Origin: Lytechinus pictus
Taxonomy: Eukaryota
DNA length: 64,000 nucleotides
Assembly (NCBI RefSeq): GCF_037042905.1
Contig: NC_087245.1
Location: forward strand, 10,728,001-10,792,000
Direction: 5' to 3'
Shown: positions 1-64,000 of the stretch, in pieces
Numbering within the stretch: position 1 is the first letter of the stretch
How the letters are laid out: each line of letters starts with the position of its first letter
The notes under the pieces: generated by a model
Told to the model about the DNA's origin: nothing
The model's input: the letters and a program-made list of their open reading frames with translations, nothing else
Database searches by the model: none
Translations under genes and position numbers: made by a program

Positions 1-3000
1 TACAATTTTGTTCTTCGAGAAGTTGATGTTGACAGGTTTCTTGAAACAGAGTTTGCTCGCCATTTCAAACGAAGCGTGAAAATATGAATATTTGTTGTTA
101 GCATTATTGTATGTTGTTGTCTTGCTTCAATGATATAAACTAAGCAGATTTATTAGTCAAATCTCATTCAATAGAGTGCGTAAATGGGCAAGCGGTAACA
201 CATAACTATCCCTGAAGGTTTTAACCTATCCCTTGCTTATGTTATCCTTAAAATATAATTGATTATATAAGTTAAACATATCTTAGCATACTGAATATAT
301 CGATGCCATCTTTGTTGTTGCCCTTTTCTCTTATCAGGCTGCTGATTTTTGTTTTTTCACAAGTATTTTTCACAATTCATTTGCCCGTGCGTTGATAATT
401 ACTTAATCCTGAAAACATAAAAAATAAGAGAGCAAAAAAACAGATTGGGTGCTTTAATAACGATGCGAATGACGGGGATTCAAATTGAATTTTGGAAACC
501 TGTCATAAAATAAAAACGACGAGATATCTTGGCTTGGTGGGGATAATCGTGTTTATGATTGTTGTTCTTTTTTTTATATGCGCAAAACTGAGAAAAACTT
601 CAATTACTTAAAAAAGTGGCGTATAACCGTTCCGAGCAGTAATTGATAATAATAAAATTAAATGAAATAGAAAAAATTGGGGGATATCCCCACTTGAATG
701 CTATTTAAATGCAGGGGGGGGGGCATTAAAGTGTAAATGATACAATTTCAACTCTTTGAGATGACAGTTTAGGCCTATCATGAATCATGTGGCTCGATTA
801 AGGTTTTGCTGTGACAAAATAATAAATGGAATTTTTAGAATCAAATAGCAATCTCTACCTACCATATACAACGCTGTCACAAACGATACTTTATGGAATT
901 TCATCATATCACTTTCAATATGCAACTGTCTTATTAACGAAGCTTCAGATGGAATGTTGATCCCCCTGGTATCCCTCTTGTACTTGCCAAATAATTCAAT
1001 CACTATATCACCAGCCCTCAGTGGAATCATTAGTCATTTCTATCGTTATTTATGGGAACTTAACCGGATACGGCAAACAAGTTAACGACATTATAGTTAA
1101 AGTTTCAAGTCAGTTATCAATCATATTCTTCAATGTAAATGAAGGATTGTACAGAAACGTCAATGGCATACTATAGCCCACTCGTGACTTGCTAGTAATT
1201 TGTGTGCTAATTTAACCTTATTTACAATGCGGAAATGAAATAGTTCCTTAATCTCCGTCAAATTCGAGCGCTCTAAAACGAGCAATAAATGAATAATCTG
1301 ACCTGTAATTGTGATTGATGTGACTGGCAGTGCTAGCACCCATGTCCGAAGATCTTGTTTATTCGGAAAGCATGAAAATGAAACTACACGTAACACTTTT
1401 TTATATCATCGATTGGTGACAACAAGTTTGAAATCCACCTGTTTCTATTTTTTGTTTTGTCGTTGACCTGTTTCAGTTGCTAGTCGGCTTTTCATTAAAG
1501 TTGGGCATTATGAAAAACCCATTTTTCATACTACACTCAGAGTGATAAATTGGCATATGACATCAATGCATGTGAGATTAGAATTTTGGGCACCTTCAGG
1601 ACACCGTATTAAAACATACATGTTACAAATATTAAATATCATATTCAATAAGTTGACCTTACGAGTGATGTTGGACAAATGCCATCTTATACATTGACTA
1701 AATACATGATGAGTTCAAAAGAAACTGAGACAAGTAACAATTAAAAGTGACAGAAACGCCACAAAATACTAAATGAAAAACAAAAACAAAAACGAACACC
1801 TTAATTTTGAATAAAAAATAAAGGAAATAAGAAATAAGAAAAAAGATGAAACGACAATATACATGTATGAATAATATAAAATTTACACTTTCTAAACTAG
1901 ACTTCATTAAACAGTAAATGATTGCAAACAATAATGTTTGTTTAATCGATTGGATAGATTTGGGAAAATTGAATATATAATGCTTTTTTTATTAAACAGG
2001 TGCAATGAATCGTGGCACAATGTATACCTTCCTATACTAGAAATGTTTTTTTATTCATAATACTTAAAATGTGCAATAGCCAAAACCAATATTCACGATA
2101 ATTTTAAATTTCGAAAATGCAAAATATACACTTTGGTTAGGTCTCCTTAATGATAAAACATTTCTGCCAACTTAGCTTGGCCTGCTGTACTGAGAAAAGA
2201 ATAACGCAGACTCATATCTTTCATATCCTATCAATTATACCTTCCATTATTTTCAAGGATAAAAGACTATTGTGGCAACTGATTAGTTTTCTGAATAATT
2301 AATGTTCAATTTCGTAATCCTGCTTATCTATTATTAAAATTTACGATGTACAATCCTCGGGGTATTTCAGCATCAAAATAACAATATAAATGCTTGCTAA
2401 TGAAATACGGAAATTTGAATATATTTTGAAAACTGCTTTCAAGTTTAGAGGTCAACGCACAATCTACTCTACAACATTTTGAAATGATCAAAGTCCAAAG
2501 ATTAGATAACAATGCCAGATTTCCAGTAACGACAATAAGCTTGTCGACTGAGAAGACTTGGGTTTGGTGGCTCCGAAAAGTAAACCACGAGTTGCCGTTT
2601 CTACGAATCCGACAACTAGTAATCTTTTCCTAGACATTTCTAACATTAATAGCCCCTTGAAGGTTAAGCTGATACAGCACAGACCTTTAGTCTTCAAGAA
2701 GGTGGTCCTTTACGCCATTCCATATCGATTTAAACCCATTTACACCATTCTTCAAACACATAGTTCTCGCTTTTGGTGTTGAAAGAAAAAAAGCTTCGAT
2801 ATGTAATGTCTCCAAAAATCAATTAGTATTCAAATATGATCAATGCTTCCCGTGGTTGTCCTCACGAAATTGGATACAGCTTGTGCGATATGTTTGCCGT
2901 TTGTAAACCTGTCTTTCCTTCACGAGAGTGATTTCATGTCTTTTATACTCTCAGTACCAAATATGACTACACTATAAGAAAGAAGCTGATAAATATGAGC

Positions 3001-4105
3001 CATCTCATGTCCTTGCATCGTGAAGGGGGGGGGGGGGCAGTCCTATATATAGTATAATAGTAAGTATTCGTACATGATCTATACTAAACAATAGTATTAG
3101 ATGGAGAGTTTTAGTTGGAATACGATCAATCTAAAGCCAACAGACGAGAAGCAGATAAGTCTTCATTTAAAAAAGAGGTAAATTTTTGCTGTCTATGTTA
3201 TTGTTGATTGCTCTCCGTGGTAAGAGCGCGATGCCTTTTCAATTGAAAAAAAAATAGGTGTCTGCAAAGGTGAATGGATGAATGAGAAAATATGAATGAG
3301 GGCGAAGAAGTTGTATCACTTTCGAAGGATATTGGCAGATATCTAAAGAAGATGTGAAATCAGTGCTGGTCTCTTTCACGAAGGAGGCCAATATACTTTC
3401 ATTCATGATATTCTTTCGAGTATGGGTCCTTGGCAGAGACATTCATCGATTAAAACCTGGTTTTTTTTTCAACACTTTGTCGGGACGCACGAATAGTATC
3501 CTAAATTAACATTTACACGTATCACTGATTTTTGGTAAATTAACATTCTTTGTTTTTGAGACGTTCTATTTTGAATCATTCAAACGTGGCCAAAATTTCG
3601 GTATAAAAATGTCTAGACATATTAATAAAATGTACCTGATGAAATGATCTCAAAACATGAACCATAAAGTCAATAAAAATCACCTCTTTACTTACTGTAA
3701 GTCATGAACTTTGCAATTCATTGGGTAAATGAGACAAAATATATGGCAAGTAAGAATATTTTTCATTTATTTATTTCATTGATTCATTCCCATGTTTTAA
3801 AATTGATTGAAATAACTACTCATCTCATCACTTCTAATCAAGTTTTGAATGATCGCGGCATTTGTGTGTTCATAATTTTTGAAATGTTATATGAGACATA
3901 AATTTATATCTTTAGCAATTTATCTTGTGAATATTTTGTCGTCCAATTAGTAAATAATGTAGCTTGATGGCAGGCGATATGAGTCTCTCAAATTAGTAAA
4001 AGTCTCTAATTACATTATATACATAAAATAGGAATAAATTTCCGCATAAATGAAATTACGTAACGTTTTAACCAAAAAAAATGCAACAAAAATAACCACG
4101 CCATA

Positions 4106-4418
4106 GGCCCGTATTCTGAAGTCGGGTTTAACTTAGACTCAGGTTTAAAGATGTGGTTTAAGTATGGGAAGCAAAAAGTACCAAAATTTTTATTAAGTTG
4201 TATGTTTCTTATGTTTACTGTGCTCTTTCCTGATTCATCGATGGTGAAGACAATCATTTATTTATACTTCCTACACAATTATAAATGATTTGAGAGCCGA
4301 ATGAGCTGAAAGTATGATATCTCTACTGTTAGTGATTATGTAACAATTGGCTGTCCATACTTAAACCACAATTTTAAACCTGAGTCTATAAGTTAAACCC
4401 GACTTCAGAATACGGGCC
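4106..4418. mobile_element. MITE, PIF/Harbinger-like (3-bp TSD)
   Basis: ~60-bp TIRs GGCCCGTATTCTGAAGTCGGGTTTAACT... / ...AGTTAAACCCGACTTCAGAATACGGGCC; ATA on both sides (4103-4105, 4419-4421); no coding capacity. Confidence 0.8.
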
Positions 4419-7137
4419 ATAGTGTTTTGATATTGACTGATTTCAGGTCAAAATAATGTGGATCCTTTCAGATATAAATGATGAGCGCACGTCAAAGGAA
4501 CAATTTGTACATTTCTTAAAGCAACATGTTTCTTTTATGGATCTATTTAGGTGAATTCCTTTCAAGTGCACTGTCAAGTACTGCAATTGTTTATCATACT
4601 CAATAGCATCGTTTTACCTTTTCTGACCCTTACGATTTTTTGATCGCAAAATTAAAGAAAGTTTTGACTTTCAACCCTCTTACTTTCAAATAACCGCTAC
4701 AATCGTGTTTAAAAAAAAACATCGGATATTGCTGTACATTTTTTTTCATTTTTTTTGCGTTAAAATGTTACAATGCTCAAAAAAGGAAAATTAAGTTTAC
4801 GCGCTCAATTTGTTTTTAGAGTACGTCCTATCTCGTTCCTTAACGATTCATTTGTTTCGTAAACCACATAGATTCAGTGCTATTTTCAAGCGCTACATAC
4901 AAGTGTACTCCTATTCACAAAACTTAACATTTCCCCTAAACATATCGTCTATTTTGTTTTCTGATAGAAATATAGCCAGATAGAAATATTGCCAGTCACT
5001 CCACCAGAAAAGTGCAATTCTTACAAATATGAGAGAAAGCTGCACAATGCCAATAATATAAAAATGATTCTTCATGCTGTATTATGTAAAGCCCTCATGA
5101 TACATAAATGGTTTTTAATCATTTTTATGCGTTTCATTTTGTAATTTTTTTAGACATTATCTTTGATATTAGCTCATTCATGGGCCATTCTATGTTGTTG
5201 GTACAATCTATCGATCAGGTTAAAACCAATTTCATTATCTCCTATACGTTATTCTACAAACTATGAGATCACTGTGTAAAACGGCATCCGAGAAAAAATA
5301 CCGTCTTGCCAGCCCAAATTGCGTCGCGAAATTAATGTCAATTTTTGGCGTGGCGTAGGCGCGGTGATAATGATTATAGCTGGATAATCCAATTGGAGTT
5401 GCCCTTGACAAGGCTCGGGTTGATTTAGCTCATCGATGAAGGCTCGTTCACACTACTAAATCATGAATCAACGCTTGCTGAGTTTAATTATGACAACCGT
5501 TTCATACGTTTGGTATTTCAGTTCAGTATGATTTGGGAATAATTGGAGGATATATTTTTGCATATTGTGATACATCATTATTCTATATTTAGTATCCGAG
5601 CGATGTTTTATATTTCGATTGTCGGAATGGAAGTGCCTTTTTACTAGTCATTTCCCATCTGTATTTCCAGATAAATTCTTGGCCGACATTATTATTATGA
5701 CTTACCCTTTTCCTGCAGTATTAAAGTTTAGAATAGGCCAAAAAACAATAATGAATCAATATATCCTGAATTATTTTACGATATTAGTTTTTCGTTCCCA
5801 TCTTTATATTTTAATCGTTACTTTAAATGATAACAATAATAATCTATTAAGCGCTTTCGACCAAAGTTTCCATTGCGCTATTCATAAACATACAAAATTC
5901 AAAAGAAAATAAGATGAGAATCACCGATACATGATATCATACATAATACCATTTAAATCTTTATTTTTGTAAAATATCAATCCAGCAACCTAAATCTTCA
6001 GATGGTCTATTGGCCTTCTAAACGCATCTAACTAATTTCCGAACACGATGTTCATCAAACAATTTGAGATTGTCTTGTGTAGTAGTTAGGTATTCGCAAT
6101 TAAAATTTATTTCATGCCCCTGATTCCAAGATATACTGATTTTGTTGACAAAAATCTCCAATCCTATGACCAAGTACCTTCATTCTATTTTTAAAACTAT
6201 ATAGATAACCTTCACAAAACGAAATAAAAATTCGATCGCGATTGCGATAGCGTGGTTTTGCAATCGTTAGCGGGTTTACTCTTCTGCGATGCGATTAGGA
6301 TGTCGGAATATACAAAACCCCCAACACTACAGTTAATGCTATCAAATGAGCCGAGTGTGCTTATCTTCGCTGCTTGTTTCAATTGGGTCAGGTTCCTGGC
6401 CTATTTCTTAGTTAACATGAATCGAATGTTACGTTGATATCTTGTCAGATTCTACTTCGAAGTTTTCGGCCTGAAGTTCTCAACTGACTAAAGGTAAGCC
6501 ATCAACAAGTTGATAATGATCAGATTATGTTAGAATATTGTGTTTTTACCTCTCAACAGAATTCCGCATGCATGGTTTGATTCCACTTTCCCCTCAAGGT
6601 GTTGTAAAATTTGTATTCATAAGATGATTGAAAGCTGTAGGACGGTTAATAATATAAGTAAGTTCAGTGGCTATTCTGCTATAATACCAAAGCTGTAATA
6701 TTGACCATTTTTCATCTAATGGACTCTGCGGACGTTTTTCTTTGCATCCGGAATTTCCAATTTATCCAGACAAAAAAAAAGCATTTGTCATATCATATCG
6801 TTAAAAATACCAATATTTTCAAGACCGTTGATAATTCATATAGATGGGCCAAACTAAATACGAAATACGGGAAGGATATTACGGGTGACATCGGTAAAAG
6901 AATATTAACATTCCACTGTTGTTAGAGACGAGATTGCAGTAACTCCAGCGATAGATTCAATTTTCCATGGCAATCTATCAAATTCTGGAGTCTAGGTGTC
7001 TATGCGATATTAATATCTCTTCACCCTATATCAAATGTATACAAGTTGCAGATAACAAATTGATTAAGGATAAATAGCCAAAAAGGTAAAAATAGGAAGG
7101 TTTAATCTAATTGAATTTAAAGAGTTACGTGTTCATA

Positions 7138-7138
7138 C

Positions 7139-7170
<32 letters not shown>
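7138..7170. repeat. (ATCA)n microsatellite
   Basis: ~8 tandem ATCA units. Confidence 0.9.
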
Positions 7171-7171
<1 letters not shown>

Positions 7172-9081
7172 GAATTATCATAATCATGAGTATCCGGCTC
7201 TGTGTATGATAATTGATTTTAATCTTACTGTTGTGGCGACGCATTCCGGTGCTCTATTCTATTTTTGTGAATCGCTTTCTATAATCATTCTTATGTTTTA
7301 TTCTTGGTTTCCCTTCTTTCAAGCCTTTGGGGCTTCTTGGGATACCTTTTTCTTTCATTATTTTTTATTAATCTCACCTTAATGACTGATGATTATATTT
7401 GTATATTCATGTTCAAAATATTGTATGATATTTGTATGTTTTTACATGTATATAATTATTATTGAAAGAAATAAATGAGAGTAATTTCACTCTCCCTCAA
7501 ACCAATTATATAACATCGTGGTAGTACCGAAGAAATTTACTATTCGTTGGATCCCTGTATAATTTTGTTAAGGTTTTTAACAAGAAAAAAATAACACTTG
7601 AGTAATGAACATTCAAGAAAAGATAAATCAGCTTTTCTTATCCCATGCGCACCATCTTTTTACTTTTAAAACATTTGTTTGATTTTTTTTACTTGAAAAA
7701 GCAGGATGATGGGCAGCCCCTGTCATTCTGGAGCCTTCTTGCATCCCAAAACTATATAGGGAGTGGTATTATTAACCGGCTTGGCTTCTAATTGGTGGCT
7801 TTTGGATTATCCCATAGCTTTTATATCAATATTGATTTTATCATTTATAATGATTAGTCTTTAAATTTTTTTTTATTTGTAATACTTTTCTTGCTTCTCG
7901 TTTATCATTATCATAATGATAATACATTGTTGGTAATCTAATAACTATCATTATCATCTGATCACTTCAATAAGCGAGGAAGTCACAAATATTAGTTTAG
8001 AGAAAGAGGAATTGATTTATAGATTAATGGAAAACATATTAGAGAGAGAAAATGGTATTATTCATGTAGCCGAAACGTTACAATTTAATATTTCGATACA
8101 TTCATGTTGTTTACTCTTCTACCGTAATTCATTCATTATCAAGATGACTTTATGATAATTTTGTCACCTAGTTTCTGCTAGTTCCAGGCAATGTGGGTAA
8201 ACCTCTTTAGATTAAAGATAAATTTTAATATCTGGTACGTGTTCATTATATGGGAATTAATATCACATGTTAAGAATCGTTCATGTGGGCTGAACAGTGC
8301 ATTTCAAATGATGCAAGACAGACGGCTGTGCAAGTATTCCATTATTCTTCATTATGCTTGTCACTGTCGATTTAGAATTTCAGGAAGGCTAGCTGCGGAT
8401 ATACCTTTGCACATCAATATATCATATCAAATAATTGGTCAGGATATTTCATTACTTGTAATGAAAGACTATTGTATGTTCTGTGACGTATGTTCCCTAC
8501 ATGAGGGATTGTCTGCTCTTCATCTTTCTCATATTGGAAGAAAATCTCATCAGATCGATGAAAAGATCGTTTTACCATATTCAACTACCCCATTTTCTGT
8601 TTTTTAATTGGATGCGGTTATCGCGTGCTGACAGTGGCTAAAGGAGTCCCCAAGTACATTGTTATCCGAGGCTTACTGAAAAAGACACTTGACAAACAAG
8701 TGTGATTTAGATAAAAGACAGGAACGTTTCAGAATTTATTTATTATATTGCTGGAGGGCACGAGATATATGACAAATCACCAGAGATGATCTGGTAATCT
8801 GAATTAGTTTTCCGATTGAGTTTCTTCAAGGTACTTCAGTCAAACTTCCATTTCCCAGGTCCATACTCGTTTTGGTACGTTTTGGTAATCACCCTATTAA
8901 CTCTATTTTTTCCTTACTCCACCCGTGAGGGATAAATTAATACTTGCAATGAATAAATTCCTTGTATCTTTTCCCCGTTCTCGGAATTAAGTCCGTTCAA
9001 AAGCTGTCGTCACAGGCTTACTCAAACTTTGGAAAACAATAGTGAGTGCCTTGAAACGTACTACAAGCCTTCACATACTTC

Positions 9082-9265
9082 AACTGGGTGTTGTGGCGTG
9101 CGCCTGTAATCCAAGCTGTGGGGAAGTTACAAATTGATGCAGAGGTTCGAGCCCTGGTCGCGTCTTTCGGATGGTGACGTTAAAGGTCGGTCCCAGACGT
9201 AAATAATCATATCTGATTGATACACGTCTGACAAAACTCAAATACACACACACACACACACACAC
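9082..9265 (+). mobile_element. SINE with 7SL/SRP-RNA-like head and (CA)n tail, copy 1
   Basis: Head ACTGGGTGTTGTGGCGTGCGCCTGTAATCCAAGCT resembles the 7SL/Alu 5' end; B-box GGTTCGAGCCC; (CA)n tail; imperfect TSD CACATACTTC / CACACACTTC; near-identical copy at 54693. Confidence 0.8.
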
Positions 9266-9291
9266 TTCATATCCTTTGAGAGCAGAATGAA

Positions 9292-11958
9292 TTCTTTGTT
9301 ATTCTGGGCAAAAAAGTTGAATGGAAGTCTTGACGTCGAGGTGGTTATAAAAAAAAATAATGTATAGGCCTAATAATGGCGGTTTGACAGAGAAATATAG
9401 AACAATTTGAGAAATATGTAAGTAATAAATATTATTTTAGTGACGTCAAATCAGAGCAGCTTTTTGATCCCCACATCATGTGATATACAGCAAAATCCAA
9501 AAATTACAATTTTTGTAATGGACCACGAGAACTTCCCAGAAAGCGCGTTTCTGATGATACGTTGACTGCAATGCCTAAGGCATTTATTTATCATATTCCC
9601 GGTCGGTGGCAGGAGATCGGGGGTAATCGGGGGGTAGCCGGTGTGGTGAGCGATTAAAAAAAATATCAATCCTCATCGGCCAAATAATCGTCAACACATC
9701 GCAGGCACAAATGCCATCGTGCAGAGTTCGTCCATACACACGAAAATTTGTTGAGCCGGGGAAGCAGCGATTAACGGTCGGAAATCGACTGGACATCTGA
9801 TACTAATACCCATTAAATCATAAGGTGAGTGTGTGATAGCCGGACGATAATCCAGACATCGAACAATTATTGGTAGAGTCAGTGGCGTACCGTGGGTCAC
9901 GGCATGGGGGGGGGCATCAGCAAACATTTTGAGTCACTTAAAGAGCGCGCGAAGTGCGCTCAGTTGCCAGGTATACTGACATAATAGAGACATTTTTAGG
10001 ACAGTGTCATTAAACGGATATGTATCTCACTGGTCACATAATGCGAGCGCGAAGCGCGAGCTGAAATTTTTTGAAATTCAGACCTAAAAAGGATATTATA
10101 AGCAATTATTTTTGTAATCATAATACATACCTGTCTCGCTAAACAAACCATGCGAGCGCGAAGCGCGAGCTGAAATTTTTGTATATATTGACCCCAAACA
10201 GGGACATTTTAAGGACTATATTTTAGGAATCCATTAAGAGTATACATATCTCACCATATTCATCTATTGTGAGTGCCTATCTCTTGCTGATTTTGTTAGA
10301 ATAATATACATCTAAACACATGAAGCACTTTTTGTAATCATTGTAATCATGGTTAACATACGCATCTCACTAATCAAATATTGCGAGCGCGAAGCGCGAG
10401 CTGAAAATTTAGGAAATTCAGACCTGAAGAGGGACATTTTAAGGCTTGTTTGTAGGAATTCACGAAGATCATACGTATTTCACTAACAAAAATATGCGAG
10501 CGCGAAGCGCAAGCTTAAATTTTTGCATATCATTGACCCAAAACAAGGATATAAGGACTATTTTTTTTAAGGAATCCATTAAGAGTACATATCTCACCAT
10601 AGTCATCTAATGCGAGTGCCAAGCGCATGCCAATCTTGTTAGAATTACATGTAAATGACACATGAAGCACTTTTTGTAGTCATTGTAATCATGATTATCA
10701 TACACGCATCTCACTAACCAAATGATGCGAGCGCGAAGCGCAAGCTGAACATTTTTGATATTCAGATAAAAAAAAGGGACATTTTAACGACTGATTTTGG
10801 GAATTCATGAAGAACAGACATATTTCACCAATCCACGAATGCGAACGTAAGCACGGACAGGAAATGGTTTATAATTAAGACCTTAAAATGGGGCAACCAC
10901 TTTAATTTAAGTAGTCATAAAATAGAAGCATATGTCACTACATAAACAATAATAATTCGAAGTGCGAGGAAATATATTTGGTGTATATTGACTTGAAAAC
11001 GGGAGGTTTTAGTACAACAGGATTATATATCTTGTTAAACATACAATGCGAGCACCAGGAACAATGAAGACATAGGCCCTGCGCAAATTATGTTTCATAA
11101 AGTTATACATTTTTTTAAATGTAATATAATTATAACATAATATAACATTATAATTAACAATAATTTCTTCTTTCCCCACTACGTTTCTCTCCCTTTCTCC
11201 CTCTTTCTCCTCTTCCCCGTTTTTTTTTTGGCCAGCCGATTGGGGGGGGGGGGGGCACGTGCCCCCACATGCCCCCCCGTAGTTACGCCACTGGGTAGAG
11301 TATCCTACGGCTATCATACGATTGTCGGCCGATGTTCTTTGTTATTCTGGGAAAAAAAAGTTGAATGGAAGTCTTGACGTCGAAGTGGTTATAATAAGAA
11401 AAGAGGAAAAATGTGTAGGCCAAATAATGGCGGTTTGACAAAGAAATATAGAAAAAATTTGAGAAATATCAATGAATATTATGTTTGTGACGTCAAATCA
11501 GAGCAGCTTTTTAATCCCCACCTCATGTGATATTCAGTAAATTCCATAAATTACAATTTTTGTAATGGACCGCGAGAACTTCCCAGAAAGCGTGTTTCTG
11601 ATGATACGTTGACTGCAATGCCTAAGGCATTTATTTATCATATTCCCGGTCGGTGGCAGGAGATCGGGGGTAATCGGGGGGTAGCCGGTGGGGTGAGCGA
11701 TTAAAAAAATATCAATCCTCATCGGCCAAATAATCCTCAACACATCGCAGGCACAAATGCAATCGTGCAGAGTTCGTCCATACACACGAAAATTTGTTGA
11801 GCCGGGGAAGCAGCGATTAACTGTCGGAAATCGACCGGACATCTGATACTAATACCCATTAAATCATAAGGTGAGTGTGCGATAGCCGGACGATGATCCA
11901 GACATCGAACGATTATTGGTAGAGTATCCTACGGACATCATAAGATTGTCGGCCGATG
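9292..11958 (+). repeat. Tandem duplication of a ~625-bp unit (copy A 9292-9879 plus 11294-11334; copy B 11335-11958)
   Basis: Both copies start TTCTTTGTTATTCTGGG and end GATTGTCGGCCGATG; ORFs 9584-9796 and 11534-11842 share N-terminal sequence; copy A is split by a hAT-like insertion. Confidence 0.9.
9880..11293. mobile_element. Non-autonomous hAT-like DNA transposon (1.4 kb) with internal ~120-bp tandem subrepeats
   Basis: TIR CAGTGGCGTA / TACGCCACTG; exact 8-bp TSD GGTAGAGT (9872-9879, 11294-11301); empty site at 11918-11925; repeated TGCGAGCGCGAAGCGCGAGCTGAAA motif across ~10020-10750. Confidence 0.92.
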
Positions 11959-12439
11959 TAATTTCCATCTTGTTATCTTCTTGTGCTGTGTACTGTCTAT
12001 ACAGTAAATGACGCGGATAATAAAGGACCACGATGCATCTGTGATTACCAATCGATGTCTGGCAGATGTCCAGCCGATTTCAATCATATTGGCCATACAT
12101 CGATGCATACCGGTCGGACATCGGTCGGTTAGTGACTAATGTCTGCTCTAGAGGATTTCACCTCCGATGCTAGGGACACCGGATGATTCACGGCCGGACA
12201 TCGGACGATGTGTCTAGTTATCTTTGTCCGATCTCCCCCGATTCTACCTGAGAGCTCCGACCATCGTACGATGATCATGGGTGTTCGGCCGGCAACCAGT
12301 CTATGGCAAAAAACACATCGCAGATACATGGTAAAGCTAATCGGACTGGAATTTGACTGATATATGAGTTGAATTTTCTTTGGCACTCCATAATTTCTAA
12401 TCGAACATGACCATGATGACACTCTTCTAAAAAGATTAT

Positions 12440-12595
12440 CGTTTAAACTAGGAATTTAAAGTAAAGCACCTGACTGCCTAATCAAATGTTAATCAAAATA
12501 CGCTCTAGACTCTAGATTATACCCCAACATATTGATTCATCAAAGGTTTGTCTCAAGGAGTTGATTTAGGTCCGCTTCTATTTAACAAATATTCT
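12440..12595 (+). pseudogene. Highly decayed LINE reverse transcriptase remnant
   Basis: From 12542 translates KGLSQGVDLGPLLFNKY, resembling the RT motif GVPQGSxLGPLLF. Confidence 0.4.
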
Positions 12596-13560
12596 TTTCC
12601 TCTCAACGTAAAGTCAAACTTTTGTTATAAACTCCTCTTTCATATCCTTGAACAATTTGCTTACGAAATGTGAAGGAAGCTTTATTTTCTATGATCACCT
12701 CTTTTACTTTCTGGTATTGTTCCACTTGGTATGAATTATTAAGTACCTGAGGGGGGGGGGGCGCTAACAATAATAAAATAGTACTTTAACTGATGATAAC
12801 AATGTGTAATGAGGATAAAATGTTGAGGAAATTAATTGACGGCGTAAAATGGAAGTTAAGTAACATTAACTAAACACTTTTAATCACTTTTCGTCTTTAT
12901 TACAACACGATTGGAGAGAAAGTTAGATTTATATAAAAGTCACAGTAATTCTATGCGAGTAGAAGTGGGAAATAAAATACGATATTCTTCGAGAAGGCAA
13001 ATGCCAGATAAGGGTGGGAAAAGTTGAGCTGTAGAAAGTCAAGGTGAGGAGGGAGAGGAAGCAAAGTAAAGGTGAACAACAACTTTAATGAGTAGAATGT
13101 AAACCCTGCACGCAACTGTACAAATCTAAAGCAGCTGGAATAATTTATTTGGATAGCATTATGATATTTATTGTTCACGTATAGGAATATTTTCGAAGGC
13201 ACCCAATTTCTAAATGATCGCTGCGGCCAATCATTTGTTGGATTAGTATCAAACACGACACCAACTGAAGGGCGACGGAATGCCTTTAGTGGGAAAATTT
13301 TCACCGATTCGACACCAATTGCATCTGTCAGTGCCACTGGGACCACAACAATCTGTCTTGCCCCAAACGATTCTTAATGTAGAATGTTCAAGTTTCATGT
13401 TTCTTCTTGGTGTAAGGCATTACTTCCTCAATCTTTATCATATTTCCACCTTTCGCTCTGTCTTCGTGTCTCCTCTTTTCAGTGTGAAGAGAGGTGAAAT
13501 AATCTTGAAAAACAGATTTGGATGGTAACTTGTTTTTGTTCATCTTAGTGATATTACCAA

Positions 13561-13763
13561 GGTGACACGACACATGCTCCTGCGACATTTGCTCCGGTCT
13601 TAATATCTCAGAGGGTTTGATTTAAGATTGTAACAGAGTTTTTGAGTTCGCATAATGTAAAGATAAGGATTTGAGTTAATTAGTTTTGGAGGTTAGGATT
13701 AAGGTTTTGCTTATTAAACGTGTCCATAGGAGCAATTGTCGCTGGAGCAGATGCCATGGAACC
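13561..13763. mobile_element. Degenerate MITE-like element with imperfect ~35-bp inverted ends
   Basis: GGTGACACGACACATGCTCCTGCGACATTTGCTCC vs GGAGCAATTGTCGCTGGAGCAGATGCCATGGAACC; no clear TSD. Confidence 0.55.
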
Positions 13764-14191
13764 ATTTGGACTAGTATCAGCTAAATTAACGATAACGAAC
13801 CCCTAAAACCTGTCAGCTATTGTTAATGAAACAATTTCGTTAAGTTCTTCCCAGAACGAATACCGAAATATGACTACTTTAAAAGCACCCCCACACACCT
13901 CACCCATAACACAATCCTCACACACGTGCCCACACGAATATAAGAGTGTCATCTCGAAACGTAATTACATGTGTACCCATCACGAATCTGGAAAACGTGA
14001 GGACAATTCCTTCATAATTACGGAATGTTCAAATTGATTATATTTAATTAGTTGTCCTATATGACCTTAGTCGTCTCTTAACATGTAAGCCTGTCGTGCC
14101 TTTTTGATTTTTGTTGTTGCATATTCTCATACATATCTCGATTGATATCCAATATGATTTTATAGGCACGCCCAAAAAAATAATTACTTAA

Positions 14192-14780
14192 AGGGCAAGT
14201 CCACTCAAACAAAAAGTTGACTTTAATAAAAAGAGAGAAATCCAACAAGCAGAACACTGAAAATTTCATTAAAATCGGATGTAAAATAAGAAAGTTATGA
14301 CATTTTAAAGTTTTGCTTAATTTCACAAAACAGTTATATGCACATCTTGGTGGGTATGCAAATGAGGAGACTGGTGACATCATCCACTCACTATTTCTTT
14401 TGTATTTTATTAGATGAAATAGGGAATATTCTATTTTACTTCTCATCGTCAAGCAAAACAAAAATCAATTCCCCTGAACATGTGGAATGAGCAATGATTA
14501 ATACTATATGATTCAGTCAAGTTAGCCCTTATTGTCAAATCTATAAAATATGAAATATTGTATAATTCAAACAATAAAAAAAAAGAAATAGTGAGTGAGG
14601 GATACCATCGACTGTTTCATTTGAGTTGTGCATATCACTGTTTTGTGAAAAATAAGCAAAACTTTAAGATATTATAACTTTCTTATTTTACATCCGGTTT
14701 TGATGAAATTTTCAACATTTTGCTAGTTTGATTTTTCTCTATTGATTCAAATTAACATTTTTCTAGGGTGGACTTGACAT
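14192..14780. mobile_element. TTAA-flanked MITE, Kolobok-like
   Basis: TTAA at 14188-14191 and 14781-14784; long imperfect TIRs starting AGGGCAAGTCCAC / ending GTGGACTTGACAT, including GGATGTAAAATAAGAAAGTTAT and its reverse complement. Confidence 0.8.
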
Positions 14781-15697
14781 TTAAATGACATCGGTATATG
14801 CAAAATGAGCGAATACCGTAACATTATAAATCTTTGAAGTATTGAAATAAGAAATTTAACATAATAATTTTCTACCAAGTAAATCCAATTTATTGTTGAA
14901 TGCTATTTTGCTTTATATTTACTGGGAAGTTGAATTAAGTTATTGCTTTGTAGGTTTTTAGAATCTGTAGGTATTACCGATTATTCTGGTACCGAAAAAT
15001 CACATGAATACGCCTTGTTCATTCTTACGTGGCTGTCGCCAAGGGGGGGGCGACGCAGAGGATTATCCTTTGTTCATGGGGAACATCTTTTGTTGCGTCT
15101 CTTACGCCCATGGCTGTTGCTATGTTAGGTTAAACACCCTTGTATCAAGGATGTTAGAGCAGTATTTTAATCATTAAGCGCTTGCAGAAGCGCATGACAC
15201 ATGCGATCGTGTATTTCATATATGTTTAATATGATCCACAGTGTAAACCAAAGTAAACTACATATTAACTCAGTTTCATACCACAGACGCTTATGTCTCA
15301 TTTAAAAATTAGGAGGGAGGGGATACCACATCTTTAAAGACAAAAAAAGCTATCATCAGAGTAAATAGATATGCAGACGAATGAATGAATAAATAAATCA
15401 AAATAAACATCAGACGTTTACACAAACTCCCAATTTCACACTTCAGATTAATCCGGGCTACGAATCGAACGAGATCCGATTTTGGAATATAGGTTAGCCC
15501 ATGAAATCTTGCGATTATCGTAGGGTAAGAGCTTGTCTCCCAGGAAAAATGTACGATATGAAATAAAGGATGTGGTTACTGGCTCCGGAGATCCATTGTA
15601 GGCCAATTGTGACCTTGCCAATTAGGAAATGGTAATGATTAGCTTTTGTCTAAAAACATGTACCTGTTTATTCATATTTTAGAAGTACTGATATTAA

Positions 15698-16048
15698 AGG
15701 TATTGTTTAACTTTGTGAGCAGCCGATTAAAAAAAAATTGAAACCAAGATGAAACATGTGTACAAGTGCATGTATTAGAACTAATAAACCCTGAAAACAA
15801 CCATTATTGAGAATGAAAAGCTAAAACTACAAGGCAAACCCCGATTTTGTAAATAGGCGTCTTATAGACGCCTAAATAGTACACATAAGTGTATGGGATG
15901 AATTTAAGATGGTGTTTTCGGTCACTTTATATTTCAATTTTTGAAGCCCTAAATAATTATTTTCGAACGCAATTTTGTCTGGGCTTCATTTTTGTAACAT
16001 ATCACAGACACAGGTTTTTTAAAGTCAAACCAATGTTAACCAATCACT
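15698..16048 (+). mobile_element. TTAA-flanked MITE, Kolobok-like (same family as 40998-41547)
   Basis: TTAA|AGGTATTGTTTAAC ... GTTAACCAATCACT|TTAA; CTTTGTGAGCAGC...GATGAAACATGTGTA is shared with the inverted copy near 41.5 kb. Confidence 0.7.
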
Positions 16049-16784
16049 TTAAACGGGTCATAAAGTTCTTGTTATTGAAAATCTTGAAGTATTTTTTTCT
16101 TACAACTGCTTGAAGGTTTAATATATGGTAAAGGAAATATGTAATACTTACGTGTTGAGGTACGTGTAATTAAAATTTTGATTGTATATTGTAGGCTATA
16201 GACAAAAGTACGGTACCAGGAATAAATTTTAAGATGGAGCTTAAAAGGCCCATGGAGAATATTCAGATAATTGAATTGAAGGTATGGGCTGTGTGTAAAA
16301 TAACGAATTCACAGAAATCATCTCGTAGATGTATATTGTCTCGAGTAGGCTTTTTATCTTTAAGAAGACTTTTAAAGCAATTAGTTGAGACTACATTTTC
16401 ATGAGACTATTTTCGTCGTTGGTAGTTTGATTTTATCCCTTTTCATCTGTCTGACATGATCAGTAAAAGGTTAACCAAACCGTGGTGATGCAGTAGATAT
16501 CGATTAGAATCAAGAGATTCTCGACAACATTTCAAACTAATATATAGCGAAAGATTGACGTAAAAAGTTAAACAAATATAGTTCGACATGGTGCGGGTCA
16601 TAAACTGCACTCGTTTATGATTAATTGGGGGTGTGTTTGTGTGTGTTAGGGAGGGTGTATGTGTGTCTCTTAAGACGAGATCAAAGTACATCTAAGGGAG
16701 ATATGAATATAGTAATTAGTTCAACTACTTCCAAAACAGCTCATTCTCCTTGACTTTCCTTAAAATATCTACCCCACCCCTCTT

Positions 16785-16885
16785 TGCCTTTCTTTCCTAC
16801 TTTCTTCCTTTCCCTTTTCTTCCTTTCCTTCTTTTTTATCTTTCTTTCTTTCTTTCTTTTTTTTTCTTTCTTTCTTTCTTTCTCC
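16785..16885. repeat. CT-rich / (CTTT)n low-complexity tract
   Basis: Polypyrimidine run with CTTT units. Confidence 0.85.
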
Positions 16886-18982
16886 CTGCGTGTGTGTGCT
16901 TGTATTTGATTTTTTTTGTTTCAATACTGATGGCTTATATTTTTTCAAAGAAGAGCACGTAAAAATAATCATTGATTATTATATATACGATGGCTAATTC
17001 TTCTTGTATGACATGTATGAGGATTAGTGGATATTGCGTAGGAATAAATTGATTAATTAATTTTGGGAATAAATCAAGTAATGAAATAAATGCCAAATTG
17101 GCGGTGAAACTGTGAATCACCTATAAAGTTAATTTGGTTTGGCTCCTTCATACTGTATCATTTTTTTTTTTTTTGAAACGCTGGACCGGTCAAAATTTAA
17201 TAAAGAATGAAGATAGGGTCTAAGGTCTATTAGTTTACTTTACGTCTGTCTGATTATCAGATAAATGAAAAATTTGATTCTTAAAGTGAAAATTGTCAAG
17301 TAAATGCTCAAGCAATCGTGCAGTCTTTTCCCTTTTCTATTGCAAAAATGAATTGTTACAATTAATATGAAATACATTTGATAAGATACGTGCAGTGCCT
17401 TTTCAGAGTGAATGCACAGTGTATTCCTGTATTGCAAATCGTGATTCGTGTGCAATGGCACACCAAAGCGACGGTATCTTCAGCGAGGGTGAAAAATATC
17501 CTTGCAGTACATTGGCCAAGGTCGTAATATCTTTCCGACCTCATCTCAGGGAATGTATGAATCTAATATGACGTCTTGATATGAGGTAACACGTAAAATA
17601 TGAATTAAACAAACACCTTTGTTGATGGAGTCTCGTGATAGAAACGAGCCCTATTGTTTTCGACGTTGGTTGGTATCATGATCTTTGGGGGATCGTGTAG
17701 CTGAAAAGGTTAGCTGAATCAAACTTCATCAACGGATAAGCTGGAGGGCATTACGGTAATTCTGAGGATATGATCCTTGATTAGATTTTGATGACGCGAA
17801 GTGAAATTACACTGCGGCTTAATATCCATCTTAACCTGACGAGTGGCGCACTATTGCTTTGTCATGATTCATGTTCTTGCCTTGTGTTCACCGAACTGCT
17901 TTCCGCCTCTCTGTCAAAGCGTGTTGTGTAAACCCGTGTGGTGATGGTCTTCACACTTTTTTGTTCGGGGAATAGAGAGAGGTAGGTGTGTAAGAAGACA
18001 ACTGGTCATATGATTTTATATAAAGCGTTAAAAGGCAACCGGAAATATCCGTTCAGACGTCTGTCTAGTCACCAACTGCACCTCTAGTGGTTGTCGTGTT
18101 TTATCAACTGTCATGACAGCATATCCCGTCCCAATGAACATAGGATGTAATATGACCTTATAGATACAGGTATAAATGAATTCACACCTTTCGCTTAAGA
18201 GCACACAATTTCACAGGGTATTCGTCCTAGGGCATTCAAAGAAATCAGTAACCCAGTCCGTACATGCCCTTTTAAAGGCCCAAAACCAGATGGATGCATG
18301 CATTCGCTACCAAACATGTATAATGATAGCATTTCTTACAGGTAAACGGAGTTAGAGATACGTATTGCATGGGCCTTTTGATATTAGCCCTCGCAAGGAG
18401 ATATCCTTTGAATCTTATTTTTCTTTTATTTTCATTTTAAGTTATGCACTGTTTCCGGAAAATAAGGTATTTTGCTGCCTATTTCATACAAATGTAAGCA
18501 TGCAAACACCATTTCTTAATATTTTTAAGTATGTAGGCAGATGATAGTCAGTCGGAACCTGATTTCCTGAGAAGTCGTAATAATATTAGGCCTAACATGT
18601 GGGCAAAAACCAAGGCCCTGAACACAACTCCAATGTTTTTCAACAAAGGAAATGGGATCTTTTCAACGTCTGTTTCAATTCACGCACATATATTTCGATT
18701 TATTCTACATGTTTACTTTGTTGCCAATTTAATTTCTGTTTTTCTTCTGCAAATCATTACATGGGTATTGGTGTTAAATATTGTGTATGTGTGCGTGTGT
18801 GAGGGTGTGTGCAATAGTGTGCTTGTGTGTATTTCTGTGTGTAAATATGAAGGTGATGTGTGTGTGTGAGAGCCGTGTACAAAATTACACCTTGTCTTTC
18901 TCTAAATTCATGAGAAGAGTAAAATTTGGTAACATGTGAAGGGGACAAGTGCACTTTAGTTCAAATACTTTCTTTAACCCAA

Positions 18983-19178
18983 CACTCTTAAAAACGTTGG
19001 GCAACATACGGTCCACACAACAATTGGTTAAAACTTTATCAAATTCTGAGTAGCTTTAAACCAATAATGTGTGCTTTTGGTGAAAACTACACAGTATTGG
19101 TTGAAAACTACCCAGAGTTGGATAATGTTTTAACCAATTGTTGTGTGGACCGTATGTTGCCCAACGTTTTTAAGAGTG
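18983..19178. mobile_element. CACTA/EnSpm-like MITE
   Basis: ~50-bp perfect TIR CACTCTTAAAAACGTTGGGCAACATACGGTCCACACAACAATTGGTTAAAAC; 2-bp TSD AA. Confidence 0.85.
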
Positions 19179-21700
19179 AATGATAGTTGAAATGAAGAAA
19201 ATGAATCACTTTTAATATGAATCTGCGATATCAAGTATTTCGTGTCTTTATAATAATTCAATAAAAAAAAAGCCTGAACAAAGAAGCAGAACATTGCACA
19301 AATTTCTGAGTGTAGAAGTTAAAGTTGACAGGTCAGCCTTCATCGAAGGTGGCAGTTTTCATTCTGGAATCTACTGATAATAGCTACATGCAAAATGGGT
19401 TAATATTCCACCGCAATCGTGATTCATAGTAACATTATGATGGTTGTGCATGCAAAGAAAACAGGCCAACAAAAATGTGGTCAATCCATGTCAGGTGCAT
19501 GTTCCCTTCAACGAAACCTAATCTTTGACTTATCAGACTTGTCGACATTCCCCCCTCAGAACTGTGTTGCATTAAACCAGTTTCACACGTTTGCAATGAA
19601 ATAAGGCACCTTGCCATGGGCAGGATAGGGTGTGCCTTGGAAAACTCAGAAAGAATCCCTTCGTTATTTGAATCCCGCAAGACATTATATAAGGCAGCTT
19701 AATTCTGAAAATTGAAAAACAGCAACTGCATGGGTTTCATTATCAACGCTTCCAATCCTTCCCCACTTCCCTGGAGAACAGACTGAAACATTTCACCATT
19801 TACATCAGCTGACATATACGATGCGATCATCGTATGGCTGGGGAGTAATTTGTCGTCATAAATAAAGTATGAATATAGTCTTGTACCAAATGCGTGATTG
19901 GTAGGAAACATCAATTCGTCAGTAGCACAATTGTAGGCTTAGTATTTTACATTTACCTCTATATTCGCCGGCCTTTTGTTCATTACGCGGCAAGGGAGAG
20001 TAATCTTAGAGAATACGACACAGTGAAATACGTTTATTTTAAAAATTCTCAATTCATTGTTAGAGGATATTAAAGATCTCAAGAGGTATGAAAAATGCAT
20101 TCGAAAAGAAAATTTGATGGTAAAATTTACGCAATAAGAAGCTGATAATACATAGGTAAGGCCCTTATATTTTATAGATCCTTTTTTTTTGGTAAAACCA
20201 AATCATGGAATGGGATAAGAGTCTAGCATGTGCAGTCAATGTCATGCAGCGTTCCGATGTTCAATTGGCCTGAATATAGTTATAATAATCGAAAAACGTT
20301 TATTAAGAGAATAAATAAAAGTGAATCTCGTTTTGTGCTTTAAATGAGTGGTCACGTTTTACTGATCTATCAAGTGCTGTGTAGTGCATCTGATAAAAGC
20401 ATTAATCTTCTGTATTTATTACGTGTTATCTCCTGCATTACTTAGAAACTTGATCCTTTTACTTTTCAGTATACATAAAGCAATACTTTTCTTTCTGTAC
20501 ATATATTTATCCCGATGCGAAATTAATTATTAAAACATTTTGTTTCATTTATTCATAATCAAGATTACACCAACACATACTCACAATTACCGAGAACAAT
20601 AACATAGACAAAGGGATATCAATTAAAAATGACAGTATTTGAACAAGTAGAGGGATTATGGACGCATGAAGTAAAGATGTCAACCTGTAAAGCAGGAGAA
20701 ATGGGGGGGGGGGGGGTTAGAAAACATTCATTCCCTTTCTCTGCACGAAACGCAACGAAGCTGACGCTCTTCAATAAAACAAGATAAATCATATTTTTCC
20801 AGCGCAGTCCATTGTCTTCGTTGAAGACAAGATGACATGGCAGAAAATAGTCAATTGTTATAATGCACCATAATTAAGACGAAAAGTATTTTAAGTCACA
20901 ATCTGTGTTCATGCTAAATATTGAGTCCTGGTTGGGTTGATTTTTGCGTGTATCTCTTTAAATTATAATGAAAAGTTGTTGAATAGTCCTTGGGGTACCG
21001 TAACAATCCTTTCATCTTATCAAAACTATCCAAAACGGATACTGACTAACTTTGCAATTTCCCTTGTGTACTTCACTTCCTGACGATGATATTGGTCTCT
21101 CCTTCATCATATATCTTCAAAGATGTCAAATTTGGCGTTTTATGTTGGAAATGGAAAATAAAAGGGATGCATGAATAGCGTGTTTATAAATTACACTGAC
21201 GATATTGCAAGTACGCTTAATTTATAGTTGTCTTTGGATATCAAATCTGCTTCAAGAATATTTGTTATAAATTGTTATCTTACCCTTATAAAGAATAGCC
21301 CAGAGATATTGTCTATGGCTGGTTTGGATTTCAACCGCTGTTGACATAATCCGCCAGCATTATGTAGTATAGGTAAGGTATCGAAGGACATTCTATGAAA
21401 AAGTCAAGAGTCCTTCAAAATAACATAACACATTCCTCTGGCGTCGGTAATTTGATGCAGTACGAGACATACCACAATCCTCTTCTTGATTAAAAAAAAT
21501 GGAAACCCAAAGACTAAAAAAATCCCTCCATTAACTATCTTGACGACCATTTTAAATAACTTAAAAAAATCTATATTCGAACTTTCTGCATTATTGTCTA
21601 TCCGTAACACAGGTAAATCATTTTGAGTTTTTGACTTGTATTTTGTTCAAAGCCTCGCCTATTCTTTTATATATAAAAAAGGAAATATTGTTTATATAAA

Positions 21701-21772
21701 GTCTCGCCCATATTTGGATTCGAACCCGCAACTTTCGTTTAGTAAGCGCATGGATTTTCCCATGGCGCCACC
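21701..21772 (-). pseudogene. Degenerate tRNA-like sequence (probably a tRNA-SINE head)
   Basis: Minus strand has A-box-like TGGCGCCATGG and B-box GGTTCGAATCC at tRNA-like spacing; cloverleaf stems pair poorly. Confidence 0.5.
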
Positions 21773-22384
21773 CTGACAATTGACTCAGTCGATCGCTGCC
21801 AATTAGGCTACTTTATAGCTTTAAGATTTATGTGAACATCCATGATGTGTAGACGGGGGTGTAGACTTTGACCCTAAACCCTATTCTGCCGCAGGGAAGA
21901 AAAGTTTGTAGGGAACGAAAATGGCTTTCCGAGACAACAAACAGGACAAACCAGAGAACACTTAGACATCAATACCCTATTACGGTTCTCAATGAGATTG
22001 ACCATTGCAACGGGATATGTGTTGGATTCGCTCACTTTTAATCTATTCCATTATTTTGTCAAATTAATTTCCCAACGTGTGAACATGTTTATATAGGATT
22101 TAACATAGATTACCGCTGACAAGATGGATGTTTTCAATCTCCGGCCTTAGAAAGGCGACATACGTGACTTCCGGACGTTCTCAGTAAATTCTACGACATA
22201 AGGTAAAGGAGTGAGAGGTAAAACGTAATTAAAGACGACGATCCTGTAAGTAAAATATTCTTATTTCAAGGAGATCATGCTGTAAGGCGTGTTGATTCAA
22301 TATTCAAATACTTTGTATGTTCATTGTAAGTTGATGGATTACTACCTCATCCCCAGAACATGGGCATGAATACTCTCAACAGAA

Positions 22385-24923
22385 GCCGGTGTAGCGGCGG
22401 ATTTGGTTCCACCGGCGGATACCGTATCCGCCGGCAGATATCGTTCTAAATGGCCGATATCGTTTTTAATCGGAACCATATCCGCCGGGTTTGACGCGGC
22501 TTGATGTTTGCAGATTTGGTTCCTCGGCGGATTTGGTTCTATTGATTATACGTGTAATATTGATTTGGACAGACAACCTCGGCAGCGCGCGCATGCGCGG
22601 CTCGGCAATGTCGATCGCAATGCATGGGGGGGGGGGGGATTTTCGTCCGCCTTTAGTGAATTTTTATTCAGGGGCGGATCCATACAGCTTTTGACAAAGG
22701 GCTCGATGGGGGTGAGGATTAATAGGAGAAATAATGTCTCGATATGTATTACGTAGACCTAGCTGACACATACGCAAAACTATGCTATTTATTATTATAA
22801 GATTTTGATGAAATTTTCATCATTTTGTTTTGTGAATTTTTATACTATTTTCAGTCCGCAGTATGCATCTATCTCTTTAACTGTGCTTTTTCACACCATG
22901 TTTAGTGTCAGTTTGCCAGACTGTTTGGCGAAAATTTGCACCCCCATATAGGCCTATAGGTTTTTGAAACTACAAATTTTTAGAAAAATTTCAACAAGTT
23001 AAAATTTTCATATTTCAAATAAATGATTCAAATTAGTGTATGAAAATATTTTTTTTGCTGTTAACTCATATTATTGCTTGTAGAATGCTAATTTTTGGTG
23101 AAAACATAAATTTTTTTATTTCTAACAAACATAAAAAAGGAATGTCAGAACATGATTAATTTCTTATGTAGTTTATTGAAGGCCTATTTTTAAATTTTCA
23201 TGTATTTTTTTTATTTGTTTTTTTTATTCTTTTTTTTTCAATGTTAAGGAATCTGAATTAATTCATTTGATTTGATTTGATTTATGGTTTTTTCTGCATC
23301 CATGGAACATTCGTATAATACATTTTCCATAACATAATAAACATAATATTATGTTAGCATTTTTGGCATGAATCATAAATAAAGTGTACAAAAAAAATTA
23401 TTCCAGACAAAAATGATAAACTACCACATTATTATACGATATTCACAATTTGCAGGAGAAGGATTGTCATCATAAGCAGATTGCTTGAAGAAAAATGACA
23501 ATCCCAAACTAAAACTAATTAAATTAATTTATGCATTTATAAAGCCGAATGGGCATATATATTTTTAAATACGAAACATCAATTCATGCAATATTTTTAG
23601 TATGAAGATGAAGATGATAAAGGTGAGGGTGACGGTGATATGATGATGATGATGATGATTGAAGGGGACCGGAAGATCACCCTGACAAAAGTTAGATACG
23701 CCACGTACTGTTTGGTGCTCCCTAATTTACCTCTCAGTCATCTAATTTTAAGATCAATATGGGATCTTTAGTGAAATATAATTTCTCCTTTATATCTTTT
23801 GTTTCTTTTACTTTACCCCCTCCTGGTTTTCATCTCTTTATTTTTTTTGCCTTTCTTTCTGTCCCTGCTCATTTCGCCCCTTTTGCCTCTTTTCCAGTTT
23901 CCTATATCGTTCTTGCACATTATGAATATATCTGGGGCGTATACGCGTGGGTAATATAGCACCAAAAAGGAGAAATAGAAAGAGGAAGGGGAGGGAGAGA
24001 AAAATAGAAAAAATATACGAGAAAATGTGGAGGAAATAATAGTAATACATTGGAATTTCGTAATTCAAGAATTTCATTTGCAGTGATCATTATTTATACA
24101 AATTTATACAAATACTGATTTTAATTATCGAAACTGCCATTGTTTGTCTTTATTTAATACTCTGTATTAATCATAATTGATGCATATTGTGCCCAATTTA
24201 TCCCCAAAATTGTGATAAGAAGGACTTTTCATACTGCAATAAATTAATAGGTATAAAATAAATTAACAAATGCATGTTATTAGACTACAAGCATTATCAT
24301 ATCATGGGGTAAATTCTTTGTATACTAGTAGTGCAGTAGACATTGAAAGTTGAATGAAGACTAAATGTGGACTATTTAAAGACCCAGACCAGACCCCAAA
24401 AGTTGACAAATCAGTCAAATCGAAAGCTATTAATTCAAACTAAAAACAGAAATGCAAGTTTTATGCAGTCATCGCTTACAGCTGAATATTTTGCTTAAGA
24501 ATAACTCCAATTATCGGGTTTCGAAAATATACTTTCTTGTAAATATGCTTTCACCGGCCTCGCACCGAGACCGTGACGTCATGTAGTGTTAGAAGTGGTG
24601 TAATTCCCGTAGAGTTGTAACAAGAAAATGGGTTATTTTCCAATTTCAGATTACGCATTTTATTTCTTCACTTCTATCACATAGAGATATCATAAATATA
24701 TTTTTCTGCAAGCTTTAATTGATGAAATCTACCGCTTTTTGACTAGTTTTCTCGTACTACGTGACGTATGTGAATGAAGGATATCGCGATAGCCCAAGAA
24801 CGATATCTTCCGAAGAGAGTGGCCTTTTTTGGTACTGAATCCGCCGGAGTAGAACACGATCCGCCGGCGGATTTTGTGCCTAGAACAGTATCTGCCAGGC
24901 GCAGGATCCGCCGGTACACCGGC
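22385..24923. mobile_element. Unclassified 2.5-kb non-autonomous TIR element
   Basis: Ends GCCGGTGTAGCGGCGGAT / ATCCGCCGGTACACCGGC; multiple subterminal GGCGGAT/ATCCGCC motifs at both ends; AT-rich interior; no TSD seen. Confidence 0.7.
23262..23510 (-). mobile_element. LINE 3'-end remnant nested in the 22385-24923 element
   Basis: (ATTTG)n tail at ~23265-23283 and stem-loop GGATTGTCAT...ATGACAATCC, the same layout as the 3' end of the LINE at 30.1-30.3 kb. Confidence 0.4.
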
Positions 24924-25407
24924 CATTCTAATACCTTACTGCATTGCTCATGGGCATTGATAGTCTAAGGTCTTCTTGTATATACATATTCAAATTAGAT
25001 GCAGGTTCTGCTATTTCCGAGTCTGGTGAGCCTGTTTTCATTGAGACTCGGCTAGCACTCTGATACCATTTGAAATAAATTTTAATCATTCGGTCAAAAA
25101 TAAAAAAAAAAGTTTTATAGATTCAATCTTCTATTGATTGATGTGAAGAAGGTAAAAATATAAATTGTCTTTATGTCTTTATATAGATGTGTATTTAAAG
25201 ATTTTTTTTTATATTAAGAAAAATGTGCACTATATACACAAAGTGACATGTGAGCGAGATGATTATTGGGTAGGTTTATTTCAATTCATTTCATCTTAAA
25301 GCCAATGAAAGAAAACTCTGTACAAGTAAGAAAAAAAAATTAGTAGTCAATATCATATGCATGTCACGTGAAGGAAAGCTTGGAAATTGACATCAATGAC
25401 TATTCGT

Positions 25408-26400
25408 AAACAAGTGGAGCGCCTCTGGCAGTCTCGCCTGTATTACGTAATTCGATATAGCATCAGTGCTGCCTTTGAAAACAGCTAATTAATAATTATT
25501 CACAGCAGAAAACACTAATGTGATAATAAAATGTTATGTTCATTGACCCAAAATGACCTTCGCCCATGATCATGTAACCTAAGACATGTGCAAAACAATA
25601 ATTCATACTTTATTACCCTGCTCATAGGGCATTCAGGGATGTTCTTGTGTCCAAGTTTCATGAACTATAAGATTTAAAAGTTATGATGGCAATTCTTCAA
25701 ACACCCCCAACATGGCCAAAGTTCGTTGACCCTAAGTGACCTTTGACCTTAGGCATGTGACCTGAAACTCGCACATAGTAGTCAGGGGTTTATGGTTGCT
25801 CTTATGTCCTAGTTACATGAACTAGATCTATAAACTTTTAAAGTTATGATGCCAATTCCTCAAATAACCCCAACATGGCCAAAGTTCATTGACCGTAAGT
25901 GACCTTTGCCCTTAATCATGTGACTTGAAACTCGAGCGAGATCTTAAGTGATGCACTATTACCCTTATGTCTAAGTTTCATGAACTAGGTCAATATAATT
26001 TCTAAGCTATGATGAAATTTCAAAAACTTAACCTTGGTTAAGATTTCGATATTGAGTCCACCAACATGGTCTAAGTTCATTGAATCTAAATGACCTTTGA
26101 ACTTAGTCATGTGACCTGAAACTCAAGCAGAATCTTTGGTGATACTCGATTATCCTTATTTCCAAGTTTCATGAACTAGTATAGGTTTATATACTTTCTA
26201 AGTTATGATGCCAATTCAACACATACTCCCAACACAGCCACAGTTCATTGACCTTTAAATGACCTTTGATCTTGACCATGTTCCTGGAATGCGCATAGGG
26301 TGTTCAGGGATGTTCTTATGCCCAAGTTTCGTGAACTAGATCTATAAACTTTTGAAGTTATGATAACAATACCTCAAATAACACCAACATGGCCAAAGGT
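25408..26400. repeat. Array of ~5-6 diverged 155-190-bp units, probably the body of a Helentron-like non-autonomous element
   Basis: Recurrent CCAACATGGCCAAAGTTCATTGACC...TGACCTTTGACCT...CATGTGACCTGAAACTC...AAGTTTCATGAACTAG (anchors 25707, 25870, 26061, 26229, 26384); begins AAACAAGTGGAGCGCCTCTGGCAGTCTCGCC. Confidence 0.8.
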
Positions 26401-26430
26401 GACAAATGAATATCAAAGAAACAAATAGCC

Positions 26431-26579
26431 CAGAGGCCGCGGAACGGTTTTCAAAGTGGGAGGGGGGGGGCTGACCATGCAAAAAATCACAATCATATTG
26501 TCATTTTTACGTTTTTGTATACGGTTTTGGAAAAAAGTGGGGGGGGGGGGGCTGAAGCCCCTCGCTTCCGCGGCCCCTG
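26431..26579 (+). mobile_element. ~150-bp MITE with 5-bp TSD, copy 1
   Basis: TIR CAGAGGCCGCGGAA / TTCCGCGGCCCCTG; TAGCC on both sides; second copy at 52842. Confidence 0.85.
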
Positions 26580-28691
26580 TAGCCTATGTGACAAAGTATA
26601 CATGCACCTTACAAAAACAATATATTTACTGTGAATTTTATTATTGATACGTTTCATTACTTATCTAATATCAAAACAACCCTAAAAGGTTATGCCATAC
26701 ACGTCTTTGCTAAATGACACTCGCTCTCCATGCCATATAAAGAATACATCTCTCGAATACGTTATTAGAGTTTTTCAACGAGGTGAAGGTCTATTTGTCC
26801 AAAAATGAATTGTAAAATAGTAAGAGCTAATGCCACTTTCTATGCTTTTGTCAACTCACAACATAATATAAGACGAAAGCAAAATTTGACAGTTTTTGTC
26901 TCAGGAACCTCGTATACAAAGACTTATATATAAAAAGTATTCACAGTATTGAAAAGATGATTGAAATAGCAACCTTCGTGAGAATCAGCCTTTTTACAAT
27001 TTTGATCCTATATTCATACATATATGCAAATACAGAAAAATCGCATAATATTTTAGTAAGTCCTTTGCGCCATTTTAACCCCCAAAGAGATGAAAAGGGA
27101 CAAGAGTCATGCAATGCAAATGATACCCACTTTCACTGTCCCTCGACGAAACAGCTCAGTGACTCTTAAGTGCATTTACCCTCGCTCAATGACAGGTTGA
27201 TATCTTCGATGGCCTCGGAGGAGCGCGAGAATAAATCAAAATACATTCATGATCCTTTTCTTGAGCTCCGTTTCATCACGTCACCCCGTTTCCTGTCGAA
27301 GAATCAATTTAACAGGGGTTCTTACAAGTTGCATACCAACCCCCCTTTTCAAGAGATCGGGTGAGTATTCCTTCGACTTGTAGCATCATTGGGATCAAGA
27401 TGTTCTCGTGCATTTTATCAATTGAATATTTCCCATTCTCGACACTGATCCATAGCATAGCAAAAGCGAATACATTAACAGTTTGCTCAAATAAGCACAT
27501 TTTACCATCTATTTATCCTATCTCATAAAGGAACTTTGTAAGATGTCAAGTCTCTTGGTCGCTTGTCAACTCCTAAATTTAGTCATTAAGCCTGAATACA
27601 AAACAGTTATAACAGTGGTGTACCCCAAATGCACATTATTCAAACAACATTTAATTCAAGAGAGGGAGAGAGACAGATATGGAGAAGGAGAGAGAGAAAA
27701 AAAAAGGGGTGGGGCGGAGTAAAATAAAGGCATAAAGCAATCACCTTTGGAAAAAACGTTGTATTGTTTCGAAAGTCCAGACTGTAACTTTAACTTTCTT
27801 GCCTGGGGCGATCTCATCATATTACGTGTATATTTCGTACTTATCTGTTCGATAACAAAATGGTTACTTGTGGCATGTTATCACTCTTTTGTTCCTGAGC
27901 ATCATCGGAATGATGTGATGTGACACAATTCTGAACGAAATGTAGACAATATAATATGCTTCCTTATTGGTTTTCAGCTCTTGATCTACTTGTTGTCCCT
28001 TATTTCAAGCGTCTTCATGATACCAAGCTCCATTTTAGAAGTCACGGCGCAAACAATTTTTTTTGCTATCTTACATTGGACGATCCACAATGTCTTTTTA
28101 AAGATGTCGGAACAATTTGAAATGAAATACCTAATTTTATTCCATTATCATATCCGTCTCTTCCTGTTTACGAATTTTATTTTGATTTGGGGTTATTTGT
28201 TTCTTGCAATGATTCAAAATGGTAATAGGGGAAATCCGATTATCCCTTTTGCATGATAATGCATGTGTTTGTCAAAACGTTTTATTTATATTTGACTCAA
28301 ATACCTGTCAAGAAGATGCCAAGCTCTCTCTTGTATCCTTCCTCCGTTAAGGTTGGAGATCACTGGCATCAGTAGAAATGGCTGCAGACACCTTCTAAGG
28401 GTTGTTAGAGCTAGAAAATTTGCTGAGGATGTTTTGCATCTTCAAGATGCAACATTGCTAGTTATAAAGCTTTGAATTATCTGTGCTATACAGTCTTATT
28501 ATCATTCTTCTTATTATTTTCATCATCATTTGTTTCTATTTTTTGCAATTTTTAAATCTTTATACACGAATTAATTGACTTTGGTCTCCTGCTGAATCAT
28601 CGTAGTTACAATGTTTTCATGTTTGTATTTATCAAATCATTTATAGATATATTTATTTATCTAAATATTTTTTTGGTTATTTTGTTATGTA

Positions 28692-28942
28692 CACTGTAAA
28701 AAATATTGGGTAAAATTTTAACCAGCACGAAGGTGAATATGTGTCCAACCAATTTGGCGCAGTATTTTACCTAATGCGGGAAGCATATTGTCCACTGAGG
28801 TTTAAAAAATAAGCAGCAATTACTTTAGAATGGGCAATATTTTCATCACACTGGATAAATAAAACTGCCCAAAAGACATGCCCAAAGTTGGTTGGACACA
28901 TAATTACCCTCATGGAGCATTTTTACCCAATATTTTAGAATG
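28692..28942. mobile_element. CACTA/EnSpm-like MITE (degenerate)
   Basis: CACTGTAAAAAATATTGGGTAAAA ... TTTTACCCAATATTTTAGAATG; inner inverted ATGTGTCCAACCAA / TTGGTTGGACACAT; TA on both sides. Confidence 0.7.
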
Positions 28943-29466
28943 TACATGTTTTGTTTTTTGTTTGTACGGAGACGGTTTCCAGGATAAGTCAGTTATCAGA
29001 AAGGTGTTCTTGCACGCATTCATGAGTGTGAGGTATTACTGGTCTTTGTCCTGACAAATTCAGAATTCATTCAAACAGCAGGGGAATTGTCATGTTTAAA
29101 AATAGGGTGCAAAATTGGCGTTTTGGGCGCTTCGGTGTGGGCCTCCATTTGAAGTTATTAAGAGGTCCTTCGATTCCTGGACCAAGTCTTTCGGACGGTG
29201 AAATATCCATGTTTAAGGGATGTTTCAAGTCGCATATTGATTCATAAACCAAATTAAGCAGAAAACATACACCCACACAAACACCCCCACGCACTCCCAA
29301 ACACCCACACACATGGCTACGATACTGATAGGAATCGTAATTTTTCAGCGATCATTTTTAAAACATTATGTCAACAGGATTATACCCAACTGAGCAGCAT
29401 ATGCACTTTGACTTTCAACCGAGGACATCTTTTATAATCTTAATTAAGATTTTTTTCTTATCCCTA

Positions 29467-29768
29467 CACTGTTAGAAAATTTCTACTTAAAAAAACAAAA
29501 ATTCCTGCAGCAGAGTCTCGAGAACACCTGTAATCTTACTGCACTGTGTAATCTTATGCATTTGTGTAACATTACAGAAAATAGATATTTGGTGTATGTA
29601 ACCTTACAAATCTATTGTGATGAAACTGTTTTCCCCCTTTTTAAAACAGACCTATTCTGTAAAATTTTATAAAAATTGTATGAAATATTTCGTGTTTTAA
29701 CAATTTACAGAATGATTTAGTTACTTCTTTCTGTAAAATCTGTTTTTTTTTTTTTTTTTTGTACAGTG
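29467..29768. mobile_element. CACTA/EnSpm-like MITE
   Basis: TA|CACTGT ... ACAGTG|TA with internal TTACAG/CTGTAA subrepeats. Confidence 0.6.
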
Positions 29769-30070
29769 TACGGTACATGCAAAGACGTATGATTTTGGAC
29801 CATTTGCGATATTTCAATTTTTAAGCTGAATATTTATATCATCATATCGCGTTTATCAGCTAGATATTGAATTCCTTTTTAAGAGTTGAAGACTGCATGC
29901 TCGCATGACGGGGAACGCGGGAGTCGTGTTCCTACATTGTAACTTACTCTATAGTCTAGTATAAACCTTCTCAAAACTATTCCATTATTTATTCCACAAT
30001 GTAGCCAAAATTTACGTAGCTATGCAGGCATATGTAGGATTCCCATTCCCCTAAAAAAATGACCACAAAT

Positions 30071-32292
30071 ATAATTTCAAATTTCAAATTTATTTATTTC
30101 ACTTCCATCAAACAAAAACAAATTGTATACCATATATAAACATAAATATTTGTATCCGTTGCACAAAAAAAATTAATGATACATATGTTGTGAAAAAACA
30201 CTTAGACAATTTGGGCAACACATTGTAGGGTTTAAATATGTATACTGTTTTTCAATAGAAATTAAATTAAAATGGAAATGGGGGGACCCACTAAAAGGCA
30301 ATGCTTGTACAATGTGGGCCCCTGAAAAAATGGATAACACAACAAATAATAAAATAACAAAGTATAAATACAGATAATCAAATGAGAAAAAAAAATACAT
30401 GAGAGGGAAATACTCACAAAATAAATACAAAGTTATAAAAAATATATAGTTTGATAAAGGACAAAACAACCCGTCCTAAAAATATCCACCCATCCTCACC
30501 CCACCCCTCCCCCCCGAAAAAGAGAAGAAAAAAGGGGAGAATGCCCTGAGAAGATGGATGTGTGCTGCTGTACGTAGATAGAACACATGCCGTCGTGGAC
30601 TCAAGCAAACTGGATTCAATGATGTGTATATAAGGAGAAAAAAATATATAAAATAACCTGGAAAGAATATAATGCACGAAGAATGTGATTGATGCCGTGA
30701 ACAAATAACCGGTAGGAAGGCGGATAAGCGGACAGGAGAGGAGAAAATAGAGAGGATAGACACAATAATGTATGAGGTTCAATAATGAGCACATCTGAGA
30801 AGGACTTGTGTCAGATTTTTTTTAATAATAAAAATGGATAATTATTTTATGTTTTAATTGTAGTCTTTAAAGTAATAATGATGACTTGACAGAGATGATG
30901 AATTAAACTTAATTTGGGAGTATATTATAAGGTTTTAATAGAGATAATTTGAATTTAGTCTCAAAAGAGTTCAAAGATTTTGCATGTGTTATATCATTAT
31001 GAAGTGAGTTCCATAACTTCGGTCCATCATATATAAATGTGTTCTGAGCCCGCAAAGTTCTTAAAAGTGGTAAATGAAATTCACCCAATCGCCTTGTTGG
31101 ATAGTTGTGAATGGATTGATTTTTAGGAAACATTGAATTAAATACATTTGGGAGGTTGGTGTTGTTATAGTTATACATGAACTGACCGAGATTAAACAAA
31201 TATAAGTCTTTAATTTTCAATATTTTATGTTAAAAAAATAATGGGTCAGTATGAGACAAATATGCCATGTGACATATAATACGTAGAGACTTCTTTTGTA
31301 ATAGGAGTAATTTGTCTAAGAGTGTTTGTTGTGTATTACCCCACGCTAAAATTCCATAATTTAAATAAGGCAATATAAGGGATGAATATAATGTAAGCAG
31401 GTACGATAATGGTAAACAAAATTTAAGCTTGTTAATTATACCAATGTTGCGTGAAATAGTTTTACATATGTTATCTATGTGAAATTTCCATGAGAGCTTA
31501 TTATCGACTGTTATTCCAAGAAACTTAATATGGGATACATTTTCCAAGGGAGTTCCATCTAAAATAATATCAACAGGAAGTGTATTTATATATAGAGTTG
31601 CTAAACAACATATATTTTGTTTTTTGAAGATTTAGTGACAATTTATTTGCTCTTATCCATTCGGTGACATTTTCTAGTTCAGAGTTGATTATATTAGCAA
31701 GGTGAAGAGGATTTTTATGTGAAAAAATAAGTTAGAGTCGTCCGCAAAGAGAATGAAAGAAAGAACATCTGATGATCTACAAAAATCATTTATATAAACT
31801 ATAAACAAAATCGGGCCTAAAATACTACCCTGGGGAACTCCACAATTATTTTCTTTCATTTGAGAATTGCAACCGTTTAAAAAGACATATTGCTTCCTAT
31901 TCAAGAGGTAGCTCCTGAACCACTCCAAGGCCTTCCCACGCACTCCATAATGATGTAATTTGTTAATATCATGATTAATGGTGTCAAAGGCCTTGGAGAA
32001 GTACAGGAACAAACCAATCAAATGAGAAGATTAATCGATTAAATGTGCCGCTTTTTCAATGAAACTCAAAGCATGTGTGGTGCTATGCTTTTCCCTAAAT
32101 CCAAATTGGGAATTTGAAAGAATATTATTTGATTTGAAAAAATTTACAGTTCTTTTATAAATAATCTTTTCAAGTATTTTCGACAATGTAGATAACAAAG
32201 AAATTGGGCGGTAATTATTAACATCAAATTTATCACCCTTTTTAAACAAGGGAATGACTTTTGCAATTTTCATGCTTTTGCAATTTTCATAA
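30071..32292 (-). mobile_element. 5'-truncated non-LTR retrotransposon (CR1/L2 group LINE)
   Basis: RT-coding fragments, then a ~800-bp 3' UTR with stem-loop (GGGGACCCAC...GTGGGCCCC, ~30282-30322), AATAAA and a (TTTGAAA)n-type tail at ~30071-30100. Confidence 0.9.
30909..32275 (-). pseudogene. Disrupted LINE ORF2 reverse transcriptase
   Basis: Four consecutive ORF fragments: KIAKVIPLFKKGD..NYRPISLL..SQFGFR; FSKAFDTINH..GVPQGSILGPILF..FADDSNLF; KFLGITVDNKLSW..YGILAWG; HNYPTR..GPKLWNSL; separated by frameshifts. Confidence 0.93.
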
Positions 32293-33851
32293 TGTTGGCA
32301 AGCAAAAAAGGTTCTGCCGACGTCCTTGTGATGGCATCCGAATGGATATTCTAATACCATTTGAAGATAATATAAACAGTGTTAGACGGTATGTTATATG
32401 TTAACAATTAAGATCTCAATGAAAATCATCGCTTTTAATTTGAAAAGTAGTGCTTGGAAAGAGCGAAGTGTTTCTGAACCTTCCATCTGGAACATCTGGT
32501 CTCCCATCTCATGGGTTAAAAAGCAATCCTGGTCATTGTGAGGTTCATTGCGACTTAAAACAGAATGTGAATATGATTTTCTGGGTTGCTTTCGATGTTC
32601 GCTATCATCTCATGGTAATACCTGAGTTCAGGAATGTATCAAATTAATTCAACGACTTTCTAAAAATGATCTTATCAATAGTCCTCCACGAACATTTTCA
32701 AAAGAAATGTAGGCTAACCCATTTCATGAAAACGTCATATATTCCATTTGTGCCACAGTTGTATTTTGAATAAAAGTAAAGCATCCAAGTCGTAAAGACA
32801 GTAGAAAAATTGAGAATTTAATCATGTATTTTATTTATTTGCATAATGACCCTTTTAATGTAGTCTTCTGGTGGCAGTAGAATTAATTGCTTCCTCAATT
32901 TCATATATTTTAATTCATGAACTTTACTTTATTCTTTTATTCAAATTCCCGACGTGTTTTTCATGTTGCCTTTTGACTTATTTTGTGTCTTGCTATCTCA
33001 ATTAAAAGTCTGAAATTTTAAAAAATCAAGGAGACATCTAGGTAACATTCTATACATAGACTTGTAAACAAAATGTTGCGTCAATTTTGTGAAAACTCGA
33101 ATTTTTTGTGAGATTACAATCGTTTGCATGCAGTAGGAAACTTCAACTTTTAAACAGTGCAGTATTAAGCATGTGTCATACGAGAGGACTCGAAGAGCTT
33201 GAAATGTCTCTTGTTTCCACTCTGTTATGCATAGTGTGATCCTAATATGATTTCATTCATGATTGATTGTGTCGTCTCTGGTGCATTTTCCTTCCCAGTA
33301 GACAAGCTATATCACCAACATAGTCTTGCATGGTGGCACAACTGATTCGTCCTTGTACAGAGTAGCATATCGTGGGCCGACATGGAGAGGGAGGTAAGCA
33401 GTGGTGGTAAAGTAAGATGTGTCAGAAAGGAGCTAGAAAACTGTCAGTTTTACACCTTTGCATATTACTGCGCATTGCTACGAATGTACCCAGCCATATA
33501 CACGAACTAGGGTAGTATGCTTCGTATCTAGATCGTTAGTAGATCGTATACAAAGCTAACTGTATTTGAGCTGGATAGGCTAGATTGGGTAATAAAGCAA
33601 CTGCTAACTAAACTGGGTACAGGCAACAATACAAGCACCCACCAGGGAAGATAAATCGTGCACGAAAAGCAGCAACGCGGTCGCAAGAAGATTTCTAAAA
33701 CCAGCTAGCAACTATAGAATGGGCTTTAGAGTATATAATAACTTAGCCCTTGTACGTTGGTTCACATCCTTGGTAAATGCGCTACGCAGAGTTGAGCTAT
33801 TAGTATCATCTTTAAAATGTTTAAAGTGAGGTGTTCAGGGGACAGACGAAT

Positions 33852-34122
33852 GGCAATGTCCAACTGCAGTCGCGCTCTGCGCTGCAAAAGTTCGCCAAAA
33901 GGACAGGTATGTTCGGAAGCTTCGCCAATCGGTCGCACCAGCTCATAAAAAAACATCAAAAATCAATCCCTCGACAGATTTATTTTCAAATCACTGACAT
34001 TAATCATACTGAATATGACACCAAAAATGGGTACTTGTCCAGCCCAAACAATAGTTAAATGGCCTGAAATGAGACCATGATTTCGGTTAGTTCACGGCGA
34101 GAAAATTCCGAACTGCATTGCC
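33852..34122. mobile_element. Possible MITE with 3-bp TSD
   Basis: AAT|GGCAATG ... CATTGCC|AAT; imperfect subterminal inverted GTTCGGAAGCTTCGCC / GGCGAGAAAATTCCGAAC. Confidence 0.4.
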
Positions 34123-35264
34123 AATAATAATAATCAAAATAAAATACAAACGTGTAGTCTAGCTTTTCTAAATGCCCTTATTTTAAAAGAATATGAACAA
34201 AGAATCATTTTTATTATTGATATTTTGATATACAATAATTTTGTCTACTTTCGATGAATTATTCTAATCAATAAAGTCATGTGATCTTTACTTACACATG
34301 TCCAGAATGCATTGCGTGCGGATGAATAAATCATGTGTGCCCTGTTAAGGACAGCACAGATTTTATATATTATGGAATGATTTGTGAGCGTTTCTAGATT
34401 CATGGGACTTTAGTTTACCAATGCTTCACACGACAAGTAATGAGAAATTTGCAAAAGATAGCAAGAATAGTTTAACGACCAGAATGCGGCGAGAAATTTG
34501 GAGATCAAATTCTCAGAATAGGCAATTTCTCCACTGGCTTTCGTTCGCGTTCGCCAGTTAAAACAGAAGCTTATATTAAACCTAACAGTCACACTCACAT
34601 TTAAGCTCATTTAAGAGTTGCCATGGCGGGAAAATGTTGCACCAGTCACTATCAACGTAGCCGAAAATGGCACTCGCGTATTGGGAACGAAATACGCGTG
34701 TTTATTTCAATAAGTTGGGTATCACTACATAATGGTTGGAACTATACCCCTTATAGACCATCTCATTTTCTAAGCATCATAATTTTTTTTTCTGCGAAAA
34801 TATTTATCAGTTTTAGAAAATTGAGCAGATCAAAATCCCATGTTTAGATCGATGACTCAGATTCTATGCAGGTATATATCGGCTACCAACGAATGTGACG
34901 ATTCCAAACTTGCTCATTTGCACCCCCTTTCCCCTTGTCGTGCTGGCGAAACATTTGTACTCTTCCAAGTTAGTTCTATGATGTCATCACGCCGGTTGAT
35001 TGTCTCGCTACTTCCATCTCGAGCTCCGGCACATGATTCGTCGACTGACGACGGATCTTGTTCTAAAGCCGTTTCCTATCGGATTTCTGGGTATGAACAG
35101 CTATTTCGCAGTGAGGTTCGGGTCTGGTCAATACAATTTTGATGAATTCTACTAATTTTCTACCTTTCTATCCCTGTTTTTCTCTCGTAAAATCGAGTCT
35201 TATCGTTCATCTGGACACTGCGCCTGCTCTCCCGCGCGCCGTATGTAATACGTAATAATGTTAA

Positions 35265-36016
35265 CCCTAAAAGGACTGGGCTATTTGAGATGTATGAGGA
35301 CTGGGGGGGGGGGGGGGGTATGATGCCCCCTCCTTGTGATCTCGGCCGCCGTTCGCGCGATCGTGCCGAAATTTATCACGCACAGTCTTTACCACATAAA
35401 CTACAAGCCAGTATAAAAAATTCTGAAAATAATATTTTTTCAATTATTATGAATAAAATATGCAAATTTATTCATGAAAAACATTATTTGCATATTTAAC
35501 ACCCTTTTTCACTTCAAATTTTCTTCTTTTTTTGCAGATGTCATCTTTCTAATGTATTTCAAGGTTTCCACACAAAAAAATTGCGAAAGCCAATTTTTTT
35601 CTTTAGGTATTTCTTTGTTTTTAGAATTTCTTATGTATTTCTCTGTTTTTTATCTTTTGTTTTTCTTTTTTTTTCAATGGAAGTTATTACAGACCATTTA
35701 ACAACAAAATTAAACCCTAAAATAATTAAGCAGACCAATTAGAACGAAAAATAATCACCCTTTTATGAATTTCATCTCCCATAGACTTTGTACACTAAGT
35801 ATAAAAATTAGCCATTTTCGGCATGATATTGCCTCATAAAAAGTCATGTGACGTCGCAAAGGTATACCCGTATGTCGCAAATTTGGTCTCAAAAGTTACG
35901 CAAGAATAAAAAAAAGAAGTCATAAAATTTTGCGGCGCTTTCTTTTTTCGTTTCGGAAATATCTCGCGAAGCGTCGAAGAGGGGGGGGGGGCATCATGGC
36001 CCCAGTCCTTTTAGGG
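35265..36016. mobile_element. piggyBac-like MITE
   Basis: Perfect 16-bp TIR CCCTAAAAGGACTGGG; TTAA TSD at 35261-35264 and 36017-36020. Confidence 0.92.
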
Positions 36017-39000
36017 TTAATGCGCACAAGGTTTCAAAAGAGGTGGTCGATATGTGGTGGAGTCACTATACGCCCAAATTACCTTACACATCAACAATCA
36101 AAAGCCAAACTCGCAAAGATGTGATTGTAGCATTTGCATAATATTTACCTCGTTTTGTTGGTCCTACCTGCTTGTTTAAACCACACGCATGCTAAATGCG
36201 CAAAAGTGTTACAGCAGCTACGATTTGAAGCATTGTACTTACGCAGTCATATCAGTAATGCGCACTAAACTTCTAGGCGTCACACTTCTGTGATTTTTAT
36301 CGTACTTTCAAAACGTGCGTAACCTGTGTCTGACGTGACAATCAATCGAACAGAAACAAGATTATAGTGGTGATTTTGGAAATCCAGCGAAGCACCCTTC
36401 CTATACCTTCCTGAAATTTCACAGTGACAAGTCTTTTGGAATCAGGCCTTTCAAAATTTATTGCATGATATATATACATGGTCTACACGCCATTTGTACA
36501 CGTGGATCTCAGTGACACGTAAAAGTGCCCATTATTTATATACGATAAACTAAAATACTTGAATAATTAAAATAACGAGTCGCTGTTGCGTTTGCATTTT
36601 ACTACAGATATATATATATATATATATATCTATTTTTTTTTTAGACTTACCAGAAACAGCATTACGTTCAAATTTCGTATGCAAGAGAGAGGGGGAGAGA
36701 GAAGTAGAGACAGAGACTAAAGGGGGTAAGAGTGAGAGAGGGGATTGGGTAGAAGGGGATAATGAGAGAGATGTGAATATTTTGATATTCGTGAGGTTCA
36801 AGATTTTAAATCTAGTGAAAGTGAACACTACTCGTTACGGGTTGTCGTCTTTCTGTCCTATAAGTGGTCTCGAGTCCTTAGAGAGCAAACGCCAAATTTG
36901 CGTAATGGGTTCGGAATTTAATTGCCCTACTTCCTTGTCAGTTCCAAAACGAAAATTTATTGTTTGCTTAGTTAGCAATAGGAGCCCACTCATAATTCTA
37001 GTCACCAAACAAATACAGGAACACTGCCTGAATAAGGGGTGAACCCCATTATTACGTTTGCAACATTGACTCCCAGTGGATATTTCTATGTATGCTCTAT
37101 CTGCACGAGTCGAGTATTCGAAAACCGCCCGCCCACATACGGACACGCACGCGCAAGCGCAAACATTTCTATCAAAATGGTGCACATGACGTAATAAAAT
37201 ATCTTACTCTAATGAAGCTGTTTGCGCTCTCCTTTTTTTTATAAATTGTATTGATCTGATAATAAAAAAATTAAAAAAGTCGCGTTTCACGCACCAAGGT
37301 GTCGTCGATGTCTTTTGGAAAACGGGTAGCTTTTCAGCATCAATCGCCAAAATACGCCACTAATAGGGTGTCCGTTTCCCATTCATGCTGTCTTTTCGGG
37401 TTGCAGTAACGTTTGTTCATTATGAATCATTTAGGAATAAGCGATTAAATTTTAGTGTTTTAGTGATCTTCTTTGGGGTTTGGATTGTCCAATTACTCAT
37501 TTTAGATACTTTGTAGGGTATTTATTTTTTATCTATTTTTACTGCTTAAGCCAAATATATAGTGTAAGAGCATTTGTGGAATCCCCATGTTTCATGCCAA
37601 TCAGGGTCGCAAATTTTTGAGGTCGTTAGATCATGTGGACAAATTCCCCGGGCTAGCTACATACAAGCATACGGTTATTAAAAAAAGAAGATGTTACTCA
37701 CTAGACTTACATGACTTATGGTCTTCAATGACGGTAGAAATCCCAATTAAATACAGGGTTTTTTTTCTGCCCAACACACGTGCTGAAAATTGTGTTCGTT
37801 TAAGGTTACAGTATTCATTCATTATCTATACGTATTGCTCTGACCGCTGCTTATTCGGCCTATAGACATGATTATATTCAGAGATGAAAATGACGAAAAT
37901 GGAATAAAGTTGACCTTGATACCAAGCTGAGTTAAAATATAGGAATGCAGTAAATGAAAATTCATCATAATTGCATAAGAATTGTATTATCATCATTGCG
38001 ATGGCCATGATTTTGATATGTCATCATCATCATTACGACTATTGTTAGAGAGAAAGTATTGACAGTGGGAAAACGAATAACTGTTACTGTTTTATTCACT
38101 CATGTCGTCTTCAATAATCATGAGAATCGATTTCGGCGGCTCCTTTCCTTTCTAAAGTTCGAAGAAACAGATATCTCTTACTGAGACATTAAATCTTGAA
38201 ATCAAGACTGACAAGGTATGGAATATTAATGAAAGGATATTTTAAGATAATAATGAATAGAGTCAATAAATGCCATAGATGATAAGGAGAAGAGGTTCAT
38301 AACCACTCACAAAGCAGTCAAATACAATATATTATTCTTAAGAGAGGAGTTTACCGAACATCAATAAAAAAAATTCCGATTGACAAGAATTTATTTTTCA
38401 ATTATCCTATAGATCTGATAAATCATGCAAATGCTAATAAGAAATAATTTCCAAACAGAGGTCTAATTCTGTGATATTGTGAAAATGAAATTTATGTCTC
38501 TCAGTCATGTACGGGGGGGGGGGGGGTAGGTGTACCCCCTCGAATTTCGATTATTTTCAACAGCTTTCAATGGAGAAGGGCCGCTGCGTCCACCCTTGAG
38601 CGACCATAAAATATCACGAAATCGCCATGCATGCTGCATTTTGCAGCGATAAATGATCACATTTAGCAAAGACAGATGAACATCCTGGCCTGAAAATGTA
38701 TATATTTTTTAAAATAAATGATATTCAGATATTAGTTTTATATACTATATACGACAAAAGCAATATTAATTTGATGGTAACGAGATTGCAAGAAATGTAT
38801 AGTATAAGGAAGAGTATTGAAACAAATTTAAGTGTAAGCATTTATCCTGTTTGAAAGTCACCTCCTTTTAGCCAGTGTCAAATAAAATTTAAGAACGACG
38901 AGTACAAATTAACACTCAAGAATGTAATCGAGTGTAAATAAAAAAAATAACGATCTGAAATTATATTGTTTCAAGAAACAAACAGAAAATTGATGAAACT

Positions 39001-40997
39001 TTATTGATATCTAAAAAGGGCGATTGTTGTTGAAACATGCATAAATGTTTTATTTCGCATGAGAATCGACAGGATATTAATGGGGACAAGAACAGTTATT
39101 TTCCTCATTAGTTATAAAGTTGGCTATATTCGTATCGTGTAGTCTTTAATTGAAAAGTCTGAGATGTACCTGTATGCATCTTCCCTTTGAATCTGTCCAA
39201 GGATTTTCTTTTCGAGTTCAAATTACGATCGGATCAAAAGATAACGAAACCGGGCTTCTGAAAATCTCGATTAAATGAAGCTAAAATCAAGTACATCAGT
39301 GTTTTACTTAGTTAGTTCTATTTCAGTTTTGAATACAACTGCTTACGTTCAATTTACGTATGTTTCTATTACTTACGACGTTATTTTTGCAAACTGTAAA
39401 TATAGTATAATAGTGACCTGGCCAGAAGTTTGTACATTAAAATGACATGGATCATTTTCCATGTTTGTTACGTATACTGTAATATTTTATGATACCAGAA
39501 AAGAATCAACCATGCCCCGAAAAAAAGAAAAGAAAAAGAGTGAAAGTGAATTTTGAAAATTTGTGATTTCACAACACGGTTCACGTCAATATAAGCCGAC
39601 ATTGAAGAGTGCCTTCTTCCCAGGATGCCAGAAATAGCTTGCGCCAAAATGAATGACATTGATACATCCGGAATCAAACACGACACAATTAATGATATGA
39701 ATTCAATTAACAACCTTCAAATATAAAAAATAGCTTCTTTTAAAATCTAATCTCTGACACAAGAAACAGTCACGGTCCTAGTTCATCATAAAAAATTGCC
39801 CTTGACGAGTGATAAACATGCGCGATATCCAATATCCTAAACCAGGGGCAAGCGCCTAAATTAACCCCTTCCATCATTTGACGATGGGGTATAGAGATGA
39901 AATCGCACCTCTTCCTATCTTTTGACGCCGTAAACCTCCGTGATTTTTCATTAGATTATATTTTCAAGGGCATTTCTTATGTTTTCCTTTATTTCTTCCC
40001 ATTTTCTCGAGGGGCACTTTACCTCATTTGGAACATAGATACGCCACTGGATTGCATAAAGAAGGAATTAGTACATACCAATAAGCATGCAGAAACGTTC
40101 ATTTTTTCCCGTAAAATATATATTTAGATAAATAAATCATAGCACGAACATCTATCTTAAAAGGAAACAATGCACCTGTTGCAGGTTCACTTTTCTGGTT
40201 CACTGATAGTTGACAGCTCATTAATTGAGTTAATATGTTGTATGTTGGAACTCGAGTCCTAAAAGCTTCTTGGTTTCATAGATCAGTGATAATAAGAAAG
40301 TATGCATTAATGAATATGGAATAGAACATATTTGTATTTCTGTAGATTTGCTAGTTAGGAAAACCTCCATGGATTCACAATAATATATAGCAATAACTGT
40401 TAAATGCTCAATAAGCCATTAAATAATTTATTGCATTTGAAGACAATTCAAATGCCCATTGACTCCCCTGATCATGTTGATACTCCCTTGACATACATAT
40501 TTACTGTTCCATGAGACCAAGTAAAGCATTGAACTTACAAATCTTTCTTATTTTTCTTTCGATCGAGATGAAATCATCATTATCATCAACAACAACAATA
40601 ATAATAATGCAACGTTTATGTATTCACTTCACATGAAAGTTTCTAAGCTCTGTGTAATTATTGGACCGGTTTTAGCAAATTCATTTTGATAATTCTGTTA
40701 TTTTTCTGTATTAATTTTATTGGTTTTTATTTTCAAGAATGAAGGGGAGGAGTGTCGACTTGACATCAAATCATTTTTGGCCTTTGGTCTGGTTTTGGGA
40801 TGTTGATTGCAGTTTAATGTGTCAGATCTCGGACCTAATGGCTACTGCTGGCCCTTCACCAATGAAACAAAAATATGGCAGAGACTCTTGCTATCTCCGA
40901 GTAATCTTTATATTAACTGTTGTGACCAGAATGATATTTTCGCGGCCGACTACAAATATTTCAACGATTCCGTCTTTTGGGGTCTCAGCGTTATTAA

Positions 40998-41547
40998 AGT
41001 GATTATTTCAAGTTTGTTCTGACATAAAAAAAAAATCTAATTTTGGTTCTAGCAAATGGGCTTAATATTAGGTTTGTAGTGTAAAAATACCATCCAAAAA
41101 GTTTCAAAGTATCAAATCTACAGGAACTATTTAAAACCTATAGAGTTAGAAAATAATTGGGGGTTGGTTTCAATGACTATACGTATACAGCGAATCTGTG
41201 CACCACAACACATACACTCTAGATGAACACAGCATGACCTACAAAGTGTGTACAAGGTTCACTGAATGTACAATGTAGCTTATAGTGTGTGCATAGGAGA
41301 AGGCAGTCAACACAGCCAACGGACTTTTTTATTTGGAGAAAACTGGTCATAAGCTTAACCCGTCTCGCAGACGGTTTGTCAAAATCAGGCAAATAAATTG
41401 CTGCTTGTATCTAAATAAGAGGTTTTTTTCATTCTATATTGTGGTCTTTTTCAGGGGTTTTGAGGAAAAATACAGGCACTTATACACATGTTTCATCTCA
41501 GGTTGAGAATCTTTAAAATCAGCTGCTCACAAAGTGAAACGATCCCT
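40998..41547 (-). mobile_element. Kolobok-like MITE, diverged inverted relative of 15698-16048
   Basis: TTAA|AGTGATT... left end; right end GCTGCTCACAAAGTGAAACGATCCCT|TTAT matches the reverse complement of the 15698 end. Confidence 0.65.
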
Positions 41548-44500
41548 TTATGTATGCATGGATCTCTTTTTTAATGTAAGCATTGTATTGCCTGAATATT
41601 TTTAAAGAATGATATCTCCCCAAAGCAGTGCTCTGCAAATAATTATTATGCTCCAGTCTTCCCCTTTTTACTACATTTTATTCCCCATCAGCCAAATAAA
41701 CAAACTGCTATCAATACTATTCAAAACGCCATTTAGCTTATTATACAAACGAAACAAAATAGCTTTTTAAATCCTGCTGGAGGTCATTAGGTCCAACGAT
41801 TAGCATTCCATTAAGAGATAGAATTTACAGTTAATGAATGTTGTCAAGCGAGATTCATTTCGCTTTGTTTTTCAAATCGATTATGGACTTTTCGGTGTCA
41901 TCGCTAATGATCTCGTGTTTTCGACTTTGGTCCACGTTTTGATTGAGGCAATAATTACACATACATGATGCCATATTTTACTCGAAAATTTTACTCGCAT
42001 TGCAACGTCAGACGTTTTTATGGACCACTCATCATCGCAATGACATTTTCAGCAAACACATTTAACAAAACATAACCTTGATCAGCATTGAGATTGCTAG
42101 ACTGAATGATATTCTGTCCGGTAGGTAAATTACCATCTTCACGCATTACCTTCGCCATTTCATTTGTCAATAATTGCAGGAAAATATACCATTAGATTGC
42201 CAATTACTTGTCAAAAACGTGTTGACACAAGTAAATGCTTCTCTTCAGAAAAGCACCAGTTTCTTGCAATTATGATACCTGATATGTGCATTGATTAAAT
42301 ATGCTTTCGTGAAAAAGCATTTGTTTTTAGAAAATATACCCTCGAACATTTGATAAGAAAGTATTATACATAGACTCTTTATCATGATCATTGCTGTCAA
42401 ATAAAGATACTTTAAATGCCTATAATAATATTATTGTTTATCGAAATGGACCAAGATGACCTTATGATTCACCTATTAAAAGATAATCATAAGTCCCATC
42501 GTAAAACACATCATGTAGGGATATATGGTAGGATGACGAACGAATATAAATATGGTTATGTCTATATGAAACTCACCTTCGTAAGGTCACGTGGTATGGA
42601 TATCGTTGAGTACCCGGATATCAACCGTGAGAGTGACAAGGTCTGCGGTAGATGATACCAATTACTCTGTATTTATAATCTTACATAGAAAACCAGAAGC
42701 GGGGGAGAAGAAAAAAACTACTATTCCTGTTCATATGATCGAAAGTCAAGGAGGGTCTCTAACGGAACGTGGGAATATTGCAATTAAAGTTGACATTAGA
42801 GTTGCGGGGTTATTTCCGATATCACTCTTTGATGTAGAAAGGCTTTGTTGGTGTATTCCATTTGTCGTGTTTGTGTGTTTCCATGCGAGGGCGTTTCATT
42901 ATAGTTGAGTTCGATAATGATTACGTTTATTGTCATAAGAATTCACATGGTTTTTTTTCTTTAATCTTATCTACATTTCAGGGTTGCCATGGGATATAAT
43001 GATACCCTTCTAAAATCCCAGTGTTGCTTCTACGAATGTGTCGGGTCTATTTGGTGCCTTTGTGAACAAGATCTTAGGAATCTAAAGTTTCTGCAAATAT
43101 TTATTAAAGTTGAAAATACACCAAAGCCATTATTTGCAAACAAGTATAACTTCTACGGCCAGGAATGTCAAATTAAATGTAAATGGGTAAAATGTCATGA
43201 AAGAGGTCGACATTCGATTTGAATTATGCTACTCAAGGATTTACAAAGCTTTTTTGTCTGCCTTTTCTTTCTTATAGCCCCACCCTCTCTTGACGGAAAA
43301 TCTGCAGAAAATGACAAAAACACCCTTTCAAGAAGATAAAATTTCAGAATTGGATTCAGGATCTTTGTTGAAACTTTATTTAACGAAATAAAACATTTTC
43401 ATAGCCTCAAAAGTATCAGAAGTTTAAAGACGTCTGCATCAACCCCTTTCCCTCGCACCCTCTCTTTCTAACCCCATCTTTCTCTCTCTTGCTCTCTCCA
43501 CCGTACCCTCCCTTTCACCTTTTTTTTAACTTATTATTTCAACATCTGTAATTTGAAAATTGGAAGTTAATGAAATCCCTATCAATAGTTTTTGTAAGTT
43601 TCTGACGGGTTCGGTGACCTCAAATGTATTAACCGTTCCCCATTTACAATTCAACCTTTCCAGCATTTTATATTTCTTAGATGCCTGCCTCGTCCTTCTT
43701 TTTCCTCGCTTCCTTAGTTTTTGCAGAATTCTTTAATTATTTCGTATTCTTTATCCTAGATACTGCGACCCATGGTAGTTACAATATCGGAGAAGTGTAG
43801 AAGATTGATTTGCGCAAGATTGAAACTACATCTACGCGCCTAATAAGACTCTTTGCTCGAATTACGAAAACCTCATCGTGGATTGGCTCTACTGAAGATC
43901 TACAAAGTCAAGGTTGTTTTTTTCTCAGGGCCAGGGATGTGTTCTAATTGTGACAGCTTTCTCTCCCGCAGCTACATGGAATAGCACCATCCCGAGTCCT
44001 CAAATGTTAAAAAACTCCCTGGTTGCTTACCTAGAATGCAATTATACCATAAAAAGGGTGTATAGCAATAGTTTAATACATTTTAGCTCACAATATTCTC
44101 ATTACGTTACAACTGGCAGTTGTTTTCGACTCATAATAAGAGAATCCATTAACATTTTAACTGTTTCTTAGCATTAGCAAAGGTAAAGTCCTATGCATAA
44201 ACGTTTGTCGTTGTAGAACAAGTATATATTGTTGGAATCTACTCATCCCTTAAAACCTGTCATTGAAATTTGTGAAAATCACTCGTCTGATTTCTATTTT
44301 GAGAATAACGAAACTATTCTTCTACTTCACACTGGAAAAACGCGGATTCTACTTACAGTGTCCACGGTCCGTCCCCGCCTTGATACTTCTCTCTCACCTG
44401 GTCTCTATGAGGCGCCGAATGTACCAATATTATATAGAACAATTATTTGTTATATAATCATTATTTATTAAATAATAACTATTATTTATATATAATTTAC

Positions 44501-44606
44501 ATTTTATTTGTAAATAACTACTATTATATAAAATATCATTTCTAATTATTTATATATAATTCCAAGTAATACTTCATTATTTGTAAATAATAATAGTTCG
44601 ACATTC

Positions 44607-44965
44607 CATTATTTATAAATAATGATTATTTGTTTTTCATTATTTATAAATAATGATTATTTGTTTTTCATTATTTATAAATAATGATTATTTGTTTTTC
44701 ATTATTTATAAATAATGATTATTTGTTTTTCATTATTTATAAATAATGATTATTTGTTTTTCATTATTTATAAATAATGATTATTTGTTTTTCATTATTT
44801 ACAAATAATGATTATTTGTTTTTCATTATTTATAAATAATGATTATTTGTTTTTCATTATTTATAAATAATGATAATTTGTTTTTCATTATTTATAAATA
44901 ATGATTATTTGTTTTTCATTATTTACAAATAATGATTATTTGTTTTTCATTATTTATAAATAATT
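44607..44965 (+). repeat. 31-bp minisatellite, left arm of foldback 1
   Basis: Unit CATTATTTATAAATAATGATTATTTGTTTTT, about 11 copies. Confidence 0.93.
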
Positions 44966-47959
44966 TGTTGAGTTTTCCATTATTTATAAATAATGATTAT
45001 TTGTTAAATAATGAAAACGTCTACTTCATTATTTATAAATAATTTTTTCGAGTGCACCATTATTCTCATTATTTATAAATAATCATTATTTAATGTTCGA
45101 GTTTTCCACTATTTATAAATAAAGATTATTTGTTAAATAATGGAATATCTACTTCATTATTTATAAATAATAATTTTGTTTCAATATCCCATTAATCATT
45201 ATTTATAAACAATTTTTACAGTTTGCCATTATATACAAATAATCATTATTTATATACAAATAACCATTATTTATTAAATAATGCCATTATTTATTAAATA
45301 ATGCCATTATTTATTAAATAATGGAAAACTCGCTATAACATGCAAATGTGGGACCGCCCATGATATGAATATTCATGATGCGATTTCCTTTTTCGTGATT
45401 TTTCTTCACAAATTTTTGTCCATTTCCTCTTCATAATGACATTTCTTGAAGCAATTTTCTAGGGATATGGTCTGATTGTAATATTCTTCATTTTCTATAT
45501 AACTTCGTCTTCGTAGAAATATTAAAAAGTGTAATTTTATACGATTTTTCCTACAGTTCACAATCCCCATAGGCGCGCGTGTACGGTAGGGACAACCGGT
45601 GAATCGACGGAGTGCTCTTCATCGAAATACTACGTTGGTTGGTCCCCGGAAGTGGCGGGCGGAATTTAGCCCGAATCCTCGATGGAAGTCGATCAAGTGC
45701 ATATGAGCTGAGAGAGTGAAATATCAGTACTTGTACAGGCCCTTGTACAGGCCCTTCTACTTTTTATAAATATTTCTTGTTGCTTTTTTTGTTAAGTTAA
45801 TTTTTCCTGGTGTAGAGATAAGTTTCAGTTCTAATAATGCACTTCAAATACATTTTGGAGTGTCTGTTTGAGGCGTTTGGGGCGATTTCACCCTGGCCCC
45901 AAAATGCTCGCAACGACAATACGGGGGCATGATGACCCCTAAATTTTTAAAAACTTATTTTTCTATTGAAAATTATCACAAAATTCACCAAAAGTGTGCA
46001 CGAAAGCCTTCGTATTTCACTTTTAAAACTCCAAAAAGTGCCCAAATGACAAGCTTGGTCGCTTCGCTGTGTCGCTTTCAACTTGAGAACGTTTACGCGT
46101 CTGCTTCCCCCCCCCCCCTCCTCCGAAAGAAATTATGTATACGGCCATGCTCTAAAGAGCCTGGCACATTGATTTATGTATACTTCATTTTCATTATTTT
46201 TATCTCATTATCATCATGGCCTTACGCATAATTTTTTCCGGGGGGGGGGTGGGGGGAGCAGGACGCGCGTAAACTTTCTCATAAAAATCTTGAAAAAGCG
46301 AAGCGACCAAGCTTGTCATTTGAGCTTGGTCGCGTCGCTGTCTCGCTTTCAAGATTTTTTTTGAGAAACTTTACGTGCGTCCTAGCTGCTCCCCCCCCCC
46401 CCCGGTAAAAATTCTGTGTAAGGCCATGATGATAATGTGATAAAAATAATGAAAATGAAAAGTACATATAAATCAATGTGCCATATGCTCTTTTGAGCAT
46501 GGCCGTTCACAGAATTTCTTTCGGGGGGTGGGGGCAGACGCGCGTAAACGTTCTCAAGTTGAAAGCGAGACAGCGAAGCGACCAAGCTTGTCATTTGGGC
46601 TTGGTCCCGTGGCTGTCTCGCTTTCAAGATTTTTTTGAGAAAGTTTACGCGCGTCATGCTCCGGCCCCGGCCCCCCTGGAAAAAATTCTGCGTAAGGCCA
46701 TGTTGATAATGAGATAAAAATAATGAAAATGAAAGTATACATAAATCAATGTGCCAGGCTCTTTAGAGCATGGCCGTATACAGAATTTCTTTCGGAGGAG
46801 GAGGGGGGGCCGGGGGGGGGGGGATATATCGAAGCAGACGCGTAAACGTTCTCAAGTTGAATGCGACACAGCGAAGCAACCAAGCTTGTCATTTGGGCAC
46901 TTTTTGGAGTTTTAAAAGTGAAATACGAAGGCTTTCGTGCACACTTTTGGTGAATTTTGAGATAATTTTCAATAGAAAAATAAGTTTTTAAAAATTTAGG
47001 GGTCATCATGCCCCCGTATTGTCGTTGCGAGCATTTTGGGGCCAGGGTGAAATCGCCCCAAACGCCTCAAACAGACACTCCAAAATGTATTTGAAGTGCA
47101 TTATTAGAACTGAAACTTATCTCTACACCAGGAAAAATTAACTTAACAAAAAAAGCAACAAGAAATATTTATAAAAAGTAGAAGGGCCTGTACAAGTACA
47201 CTGATATTTCACTCTCTCAGCTCATATGCACTTGATCGACTTCCATCGAGGATTCGGGCTAAATTCCGCCCGCCACTTCCGGGGACCAACCAACGTAGTA
47301 TTTCGATGAAGAGCACTCCGTCGATTCACCGGTTGTCCCTACCGTACACGCGCGCCTATGGGGATTGTGAACTGTAGGAAAAATCGTATAAAATTACACT
47401 TTTTTATATTTCTACGAAGACGAAGTTATATAGAAAATGAAGAATATTACAATCAGACCATATCCCTAGAAAATTGCTTCAAGAAATGTCATTATGAAGA
47501 GGAAATGGACAAAAATTTGTGAAGAAAAATCACGAAAAAGGAAATCGCATCATGAATATTCATATCATGGGCGGTCCCACATTTGCATGTTATAGCGAGT
47601 TTTCCATTATTTAATAAATAATGGCATTATTTAATAAATAATGGCATTATTTAATAAATAATGGTTATTTGTATATAAATAATGATTATTTGTATATAAT
47701 GGCAAACTGTAAAAATTGTTTATAAATAATGATTAATGGGATATTGAAACAAAATTATTATTTATAAATAATGAAGTAGATATTTCATTATTTAACAAAT
47801 AATCTTTATTTATAAATAATGGAAAACTCGAACATTAGATAATGATTATTTATAAATAATGAGAATAATGGTGCACTCGAAAAAATTATTTATAAATAAT
47901 GAAGTAGACGTTTTCATTATTTAACAAATAATCATTATTTATAAATAATGGAAAACTCA

Positions 47960-48352
47960 ACAAATTATTTATAAATAATGAAAAACAAATAATCATTATT
48001 TATAAATAATGAAAAACAAATAATCATTATTTGTAAATAATGAAAAACAAATAATCATTATTTATAAATAATGAAAAACCAATTATCATTATTTATAAAT
48101 AATGAAAAACAAATAATCATTATTTATAAATAATGAAAAACAAATAATCATTATTTGTAAATAATGAAAAACAAATAATCATTATTTATAAATAATGAAA
48201 AACAAATAATCATTATTTATAAATAATGAAAAACAAATAATCATTATTTGTAAATAATGAAAAACAAATAATCATTATTTATAAATAATGAAAAACAAAT
48301 AATCATTATTTATAAATAATGAAAAACAAATAATCATTATTTATAAATAATG
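47960..48352 (-). repeat. 31-bp minisatellite, right arm of foldback 1
   Basis: Reverse complement of the left-arm unit, about 12 copies. Confidence 0.93.
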
Positions 48353-49659
48353 GAATGTCGAACTATTATTATTTACAAATAATGAAGTATTACTTGGAAT
48401 TATATACAAATAATTAGATATGATATTTTATATAATAGTAGTTATTTACAAATAAAATGTAAATTATAAATAAATAATAGTTATTATTTAATAAATAATG
48501 ATTATATAACAAATAATTGTTCTATATAATATTGGTACATTCGGCGCCTCATAGGTCTCGCCTCAATTAGTATGAGGATAAATCGTCACACTATTCCTGG
48601 CTCGTACCCTACGGATTTTCTATTTTACTAACACTTATTCATTGCTTGGTGTCAGGCGATACGCTATGTTGTTTGAACCATTCACTAATCGAACATGTTT
48701 GCGTATGTGACGGAAATTGATTAGTTTCCCCGCAAAAGCGAGACAGATCGGTGCCAAAATTTGCAAACGTTCGGTCACGAAAGATTTGTATGCACCATGA
48801 ATTTCAAGTTACAAATCAAGTTGAACAATTCAACTTCTACAAAGTCAACGGTGAAGTTCGAACACAATAAACCACACTAGAAAGTTTGGAGGCATATCAT
48901 AGCCGGATTAATTTCGTAACGGTATTTAAGAAAAGCTTTAAACTGGGGGAGGGCGGAGCGTACACAAAAAGCAAGTATAGTATAAAAGGTTCTATTTCAC
49001 GGACAAGCAGTGTACACCCGTACACATGGTAAAGCTTTGTATAGTGAAAAAGTTAATGGTATATTAAAAAATTGTCAACATCATGGAAAACGGTGTACTT
49101 TTCAACCCTATAAACATTAAATGTTATTTTTGAATGGTCGTATACGAGCATGGTGTCTCTCTACTTCAAATTAACTTCGTTTACATTACAATAGGAAAGT
49201 GATTCATGTAGAAATACTAATAACAAGGTCTCTTCCATTCCTGTGAAGAGGCTGTGGCGTTTTAGGTTTGGTAATTGACAGAAGCAAGCACCACTTATTC
49301 GTAGAAACATGTCTTCATTCCAAAATAAATCCAAGCGTCTTGTGTTTGATGATCTCACATATTTGCGGCTACCGATACAGATCGCCCTACTTTATTTGAC
49401 AGACAACAAATTATAAACCGAAAAGTTCAATGTTCCATATATTCGTTTGATTCTTTCACGATGTTACACTAAAATGACTTGGTCAAAACGTGACATCGAA
49501 TTTTAACATATTCAAAATACATAACATTAATTGCTTGTATGCAAAAGCAAATGACTGCACTTTTGAAAATAAAGGGAGGATAGCTCAGGGCAACTTTGAA
49601 TTACGTTGTTTTCTTACCCCATTTTTCACAACACGCACACCCACACCCACACATTTAAC

Positions 49660-49660
<1 letters not shown>

Positions 49661-49715
<55 letters not shown>

Positions 49716-49770
49716 ATATATATATATGTGTGTATATATATATATATGTAAATGTGTGGGTGTGTGTATA
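49661..49770. repeat. (TA)n/(TG)n compound microsatellite
   Basis: Direct inspection. Confidence 0.95.
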
Positions 49771-50737
49771 AGATAAATTGGGATTGGGACTAATAGAGGA
49801 CTGTTCCTTTTCATTTCTAACTTCTAATTCATCCTGATGATGTAACCATATGCACATTTAAATTTTGGTGGTCATGTCTAACTAAATCGAACTGAAAGAC
49901 ACTAGTTGTGTGAATGCAGCATTAAGCATTACAGAACGTCGAAAGGACATCTATTTCTCAAAGGAATGAGATCAGATGATGCGTGATTAACGAACTGTGC
50001 TAATTGAAGCTCTGGATCACCGATGTCATAAGATTATCGGAAGGAAAATTGAAGGAGATCCTTGTAGACTTACAGCCGTAAACTAAAATGGAATATCCCC
50101 AGGTAATGGAGGCGATATATCGAGGAACAATGTGCCAATGTGCTTTGCACTTTCGGCGACCATTAGTAACCTTCTTCGTGGCTTGCAGACAATTATATCT
50201 TCGCGTCCTGATTGCATTTTGCAGTCGACGTCAGATCTGACCGGATTACAAGTTTTCTTTTTCGTCAAAACTCAACAAAGAAAATTCTGTCAATATTGAT
50301 TAATGACTTCCAGTTCATGTTCAGACATTCCCTGCATAGGATTATCATGATATTGAAATATTAAATCGACCATACTTTCTCCCGAAGTCCATGTGTCAAC
50401 TATATCTTTATAATAAAAGCAAAAGGGACGTGTTTACCCCCTAGCAACTGACTGGAGCTATAGATAGTCTTTGTGCTGCCTTGCATTAAGTGGTTATGTC
50501 TTTCCTGAAAGGTTTATATGGACACCCACGCTTTCTTTTGGTCTTCTGAAACATATAATCAACGTCGATATGATGAAATCTGGACTTTACCCGAAGGAAT
50601 ATTTGAATAGAAACATCAACAATTACGATGATGGCCGGCGTAGAGGTATTCAGCCATTGTTAAATGCACTTATCATACCGAATTTCGAAGGAATCGTCAA
50701 TGGTTGTTATCATAAGTGTTTCATCAAATACAAACAA

Positions 50738-50905
50738 TATGATAATAATGTTGATGATGATGATGATGATGATGCTGATGATGATAATGATAATGATAAT
50801 AATGTTAATAATAATCACAATAATAATAATAATAATAATTTCAAAATAAGAAAAATAAGAGCAATGATTAAAATAATAACTGAAATGATAATGATAATAA
50901 TGATT
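50738..50905. repeat. (GAT)n/(AAT)n compound microsatellite
   Basis: Direct inspection; explains the poly-D/N, poly-M and poly-I ORFs. Confidence 0.93.
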
Positions 50906-51289
50906 GTATACTAATGAATTAAATAATGATAGCATCGAAATAAATACCAAAGTTCATAACATTGGTATAATGACCAACTTTGTACATAGTGTGCAATACC
51001 TAAAATCCCTTTTTAGGACAAATGAAATTGAAGGAAGACAATGTAACCAAAATTATCTTTAGACATATTTTGAATAAAACCTGACAAGTTGATATACCTG
51101 TTCACATAATGGCCTTACTCTGAAAAGATAAGAATTATTAAACTAATTAAATCCTCCCTTGTCTACCTAATAAGATCAGTGTCATCTTAAATAAATTGGG
51201 AATACAGTTCATTTGTAATCTACTTGCCCCTGCCTTTGTTAATTTTTCTGTGTTTTAAGAACAACTGCTGGCTAAAAGAATGTTTTACG

Positions 51290-51435
51290 TTTTAAATATA
51301 TCAGTAAGTAGGTATGCATCAATATAATTTTCATGGTTTGTGTGATTGATTTTGTTTAAGTCATTGACCGATAAGTAACGTAGCCATTCTAAAGGCGTGA
51401 CACAGGGCTCCATCTTCGAACCTCTGTCCATCAAG
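51290..51435 (+). pseudogene. Highly decayed LINE RT remnant
   Basis: From 51391 translates KGVTQGSIFEPL, resembling GVPQGSILGPL. Confidence 0.35.
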
Positions 51436-52841
51436 TTGTAATTTCCCACACCCAGCTTTCATTCAGGGCGCAAGCCACAACGCCGAACTATTGGAATAAT
51501 TTTTACCTTTTAAAGATATACACTTCTTTTTTATGAACAATGAAAATGAATTGTGTAGGTATACCTTTGTCATCTAATTTGTTATAAAGTTAAGATCAAG
51601 AATGTAGGTCTAGTTTAATTACACATTTGAATTATTTTTAAGTACCAACCTGAGCAGTTTTGGGGAAAAATGTGTAATTGGCAATTTTACCCAAGTGTAG
51701 AGAGGATTGAAATGCAGCCTTTCTGCCCGTATACCGTACGCATACCGTACATGTCATGATGATGATTGTGTTTGGGGAAGAGTGATATTTGACATTGAAC
51801 TTGTTGACCTGAAATATAAGACTTGATCAATCTCTCTTGGACGCCTAATCGTGAGTTTGATCTTTGTGTCCATCTTTGCCCCTCTTCCCCGCTTGCATGC
51901 TTGCTCTCACCCGTCCATCTTTCTGTCTGCCTTTAATTGTTCTAAAAAGGACCAATCTTCAAGCCAACCTCCCTTTTTGCTGGGGCTGTTTGATTTCGAC
52001 AGGATTTCACTGCCTTCCTTAACCTGTGACAACTCATATAAGGCCATGATAGTTGTTGAAGCTGTGATTTAGGAGATGGTCATGTCTATGTGGGAATTCA
52101 ATCATCCCCATGTGGTTGCGCTATGCAAATGTGAAGGAAGAAAAAGACTCGGCGACACAGAGCAGTGGTTTTCCAATCAGGAAGTCAGTGGTTCCAACAC
52201 AATTCAATGAATTCGGACAATTTGTTTTAACAGAGATTATGAATACCGCCACTTAAATTATTGCCTGTTAAGCTGATAAACAACCACAGTTTTCTTTCTA
52301 CTAGTCAAGTCAAATATAAGACAAACCAACGGTTATTAAAATAAATAAAGGTTAAATACTATACTTTTTATTCAAAATATAAAAGTAATATCTAAGATTA
52401 TCTTTAGATTACTAGGCCCTAATCTTCATAAAACTTACAATATATGGAAATTCCTTAAGAAAATGATAATTAGTTTTCGATTAAAACGAATACTAAATCG
52501 ATTGAATTGCAATGTGCAGGATTACCACAGGAGTACGTGTATTTCGAACCTATACTTTTTATTTGCAACGGAGACATTTGATGTTGGATTATGAAATTCA
52601 TATGGATAGAAACAGAACAGTCAGAGGTATATGGAACAATAAGAGACAAGCCTCATTATACAAGATCAGAATGTATATCCATGGTATATCTGTACAATAA
52701 AGTTGCCCTGTTTTGTTTTCGTTTTTGCTTTTCCCCTGGTGTATTGTACTTTGTATGGATAAGTGTTTACTCGTATTATGCTTTTATTGTATATTTGTCA
52801 CGGTGTACTCGTCACAAGTTTTGCTGAGTTGTGACTTTTAG

Positions 52842-52998
52842 CAGGGGCCGCGGAACGGTTTTCAAATTTGGGGGGGGGGGGGGGGCTGACCATGCTAAAA
52901 ATCACAATCATATGGTATTTTTTACGTTTTTGTAAACGGTTTTGGAAAAAAGTGGGGGGGGGGGGGGCTGGTTGCTTCAGCCGCTTCCGCGGCCCCTA
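52842..52998 (+). mobile_element. ~155-bp MITE with 5-bp TSD, copy 2
   Basis: CAGGGGCCGCGGAA ... TTCCGCGGCCCCTA; TTTAG on both sides; body matches 26431-26579. Confidence 0.85.
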
Positions 52999-53650
52999 TT
53001 TAGAAATGTATCAATGGTTTTACATTTGGAAATAAATGTTGAATTGAATTGAATCATCACTGTTCCGAATGTAGAGTAAAATACAGTCCATAAACCGAAC
53101 CATCACATTTTGAGCAGTGATCTCGCAGAATAAGTTTCTCCGATTAAAATAATTGAAATAAATGAAATTACACTACCCTTTTTAAACAGTTAAGTCCGTA
53201 ACGAGAACGAGACGAAAGGGATGGTATCTTTTAATGCATGATACTGAAAAAATAGCAAATTACAACAACATACCTGTGACCAGAACTAATTCTAAACTAG
53301 AATTTTAATTCGTCTTGAGGACGAATTAGGTGATCTGTCTGTCATTCTCATGATCACGATCTAATATTTGATCATTATAACCATGGCAATGCAGATCAAT
53401 ATAATCATCATCATTAAAAACAGACTTTTATTAACAAAAGAACATATTAAATACAGCAGCTGAAAGACAAAATATTACGTTGTGTAAACGATCTTGTTGT
53501 ATTAGAGAATGCCAAATGCACTTTCGCAAGTGACTACACGAAATAGTTAAAATAATGTTGCCGAAATCCATGAATGTAGAATCAAATTTTGAGAAAAATC
53601 AGTATTTAATAGACGTTACACACAAATACATGAGCAAAAAAAAACATTGT

Positions 53651-53716
53651 CAAGTGAGTTTCGAACCAAGGACCTTTGCATTGCAAGGTAGGTGTGCTAT
53701 CCATTAGACTACACAG
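53651..53716 (-). pseudogene. Degenerate tRNA-like segment inside the Helentron-like element
   Basis: Minus strand GTGTAGTCTAATGGATAGCAC...CTTGCAAT...GGTTCGAAACTC has A- and B-box-like motifs; stems are poorly paired. Confidence 0.45.
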
Positions 53717-54692
53717 CGTCCCGTACTCTCATAGTTCAAAGAAGGAATATTATCTTAAATTGACTTATGACAGTGAAAATTTGCATTGTAATATGCCTCT
53801 ATAAATTCTAAGTTTTGAGGATGAATAATTAATATAAGTGTAAATGTTATGCAATATTTAGTAAGAGTATAAGTCCAGCTACAATATGTCGAAATCTGGG
53901 CGAAAAATGATCAAGAATTACGGAGTTATAGTCATATTTGCAAAATTATTAAAACGTCATAAAACAAAAATGTAAAATTTTAGTTCCGACGCCATTTTGA
54001 TGACGTCATGATAAAATTTAAGGTCAAATGTGACATAAAATCACATCTATAATTCATACTCTATCCGAATATAAAAGAAAATTTAGGGGTCAACGGACTA
54101 TCTTAAGAGTTATATTGAATTTTGTAAAGGCATGTTTTTGCACATATTTGGTCTATTGTGAACGCGCGCGTGCGCGCGTAATTCAAACTTTGATGGAAGC
54201 TAATTCCTTTACTACTGGTCGTAGAAGGTTGATCAAGGTATCAAATTATTAGAAATTTATTAAAAAATGCATTGACGTAAAAGAAAGTGAGATTCTACAT
54301 TGCGTAACGACGCTACGCGCGTGAACGCGCGCGAAAACGTGTGAGCGCGCAAATTCTTGAAATGCTTCAAATGACCTGATCCGTACTCTTCTTTGATCAA
54401 AAAGTGATTTTGAGCATTTTAAATTTTTGACGCGCGCGTACATGCGCGTCGTGACCTGTTCATGACCTTTGATGACATGGACAGTTGACCCATGATCTGA
54501 AGTTAATTTTATGTTGATATTGTTCATTTTTGATAATTGATGATGAAGATATTGTTGATAATGTGATTTTACAAAATGGCGCGTAGATGACGTCACGATA
54601 ACTATTTGAGGTTGAACTTGTTTCGTACACATCGCATGATAACTGTGCATAATTGATAATATTTTGATGAAAATTGATCGAGCACTTTTTCT

Positions 54693-54869
54693 AACTGGGC
54701 GTTGTGGCGTGCGCCTGTAATCCAAGCTATGCGGGGAAGTTACAAATTGATGCAGAGGTTCGAGCCCTGGTCACGTCTTTCGGATGGTGACGTTAAAGGT
54801 CGGTCCCAGACGTAAATAATCATATCTGATTGATACACGTCTGACAAAACTCAAATACACACACACACA
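54693..54869 (+). mobile_element. SINE with 7SL/SRP-RNA-like head and (CA)n tail, copy 2
   Basis: ACTGGGCGTTGTGGCGTGCGCCTGTAATCCAAGCTATGCGGGG...; only a handful of differences from copy 1; possible short TSD TTCT; nested in 53297-54991. Confidence 0.82.
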
Positions 54870-55282
54870 TTCTGATTTTGGTGGAACAAGAAAAGGGTGG
54901 AAAAAGAAAAATAAATAATAAAAATAAATAAATAAAAAAGAAAATTCGTACGAAATTAAGAGTTGATCTGTCGATTGACAGATCACCTAATAATTTAAAA
55001 GTCAGTATCACGGACGACAATGGACTTGTTGCTACTGTAAAACCCATTCATCATGCAGGTCCATGATGCATGTCAATAACTCCTTAAAAACAACTTTGAA
55101 CAGTTCAACGACCCAGCAGAGCAAGCGCCTCGCACTGCTATTTATCAAGCTATCAATGTGTGTATGCCATCTTTCCAGGCAATCCCATCCCTATGGCACG
55201 CTTATAGGGAATCAATTAAATATATATTTCACTTGAAAAAAATATGTTTCTCTTCTACTAAACCATTTCACTCAAAGAAATT

Positions 55283-55750
55283 TATATTTCACTTTTCAAA
55301 AAAATATATTTCACTTTTATAAAAAAAATATATTTCACTTTTCAAAAAAATATATTTCACTTTTCAAAAAAAATATATTTCACTTTTCAAAAAAATATAT
55401 TTCACTTTTCAAAAAAATATATTTCACTTTTCAAAAAAAAATATATTTCACTTTTCCAAAAAACATATTTCACTTTTCAAAAAAAATATATTTCACTTTT
55501 CAAAAAAATATATTTCACTTTTCAAAAAAATATATTTCACTTTTCAAAAAAATATATTTCACTTTTCAAAAAAATACATATTTCACTTTTCAAAAAAATA
55601 TATTTCACTTTTCAAAAAAAATATATTTCACTTTTCAAAAAAATATATTTCACTTTTCAAAAAAATATATTTCACTTTTCAAAAAAATATATTTCACTTT
55701 TAAAAAAATAATATATTTCACTTTTCCAAAAAAAATATGTTTCACTTTTG
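55283..55750 (+). repeat. ~24-bp minisatellite, left arm of foldback 2
   Basis: Unit ATATATTTCACTTTTC(A)6-9. Confidence 0.93.
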
Positions 55751-55857
55751 AAAAGAATCATTTCACTTGTTACATTTTAATTTTGAAAGAAAACAAATCC
55801 TTTCACTTTTGTTGGATATCACATGCGGCTGCCGTATTAGACCGTACGTAAAATTCA

Positions 55858-56198
55858 TCTATCTATCTATCTACCTACATGATATATCTATCTATCTCTC
55901 TGCCTAATATATATCTATCTGTTTAAATCTATCTATCTATCCATCTATCTGTCTGTCTATTTATCTATCTATCTCTCGAACTATTTATTTTTCTATCTAT
56001 CTAACAATTATCTGTTTAAATATGTCTGTCTATCTATCTATCTGTCTGTCTCTTTATCTATCTAATATCTATTTATTTATTTTAATATGTCTATATCTGT
56101 TTATTTATCATTCAATCTATCTATCTATCTAATGATTTATCCGGCTGTTTAAATGTCTGTATATCTGTCTTAATTTCTATCTATCTGCCTATTTATCT

Positions 56199-56238
<40 letters not shown>

Positions 56239-56940
56239 ATATCTATCTATCTATCTATCTTATAAGTCTATCTGTTCAAAATATGTATGTCTATCTGTAT
56301 GTCTACCTTTTATCTTTCAATCTAATATATATTGATCTGTGCAAATAATCATGTCTGTTTATTTATCTGTTTATCTATTTAATATCTATCTATTAAATAT
56401 GTTAAATATGTTATTCTATCTGTCTATCTATCAATAAATATATCAATCTATTTTCTCTCTATCTATATATCTATCCATCTGTTTATCTATCTGCGTATGT
56501 ATCTATGTATCTATCTGTCTCTGAATCTATGTGTATATCAAATATAATATCATAATCACCGTTATCATCATCATCATATTTGCCATCAATCATCAGCATC
56601 ATCCTCCTCATCGTATTTTTTATCATCAATCAATATCTATCTAATGTCTATCTGTCTATCTATCTAATACCTATTTATCTGTTTATATCTATCTATATAT
56701 TAATCCTTTTATTAATATATATCTATCTTCTATTGATCAATCCACCTATCATTTATCTCTCCATCCATCGATCTATCTATCTATTTATCTATCTTTCTTA
56801 TACGTATCTGTTTAAATATGTATGTCTATCTGTCTGTCTATTTATCTTTCATACTTATATCCACTCATTTGTATAAATAATTATGTCTGTTTATCTACGA
56901 CCGACCACCTAATTCGTCCGCACGACGAATTAAAATCTAG
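55858..56940 (+). repeat. Degenerate (TCTA/TCTG)n tract ending in a Helitron-type 3' hairpin and CTAG (left arm)
   Basis: A|TCTATCTA... to CACCTAATTCGTCCGCACGACGAATTAAAATCTAG|T. Confidence 0.8.
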
Positions 56941-58644
56941 TTTCTTTTTCACTTGTTACATTTTAAATCTGAGAGAAAACAAATCCTTTCACTTTTGTTG
57001 GATAACACATACGACGGCGGCTGCCGTATTAGACTGTACGTAAAATTCATTCCTCACGTAAAAATCCATTCCTCTCGCTACGTAAAACATTTCACTCTTG
57101 TTGCAAAATTCATTTCACTCAATTGCAAAAAAATACGTTCCTCTTTTTTTTTCGGCCTGTAGGCGGCGCACATCATTGTTGTCAGGACGAGGTAACAGAG
57201 ATGGTTGCAAAATTTTCGCTCTGCTGAGGGGAGAAATCATGAATCCGGTTGCAACACACAAAATGACAAGGATATGGGAATACCAGCGAACCCAATTACA
57301 ACACTTTCCCACGCGTGCCCGAGAATATACACCACGAGGTGGGCCCATGAACACAAAACATAAAGTTTGATTTTATTGCTGATTATGCACAATAGCCAGT
57401 GCAATCAGCTGTTGCATTCTGCCCTACGATCAATCACTAACGTTTTGTAGGCATGATATGAAGCATGAATAGCTCCACGCATGGCACTACACTATCTCCG
57501 GAGCTAAATGGACAAGGTGTTGAAATTTCCCTTTTCTCCATTCCGTCTGTCTTTTACTTCATTGACATACGATAATCGCGATGATTGATGAAATGAAGCT
57601 TACAAAAGGCTACATTTCACTGGTCAACTCGCTTGTACTTCCGTTGCAAAACCAAATTCTCACCATTTTGTCACGGGCAGTGCTTCTTCAAACCAGACAT
57701 AGGCGGTAAAGCATACATGACTGAATGGGTGAAGACGTCATCGCTTTCGGTGGACATTCTCGGCTAACACCAAATTTTTAGGGTTGAGCGATGACGTCAT
57801 CACTTAACTTCAGTCCCGTATACTCACTTTTCATGTCTGTTCAAAAGACGGTGAAGTACTGCCCGTTCTGAGAGTAGCATTGGAAAACCCCCCATTCATG
57901 TCTCGGACAAACTGGAGAGAATTTGGTTTTGCAGTGCAGGTACAAGCGAGTTGACCAGTGAATTGTAGCTCTTTGTAAGTTTCATTTAATCAATCATTAC
58001 GATCATCGTATGTCAATGAAGTAAAAGACAGACGGAATGGAGAAAAGGGAAATTTCAACACTTACCTTGACCATTCAGCTCTGTAGATATGTAGAGTGTA
58101 TGTATAAAGTATTCATGCCCCATGCCTACAAAACGTATAGCCAGACCGTGCTAAGGTTAGTGATTGATCGTAGGGCAGAATGCAACGGCTGATTGCACTG
58201 GCTATTGTGCATAATCAGCGATAAAATCAAACTTTACGTTTTGTGTTCATGGGCCCACCTCGTGGTGCATTCTCGTGCACGTGGGAAAGTGACGTAATTG
58301 CGTTCGCTGATATCCCCATATCCTTGTCATTTTGTGAGTTGCAACCGCTTTCATGATTTCTCCCCTCAGCACAGCGAAAATTTTGCAACCATCTCTATTT
58401 CCCACCAACAATGAAGCGCGCCGCCTACAGGCCGAGAAAAAAGAGGAACGTATTTTTTGCAATTGAGTGAAATGAATTTTGCAACAAGAGTGAAATGTTT
58501 TACGTAGCGAGAGGAATGGATTTTTACGTGAGGAATGAATTTTACGTACAGTCTAATACGGCAGCCGCCGTCGTATGTGTTATCCAACAAAAGTGAAAGG
58601 ATTTGTTTTCTCTCAGATTTAAAATGTACCAAGTGAAAAAGAAA

Positions 58645-59339
58645 CTAGATTTTAATTCGTCGTGCGGACGAATTAGGTGGTTGGTCGTAGATAAACAGAC
58701 ATAATTATTTATACAAATGAGTGGATATAAGTATGAAAGATAAATAGACAGACAGATAGACATACATATTTAAACAGATATACGTATAAGAAAGATAGAT
58801 AAATAGATAGATAGATCGATGGATGGAGAGATAAATGATAGGTGGATTGATCAATAGAAGATAGATATATATTAATAAAAGGGATTAATATATAGATAGA
58901 TATAAACAGATAAATAGGTATTAGATAGATAGACAGATAGACATTAGATAGATATTGATTGATGATAAAAAATACGATGAGGAGGATGATGCTGATGATT
59001 GATGGCAAATATGATGATGATGATAACGGTGATTATGATATTATATTTGATATACACATAGATTCAGAGACAGATAAATACATAGATACATACGCAGATA
59101 GATAAACAGATGGATAGATATATAGATAGAGAGAAAATAGATTGATATATTTATTGATAGATAGACAGATAGAATAACATATTTAACAGATTTAATAGAT
59201 AGATATTAAATAGATAAACAGATAAATAAACAGACATGATTATTTGCACAGATCAATAGATATTAGATTGAAAGATAAAAGGTAGACATACAGATAGACA
59301 TACATATTTTGAACAGATAGACTTATAAGATAGATAGAT

Positions 59340-59397
<58 letters not shown>

Positions 59398-59714
59398 AGA
59401 TAAATAGGCAGATAGATAGAAATTAAGACAGATATACAGACATTTAAACAGCCGGATAAATCATTAGATAGATAGATAGATTGAATGATAAATAAACAGA
59501 TATAGACATATTAAAATAAATAAATAGATATTAGATAGATAGATAGATAGATAAAGAGACAGACAGATAGATAGATAGACAGACATATTTAAACAGATAA
59601 TTGTTAGATAGATAGAAAAATAAATAGTTCGAGAGATAGATAGATTTAAACAGATAGATATATATTAGGCAGAGAGATAGATAGATATATCATGTAGGTA
59701 GATAGATAGATAGA
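58645..59714 (-). repeat. Mirror copy of the (TCTA)n tract and Helitron-type end (right arm)
   Basis: CTAGATTTTAATTCGTCGTGCGGACGAATTAGGTG followed by (GATA)n. Confidence 0.8.
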
Positions 59715-59819
59715 TGAATTTTACGTACGGTCTAATACGGCAGCCGCATGTGATATCCAACAAAAGTGAAAGGATTTGTTTTCTTTCAAAATTAAAATGT
59801 AACAAGTGAAATGATTCTT

Positions 59820-60290
59820 TTCAAAAGTGAAACATATTTTTTTTGGAAAAGTGAAATATATTATTTTTTGAAAAGTGAAATATATTTTTTTGAAAAGTGA
59901 AATATATTTTTTTTAAAAGTGAAATATATTTTTTTTGAAAAGTGAAATATATTTTTTTGAAAAGTGAAATATATATTTTTTTGAAAAGTGAAATATATTT
60001 TTTTGAAAAGTGAAATATATTTTTTTGAAAAGTGAAATATATTTTTTTGAAAAGTGAAATATATTTTTTTGAAAAGTGAAATATTTTTTTTTTTTAAAGT
60101 GAAATATATTTTTTGGAAAAGTGAAATATATTTTTTTTTGAAAAGTGAAATATATTTTTTTGAAAAGTGAAATACATTTTTTTGAAAAGTGAAATATATT
60201 TTTTTTGAAAAGTGAAATATATTTTTTTGAAAAGTGAAATATATTTTTTTTATAAAAGTGAAATATATTTTTTTGAAAAGTGAAATATAA
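59820..60290 (-). repeat. ~24-bp minisatellite, right arm of foldback 2
   Basis: Unit GAAAAGTGAAATATAT(T)n. Confidence 0.93.
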
Positions 60291-61639
60291 ATTTCTTTGA
60301 GTGAAATGGTTTAGTAGAAGAGAAACATATTTTTTTCAAGTGAAATATATATATAATTGTTTCCCTATGGGCGTGCCATACATCCCGTTATCATTTATCT
60401 TTATCATAGAACGATGGCCGGTTTTTAACCTTTAACCCAAAATAAAAGAATCTCGGAGTATCACTTAGATAAGTGAACCGTAAACCTAATTATCAGTTTA
60501 GCTTCAGGAAAGTAATGTGCGTGTGCGTGCGTCTGTTGTCGTTCCAATACCACCTAAGCTTTCAGGGATTTTGAAATAACCTGAAAACATAGAAAAGAGA
60601 TTTTATTTATATCCAAGATGGAAAAAAACAGGGTGTTTAAAACATATGTATACGATTGCTCACGATCAGCATATTTCAAGAAAAATTAGATATCATTTTA
60701 CCTATCAACTAATTTGACCCACTCCACCTTGCAAGTAACCAACATTTTGATGATTTAAGAGTTTAAAAGTGACCTTAACGAAGTAGGCATATTTTGCTAT
60801 TTTAATTTCAAAGTAGGAATTTCGTCTATCTTGTGTTGATGTGTCTATGTTGTTTATATATTTATTTATTTCTTTTAAAATTCGGTAAATAGAAAGCATT
60901 TATTTAAAAATTGTACGCCAATTTAATCAACCCCACCCATCACTGACATAATTTTCACTTTCACTCCTTTTTAGATTACCTTGTTCCACATACCGTTGTA
61001 TTATTGGACCTGCATTCGTGCAATTTGCTTGATATCCACCCAAAATGCATAAATACCAGTGACTGTGTTTATGATTTTAGGCTGATGATTGAGGTTTGAA
61101 CCTCGGAACATGTTCCATTTATCAAAATGTTATGTTATTTTCATTATGTGATTTACTTGATACATTGTCAAAATCTTTTTGACCGTTTCGCTCTGTCGCG
61201 TCATTAAAAAAAAATTCACCAAATGCTCTGTTTGCCGCCCCTTACTTTTTACTCAATACGCCACTGTCACGATGTGCCAATTTAAAATTACAACTACATA
61301 TTTCCACCTCATTCAAAAAATATCTAGCTATTTTCAAGACAATGAATGTTGAAGACATGATGAATAATCTGATCATGAAAGACATGTTTCCCTTATGACT
61401 GGAAAATCGAGTTCAATTTAATGTCACTGTATTTTTAAAGATGATCAGTGCTTTCTGTTTTGATTTATGCCATGTTTCACATGCGATATGAATTAGTATT
61501 CCCGTCAGCATAATATGGTGATCTACCCAGGATGTAGATTATACCATTTCTATTATAGCATTATTAGCATTATTTTGTCTCTTACTAGAATTATATTAGA
61601 ATGCTCTCTTTCGTGCTCAGAATGTGGTGTGATACTTAA

Positions 61640-62213
61640 AGGAGAATGAAACCCTTGAAACTAGCTGAATTCATATCAAAGAGAAAAATCAAAGAAACAT
61701 ATTGTTGAAAGTTTGAGGAAGATTGAATGAATAATAAGAAAGTTATGAGCATTTGAATATTGAGATCACTAGTGCCATGTAGATCCTCCCATCGGCAATG
61801 CGACCAAGATCTGTGATATCACACACGTACAACTCCCTCATTACTTTAGTACTTATTTCACTTATATTCTCACTTTTATAGAGTCTATCACAAGGTTAGG
61901 TGTTTTCTTTATGAGATGACAAGTACAGAGGTTTCACAACATTATATCATTGATGAATCGTTTGTCATATGATTAGAATGAGCAAAAAGAGATGTTTTGG
62001 GGTATATTTTCAGTGTCCGAATGGGAGATGTTGTACGTGTGTGACATCACAGATCTTGGTCGCATTGCCAATGGGGGGATCTCCATAGCATTAGTGATCT
62101 CGACATTCAAATGCTCATAACTCTTCTATTGCTAGTCCTATTTTACTCAAAGTTTTGTTGATCTTATTCTTTGATTTTTCTGCTTTCACAAAAGCTAACT
62201 TGCTCCAAGAGTT
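61640..62213. mobile_element. Kolobok-like MITE with ~200-bp imperfect TIRs; right terminus damaged
   Basis: TTAA|AGGAGAATGAAACCC; inverted GGCAATGCGACCAAGATCTGTGAT..CACACACGTACAAC / GTTGTACGTGTGTGACATCACAGATCTTGGTCGCATTGCC; no right-hand TTAA. Confidence 0.75.
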
Positions 62214-64000
62214 CGTGAAACTGTCCATTACTGAGCACATCAGTATCTCGGCGTGCGGAAAAAAGAACAAAAGGTCGAATCAATCGATATGCGAACGACT
62301 AAAAGTTAAAGCTTGAATCTCCACGGTCGGCAGACTTAGGGTGATTAAAAGTTGTAAAAGGAAAAATCAGCGCCTTCCTCAAATTTAGTGGAATGATCAT
62401 CATTGATTTCTTGATAATTTTGATGAGTATAATGTCATTTCTGTAACACATAACTTCCATTTTCATTGCTATTACTGAAAAATCAAATAATCTATTTCCG
62501 CCCAGCCTCAACGTTAGACCAATTATTTAAGTGGGCAGTGCTCACTCAATCATACATAGTTTTCCATTTTTTGGTGTCATTTAAAAGTTGAGCTTATTTG
62601 GTTCCCATATTTATAAGCTTTTCCCCCATAATAATATATGTATATATTTTGCATTTGGTAACCATTTCAAAAGTGTATTTTTTTAGACGCACTGTACAAG
62701 TCATTAGAGGAACAGATTTACGATATCCTTTCCAGGAATAGTTTCAATAGCCCACAAATAGAAGGCTATTTAAATGCAAATGGCTAAAATATAATATGTC
62801 TAATTATCTTCACGATTCACAAAGAAAAGAAAATAAATGTTAATTAAATGAAGCCCCCTTCAATGGTCGGTATATCACCTTTGAAGTACATTGTTGGTAC
62901 CAATTTATACTATTAAATAAAGTTGTTTTCTGTTGAAGAAGTTATTTTAAAAATTTCTTCTTTTTATATCCCCTTTCATCATTTCTCTCCAGGTTTTTAT
63001 CATGTAGTGATTCTCATCTTTGTCATCTTGTTCTAGTTGATATTATTTTTTCTATTTCATATAAATTATCCGCCGACATAAAAGCAAGCATTTTTCTTCA
63101 TTTTATGAGGGAGGGAGGAGGTGGTTCCCATTTAAAAATATCACTTATTTTGTTTTGAATAGCTGTTACCGTTAAAACAATTATTTGCCCTCACCTAAAT
63201 CATTGGATACAATGTTCCCCTTTCTCCCTTTTCTGATTATCGGACCCACTCAATCGCACACATTTCCCTACCTCCGCTCATTCTTTAACCCATTACACTG
63301 TCCCCTCGTTTTCCATATTTAAAAACAAAATAATCTTGACTCTATTTCATAGGATTTTTATTATAGGTTTTTCATTCATTCTCAATTATTGGTTCGCTTT
63401 CTTTTCCTTTGCCTGTTAATTATCAGGATCAACTGTCGCTGTAAATACTGCATAATAATTGCATTTCGATAGAAAATACCATACAGATTGCAATAACTGT
63501 ATGATAAAAAGCAATTTCCTCCATTAATATTTTCCATCATCCTAATTCAGAAAGAGATTGTCTGTGGAATTAGCCCACATAGTAGGTCTATATGGGAAAT
63601 TTTGTTCGTGTGAACTGACAACCAAGAAACAACAAGTACTTATGACCTAGATATAAATTTGAAAATGCCAAAATTCTTTGGAGAACAGTTTATCGGTTAT
63701 AAACATGTTGGCAATGTGGGAGAGATGAAAATCAGAATCCTTTCCGGAATATATATATAGTTTTGTTTCCATTACCGTAAGCATATTTTTTCCCTAGAAA
63801 ATAATACAGAGAAAAATAATAACCCTAGAAAATGATATATGAATTAAAAAAATGAATTCGATTAAACCGCTTGTAAGGAATATTGGGAAAATTAATAAAC
63901 TGAACATGCTGAAGTCGTAATTACCTATTTATACATTAATTTTATGTTTTTATTCTACACCTGTCCCGAACTACAGCATGCTTGCAGGGGGAATTCATAT

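Follow-up and report, generated by a model that had tools for sequence, protein, structure and literature searches.

In a window of 64,000 nt from Lytechinus pictus (NCBI RefSeq assembly GCF_037042905.1, contig NC_087245.1, positions 10,728,001 to 10,792,000 of the forward strand; 'the window' denotes this whole stretch, numbered from its first letter), a short interspersed element (SINE) occurs in nearly identical copies whose first nucleotides resemble the 5' end of 7SL RNA. This locus raises the question of whether an invertebrate SINE acquired its head from 7SL independently of human Alu, or whether the likeness has a more ordinary source. We hold it highly probable that the element is a 7SL-headed chimeric SINE. 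The copies and their candidate target-site duplications are as follows.

9083-9265, plus strand: SINE copy 1, full length, young (97.2% identity to copy 2; nhmmer E 5e-45)
54694-54869, plus strand: SINE copy 2, full length, young (alignment to copy 1)
51351-51485, minus strand: SINE copy 3, old, decayed at the 3' end, same head-linker-body order (73% identity over 133 columns; nhmmer E 3e-13)
29124-29237, plus strand: candidate copy 4, very old and weak (nhmmer E 0.0017)
9077-9082 (left) and 9264-9269 (right, overlapping the tail end), plus strand: candidate 6-bp target-site duplication of copy 1 (equalled by 58 of 5000 random flanks)
54689-54692 and 54870-54873, plus strand: candidate 4-bp duplication of copy 2 (equalled by 894 of 5000 random flanks, not above chance)

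In pairwise alignment, copy 1 (9082-9256) and copy 2 (54693-54869) were 97.2% identical over 177 columns. Through the end of the body they differed by three substitutions and one 2-nt indel, and all three substitutions were transitions at sites where one copy has a CpG. The 300-nt flanks were unrelated, with shuffled sequences scoring as high in 139/200 and 36/200 cases. The first-pass annotation had described two near-identical copies of about 180 bp with unrelated flanks, an internal B box and a (CA)n tail, all of which was borne out: the B boxes lie at 9144-9154 and 54757-54767, and the tails are (AC)11 and (AC)6A. Its description of the family as young applies to copies 1 and 2 but not to the family as a whole, which also has old copies at 73% identity; the worn copy 3 and the weak candidate at 29124-29237 had not been mentioned.

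The reversed window, used as a control, gave no nhmmer match. Identities in copy 3 were 36/44 for the head, 33/34 for the linker and T-arm and 37/51 for the body, and shuffled sequences scored as high as its head, linker and body in 0, 0 and 1 of 300 cases, respectively. Because all three parts matched above shuffles, the junction of head and body predates the recent burst. The chimeric order of head, linker and body was uniform in three copies of different age, and the element is not a plain 7SL retrocopy. At about 180 nt, interspersed and non-tandem, with three dispersed copies in unrelated flanks, it agrees with the short (<1 kb) repeat described in the cited part of the SINEBase paper (PMC3531059). 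The two young copies in 64 kb correspond to a density of 4-113 per Mb (95%). Target duplications exceeded chance in one of the two young copies, the longest being 6 and 4 bp. With a G+C content of 27-39% and a CpG observed/expected ratio of 0.91, the window is animal-type and repeat-rich; vertebrate genomes are CpG-depleted, and the ratio speaks for an invertebrate host. Among 24 sequencing runs listed, 20 contain a part of the sequence (best share 0.32; two organism codes), with no RNA run among those listed as containing it; these rows were left out of the analysis.

The 7SL-like head

The heads of the two young copies were located as follows.

9083-9127, plus strand: head of copy 1, from the 5' Alu domain of 7SL (29.3 bits to Rfam Metazoa_SRP, whose position 1 falls at 9083; 12 of the 14 pairs in the model are standard)
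54694-54740, plus strand: head of copy 2, likewise from the 5' Alu domain, with an A-box-like motif and both SRP-RNA pairing loops (Rfam model 1-44)

The first-pass annotation had put the likeness of the copy 2 head to human 7SL at 28 of 36 positions and proposed a search with the Rfam metazoan SRP model; the likeness is judged here by this search, which recovered the head. Copy 2 aligned to positions 1-44 of Metazoa_SRP (RF00017) with 29.6 bits (E 4.2e-6 in an E-value scan of 351 nt), and model position 1 fell on the first base in both young copies. In a scan of the whole window, 14 Rfam matches were obtained, of which only two were to SRP, namely the young copies (E 8e-4 and 9e-4); the others were mostly miRNA hairpin models that had matched palindromes or AT repeats. 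At E up to 10, Rfam had neither a tRNA nor a 5S family that matched the element. At the gathering score of 70 the Rfam scan returned no match, the head scoring below it because its match covers 44 of the 299 model positions. An exact scan for the head pattern found no occurrence in the viral, genome and metagenome contigs.

By our own count, 35 of the 44 consensus letters were matched, and four of the nine differences belong to two pairs of the closing helix, model 1:44 and 3:42, in which both partners are changed. Of the model pairs, 12 of 14 were standard, one of the non-standard pairs being non-standard in the consensus as well, one helix-3 pair was U.U, and all four loop-loop pairs could form, in agreement with the pairing segments that had been named from the sequence beforehand. 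The copy 1 head is 2 nt shorter in loop 4 than that of copy 2, and where it differs at a model or loop-loop pair, which happens twice, a wobble pair is left. Nearest-neighbour folding of the 47-mer gave -8.0 kcal/mol for the SRP fold versus -14.1 kcal/mol for the best fold, and the pair probabilities of the three SRP helices in the full RNA were 0.0, 0.04-0.16 and 0.68-0.96. The SRP fold requires tertiary contacts and protein. The fold of the whole element was ordinary (z -0.12), and that of the body had a z of -1.6.

SINE1 heads are defined in the cited part of PMC7245038 by a 5' part from 7SL RNA, and the element begins with RF00017 model 1-44 from its first base. Set beside the SINEBase rule of at least 60% identity over at least 60 nt (PMC3531059, cited part), the 47-nt head gives 35/44 over 47 nt, which is shorter than the overlap in the rule, and an extension to model position 72 is neutral. 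Judged from these alignments, a 7SL origin is demonstrable for about the first 47 nt only.

The head also matched the Rfam miRNA model mir-1268 (E 0.0014), which we take to be an Alu-derived model, and this match is what could be said for contamination with, or capture of, a human or vertebrate Alu. Such an origin, or a set of separate 7SL retrocopy accidents, is the least probable of the explanations weighed here. The three copies range from 73% to 97% identity, have the same junction and stand in unrelated, host-like flanks; moreover, the differences from the consensus are compensatory, and neither poly(A) nor an Alu body is present. The first-pass annotation had likewise set Alu contamination aside, and its grounds, a body unrelated to Alu and a (CA)n tail, are now joined by the common junction in three copies.

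Body, probably tRNA-headed relatives and limits of the 7SL piece

A metagenome scan with the body pattern found two loci, L001 and L002, and the same pattern had no match in the viral and genome contigs. The remaining parts of the element are as follows.

54741-54755, plus strand: linker, either 7SL nt 48-62 or a remnant of a tRNA head (identity 3/15 to L001 and 2/15 to L002; about 0 bits added to the SRP model)
54756-54769, plus strand: T-arm-like segment that includes the B box (54757-54767), which stands in register with that of the relatives (ungapped identity 9/14 to L001 and 7/14 to L002)
9144-9154, plus strand: copy 1 pol III B box (from the sequence)
9157-9241, plus strand: copy 1 body and tail stem-loop, common to tRNA-headed SINEs (alignment to L001 and L002)
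9244-9265, plus strand: copy 1 (AC)11 tail (from the sequence)
54770-54806, plus strand: copy 2 body, resembling the 5' end of the Deu domain (28/36 to the AmnSINE1_HS row in Fig. S4 of PMC7245038, cited in part, counted by eye)
54807-54856, plus strand: copy 2 3' tail with a predicted stem-loop at 54807-54843 (fold; 0 of 8 substitutions break a pair)
54857-54869, plus strand: copy 2 (AC)6A tail (from the sequence)

The 85 nt at 54770-54854 matched L001 at 80/85 and L002 at 83/85 positions, the latter with a 9-nt insertion. After the body, L001 has an (AC)n-like tail and L002 an (AACC)n tail. Neither head resembled that of the window element, as 277/300 and 168/300 shuffles scored as high for L001 and L002, respectively. 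In Rfam, the two heads had no SRP match and no tRNA match, and the L002 head had no match at all. Both heads carry A- and B-box-like motifs, and their lengths are about 75 nt (L001, less a 363-bp MITE) and about 99 nt (L002). On the basis of these motifs and of relaxed, unspecific ARAGORN calls, we read them as probable worn tRNA heads.

Three elements from different sources, each with a different head, were 94-98% identical in body and tail (L001 496-580, L002 264-357 and window 54770-54854). Such near-identity under different heads would point either to very strong constraint, or to recent repeated head exchange, or to horizontal spread. The MITE in L001 occupies 84-446 within the A-box region of this tRNA-headed SINE, and has inverted ends and 3-bp flanks of TAA/TTA type; we take it to be Harbinger-like.

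Among the three relatives, six of eight substitutions in the tail stem-loop were unpaired and none broke a pair, which lends the fold weak support, the changes being few. The predicted stem-loop is likely a signal for recognition by a LINE. The tail pattern had no match in the genome contigs. Its sole viral match (L003) was a 19-letter stretch within phage head-tail genes with an nhmmer E of 0.1-0.2 and was dismissed as chance. The 3' region of the LINE in the window did not match the SINE tail, with 15/200 shuffles scoring as high. The Deu likeness of the body refers to one printed row, AmnSINE1_HS, and to nt 1-37 of the body.

The head and body enclose a stretch whose source bears on the extent of the 7SL piece. 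The distance from the B box to the body is identical and gapless in copy 2, L001 and L002, and upstream of the B-box segment the identity to the two loci falls to chance (3/15, 2/15, 3/19 and 3/19). An Rfam alignment of copy 2 to the full model (1-299) scored 29.5 bits versus 29.6 bits for the head alone, with 5 of 13 pairs non-standard, and the bases from 54770 that it used belong to the body common to the tRNA-headed loci. No linker-body duplex stood above chance (359/500 shuffles as good). A scan of the sequence cut at 54770, which permits a 3'-truncated match, gave a colinear alignment that reached model position 72, contained a 2-nt insertion and scored 29.8 bits, so that the extension beyond the head added 0.2 bits, with posterior probabilities of 0-6. 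By these alignments, the 3' strand of the Alu domain is missing from the SINE, and nt 48-77 speak neither for nor against a 7SL origin; because they give no decision, the crossover is placed between nt 48 and 76.

These data bear on a variant of the chimera in which the 7SL piece reaches about nt 76 and brings its own B box, with only the Deu-like body and the tail derived from a tRNA SINE. The colinear 3'-truncated alignment, the onset of strong identity to L001 and L002 only at 54770 and the fact that matches in the B-box segment are mostly invariant box letters would all suit this variant. We nevertheless judge it improbable, given the 0.2 bits and low posterior probabilities of the extension and the exact, gapless distance from box to body in all three elements.

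An ordinary tRNA-derived SINE (SINE2) whose likeness to 7SL arose by chance through the common A box was also considered. ARAGORN with default settings made no tRNA call; relaxed to 85% of its threshold it called a tRNA-like fold at 54697-54779, and a further relaxation to 80% extended such calls to both copies. Controls with shuffled heads gave the same call in 43/300 (85%) and 149/300 (80%) cases and thereby reproduced it, so the call reflects the B-box arm and not the head. In Rfam, the element matched SRP but no tRNA family, and 35/44 letters together with two double changes far exceed an A box. A tRNA-like character was confined to the T-arm segment, and the SINE2 candidate was rejected as already largely refuted and very improbable. 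The term 7SL-derived, applied to the element in the first-pass annotation, thus stands for about its first 47 nt, which match 7SL, but not for the B-box region, body and tail, which are common to tRNA-headed SINEs, and its description as Alu-like holds for the 5' domain only.

Proposed origin and comparison with known 7SL SINEs

The best reading of these data, in which we have fairly good confidence, is that a 7SL 5' Alu domain was swapped as a head onto a tRNA-type SINE, with predicted use of SRP9/14. A template switch or recombination would have replaced most of the tRNA head of a Deu-related, tRNA-headed SINE with the 5' end of the host 7SL. The resulting pol III promoter would be a hybrid, with an A box from 7SL and a B box from the tRNA T-arm about 53 nt apart, and transcription would stop at the first downstream T run; the element is free of internal stretches of four T, and downstream the first T runs are reached 6 and 169 nt beyond the tails. 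The 47-nt domain would then take the fold it has in SRP RNA and, by binding SRP9/14, carry the RNA to ribosomes, to be copied there by a LINE reverse transcriptase. This enzyme may come from a LINE of stringent type, probably CR1/L2-like, for which the (AC)n tail and the 3' stem-loop would serve as recognition signals and which would prime reverse transcription at the target. Short or missing target duplications would fit a partner of CR1/L2 type. Sea-urchin SINEs are paired with CR1 or L2 in a review table (PMC3747384, cited part).

A functional precedent is described in the cited part of 10.1101/2024.12.16.628748, where SA46 (7SL nt 1-46) binds SRP9/14 and supports about 86% of Alu retrotransposition in HeLa cells, and the 3' domain gives 7%. 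This minimal Alu domain (SA46/AY46) is the same 46-47-nt piece as the head of the element. SA46 was made in the laboratory and is provided with an external promoter and poly(A), whereas the element occurs naturally, with a B box of its own and a tail that has structure. According to the same source, a piece of SA46 type without the B box needed for further rounds cannot amplify alone; the graft onto a tRNA SINE seen here supplies exactly this missing B box. Against the proposed reading, the SRP9/14 data were obtained with human L1, a LINE for which poly(A) suffices, and the element is without poly(A).

We lean slightly towards the view that SRP9/14 binding matters for the spread of the element. 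The 7SL head could instead be no more than a promoter part (the A box) or a founder accident, with no SRP9/14 role and with mobilisation by the tail alone. In keeping with this, L001 and L002, tRNA-headed with the same tail, move without the 7SL piece, the computed folds disfavour the SRP structure, and the copy 3 head (36/44) is about as worn as its body (37/51). However, the retained piece stops at the closing helix of the 5' domain, which is the experimentally minimal unit, and wobble pairs remain at both places where copy 1 differs in a model or loop-loop pair. We therefore regard an SRP-independent head as doubtful, and rate it a little below the variant with a longer 7SL piece.

We then compared the element with known families as characterised in the cited portions of the respective papers. 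The hagfish family, described as the first SINE1 outside Euarchontoglires, comprises both Alu-domain strands and an RTE tail, and also arose by chimera with a tRNA SINE (PMC7245038). Its member SINE1-1_EBu (Ebu1-1) of Eptatretus burgeri is similar to the element in that a 7SL head sits on the 3' part of an older tRNA SINE, and in being young with a microsatellite tail and a non-L1 partner (PMC7245038). It differs in that it has 96 nt of the 7SL 5' end plus the 3' end, that is, the whole Alu domain with its own B box, whereas the element has about 47 nt, no 3' strand and a B box in tRNA register (PMC7245038). Furthermore, SINE1-1_EBu has bipartite RTE sequences and target duplications of about 17 bp, in contrast to the Deu-like body of the element and duplications of at most 4-6 bp (PMC7245038). 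Compared by duplication length and by motifs, the element departs from the design with a bipartite RTE tail and an approximately 17-bp duplication: its duplications are 6 and 4 bp, and two of its tail and body motifs were not found in the SINE1-1_EBu supplements.

Alu, FLAM and B1 of Euarchontoglires and Urop of the shrew mole likewise have the 5' Alu domain at their very start, but their 7SL part has a central deletion with both Alu-domain strands retained, followed by poly(A) and mobilised by L1, all of which the element is without; Alu and Urop are, in addition, dimers (PMC13023118). The design with 5' and 3' Alu-domain parts after a central deletion, common to Alu, B1, Urop and Ebu1-1, was thus not found in the element, nor was the poly(A) tail with an L1 partner of Alu, B1 and Urop, in place of which an (AC)n tail follows a stem-loop. 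Judged by its sequence, the element has the head of a SINE1 but departs from the design of Alu, B1, Urop and the hagfish family. A precedent for a mixed unit is given by the tree-shrew Tu SINEs, whose leftmost unit is of tRNA or dual 7SL and tRNA origin; they are set apart by their description as dimers or trimers from a supraprimate 7SL SINE (PMC13023118).

Over its first 37 nt, the body is similar to the beginning of the Deu domain of DeuSINEs, Nin-DC and Inv SINEs, including the sea-urchin SINE2-3_SP, and a head exchange from tRNA to 5S is known in the DeuSINE superfamily (PMC4824008, PMC4758252, PMC3747384). The Deu domain of DeuSINEs is about 130-140 nt long, whereas the element is without the remainder past 37 nt, and the listed sea-urchin SINEs all have tRNA heads, unlike the 7SL-headed element (PMC4824008, PMC4758252, PMC3747384). 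Body domains and the definition of SINEs follow the cited parts of PMC4824008, PMC4758252, PMC5786205 and PMC3531059.

The first-pass annotation had stated that 7SL SINEs are known mainly from Euarchontoglires and hagfish, which is right for both groups but leaves out Urop of the shrew mole (PMC13023118, cited part). In the cited parts of papers of 2020, 2024 and 2026, 7SL SINEs are reported only from supraprimates, hagfish and shrew mole, with a near-identical central deletion that keeps both strands (PMC7245038, PMC13023118). In the literature searched, which omits most subscription journals, we found no 7SL SINE reported from sea urchins, echinoderms or invertebrates, and no paper with the body motif. 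The element is likely the first 7SL-headed SINE from an invertebrate, with just the minimal Alu domain, and likely an independent invertebrate counterpart of the use of 7SL by human Alu. We give an even chance to the fuller claim that it is the first non-vertebrate 7SL SINE and a fourth independent origin on a different plan, in which a minimal Alu was grafted onto a tRNA SINE that provides the B box and a LINE-specific tail, so that SRP9/14 ribosome targeting would be a portable booster effective with a stringent, non-poly(A) LINE. The element breaks the central-deletion pattern and agrees with the 46-nt unit defined in HeLa cells. Two elements that share body and tail but carry a 7SL head in one case and a tRNA head in the other make a natural matched pair, and the tRNA-headed sister family would, if the proposal is true, be a built-in control for an SRP9/14 effect. 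The element would open to test whether SRP9/14 binding helps SINEs whose LINE reads tail structure and not poly(A), as well as the reason for the great rarity of 7SL heads.

Other repeats in the window

The other repeats in the window were of several kinds. A decayed non-LTR retrotransposon at 30900-32400 on the minus strand contained two RVT_1 fragments (2 of 26 frames had a Pfam match, both RVT_1), and its homologues reached up to 87% identity among the matches listed. Two foldback elements at 44406-48553 and 55192-60380 had arms of more than 1 kb that were 95-99% complementary; they consisted of tandem repeats, with units of 31 bp or of about 22 bp together with GATA runs, began with TATG, ended with CATA and were flanked by 6-bp target duplications.

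A 590-bp duplication (93% identity) at 9292-9879 and 11335-11925, with its two parts 2 kb apart, starts 27 bp after copy 1 and encloses an array of units of about 110-340 bp at 10018-10831. Palindromic MITE-like repeats were found at 4106-4418, 14188-14784, 18983-19178 and 61678-62186, and the palindrome at 19013-19148 gave a spurious miRNA hairpin match. A degenerate tandem array lies at 25619-26398, and two dispersed repeat pairs, 26431-26578 with 52842-52997 and 15695-15819 with 41426-41550, had identities of 77-87%.

Follow-up and report, generated by a model that had tools for sequence, protein, structure and literature searches.

The TU elements of sea urchins are foldbacks that share the domain plan of Tetris and Tm1, with target-site duplications (TSDs) of 8-10 bp and an assignment to Mutator. 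As described, Tetris (PMC4079207) and Tm1 (PMC3169594) are non-coding and built of flanking, tandem-repeat outer and inner domains around a small middle. Galileo, a member of the P superfamily in Drosophila, likewise has lengthy terminal inverted repeats (TIRs) with internal repetition in its non-autonomous copies, for which extension by tandem-repeat growth, together with recruitment of internal sequence into both arms via conversion, has been proposed (PMC3573991). According to these accounts, the foldback shape arises in several superfamilies, and in other animals such extended palindromes can be the starting point of satellite arrays and of rearrangements (PMC4079207, PMC3573991).

Elements of the IS3EU superfamily are described as ending in TA..TA, with TSDs that are usually 6 bp long (PMC10045372), the ends of fungal members being given as TAYGG..CCRTA (PMC12730594). 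GingerRoot elements are reported with GC-rich TSDs of 6 bp and TIRs of 100-150 bp (PMC6839031). A 2025 paper calls the structure and function of IS3EU largely unexplored (PMC11934779), and a search of the open-licence literature, with Repbase Reports outside its range, found no description of foldback-shaped IS3EU elements.

We analysed two palindromic elements, E1 and E2, in a window of 64,000 nucleotides of Lytechinus pictus DNA (the whole stretch under study). In our reading, to which we give a probability of about 0.7, they are non-autonomous DNA transposons of two families, most likely IS3EU/GingerRoot, that have a foldback shape and whose arms have been homogenised by copying. If this assignment holds, one more superfamily has converged on that shape.

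Architecture of the two elements

E1 (44406..48553) is 4148 bp long and E2 (55192..60380) 5189 bp. Both are non-coding palindromic TIR elements that start with TATG, finish with CATA and lie between exact 6-bp direct repeats, GGTCTC for E1 (44400..44405 and 48554..48559) and CATCCC for E2 (55186..55191 and 60381..60386). The palindromes, their ends and their TSDs had been reported in a preliminary description, and the boundaries of both elements were verified here. The probability that an exact 6-bp direct repeat arises by chance is about 4-5 x 10^-4 for each element, by an estimate from composition and by 2 million random pairs. With shifts of -3 to +3 and lengths of 1-15, neither pair of boundaries showed a longer direct repeat. 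The features of the left arms given below are on the + strand and the right arms on the - strand.

The left arm of E1 begins with a terminal domain (44406..44572), composed of the tip TATGAGGCGCC and then AT-rich DNA, which is common to many other insertions and mismatches the right arm at 3 of 167 sites. A 31-bp minisatellite with degenerate units after it (44573..45325; 14 units to 45005, palindromic core) leads to an inner unique domain (45326..46049), unlike the right arm at 2 of 715 sites. The centre (46050..46890) is formed by a 274-bp unit in one forward and two reverse copies, 6.7-8.6% apart. The right arm (46883..48553) contains the inner domain, degenerate units, a 15-unit 31-bp array (47923-48386) and the terminal domain. 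Variant units 8, 10 and 12 of the left array reappear at the mirrored sites of the right arm and, with the centre excluded, the arms mismatch at 10 of 1634 aligned sites.

E2 opens with a left tip (55192..55222), whose 10 outermost bases are perfect inverts of the right end, and continues with a 22-bp minisatellite (55283..55768). At the base of this array is the word TTTCACT, which occurs 59 times in E2, at a density of 11.4 per kb compared with 0.3 per kb beyond the element. Further inwards lie the first copy of a direct duplication of about 100 bp (55762..55857), a nested Helentron/HINE-like fragment (55858..56941), the second copy of the duplication (56948..57048), an old inner arm (57166..57745) and an unpaired loop of 47 bp (57746..57792). 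The right arm (57793..60380) consists of an old inner part to 58421, a recently matched outer part (58422-60349) and a tip.

Both elements thus show the modular build claimed earlier, with a short tip, an AT-rich array and an inner domain, although the inner region, described as unique, is so at 45326..46049 of E1 and not in its centre, which is three copies of one unit. Long modular TIRs that contain tandem repeats and enclose a short non-coding middle are the marks of the Foldback structural type. E1 and E2 differ from Tetris and Tm1, with their 8-10-bp TSDs and Mutator assignment, by their 6-bp TSDs and TATG ends. They differ from Galileo in superfamily and ends, Galileo TIRs being described as at most about 1.26 kb and its transposase being known (PMC3573991). 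Of the earlier label of a foldback-type non-autonomous class, real non-autonomous TIR insertions remain, but foldback denotes a shape found across several superfamilies.

Neither element encodes a transposase, as first proposed: Pfam revealed no transposase or recombinase in any of their 92 ORFs (all those of at least 40 aa), the sole match, below threshold, being to Beta_helix in the 22-bp array. Outside the elements, sub-threshold matches were obtained for 2 of 125 ORFs at 42000-64000, and positions 1-42000 gave two LINE reverse-transcriptase pieces only (206 of 433 ORFs, those of at least 55 aa). Rfam (gathering score) and ARAGORN returned nothing. The reported lack of obvious internal similarity between E1 and E2 was borne out by BLASTN, which aligned short AT-rich words only; the best, a 16-mer common to E1 and the E2 array (E 0.018), was treated as AT-rich chance.

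Boundaries and other insertions of E1

The left junction of E1 was compared with contigs of other samples over positions 42600-44570. An empty site, one of the checks suggested in the preliminary description, was found: a contig of sample X6 aligns with 44253-44405 and then, in 30 of 30 letters, with window 48560-48589, and carries a single GGTCTC. Flank contigs of X1, X3 and X4 (X3 and X4 being one sample) likewise end their match at 44405 and extend for 467-523 further letters (lengths only).

Other insertions of E1 were also recovered. Among the matches listed, 56 of 92 contigs start exactly at 44406, with flanks unlike one another (agreement 0.40-0.44), and a sister subfamily has the terminus TATGAGACGCC in unchanged register. 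The empty site fits a 4-bp TSD with CTATG ends and a 6-bp TSD with TATG ends equally well; we rejected the former because the other insertions start at TATG. E1 is therefore a real insertion with other genomic sites, a TATG boundary and a 6-bp duplication. The summed contig depth over its tip is about 20 to 130 times that of the flank, a value which is not a copy number. Opposite-strand joints were seen at 44455/44570 and may represent short foldback derivatives.

The same data bear on the idea that the palindromes are artefacts of assembly or of read fold-back. The contig comparison reached the left junction of E1 only, leaving both elements uncrossed over their whole length, as an artefact would allow. 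Yet the E1 arrays count 14 and 15 units, the arms carry substitutions and indels, and the centres are asymmetric. Moreover, unique flank resumes after an exact duplication in both elements, and the two flanks of E1 are the very sequences that adjoin in its empty site. We regard an artefact as extremely improbable.

Exact E1 and E2 ends had no matches in viral contigs (0 each). A metagenome match to a 20-mer of E1 covered these 20 bases only, inside prokaryote-like coding DNA, and was set aside as chance.

Ends, target sites and superfamily

The combination of TA..TA termini and 6-bp TSDs, recognised early on as an IS3EU signature, agrees with the published descriptions (PMC10045372, PMC12730594, PMC6839031). 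E2, with TATGG..CCATA, fits the fungal TAYGG..CCRTA, while E1 has A at position 5 (TATGA, not TAYGG). The targets may be GC-rich as for GingerRoot, G or C occupying 8 of 12 TSD bases against 35% (p 0.026), a small sample of two fully read TSDs. E1 and E2 depart from the described elements by lacking a transposase and by having minisatellite arms of 1.8-2.5 kb instead of TIRs of 100-150 bp. On the basis of ends and TSD length, both elements are probably of IS3EU type.

Beyond TATG, the likeness between the ends of E1 and E2 extends to agreement at positions 1-4 and 8-11, a motif spotted post hoc. Between E1 and the right end of E2, 8 of the 11 terminal bases are equal and 3 mismatch; the sister E1 subfamily has 2 mismatches to E2 over terminal positions 1-11. 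The Repbase rule for grouping non-autonomous elements, as stated in the source, asks that TSD lengths be equal and that no more than 1 of these positions mismatch. Since 3 of the 11 end bases differ, and 2 even for the sister subfamily, E1 and E2 fall outside this grouping, and a common transposase is conjectural.

A C directly before TATG was seen in 10 of 23 contigs of X1 and 9 of 22 of X6, against 17% expected, in small and non-independent samples; the counts were 5 of 21 in X4 (p 0.29) and 9 of 23 in a further contig set. Scanning for further TAY..RTA ends with 6-bp repeats gave 10 pairs, of which 4 lay inside elements and were dropped. The remaining 6 include E1 and E2; the other four are AT-rich, at the shuffled background of 0-4, and were discarded.

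Other DDE superfamilies could have moved the same foldbacks. hAT6 is described as making 6-bp TSDs, as in E1 and E2, and 6 bp is likewise the length given for Polinton and Ginger2. Polinton ends, however, are given as starting with AG and Ginger ends as TG..CA, neither of which corresponds to TATG..CATA. No partner gene was found by Pfam among the scanned ORFs of the window, which leaves room for these superfamilies. hAT ends usually begin YARNG, a consensus that does not fit TATG; no published hAT6 end sequences were found in a literature search. Mobilisation by a transposase of the hAT6, Ginger2 or Polinton integrase type is thus unlikely in our view.

The 6-bp repeats would have a different meaning if E1 and E2 were Crypton-like tyrosine-recombinase elements, the repeats then being recombination sites and not TSDs. 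Cryptons are reported with terminal direct repeats of 4-6 bp, and TATGG stands at the termini of many CryptonS. They are described as devoid of TIRs, though, and their TATGG forms a direct repeat. The other E1 insertions have unlike flanks, and the 92 ORFs contain no recombinase. This origin is very improbable, and we retain the IS3EU-type assignment.

Copying between the arms

The arms had been described as near-identical. This holds for E1 and for the outer layer of E2, which mismatches at 14 of 1902 sites, but not for the inner 0.6 kb of E2, where 57166..57745 differs from its mirror (57793-58421) by 10.7% (59 of 552 sites) and 15 indels, nor for its tips, with 4 substitutions in the first 31 bp. 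The difference between outer and inner layers is highly significant (Fisher p 7e-27). The tip test gave p 1.4e-4, and was post hoc and prompted by the data. Terminal motifs that are unlike at the two ends are also described for Tm1 (PMC3169594), comparable to the unlike tips of E2. The internal duplication tells a similar story: its two copies differ by 5 substitutions and a 6-bp indel, whereas the first has 0 differences in 96 sites from its own right-arm mirror and the second 1 in 99.

These layered mismatches, together with the mirrored array variants and the mirrored duplication, form a pattern of copying, which fits the way of lengthening TIRs that has been put forward for Galileo (PMC3573991). 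The identity of the arms dates the last arm-to-arm copying and not the insertion, so that the recent activity formerly deduced from near-identical arms does not follow. In practice, the arm identity of foldbacks should not serve as insertion age. E2 preserves a clear record of conversion between its arms, and one that is open to testing.

The divergence of the inner arms, with that of the tips, is also what would be expected from two diverged copies, if E2 were a composite of two related long elements placed head to head, or an old inverted duplication, now moved or converted as a unit. Against this, the unit is bounded by one clean 6-bp duplication, and the terminal motif is confined to the outer tips, with no TATG-type end inside. 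From the tip to the inner layer the two arms differ by only 0.7% over 1.9 kb, for which arm-to-arm copying is needed under any origin. We consider a composite origin improbable, and favour a single element with recopied arms.

E1 was inserted as a unit with a 6-bp target duplication, and E2 would have been inserted in the same manner. We infer that the TATG-nnn-CGC ends are recognised by a DDE transposase of the integrase-like kind, whose gene lies at another place in the genome and which would cut GC-rich DNA with a stagger of 6 bp. Extra binding sites are probably supplied by the subterminal minisatellites. The arms would then grow and be homogenised by copying of one arm onto the other, possibly through break repair templated by the opposite inverted repeat. 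The most recent copying tract of E2 would begin a short way inside the tip and reach to about 57165. It would have put the nested Helentron-like fragment and the array variants into both arms, leaving the tips and the older inner layer unmatched.

A bolder proposal, which we judge distinctly unlikely, is that IS3EU-type elements recopy their arms during the transposition cycle, in tracts starting inside transposase-bound tips, which would generate giant palindromes in successive steps and double any passenger landing in an arm. If true, the unmatched tips, young 1.9-kb layer and old 0.6-kb layer of E2 would document arm rewriting directly and offer a first clue to how the IS3EU superfamily moves.

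The passenger of E2 was compared with HINE and DINE-1, the non-autonomous Helentrons (PMC4067079), a comparison that concerns this nested piece only. Like HINE as described, it has a microsatellite-rich body, here (ATCT)n, and a 3' stem-loop near a T-rich end, formed by a hairpin with a 9-bp stem, CTAG and a T run. It differs in lacking the 5' subterminal repeat, only the 3' copy being present in each arm, and is therefore a truncated passenger; its right-arm mirror is present. Its 3' end matches, at 89% over 46 bp, positions 53294-53339 of a free element (about 53294-54999), which has subterminal inverted repeats at 53325 and 54984 and a 5' hairpin.

Borders of the two palindromic elements and the E1 empty site

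The window is AT-rich, resembles eukaryotic DNA and contains no N. Self-BLAST resolved two inverted-repeat units, element 1 (E1, 44406-48553) and element 2 (E2, 55192-60380). Each starts with TATG, ends with CATA and is bordered by an exact direct repeat, GGTCTC for E1 and CATCCC for E2; the chance of an exact 6-bp repeat is about 4-5 per 10,000. When boundaries were shifted from -3 to +3 and repeat lengths of 1-15 were considered, no direct repeat longer than 6 bp was detected at the borders of E1 or E2, and a second symmetric reading, CTATG ends with a 4-bp duplication, was possible in E1 only. Self-BLAST and the border-shift test thus agree with the preliminary description of both units as palindromes with TATG..CATA ends and exact 6-bp target-site duplications (TSDs).

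Contigs from four public sequencing runs of three samples, with X3 and X4 both drawn from the same one, were aligned to 42600-44570 on the left side of E1. Their flanks diverge from the window by roughly 4-8% (e.g. 21/495 and 60/728 letters in X1), and the samples are therefore divergent haplotypes or a close relative. A contig of run X6 covers the left flank as far as 44405, and its next 30 letters are those of 48560-48589 without a mismatch. This is the empty site of E1 with a single GGTCTC, the kind of site proposed earlier as a check in other haplotypes. Flank contigs of X1, X3 and X4 likewise break off at 44405, with 467-523 further letters. What speaks for a young E1 insertion is that three samples, themselves several percent diverged, lack it. 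A fold-back artefact is an unlikely origin of the palindromes: the arms of E1 and E2 are not identical, their centres are asymmetric, unique flank resumes after an exact duplication at both elements, and the E1 flanks are joined directly in another sample.

E1 is entered from unlike flanks by many contigs. In 24 of the 199 loose-end rows, 92 contigs start at 44406 (56/92), 44405 (26/92), 44404 (7/92) or 44407 (3/92), numbers that are not copy numbers, as both ends of each E1 copy map there and insertions are common to several samples. The CTATG/4-bp reading would put nearly all starts at 44405 or earlier and was rejected on this ground; the end of E1 is thus TATG, with a TSD of 6 bp. E1 is a genuine insertion from a multi-site family. 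A sister subfamily ending TATGAGACGCC (window 44420) is present in X1, X3 and X4 contigs. Opposite-strand joints at 44455/44570 were also seen in contigs and may be short foldback derivatives.

Coding capacity, superfamily and known foldbacks

In line with the preliminary description, neither element appears to encode a transposase: Pfam recognised no transposase or recombinase in the 92 ORFs of at least 40 aa overlapping E1 or E2, the lone match being a sub-threshold Beta_helix within the array of 22-bp units in E2. Outside the elements, only LINE reverse-transcriptase pieces were recovered from the window ORFs, in a scan that took in 206 of the 433 ORFs of 1-42000 (those of at least 55 aa). 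Inside and outside the elements, such scans may overlook short exons and any domain that Pfam lacks.

E1 and E2 are real elements and a variant of an already known foldback kind. The sea-urchin foldbacks are the TU elements. According to PMC4079207 and PMC3169594, foldbacks are known in flies, plants, nematodes and sea urchin and are mostly Mutator-type with TSDs of 8-10 bp, in contrast to the 6 bp of E1 and E2. No description of foldback-shaped IS3EU elements was found among the open-licence papers listed.

TA..TA termini and a TSD that is usually 6 bp long characterise complete IS3EU families, IS3EU and GingerRoot being one lineage (PMC10045372); fungal IS3EU ends are TAYGG..CCRTA (PMC12730594), and GingerRoot has terminal inverted repeats (TIRs) of 100-150 bp and GC-rich 6-bp TSDs (PMC6839031). 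Both E1 and E2 match this lineage in ends and TSD length. G or C occupies 8 of their 12 TSD bases against 35% (p 0.026, a small sample). C precedes TATG in 10/23 X1, 9/22 X6 and 9/23 X3 E1-end contigs against 17% expected, these samples being small and non-independent, and in 5/21 X4 contigs, which is not significant. Among 14 IS3EU protein headers listed from the PMC10045372 supplement (30 of 34 places), acorn worm (SK) is present and no echinoderm name is recognisable. The proposal of IS3EU-type mobilisation fits the ends and the 6-bp TSDs, but duplications of this length are also made by hAT6, an alternative superfamily for both elements, and 3 of the 11 terminal bases are not shared between E1 and E2. 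Because this exceeds the terminal mismatches allowed by the Repbase grouping rule for non-autonomous elements (PMC4455052), E1 and E2 probably depend on two transposase families. Polinton, Ginger2 and Crypton do not fit, by their ends or structure.

Homogenisation of the arms

The arms of E1 differ at 10 of 1634 sites, and its 31-bp array, with 14 units in one arm and 15 in the other, carries rare unit variants at matching positions (units 8, 10 and 12) in both. Differences between the E2 arms are layered, with 4/31 at the tips, 14/1902 in the next 1.9 kb and 59/552 in the inner 0.6 kb, where 15 indels come on top (Fisher p is 1.4e-4 for the tips and 7e-27 for the inner part, for breakpoints picked after inspection). 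An (ATCT)n-rich passenger of about 1.1 kb lies in each E2 arm and terminates in a hairpin with a 9-bp stem, CTAG and Ts; its 3' end is also found at 53294-53339 in a free element. In E2, a direct duplication of ~100 bp flanks the passenger. Within an arm, 5 substitutions and a 6-bp indel separate the two copies of this duplication; across arms, the same copy differs at 0/96 and 1/99 sites. The insertion and the duplication each happened once but sit in both arms of E2, and the sequence of one arm was therefore copied to the opposite arm after both events. Arm identity thus dates the copying and not the insertion, and the near-identical arms previously read as a mark of recent activity lose that meaning.

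The same process has been proposed for Galileo, in which one TIR would be repaired with the other as template while internal sequence is recruited, and its authors regard long TIRs as convergent across superfamilies (PMC3573991). Homogenisation of E1 and E2 would proceed by repair of one arm with the opposite arm as template, and the arrays could serve as transposase binding sites.

Other repeats in the window

The free HINE/Helentron-like element (about 53294-54999, minus strand) has a CTAG-T end, hairpins on the 5' and the 3' side and inverted repeats in subterminal position; its paired subterminal repeats and 5' hairpin resemble those of HINE/DINE-1 Helentron derivatives (PMC4067079). It contains a SINE-like copy at 54693-54869. 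This short interspersed repeat recurs at 9082-9256 (97% identical, (CA)n end), with an older copy on the opposite strand at 51352-51484. The head of the repeat aligns with metazoan SRP (7SL) RNA at positions 1-44 (E 4e-6, below the gathering score), and the repeat may be a 7SL-headed SINE.

A broken LINE reverse transcriptase lies on the minus strand at 30909-32609 (RVT_1 matches 31692-32030 and 32034-32381). A 752-bp MITE (35265-36016) with CCC..GGG ends and TTAA duplications is, from these features, presumably piggyBac-like; the TAYG-type end-like word ~20 bp before it (35234-35243) is single, no partner with a 6-bp repeat being found. Small inverted-repeat elements occupy 4107-4417, 18983-19178, 14188-14784 and 61675-62186, the last two with a common end sequence. 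Direct repeats of 597 bp (9292-9879 and 11335-11925, 93% identical) surround a 344-bp tandem array, and diverged 163-bp tandem units extend over 25619-26398.
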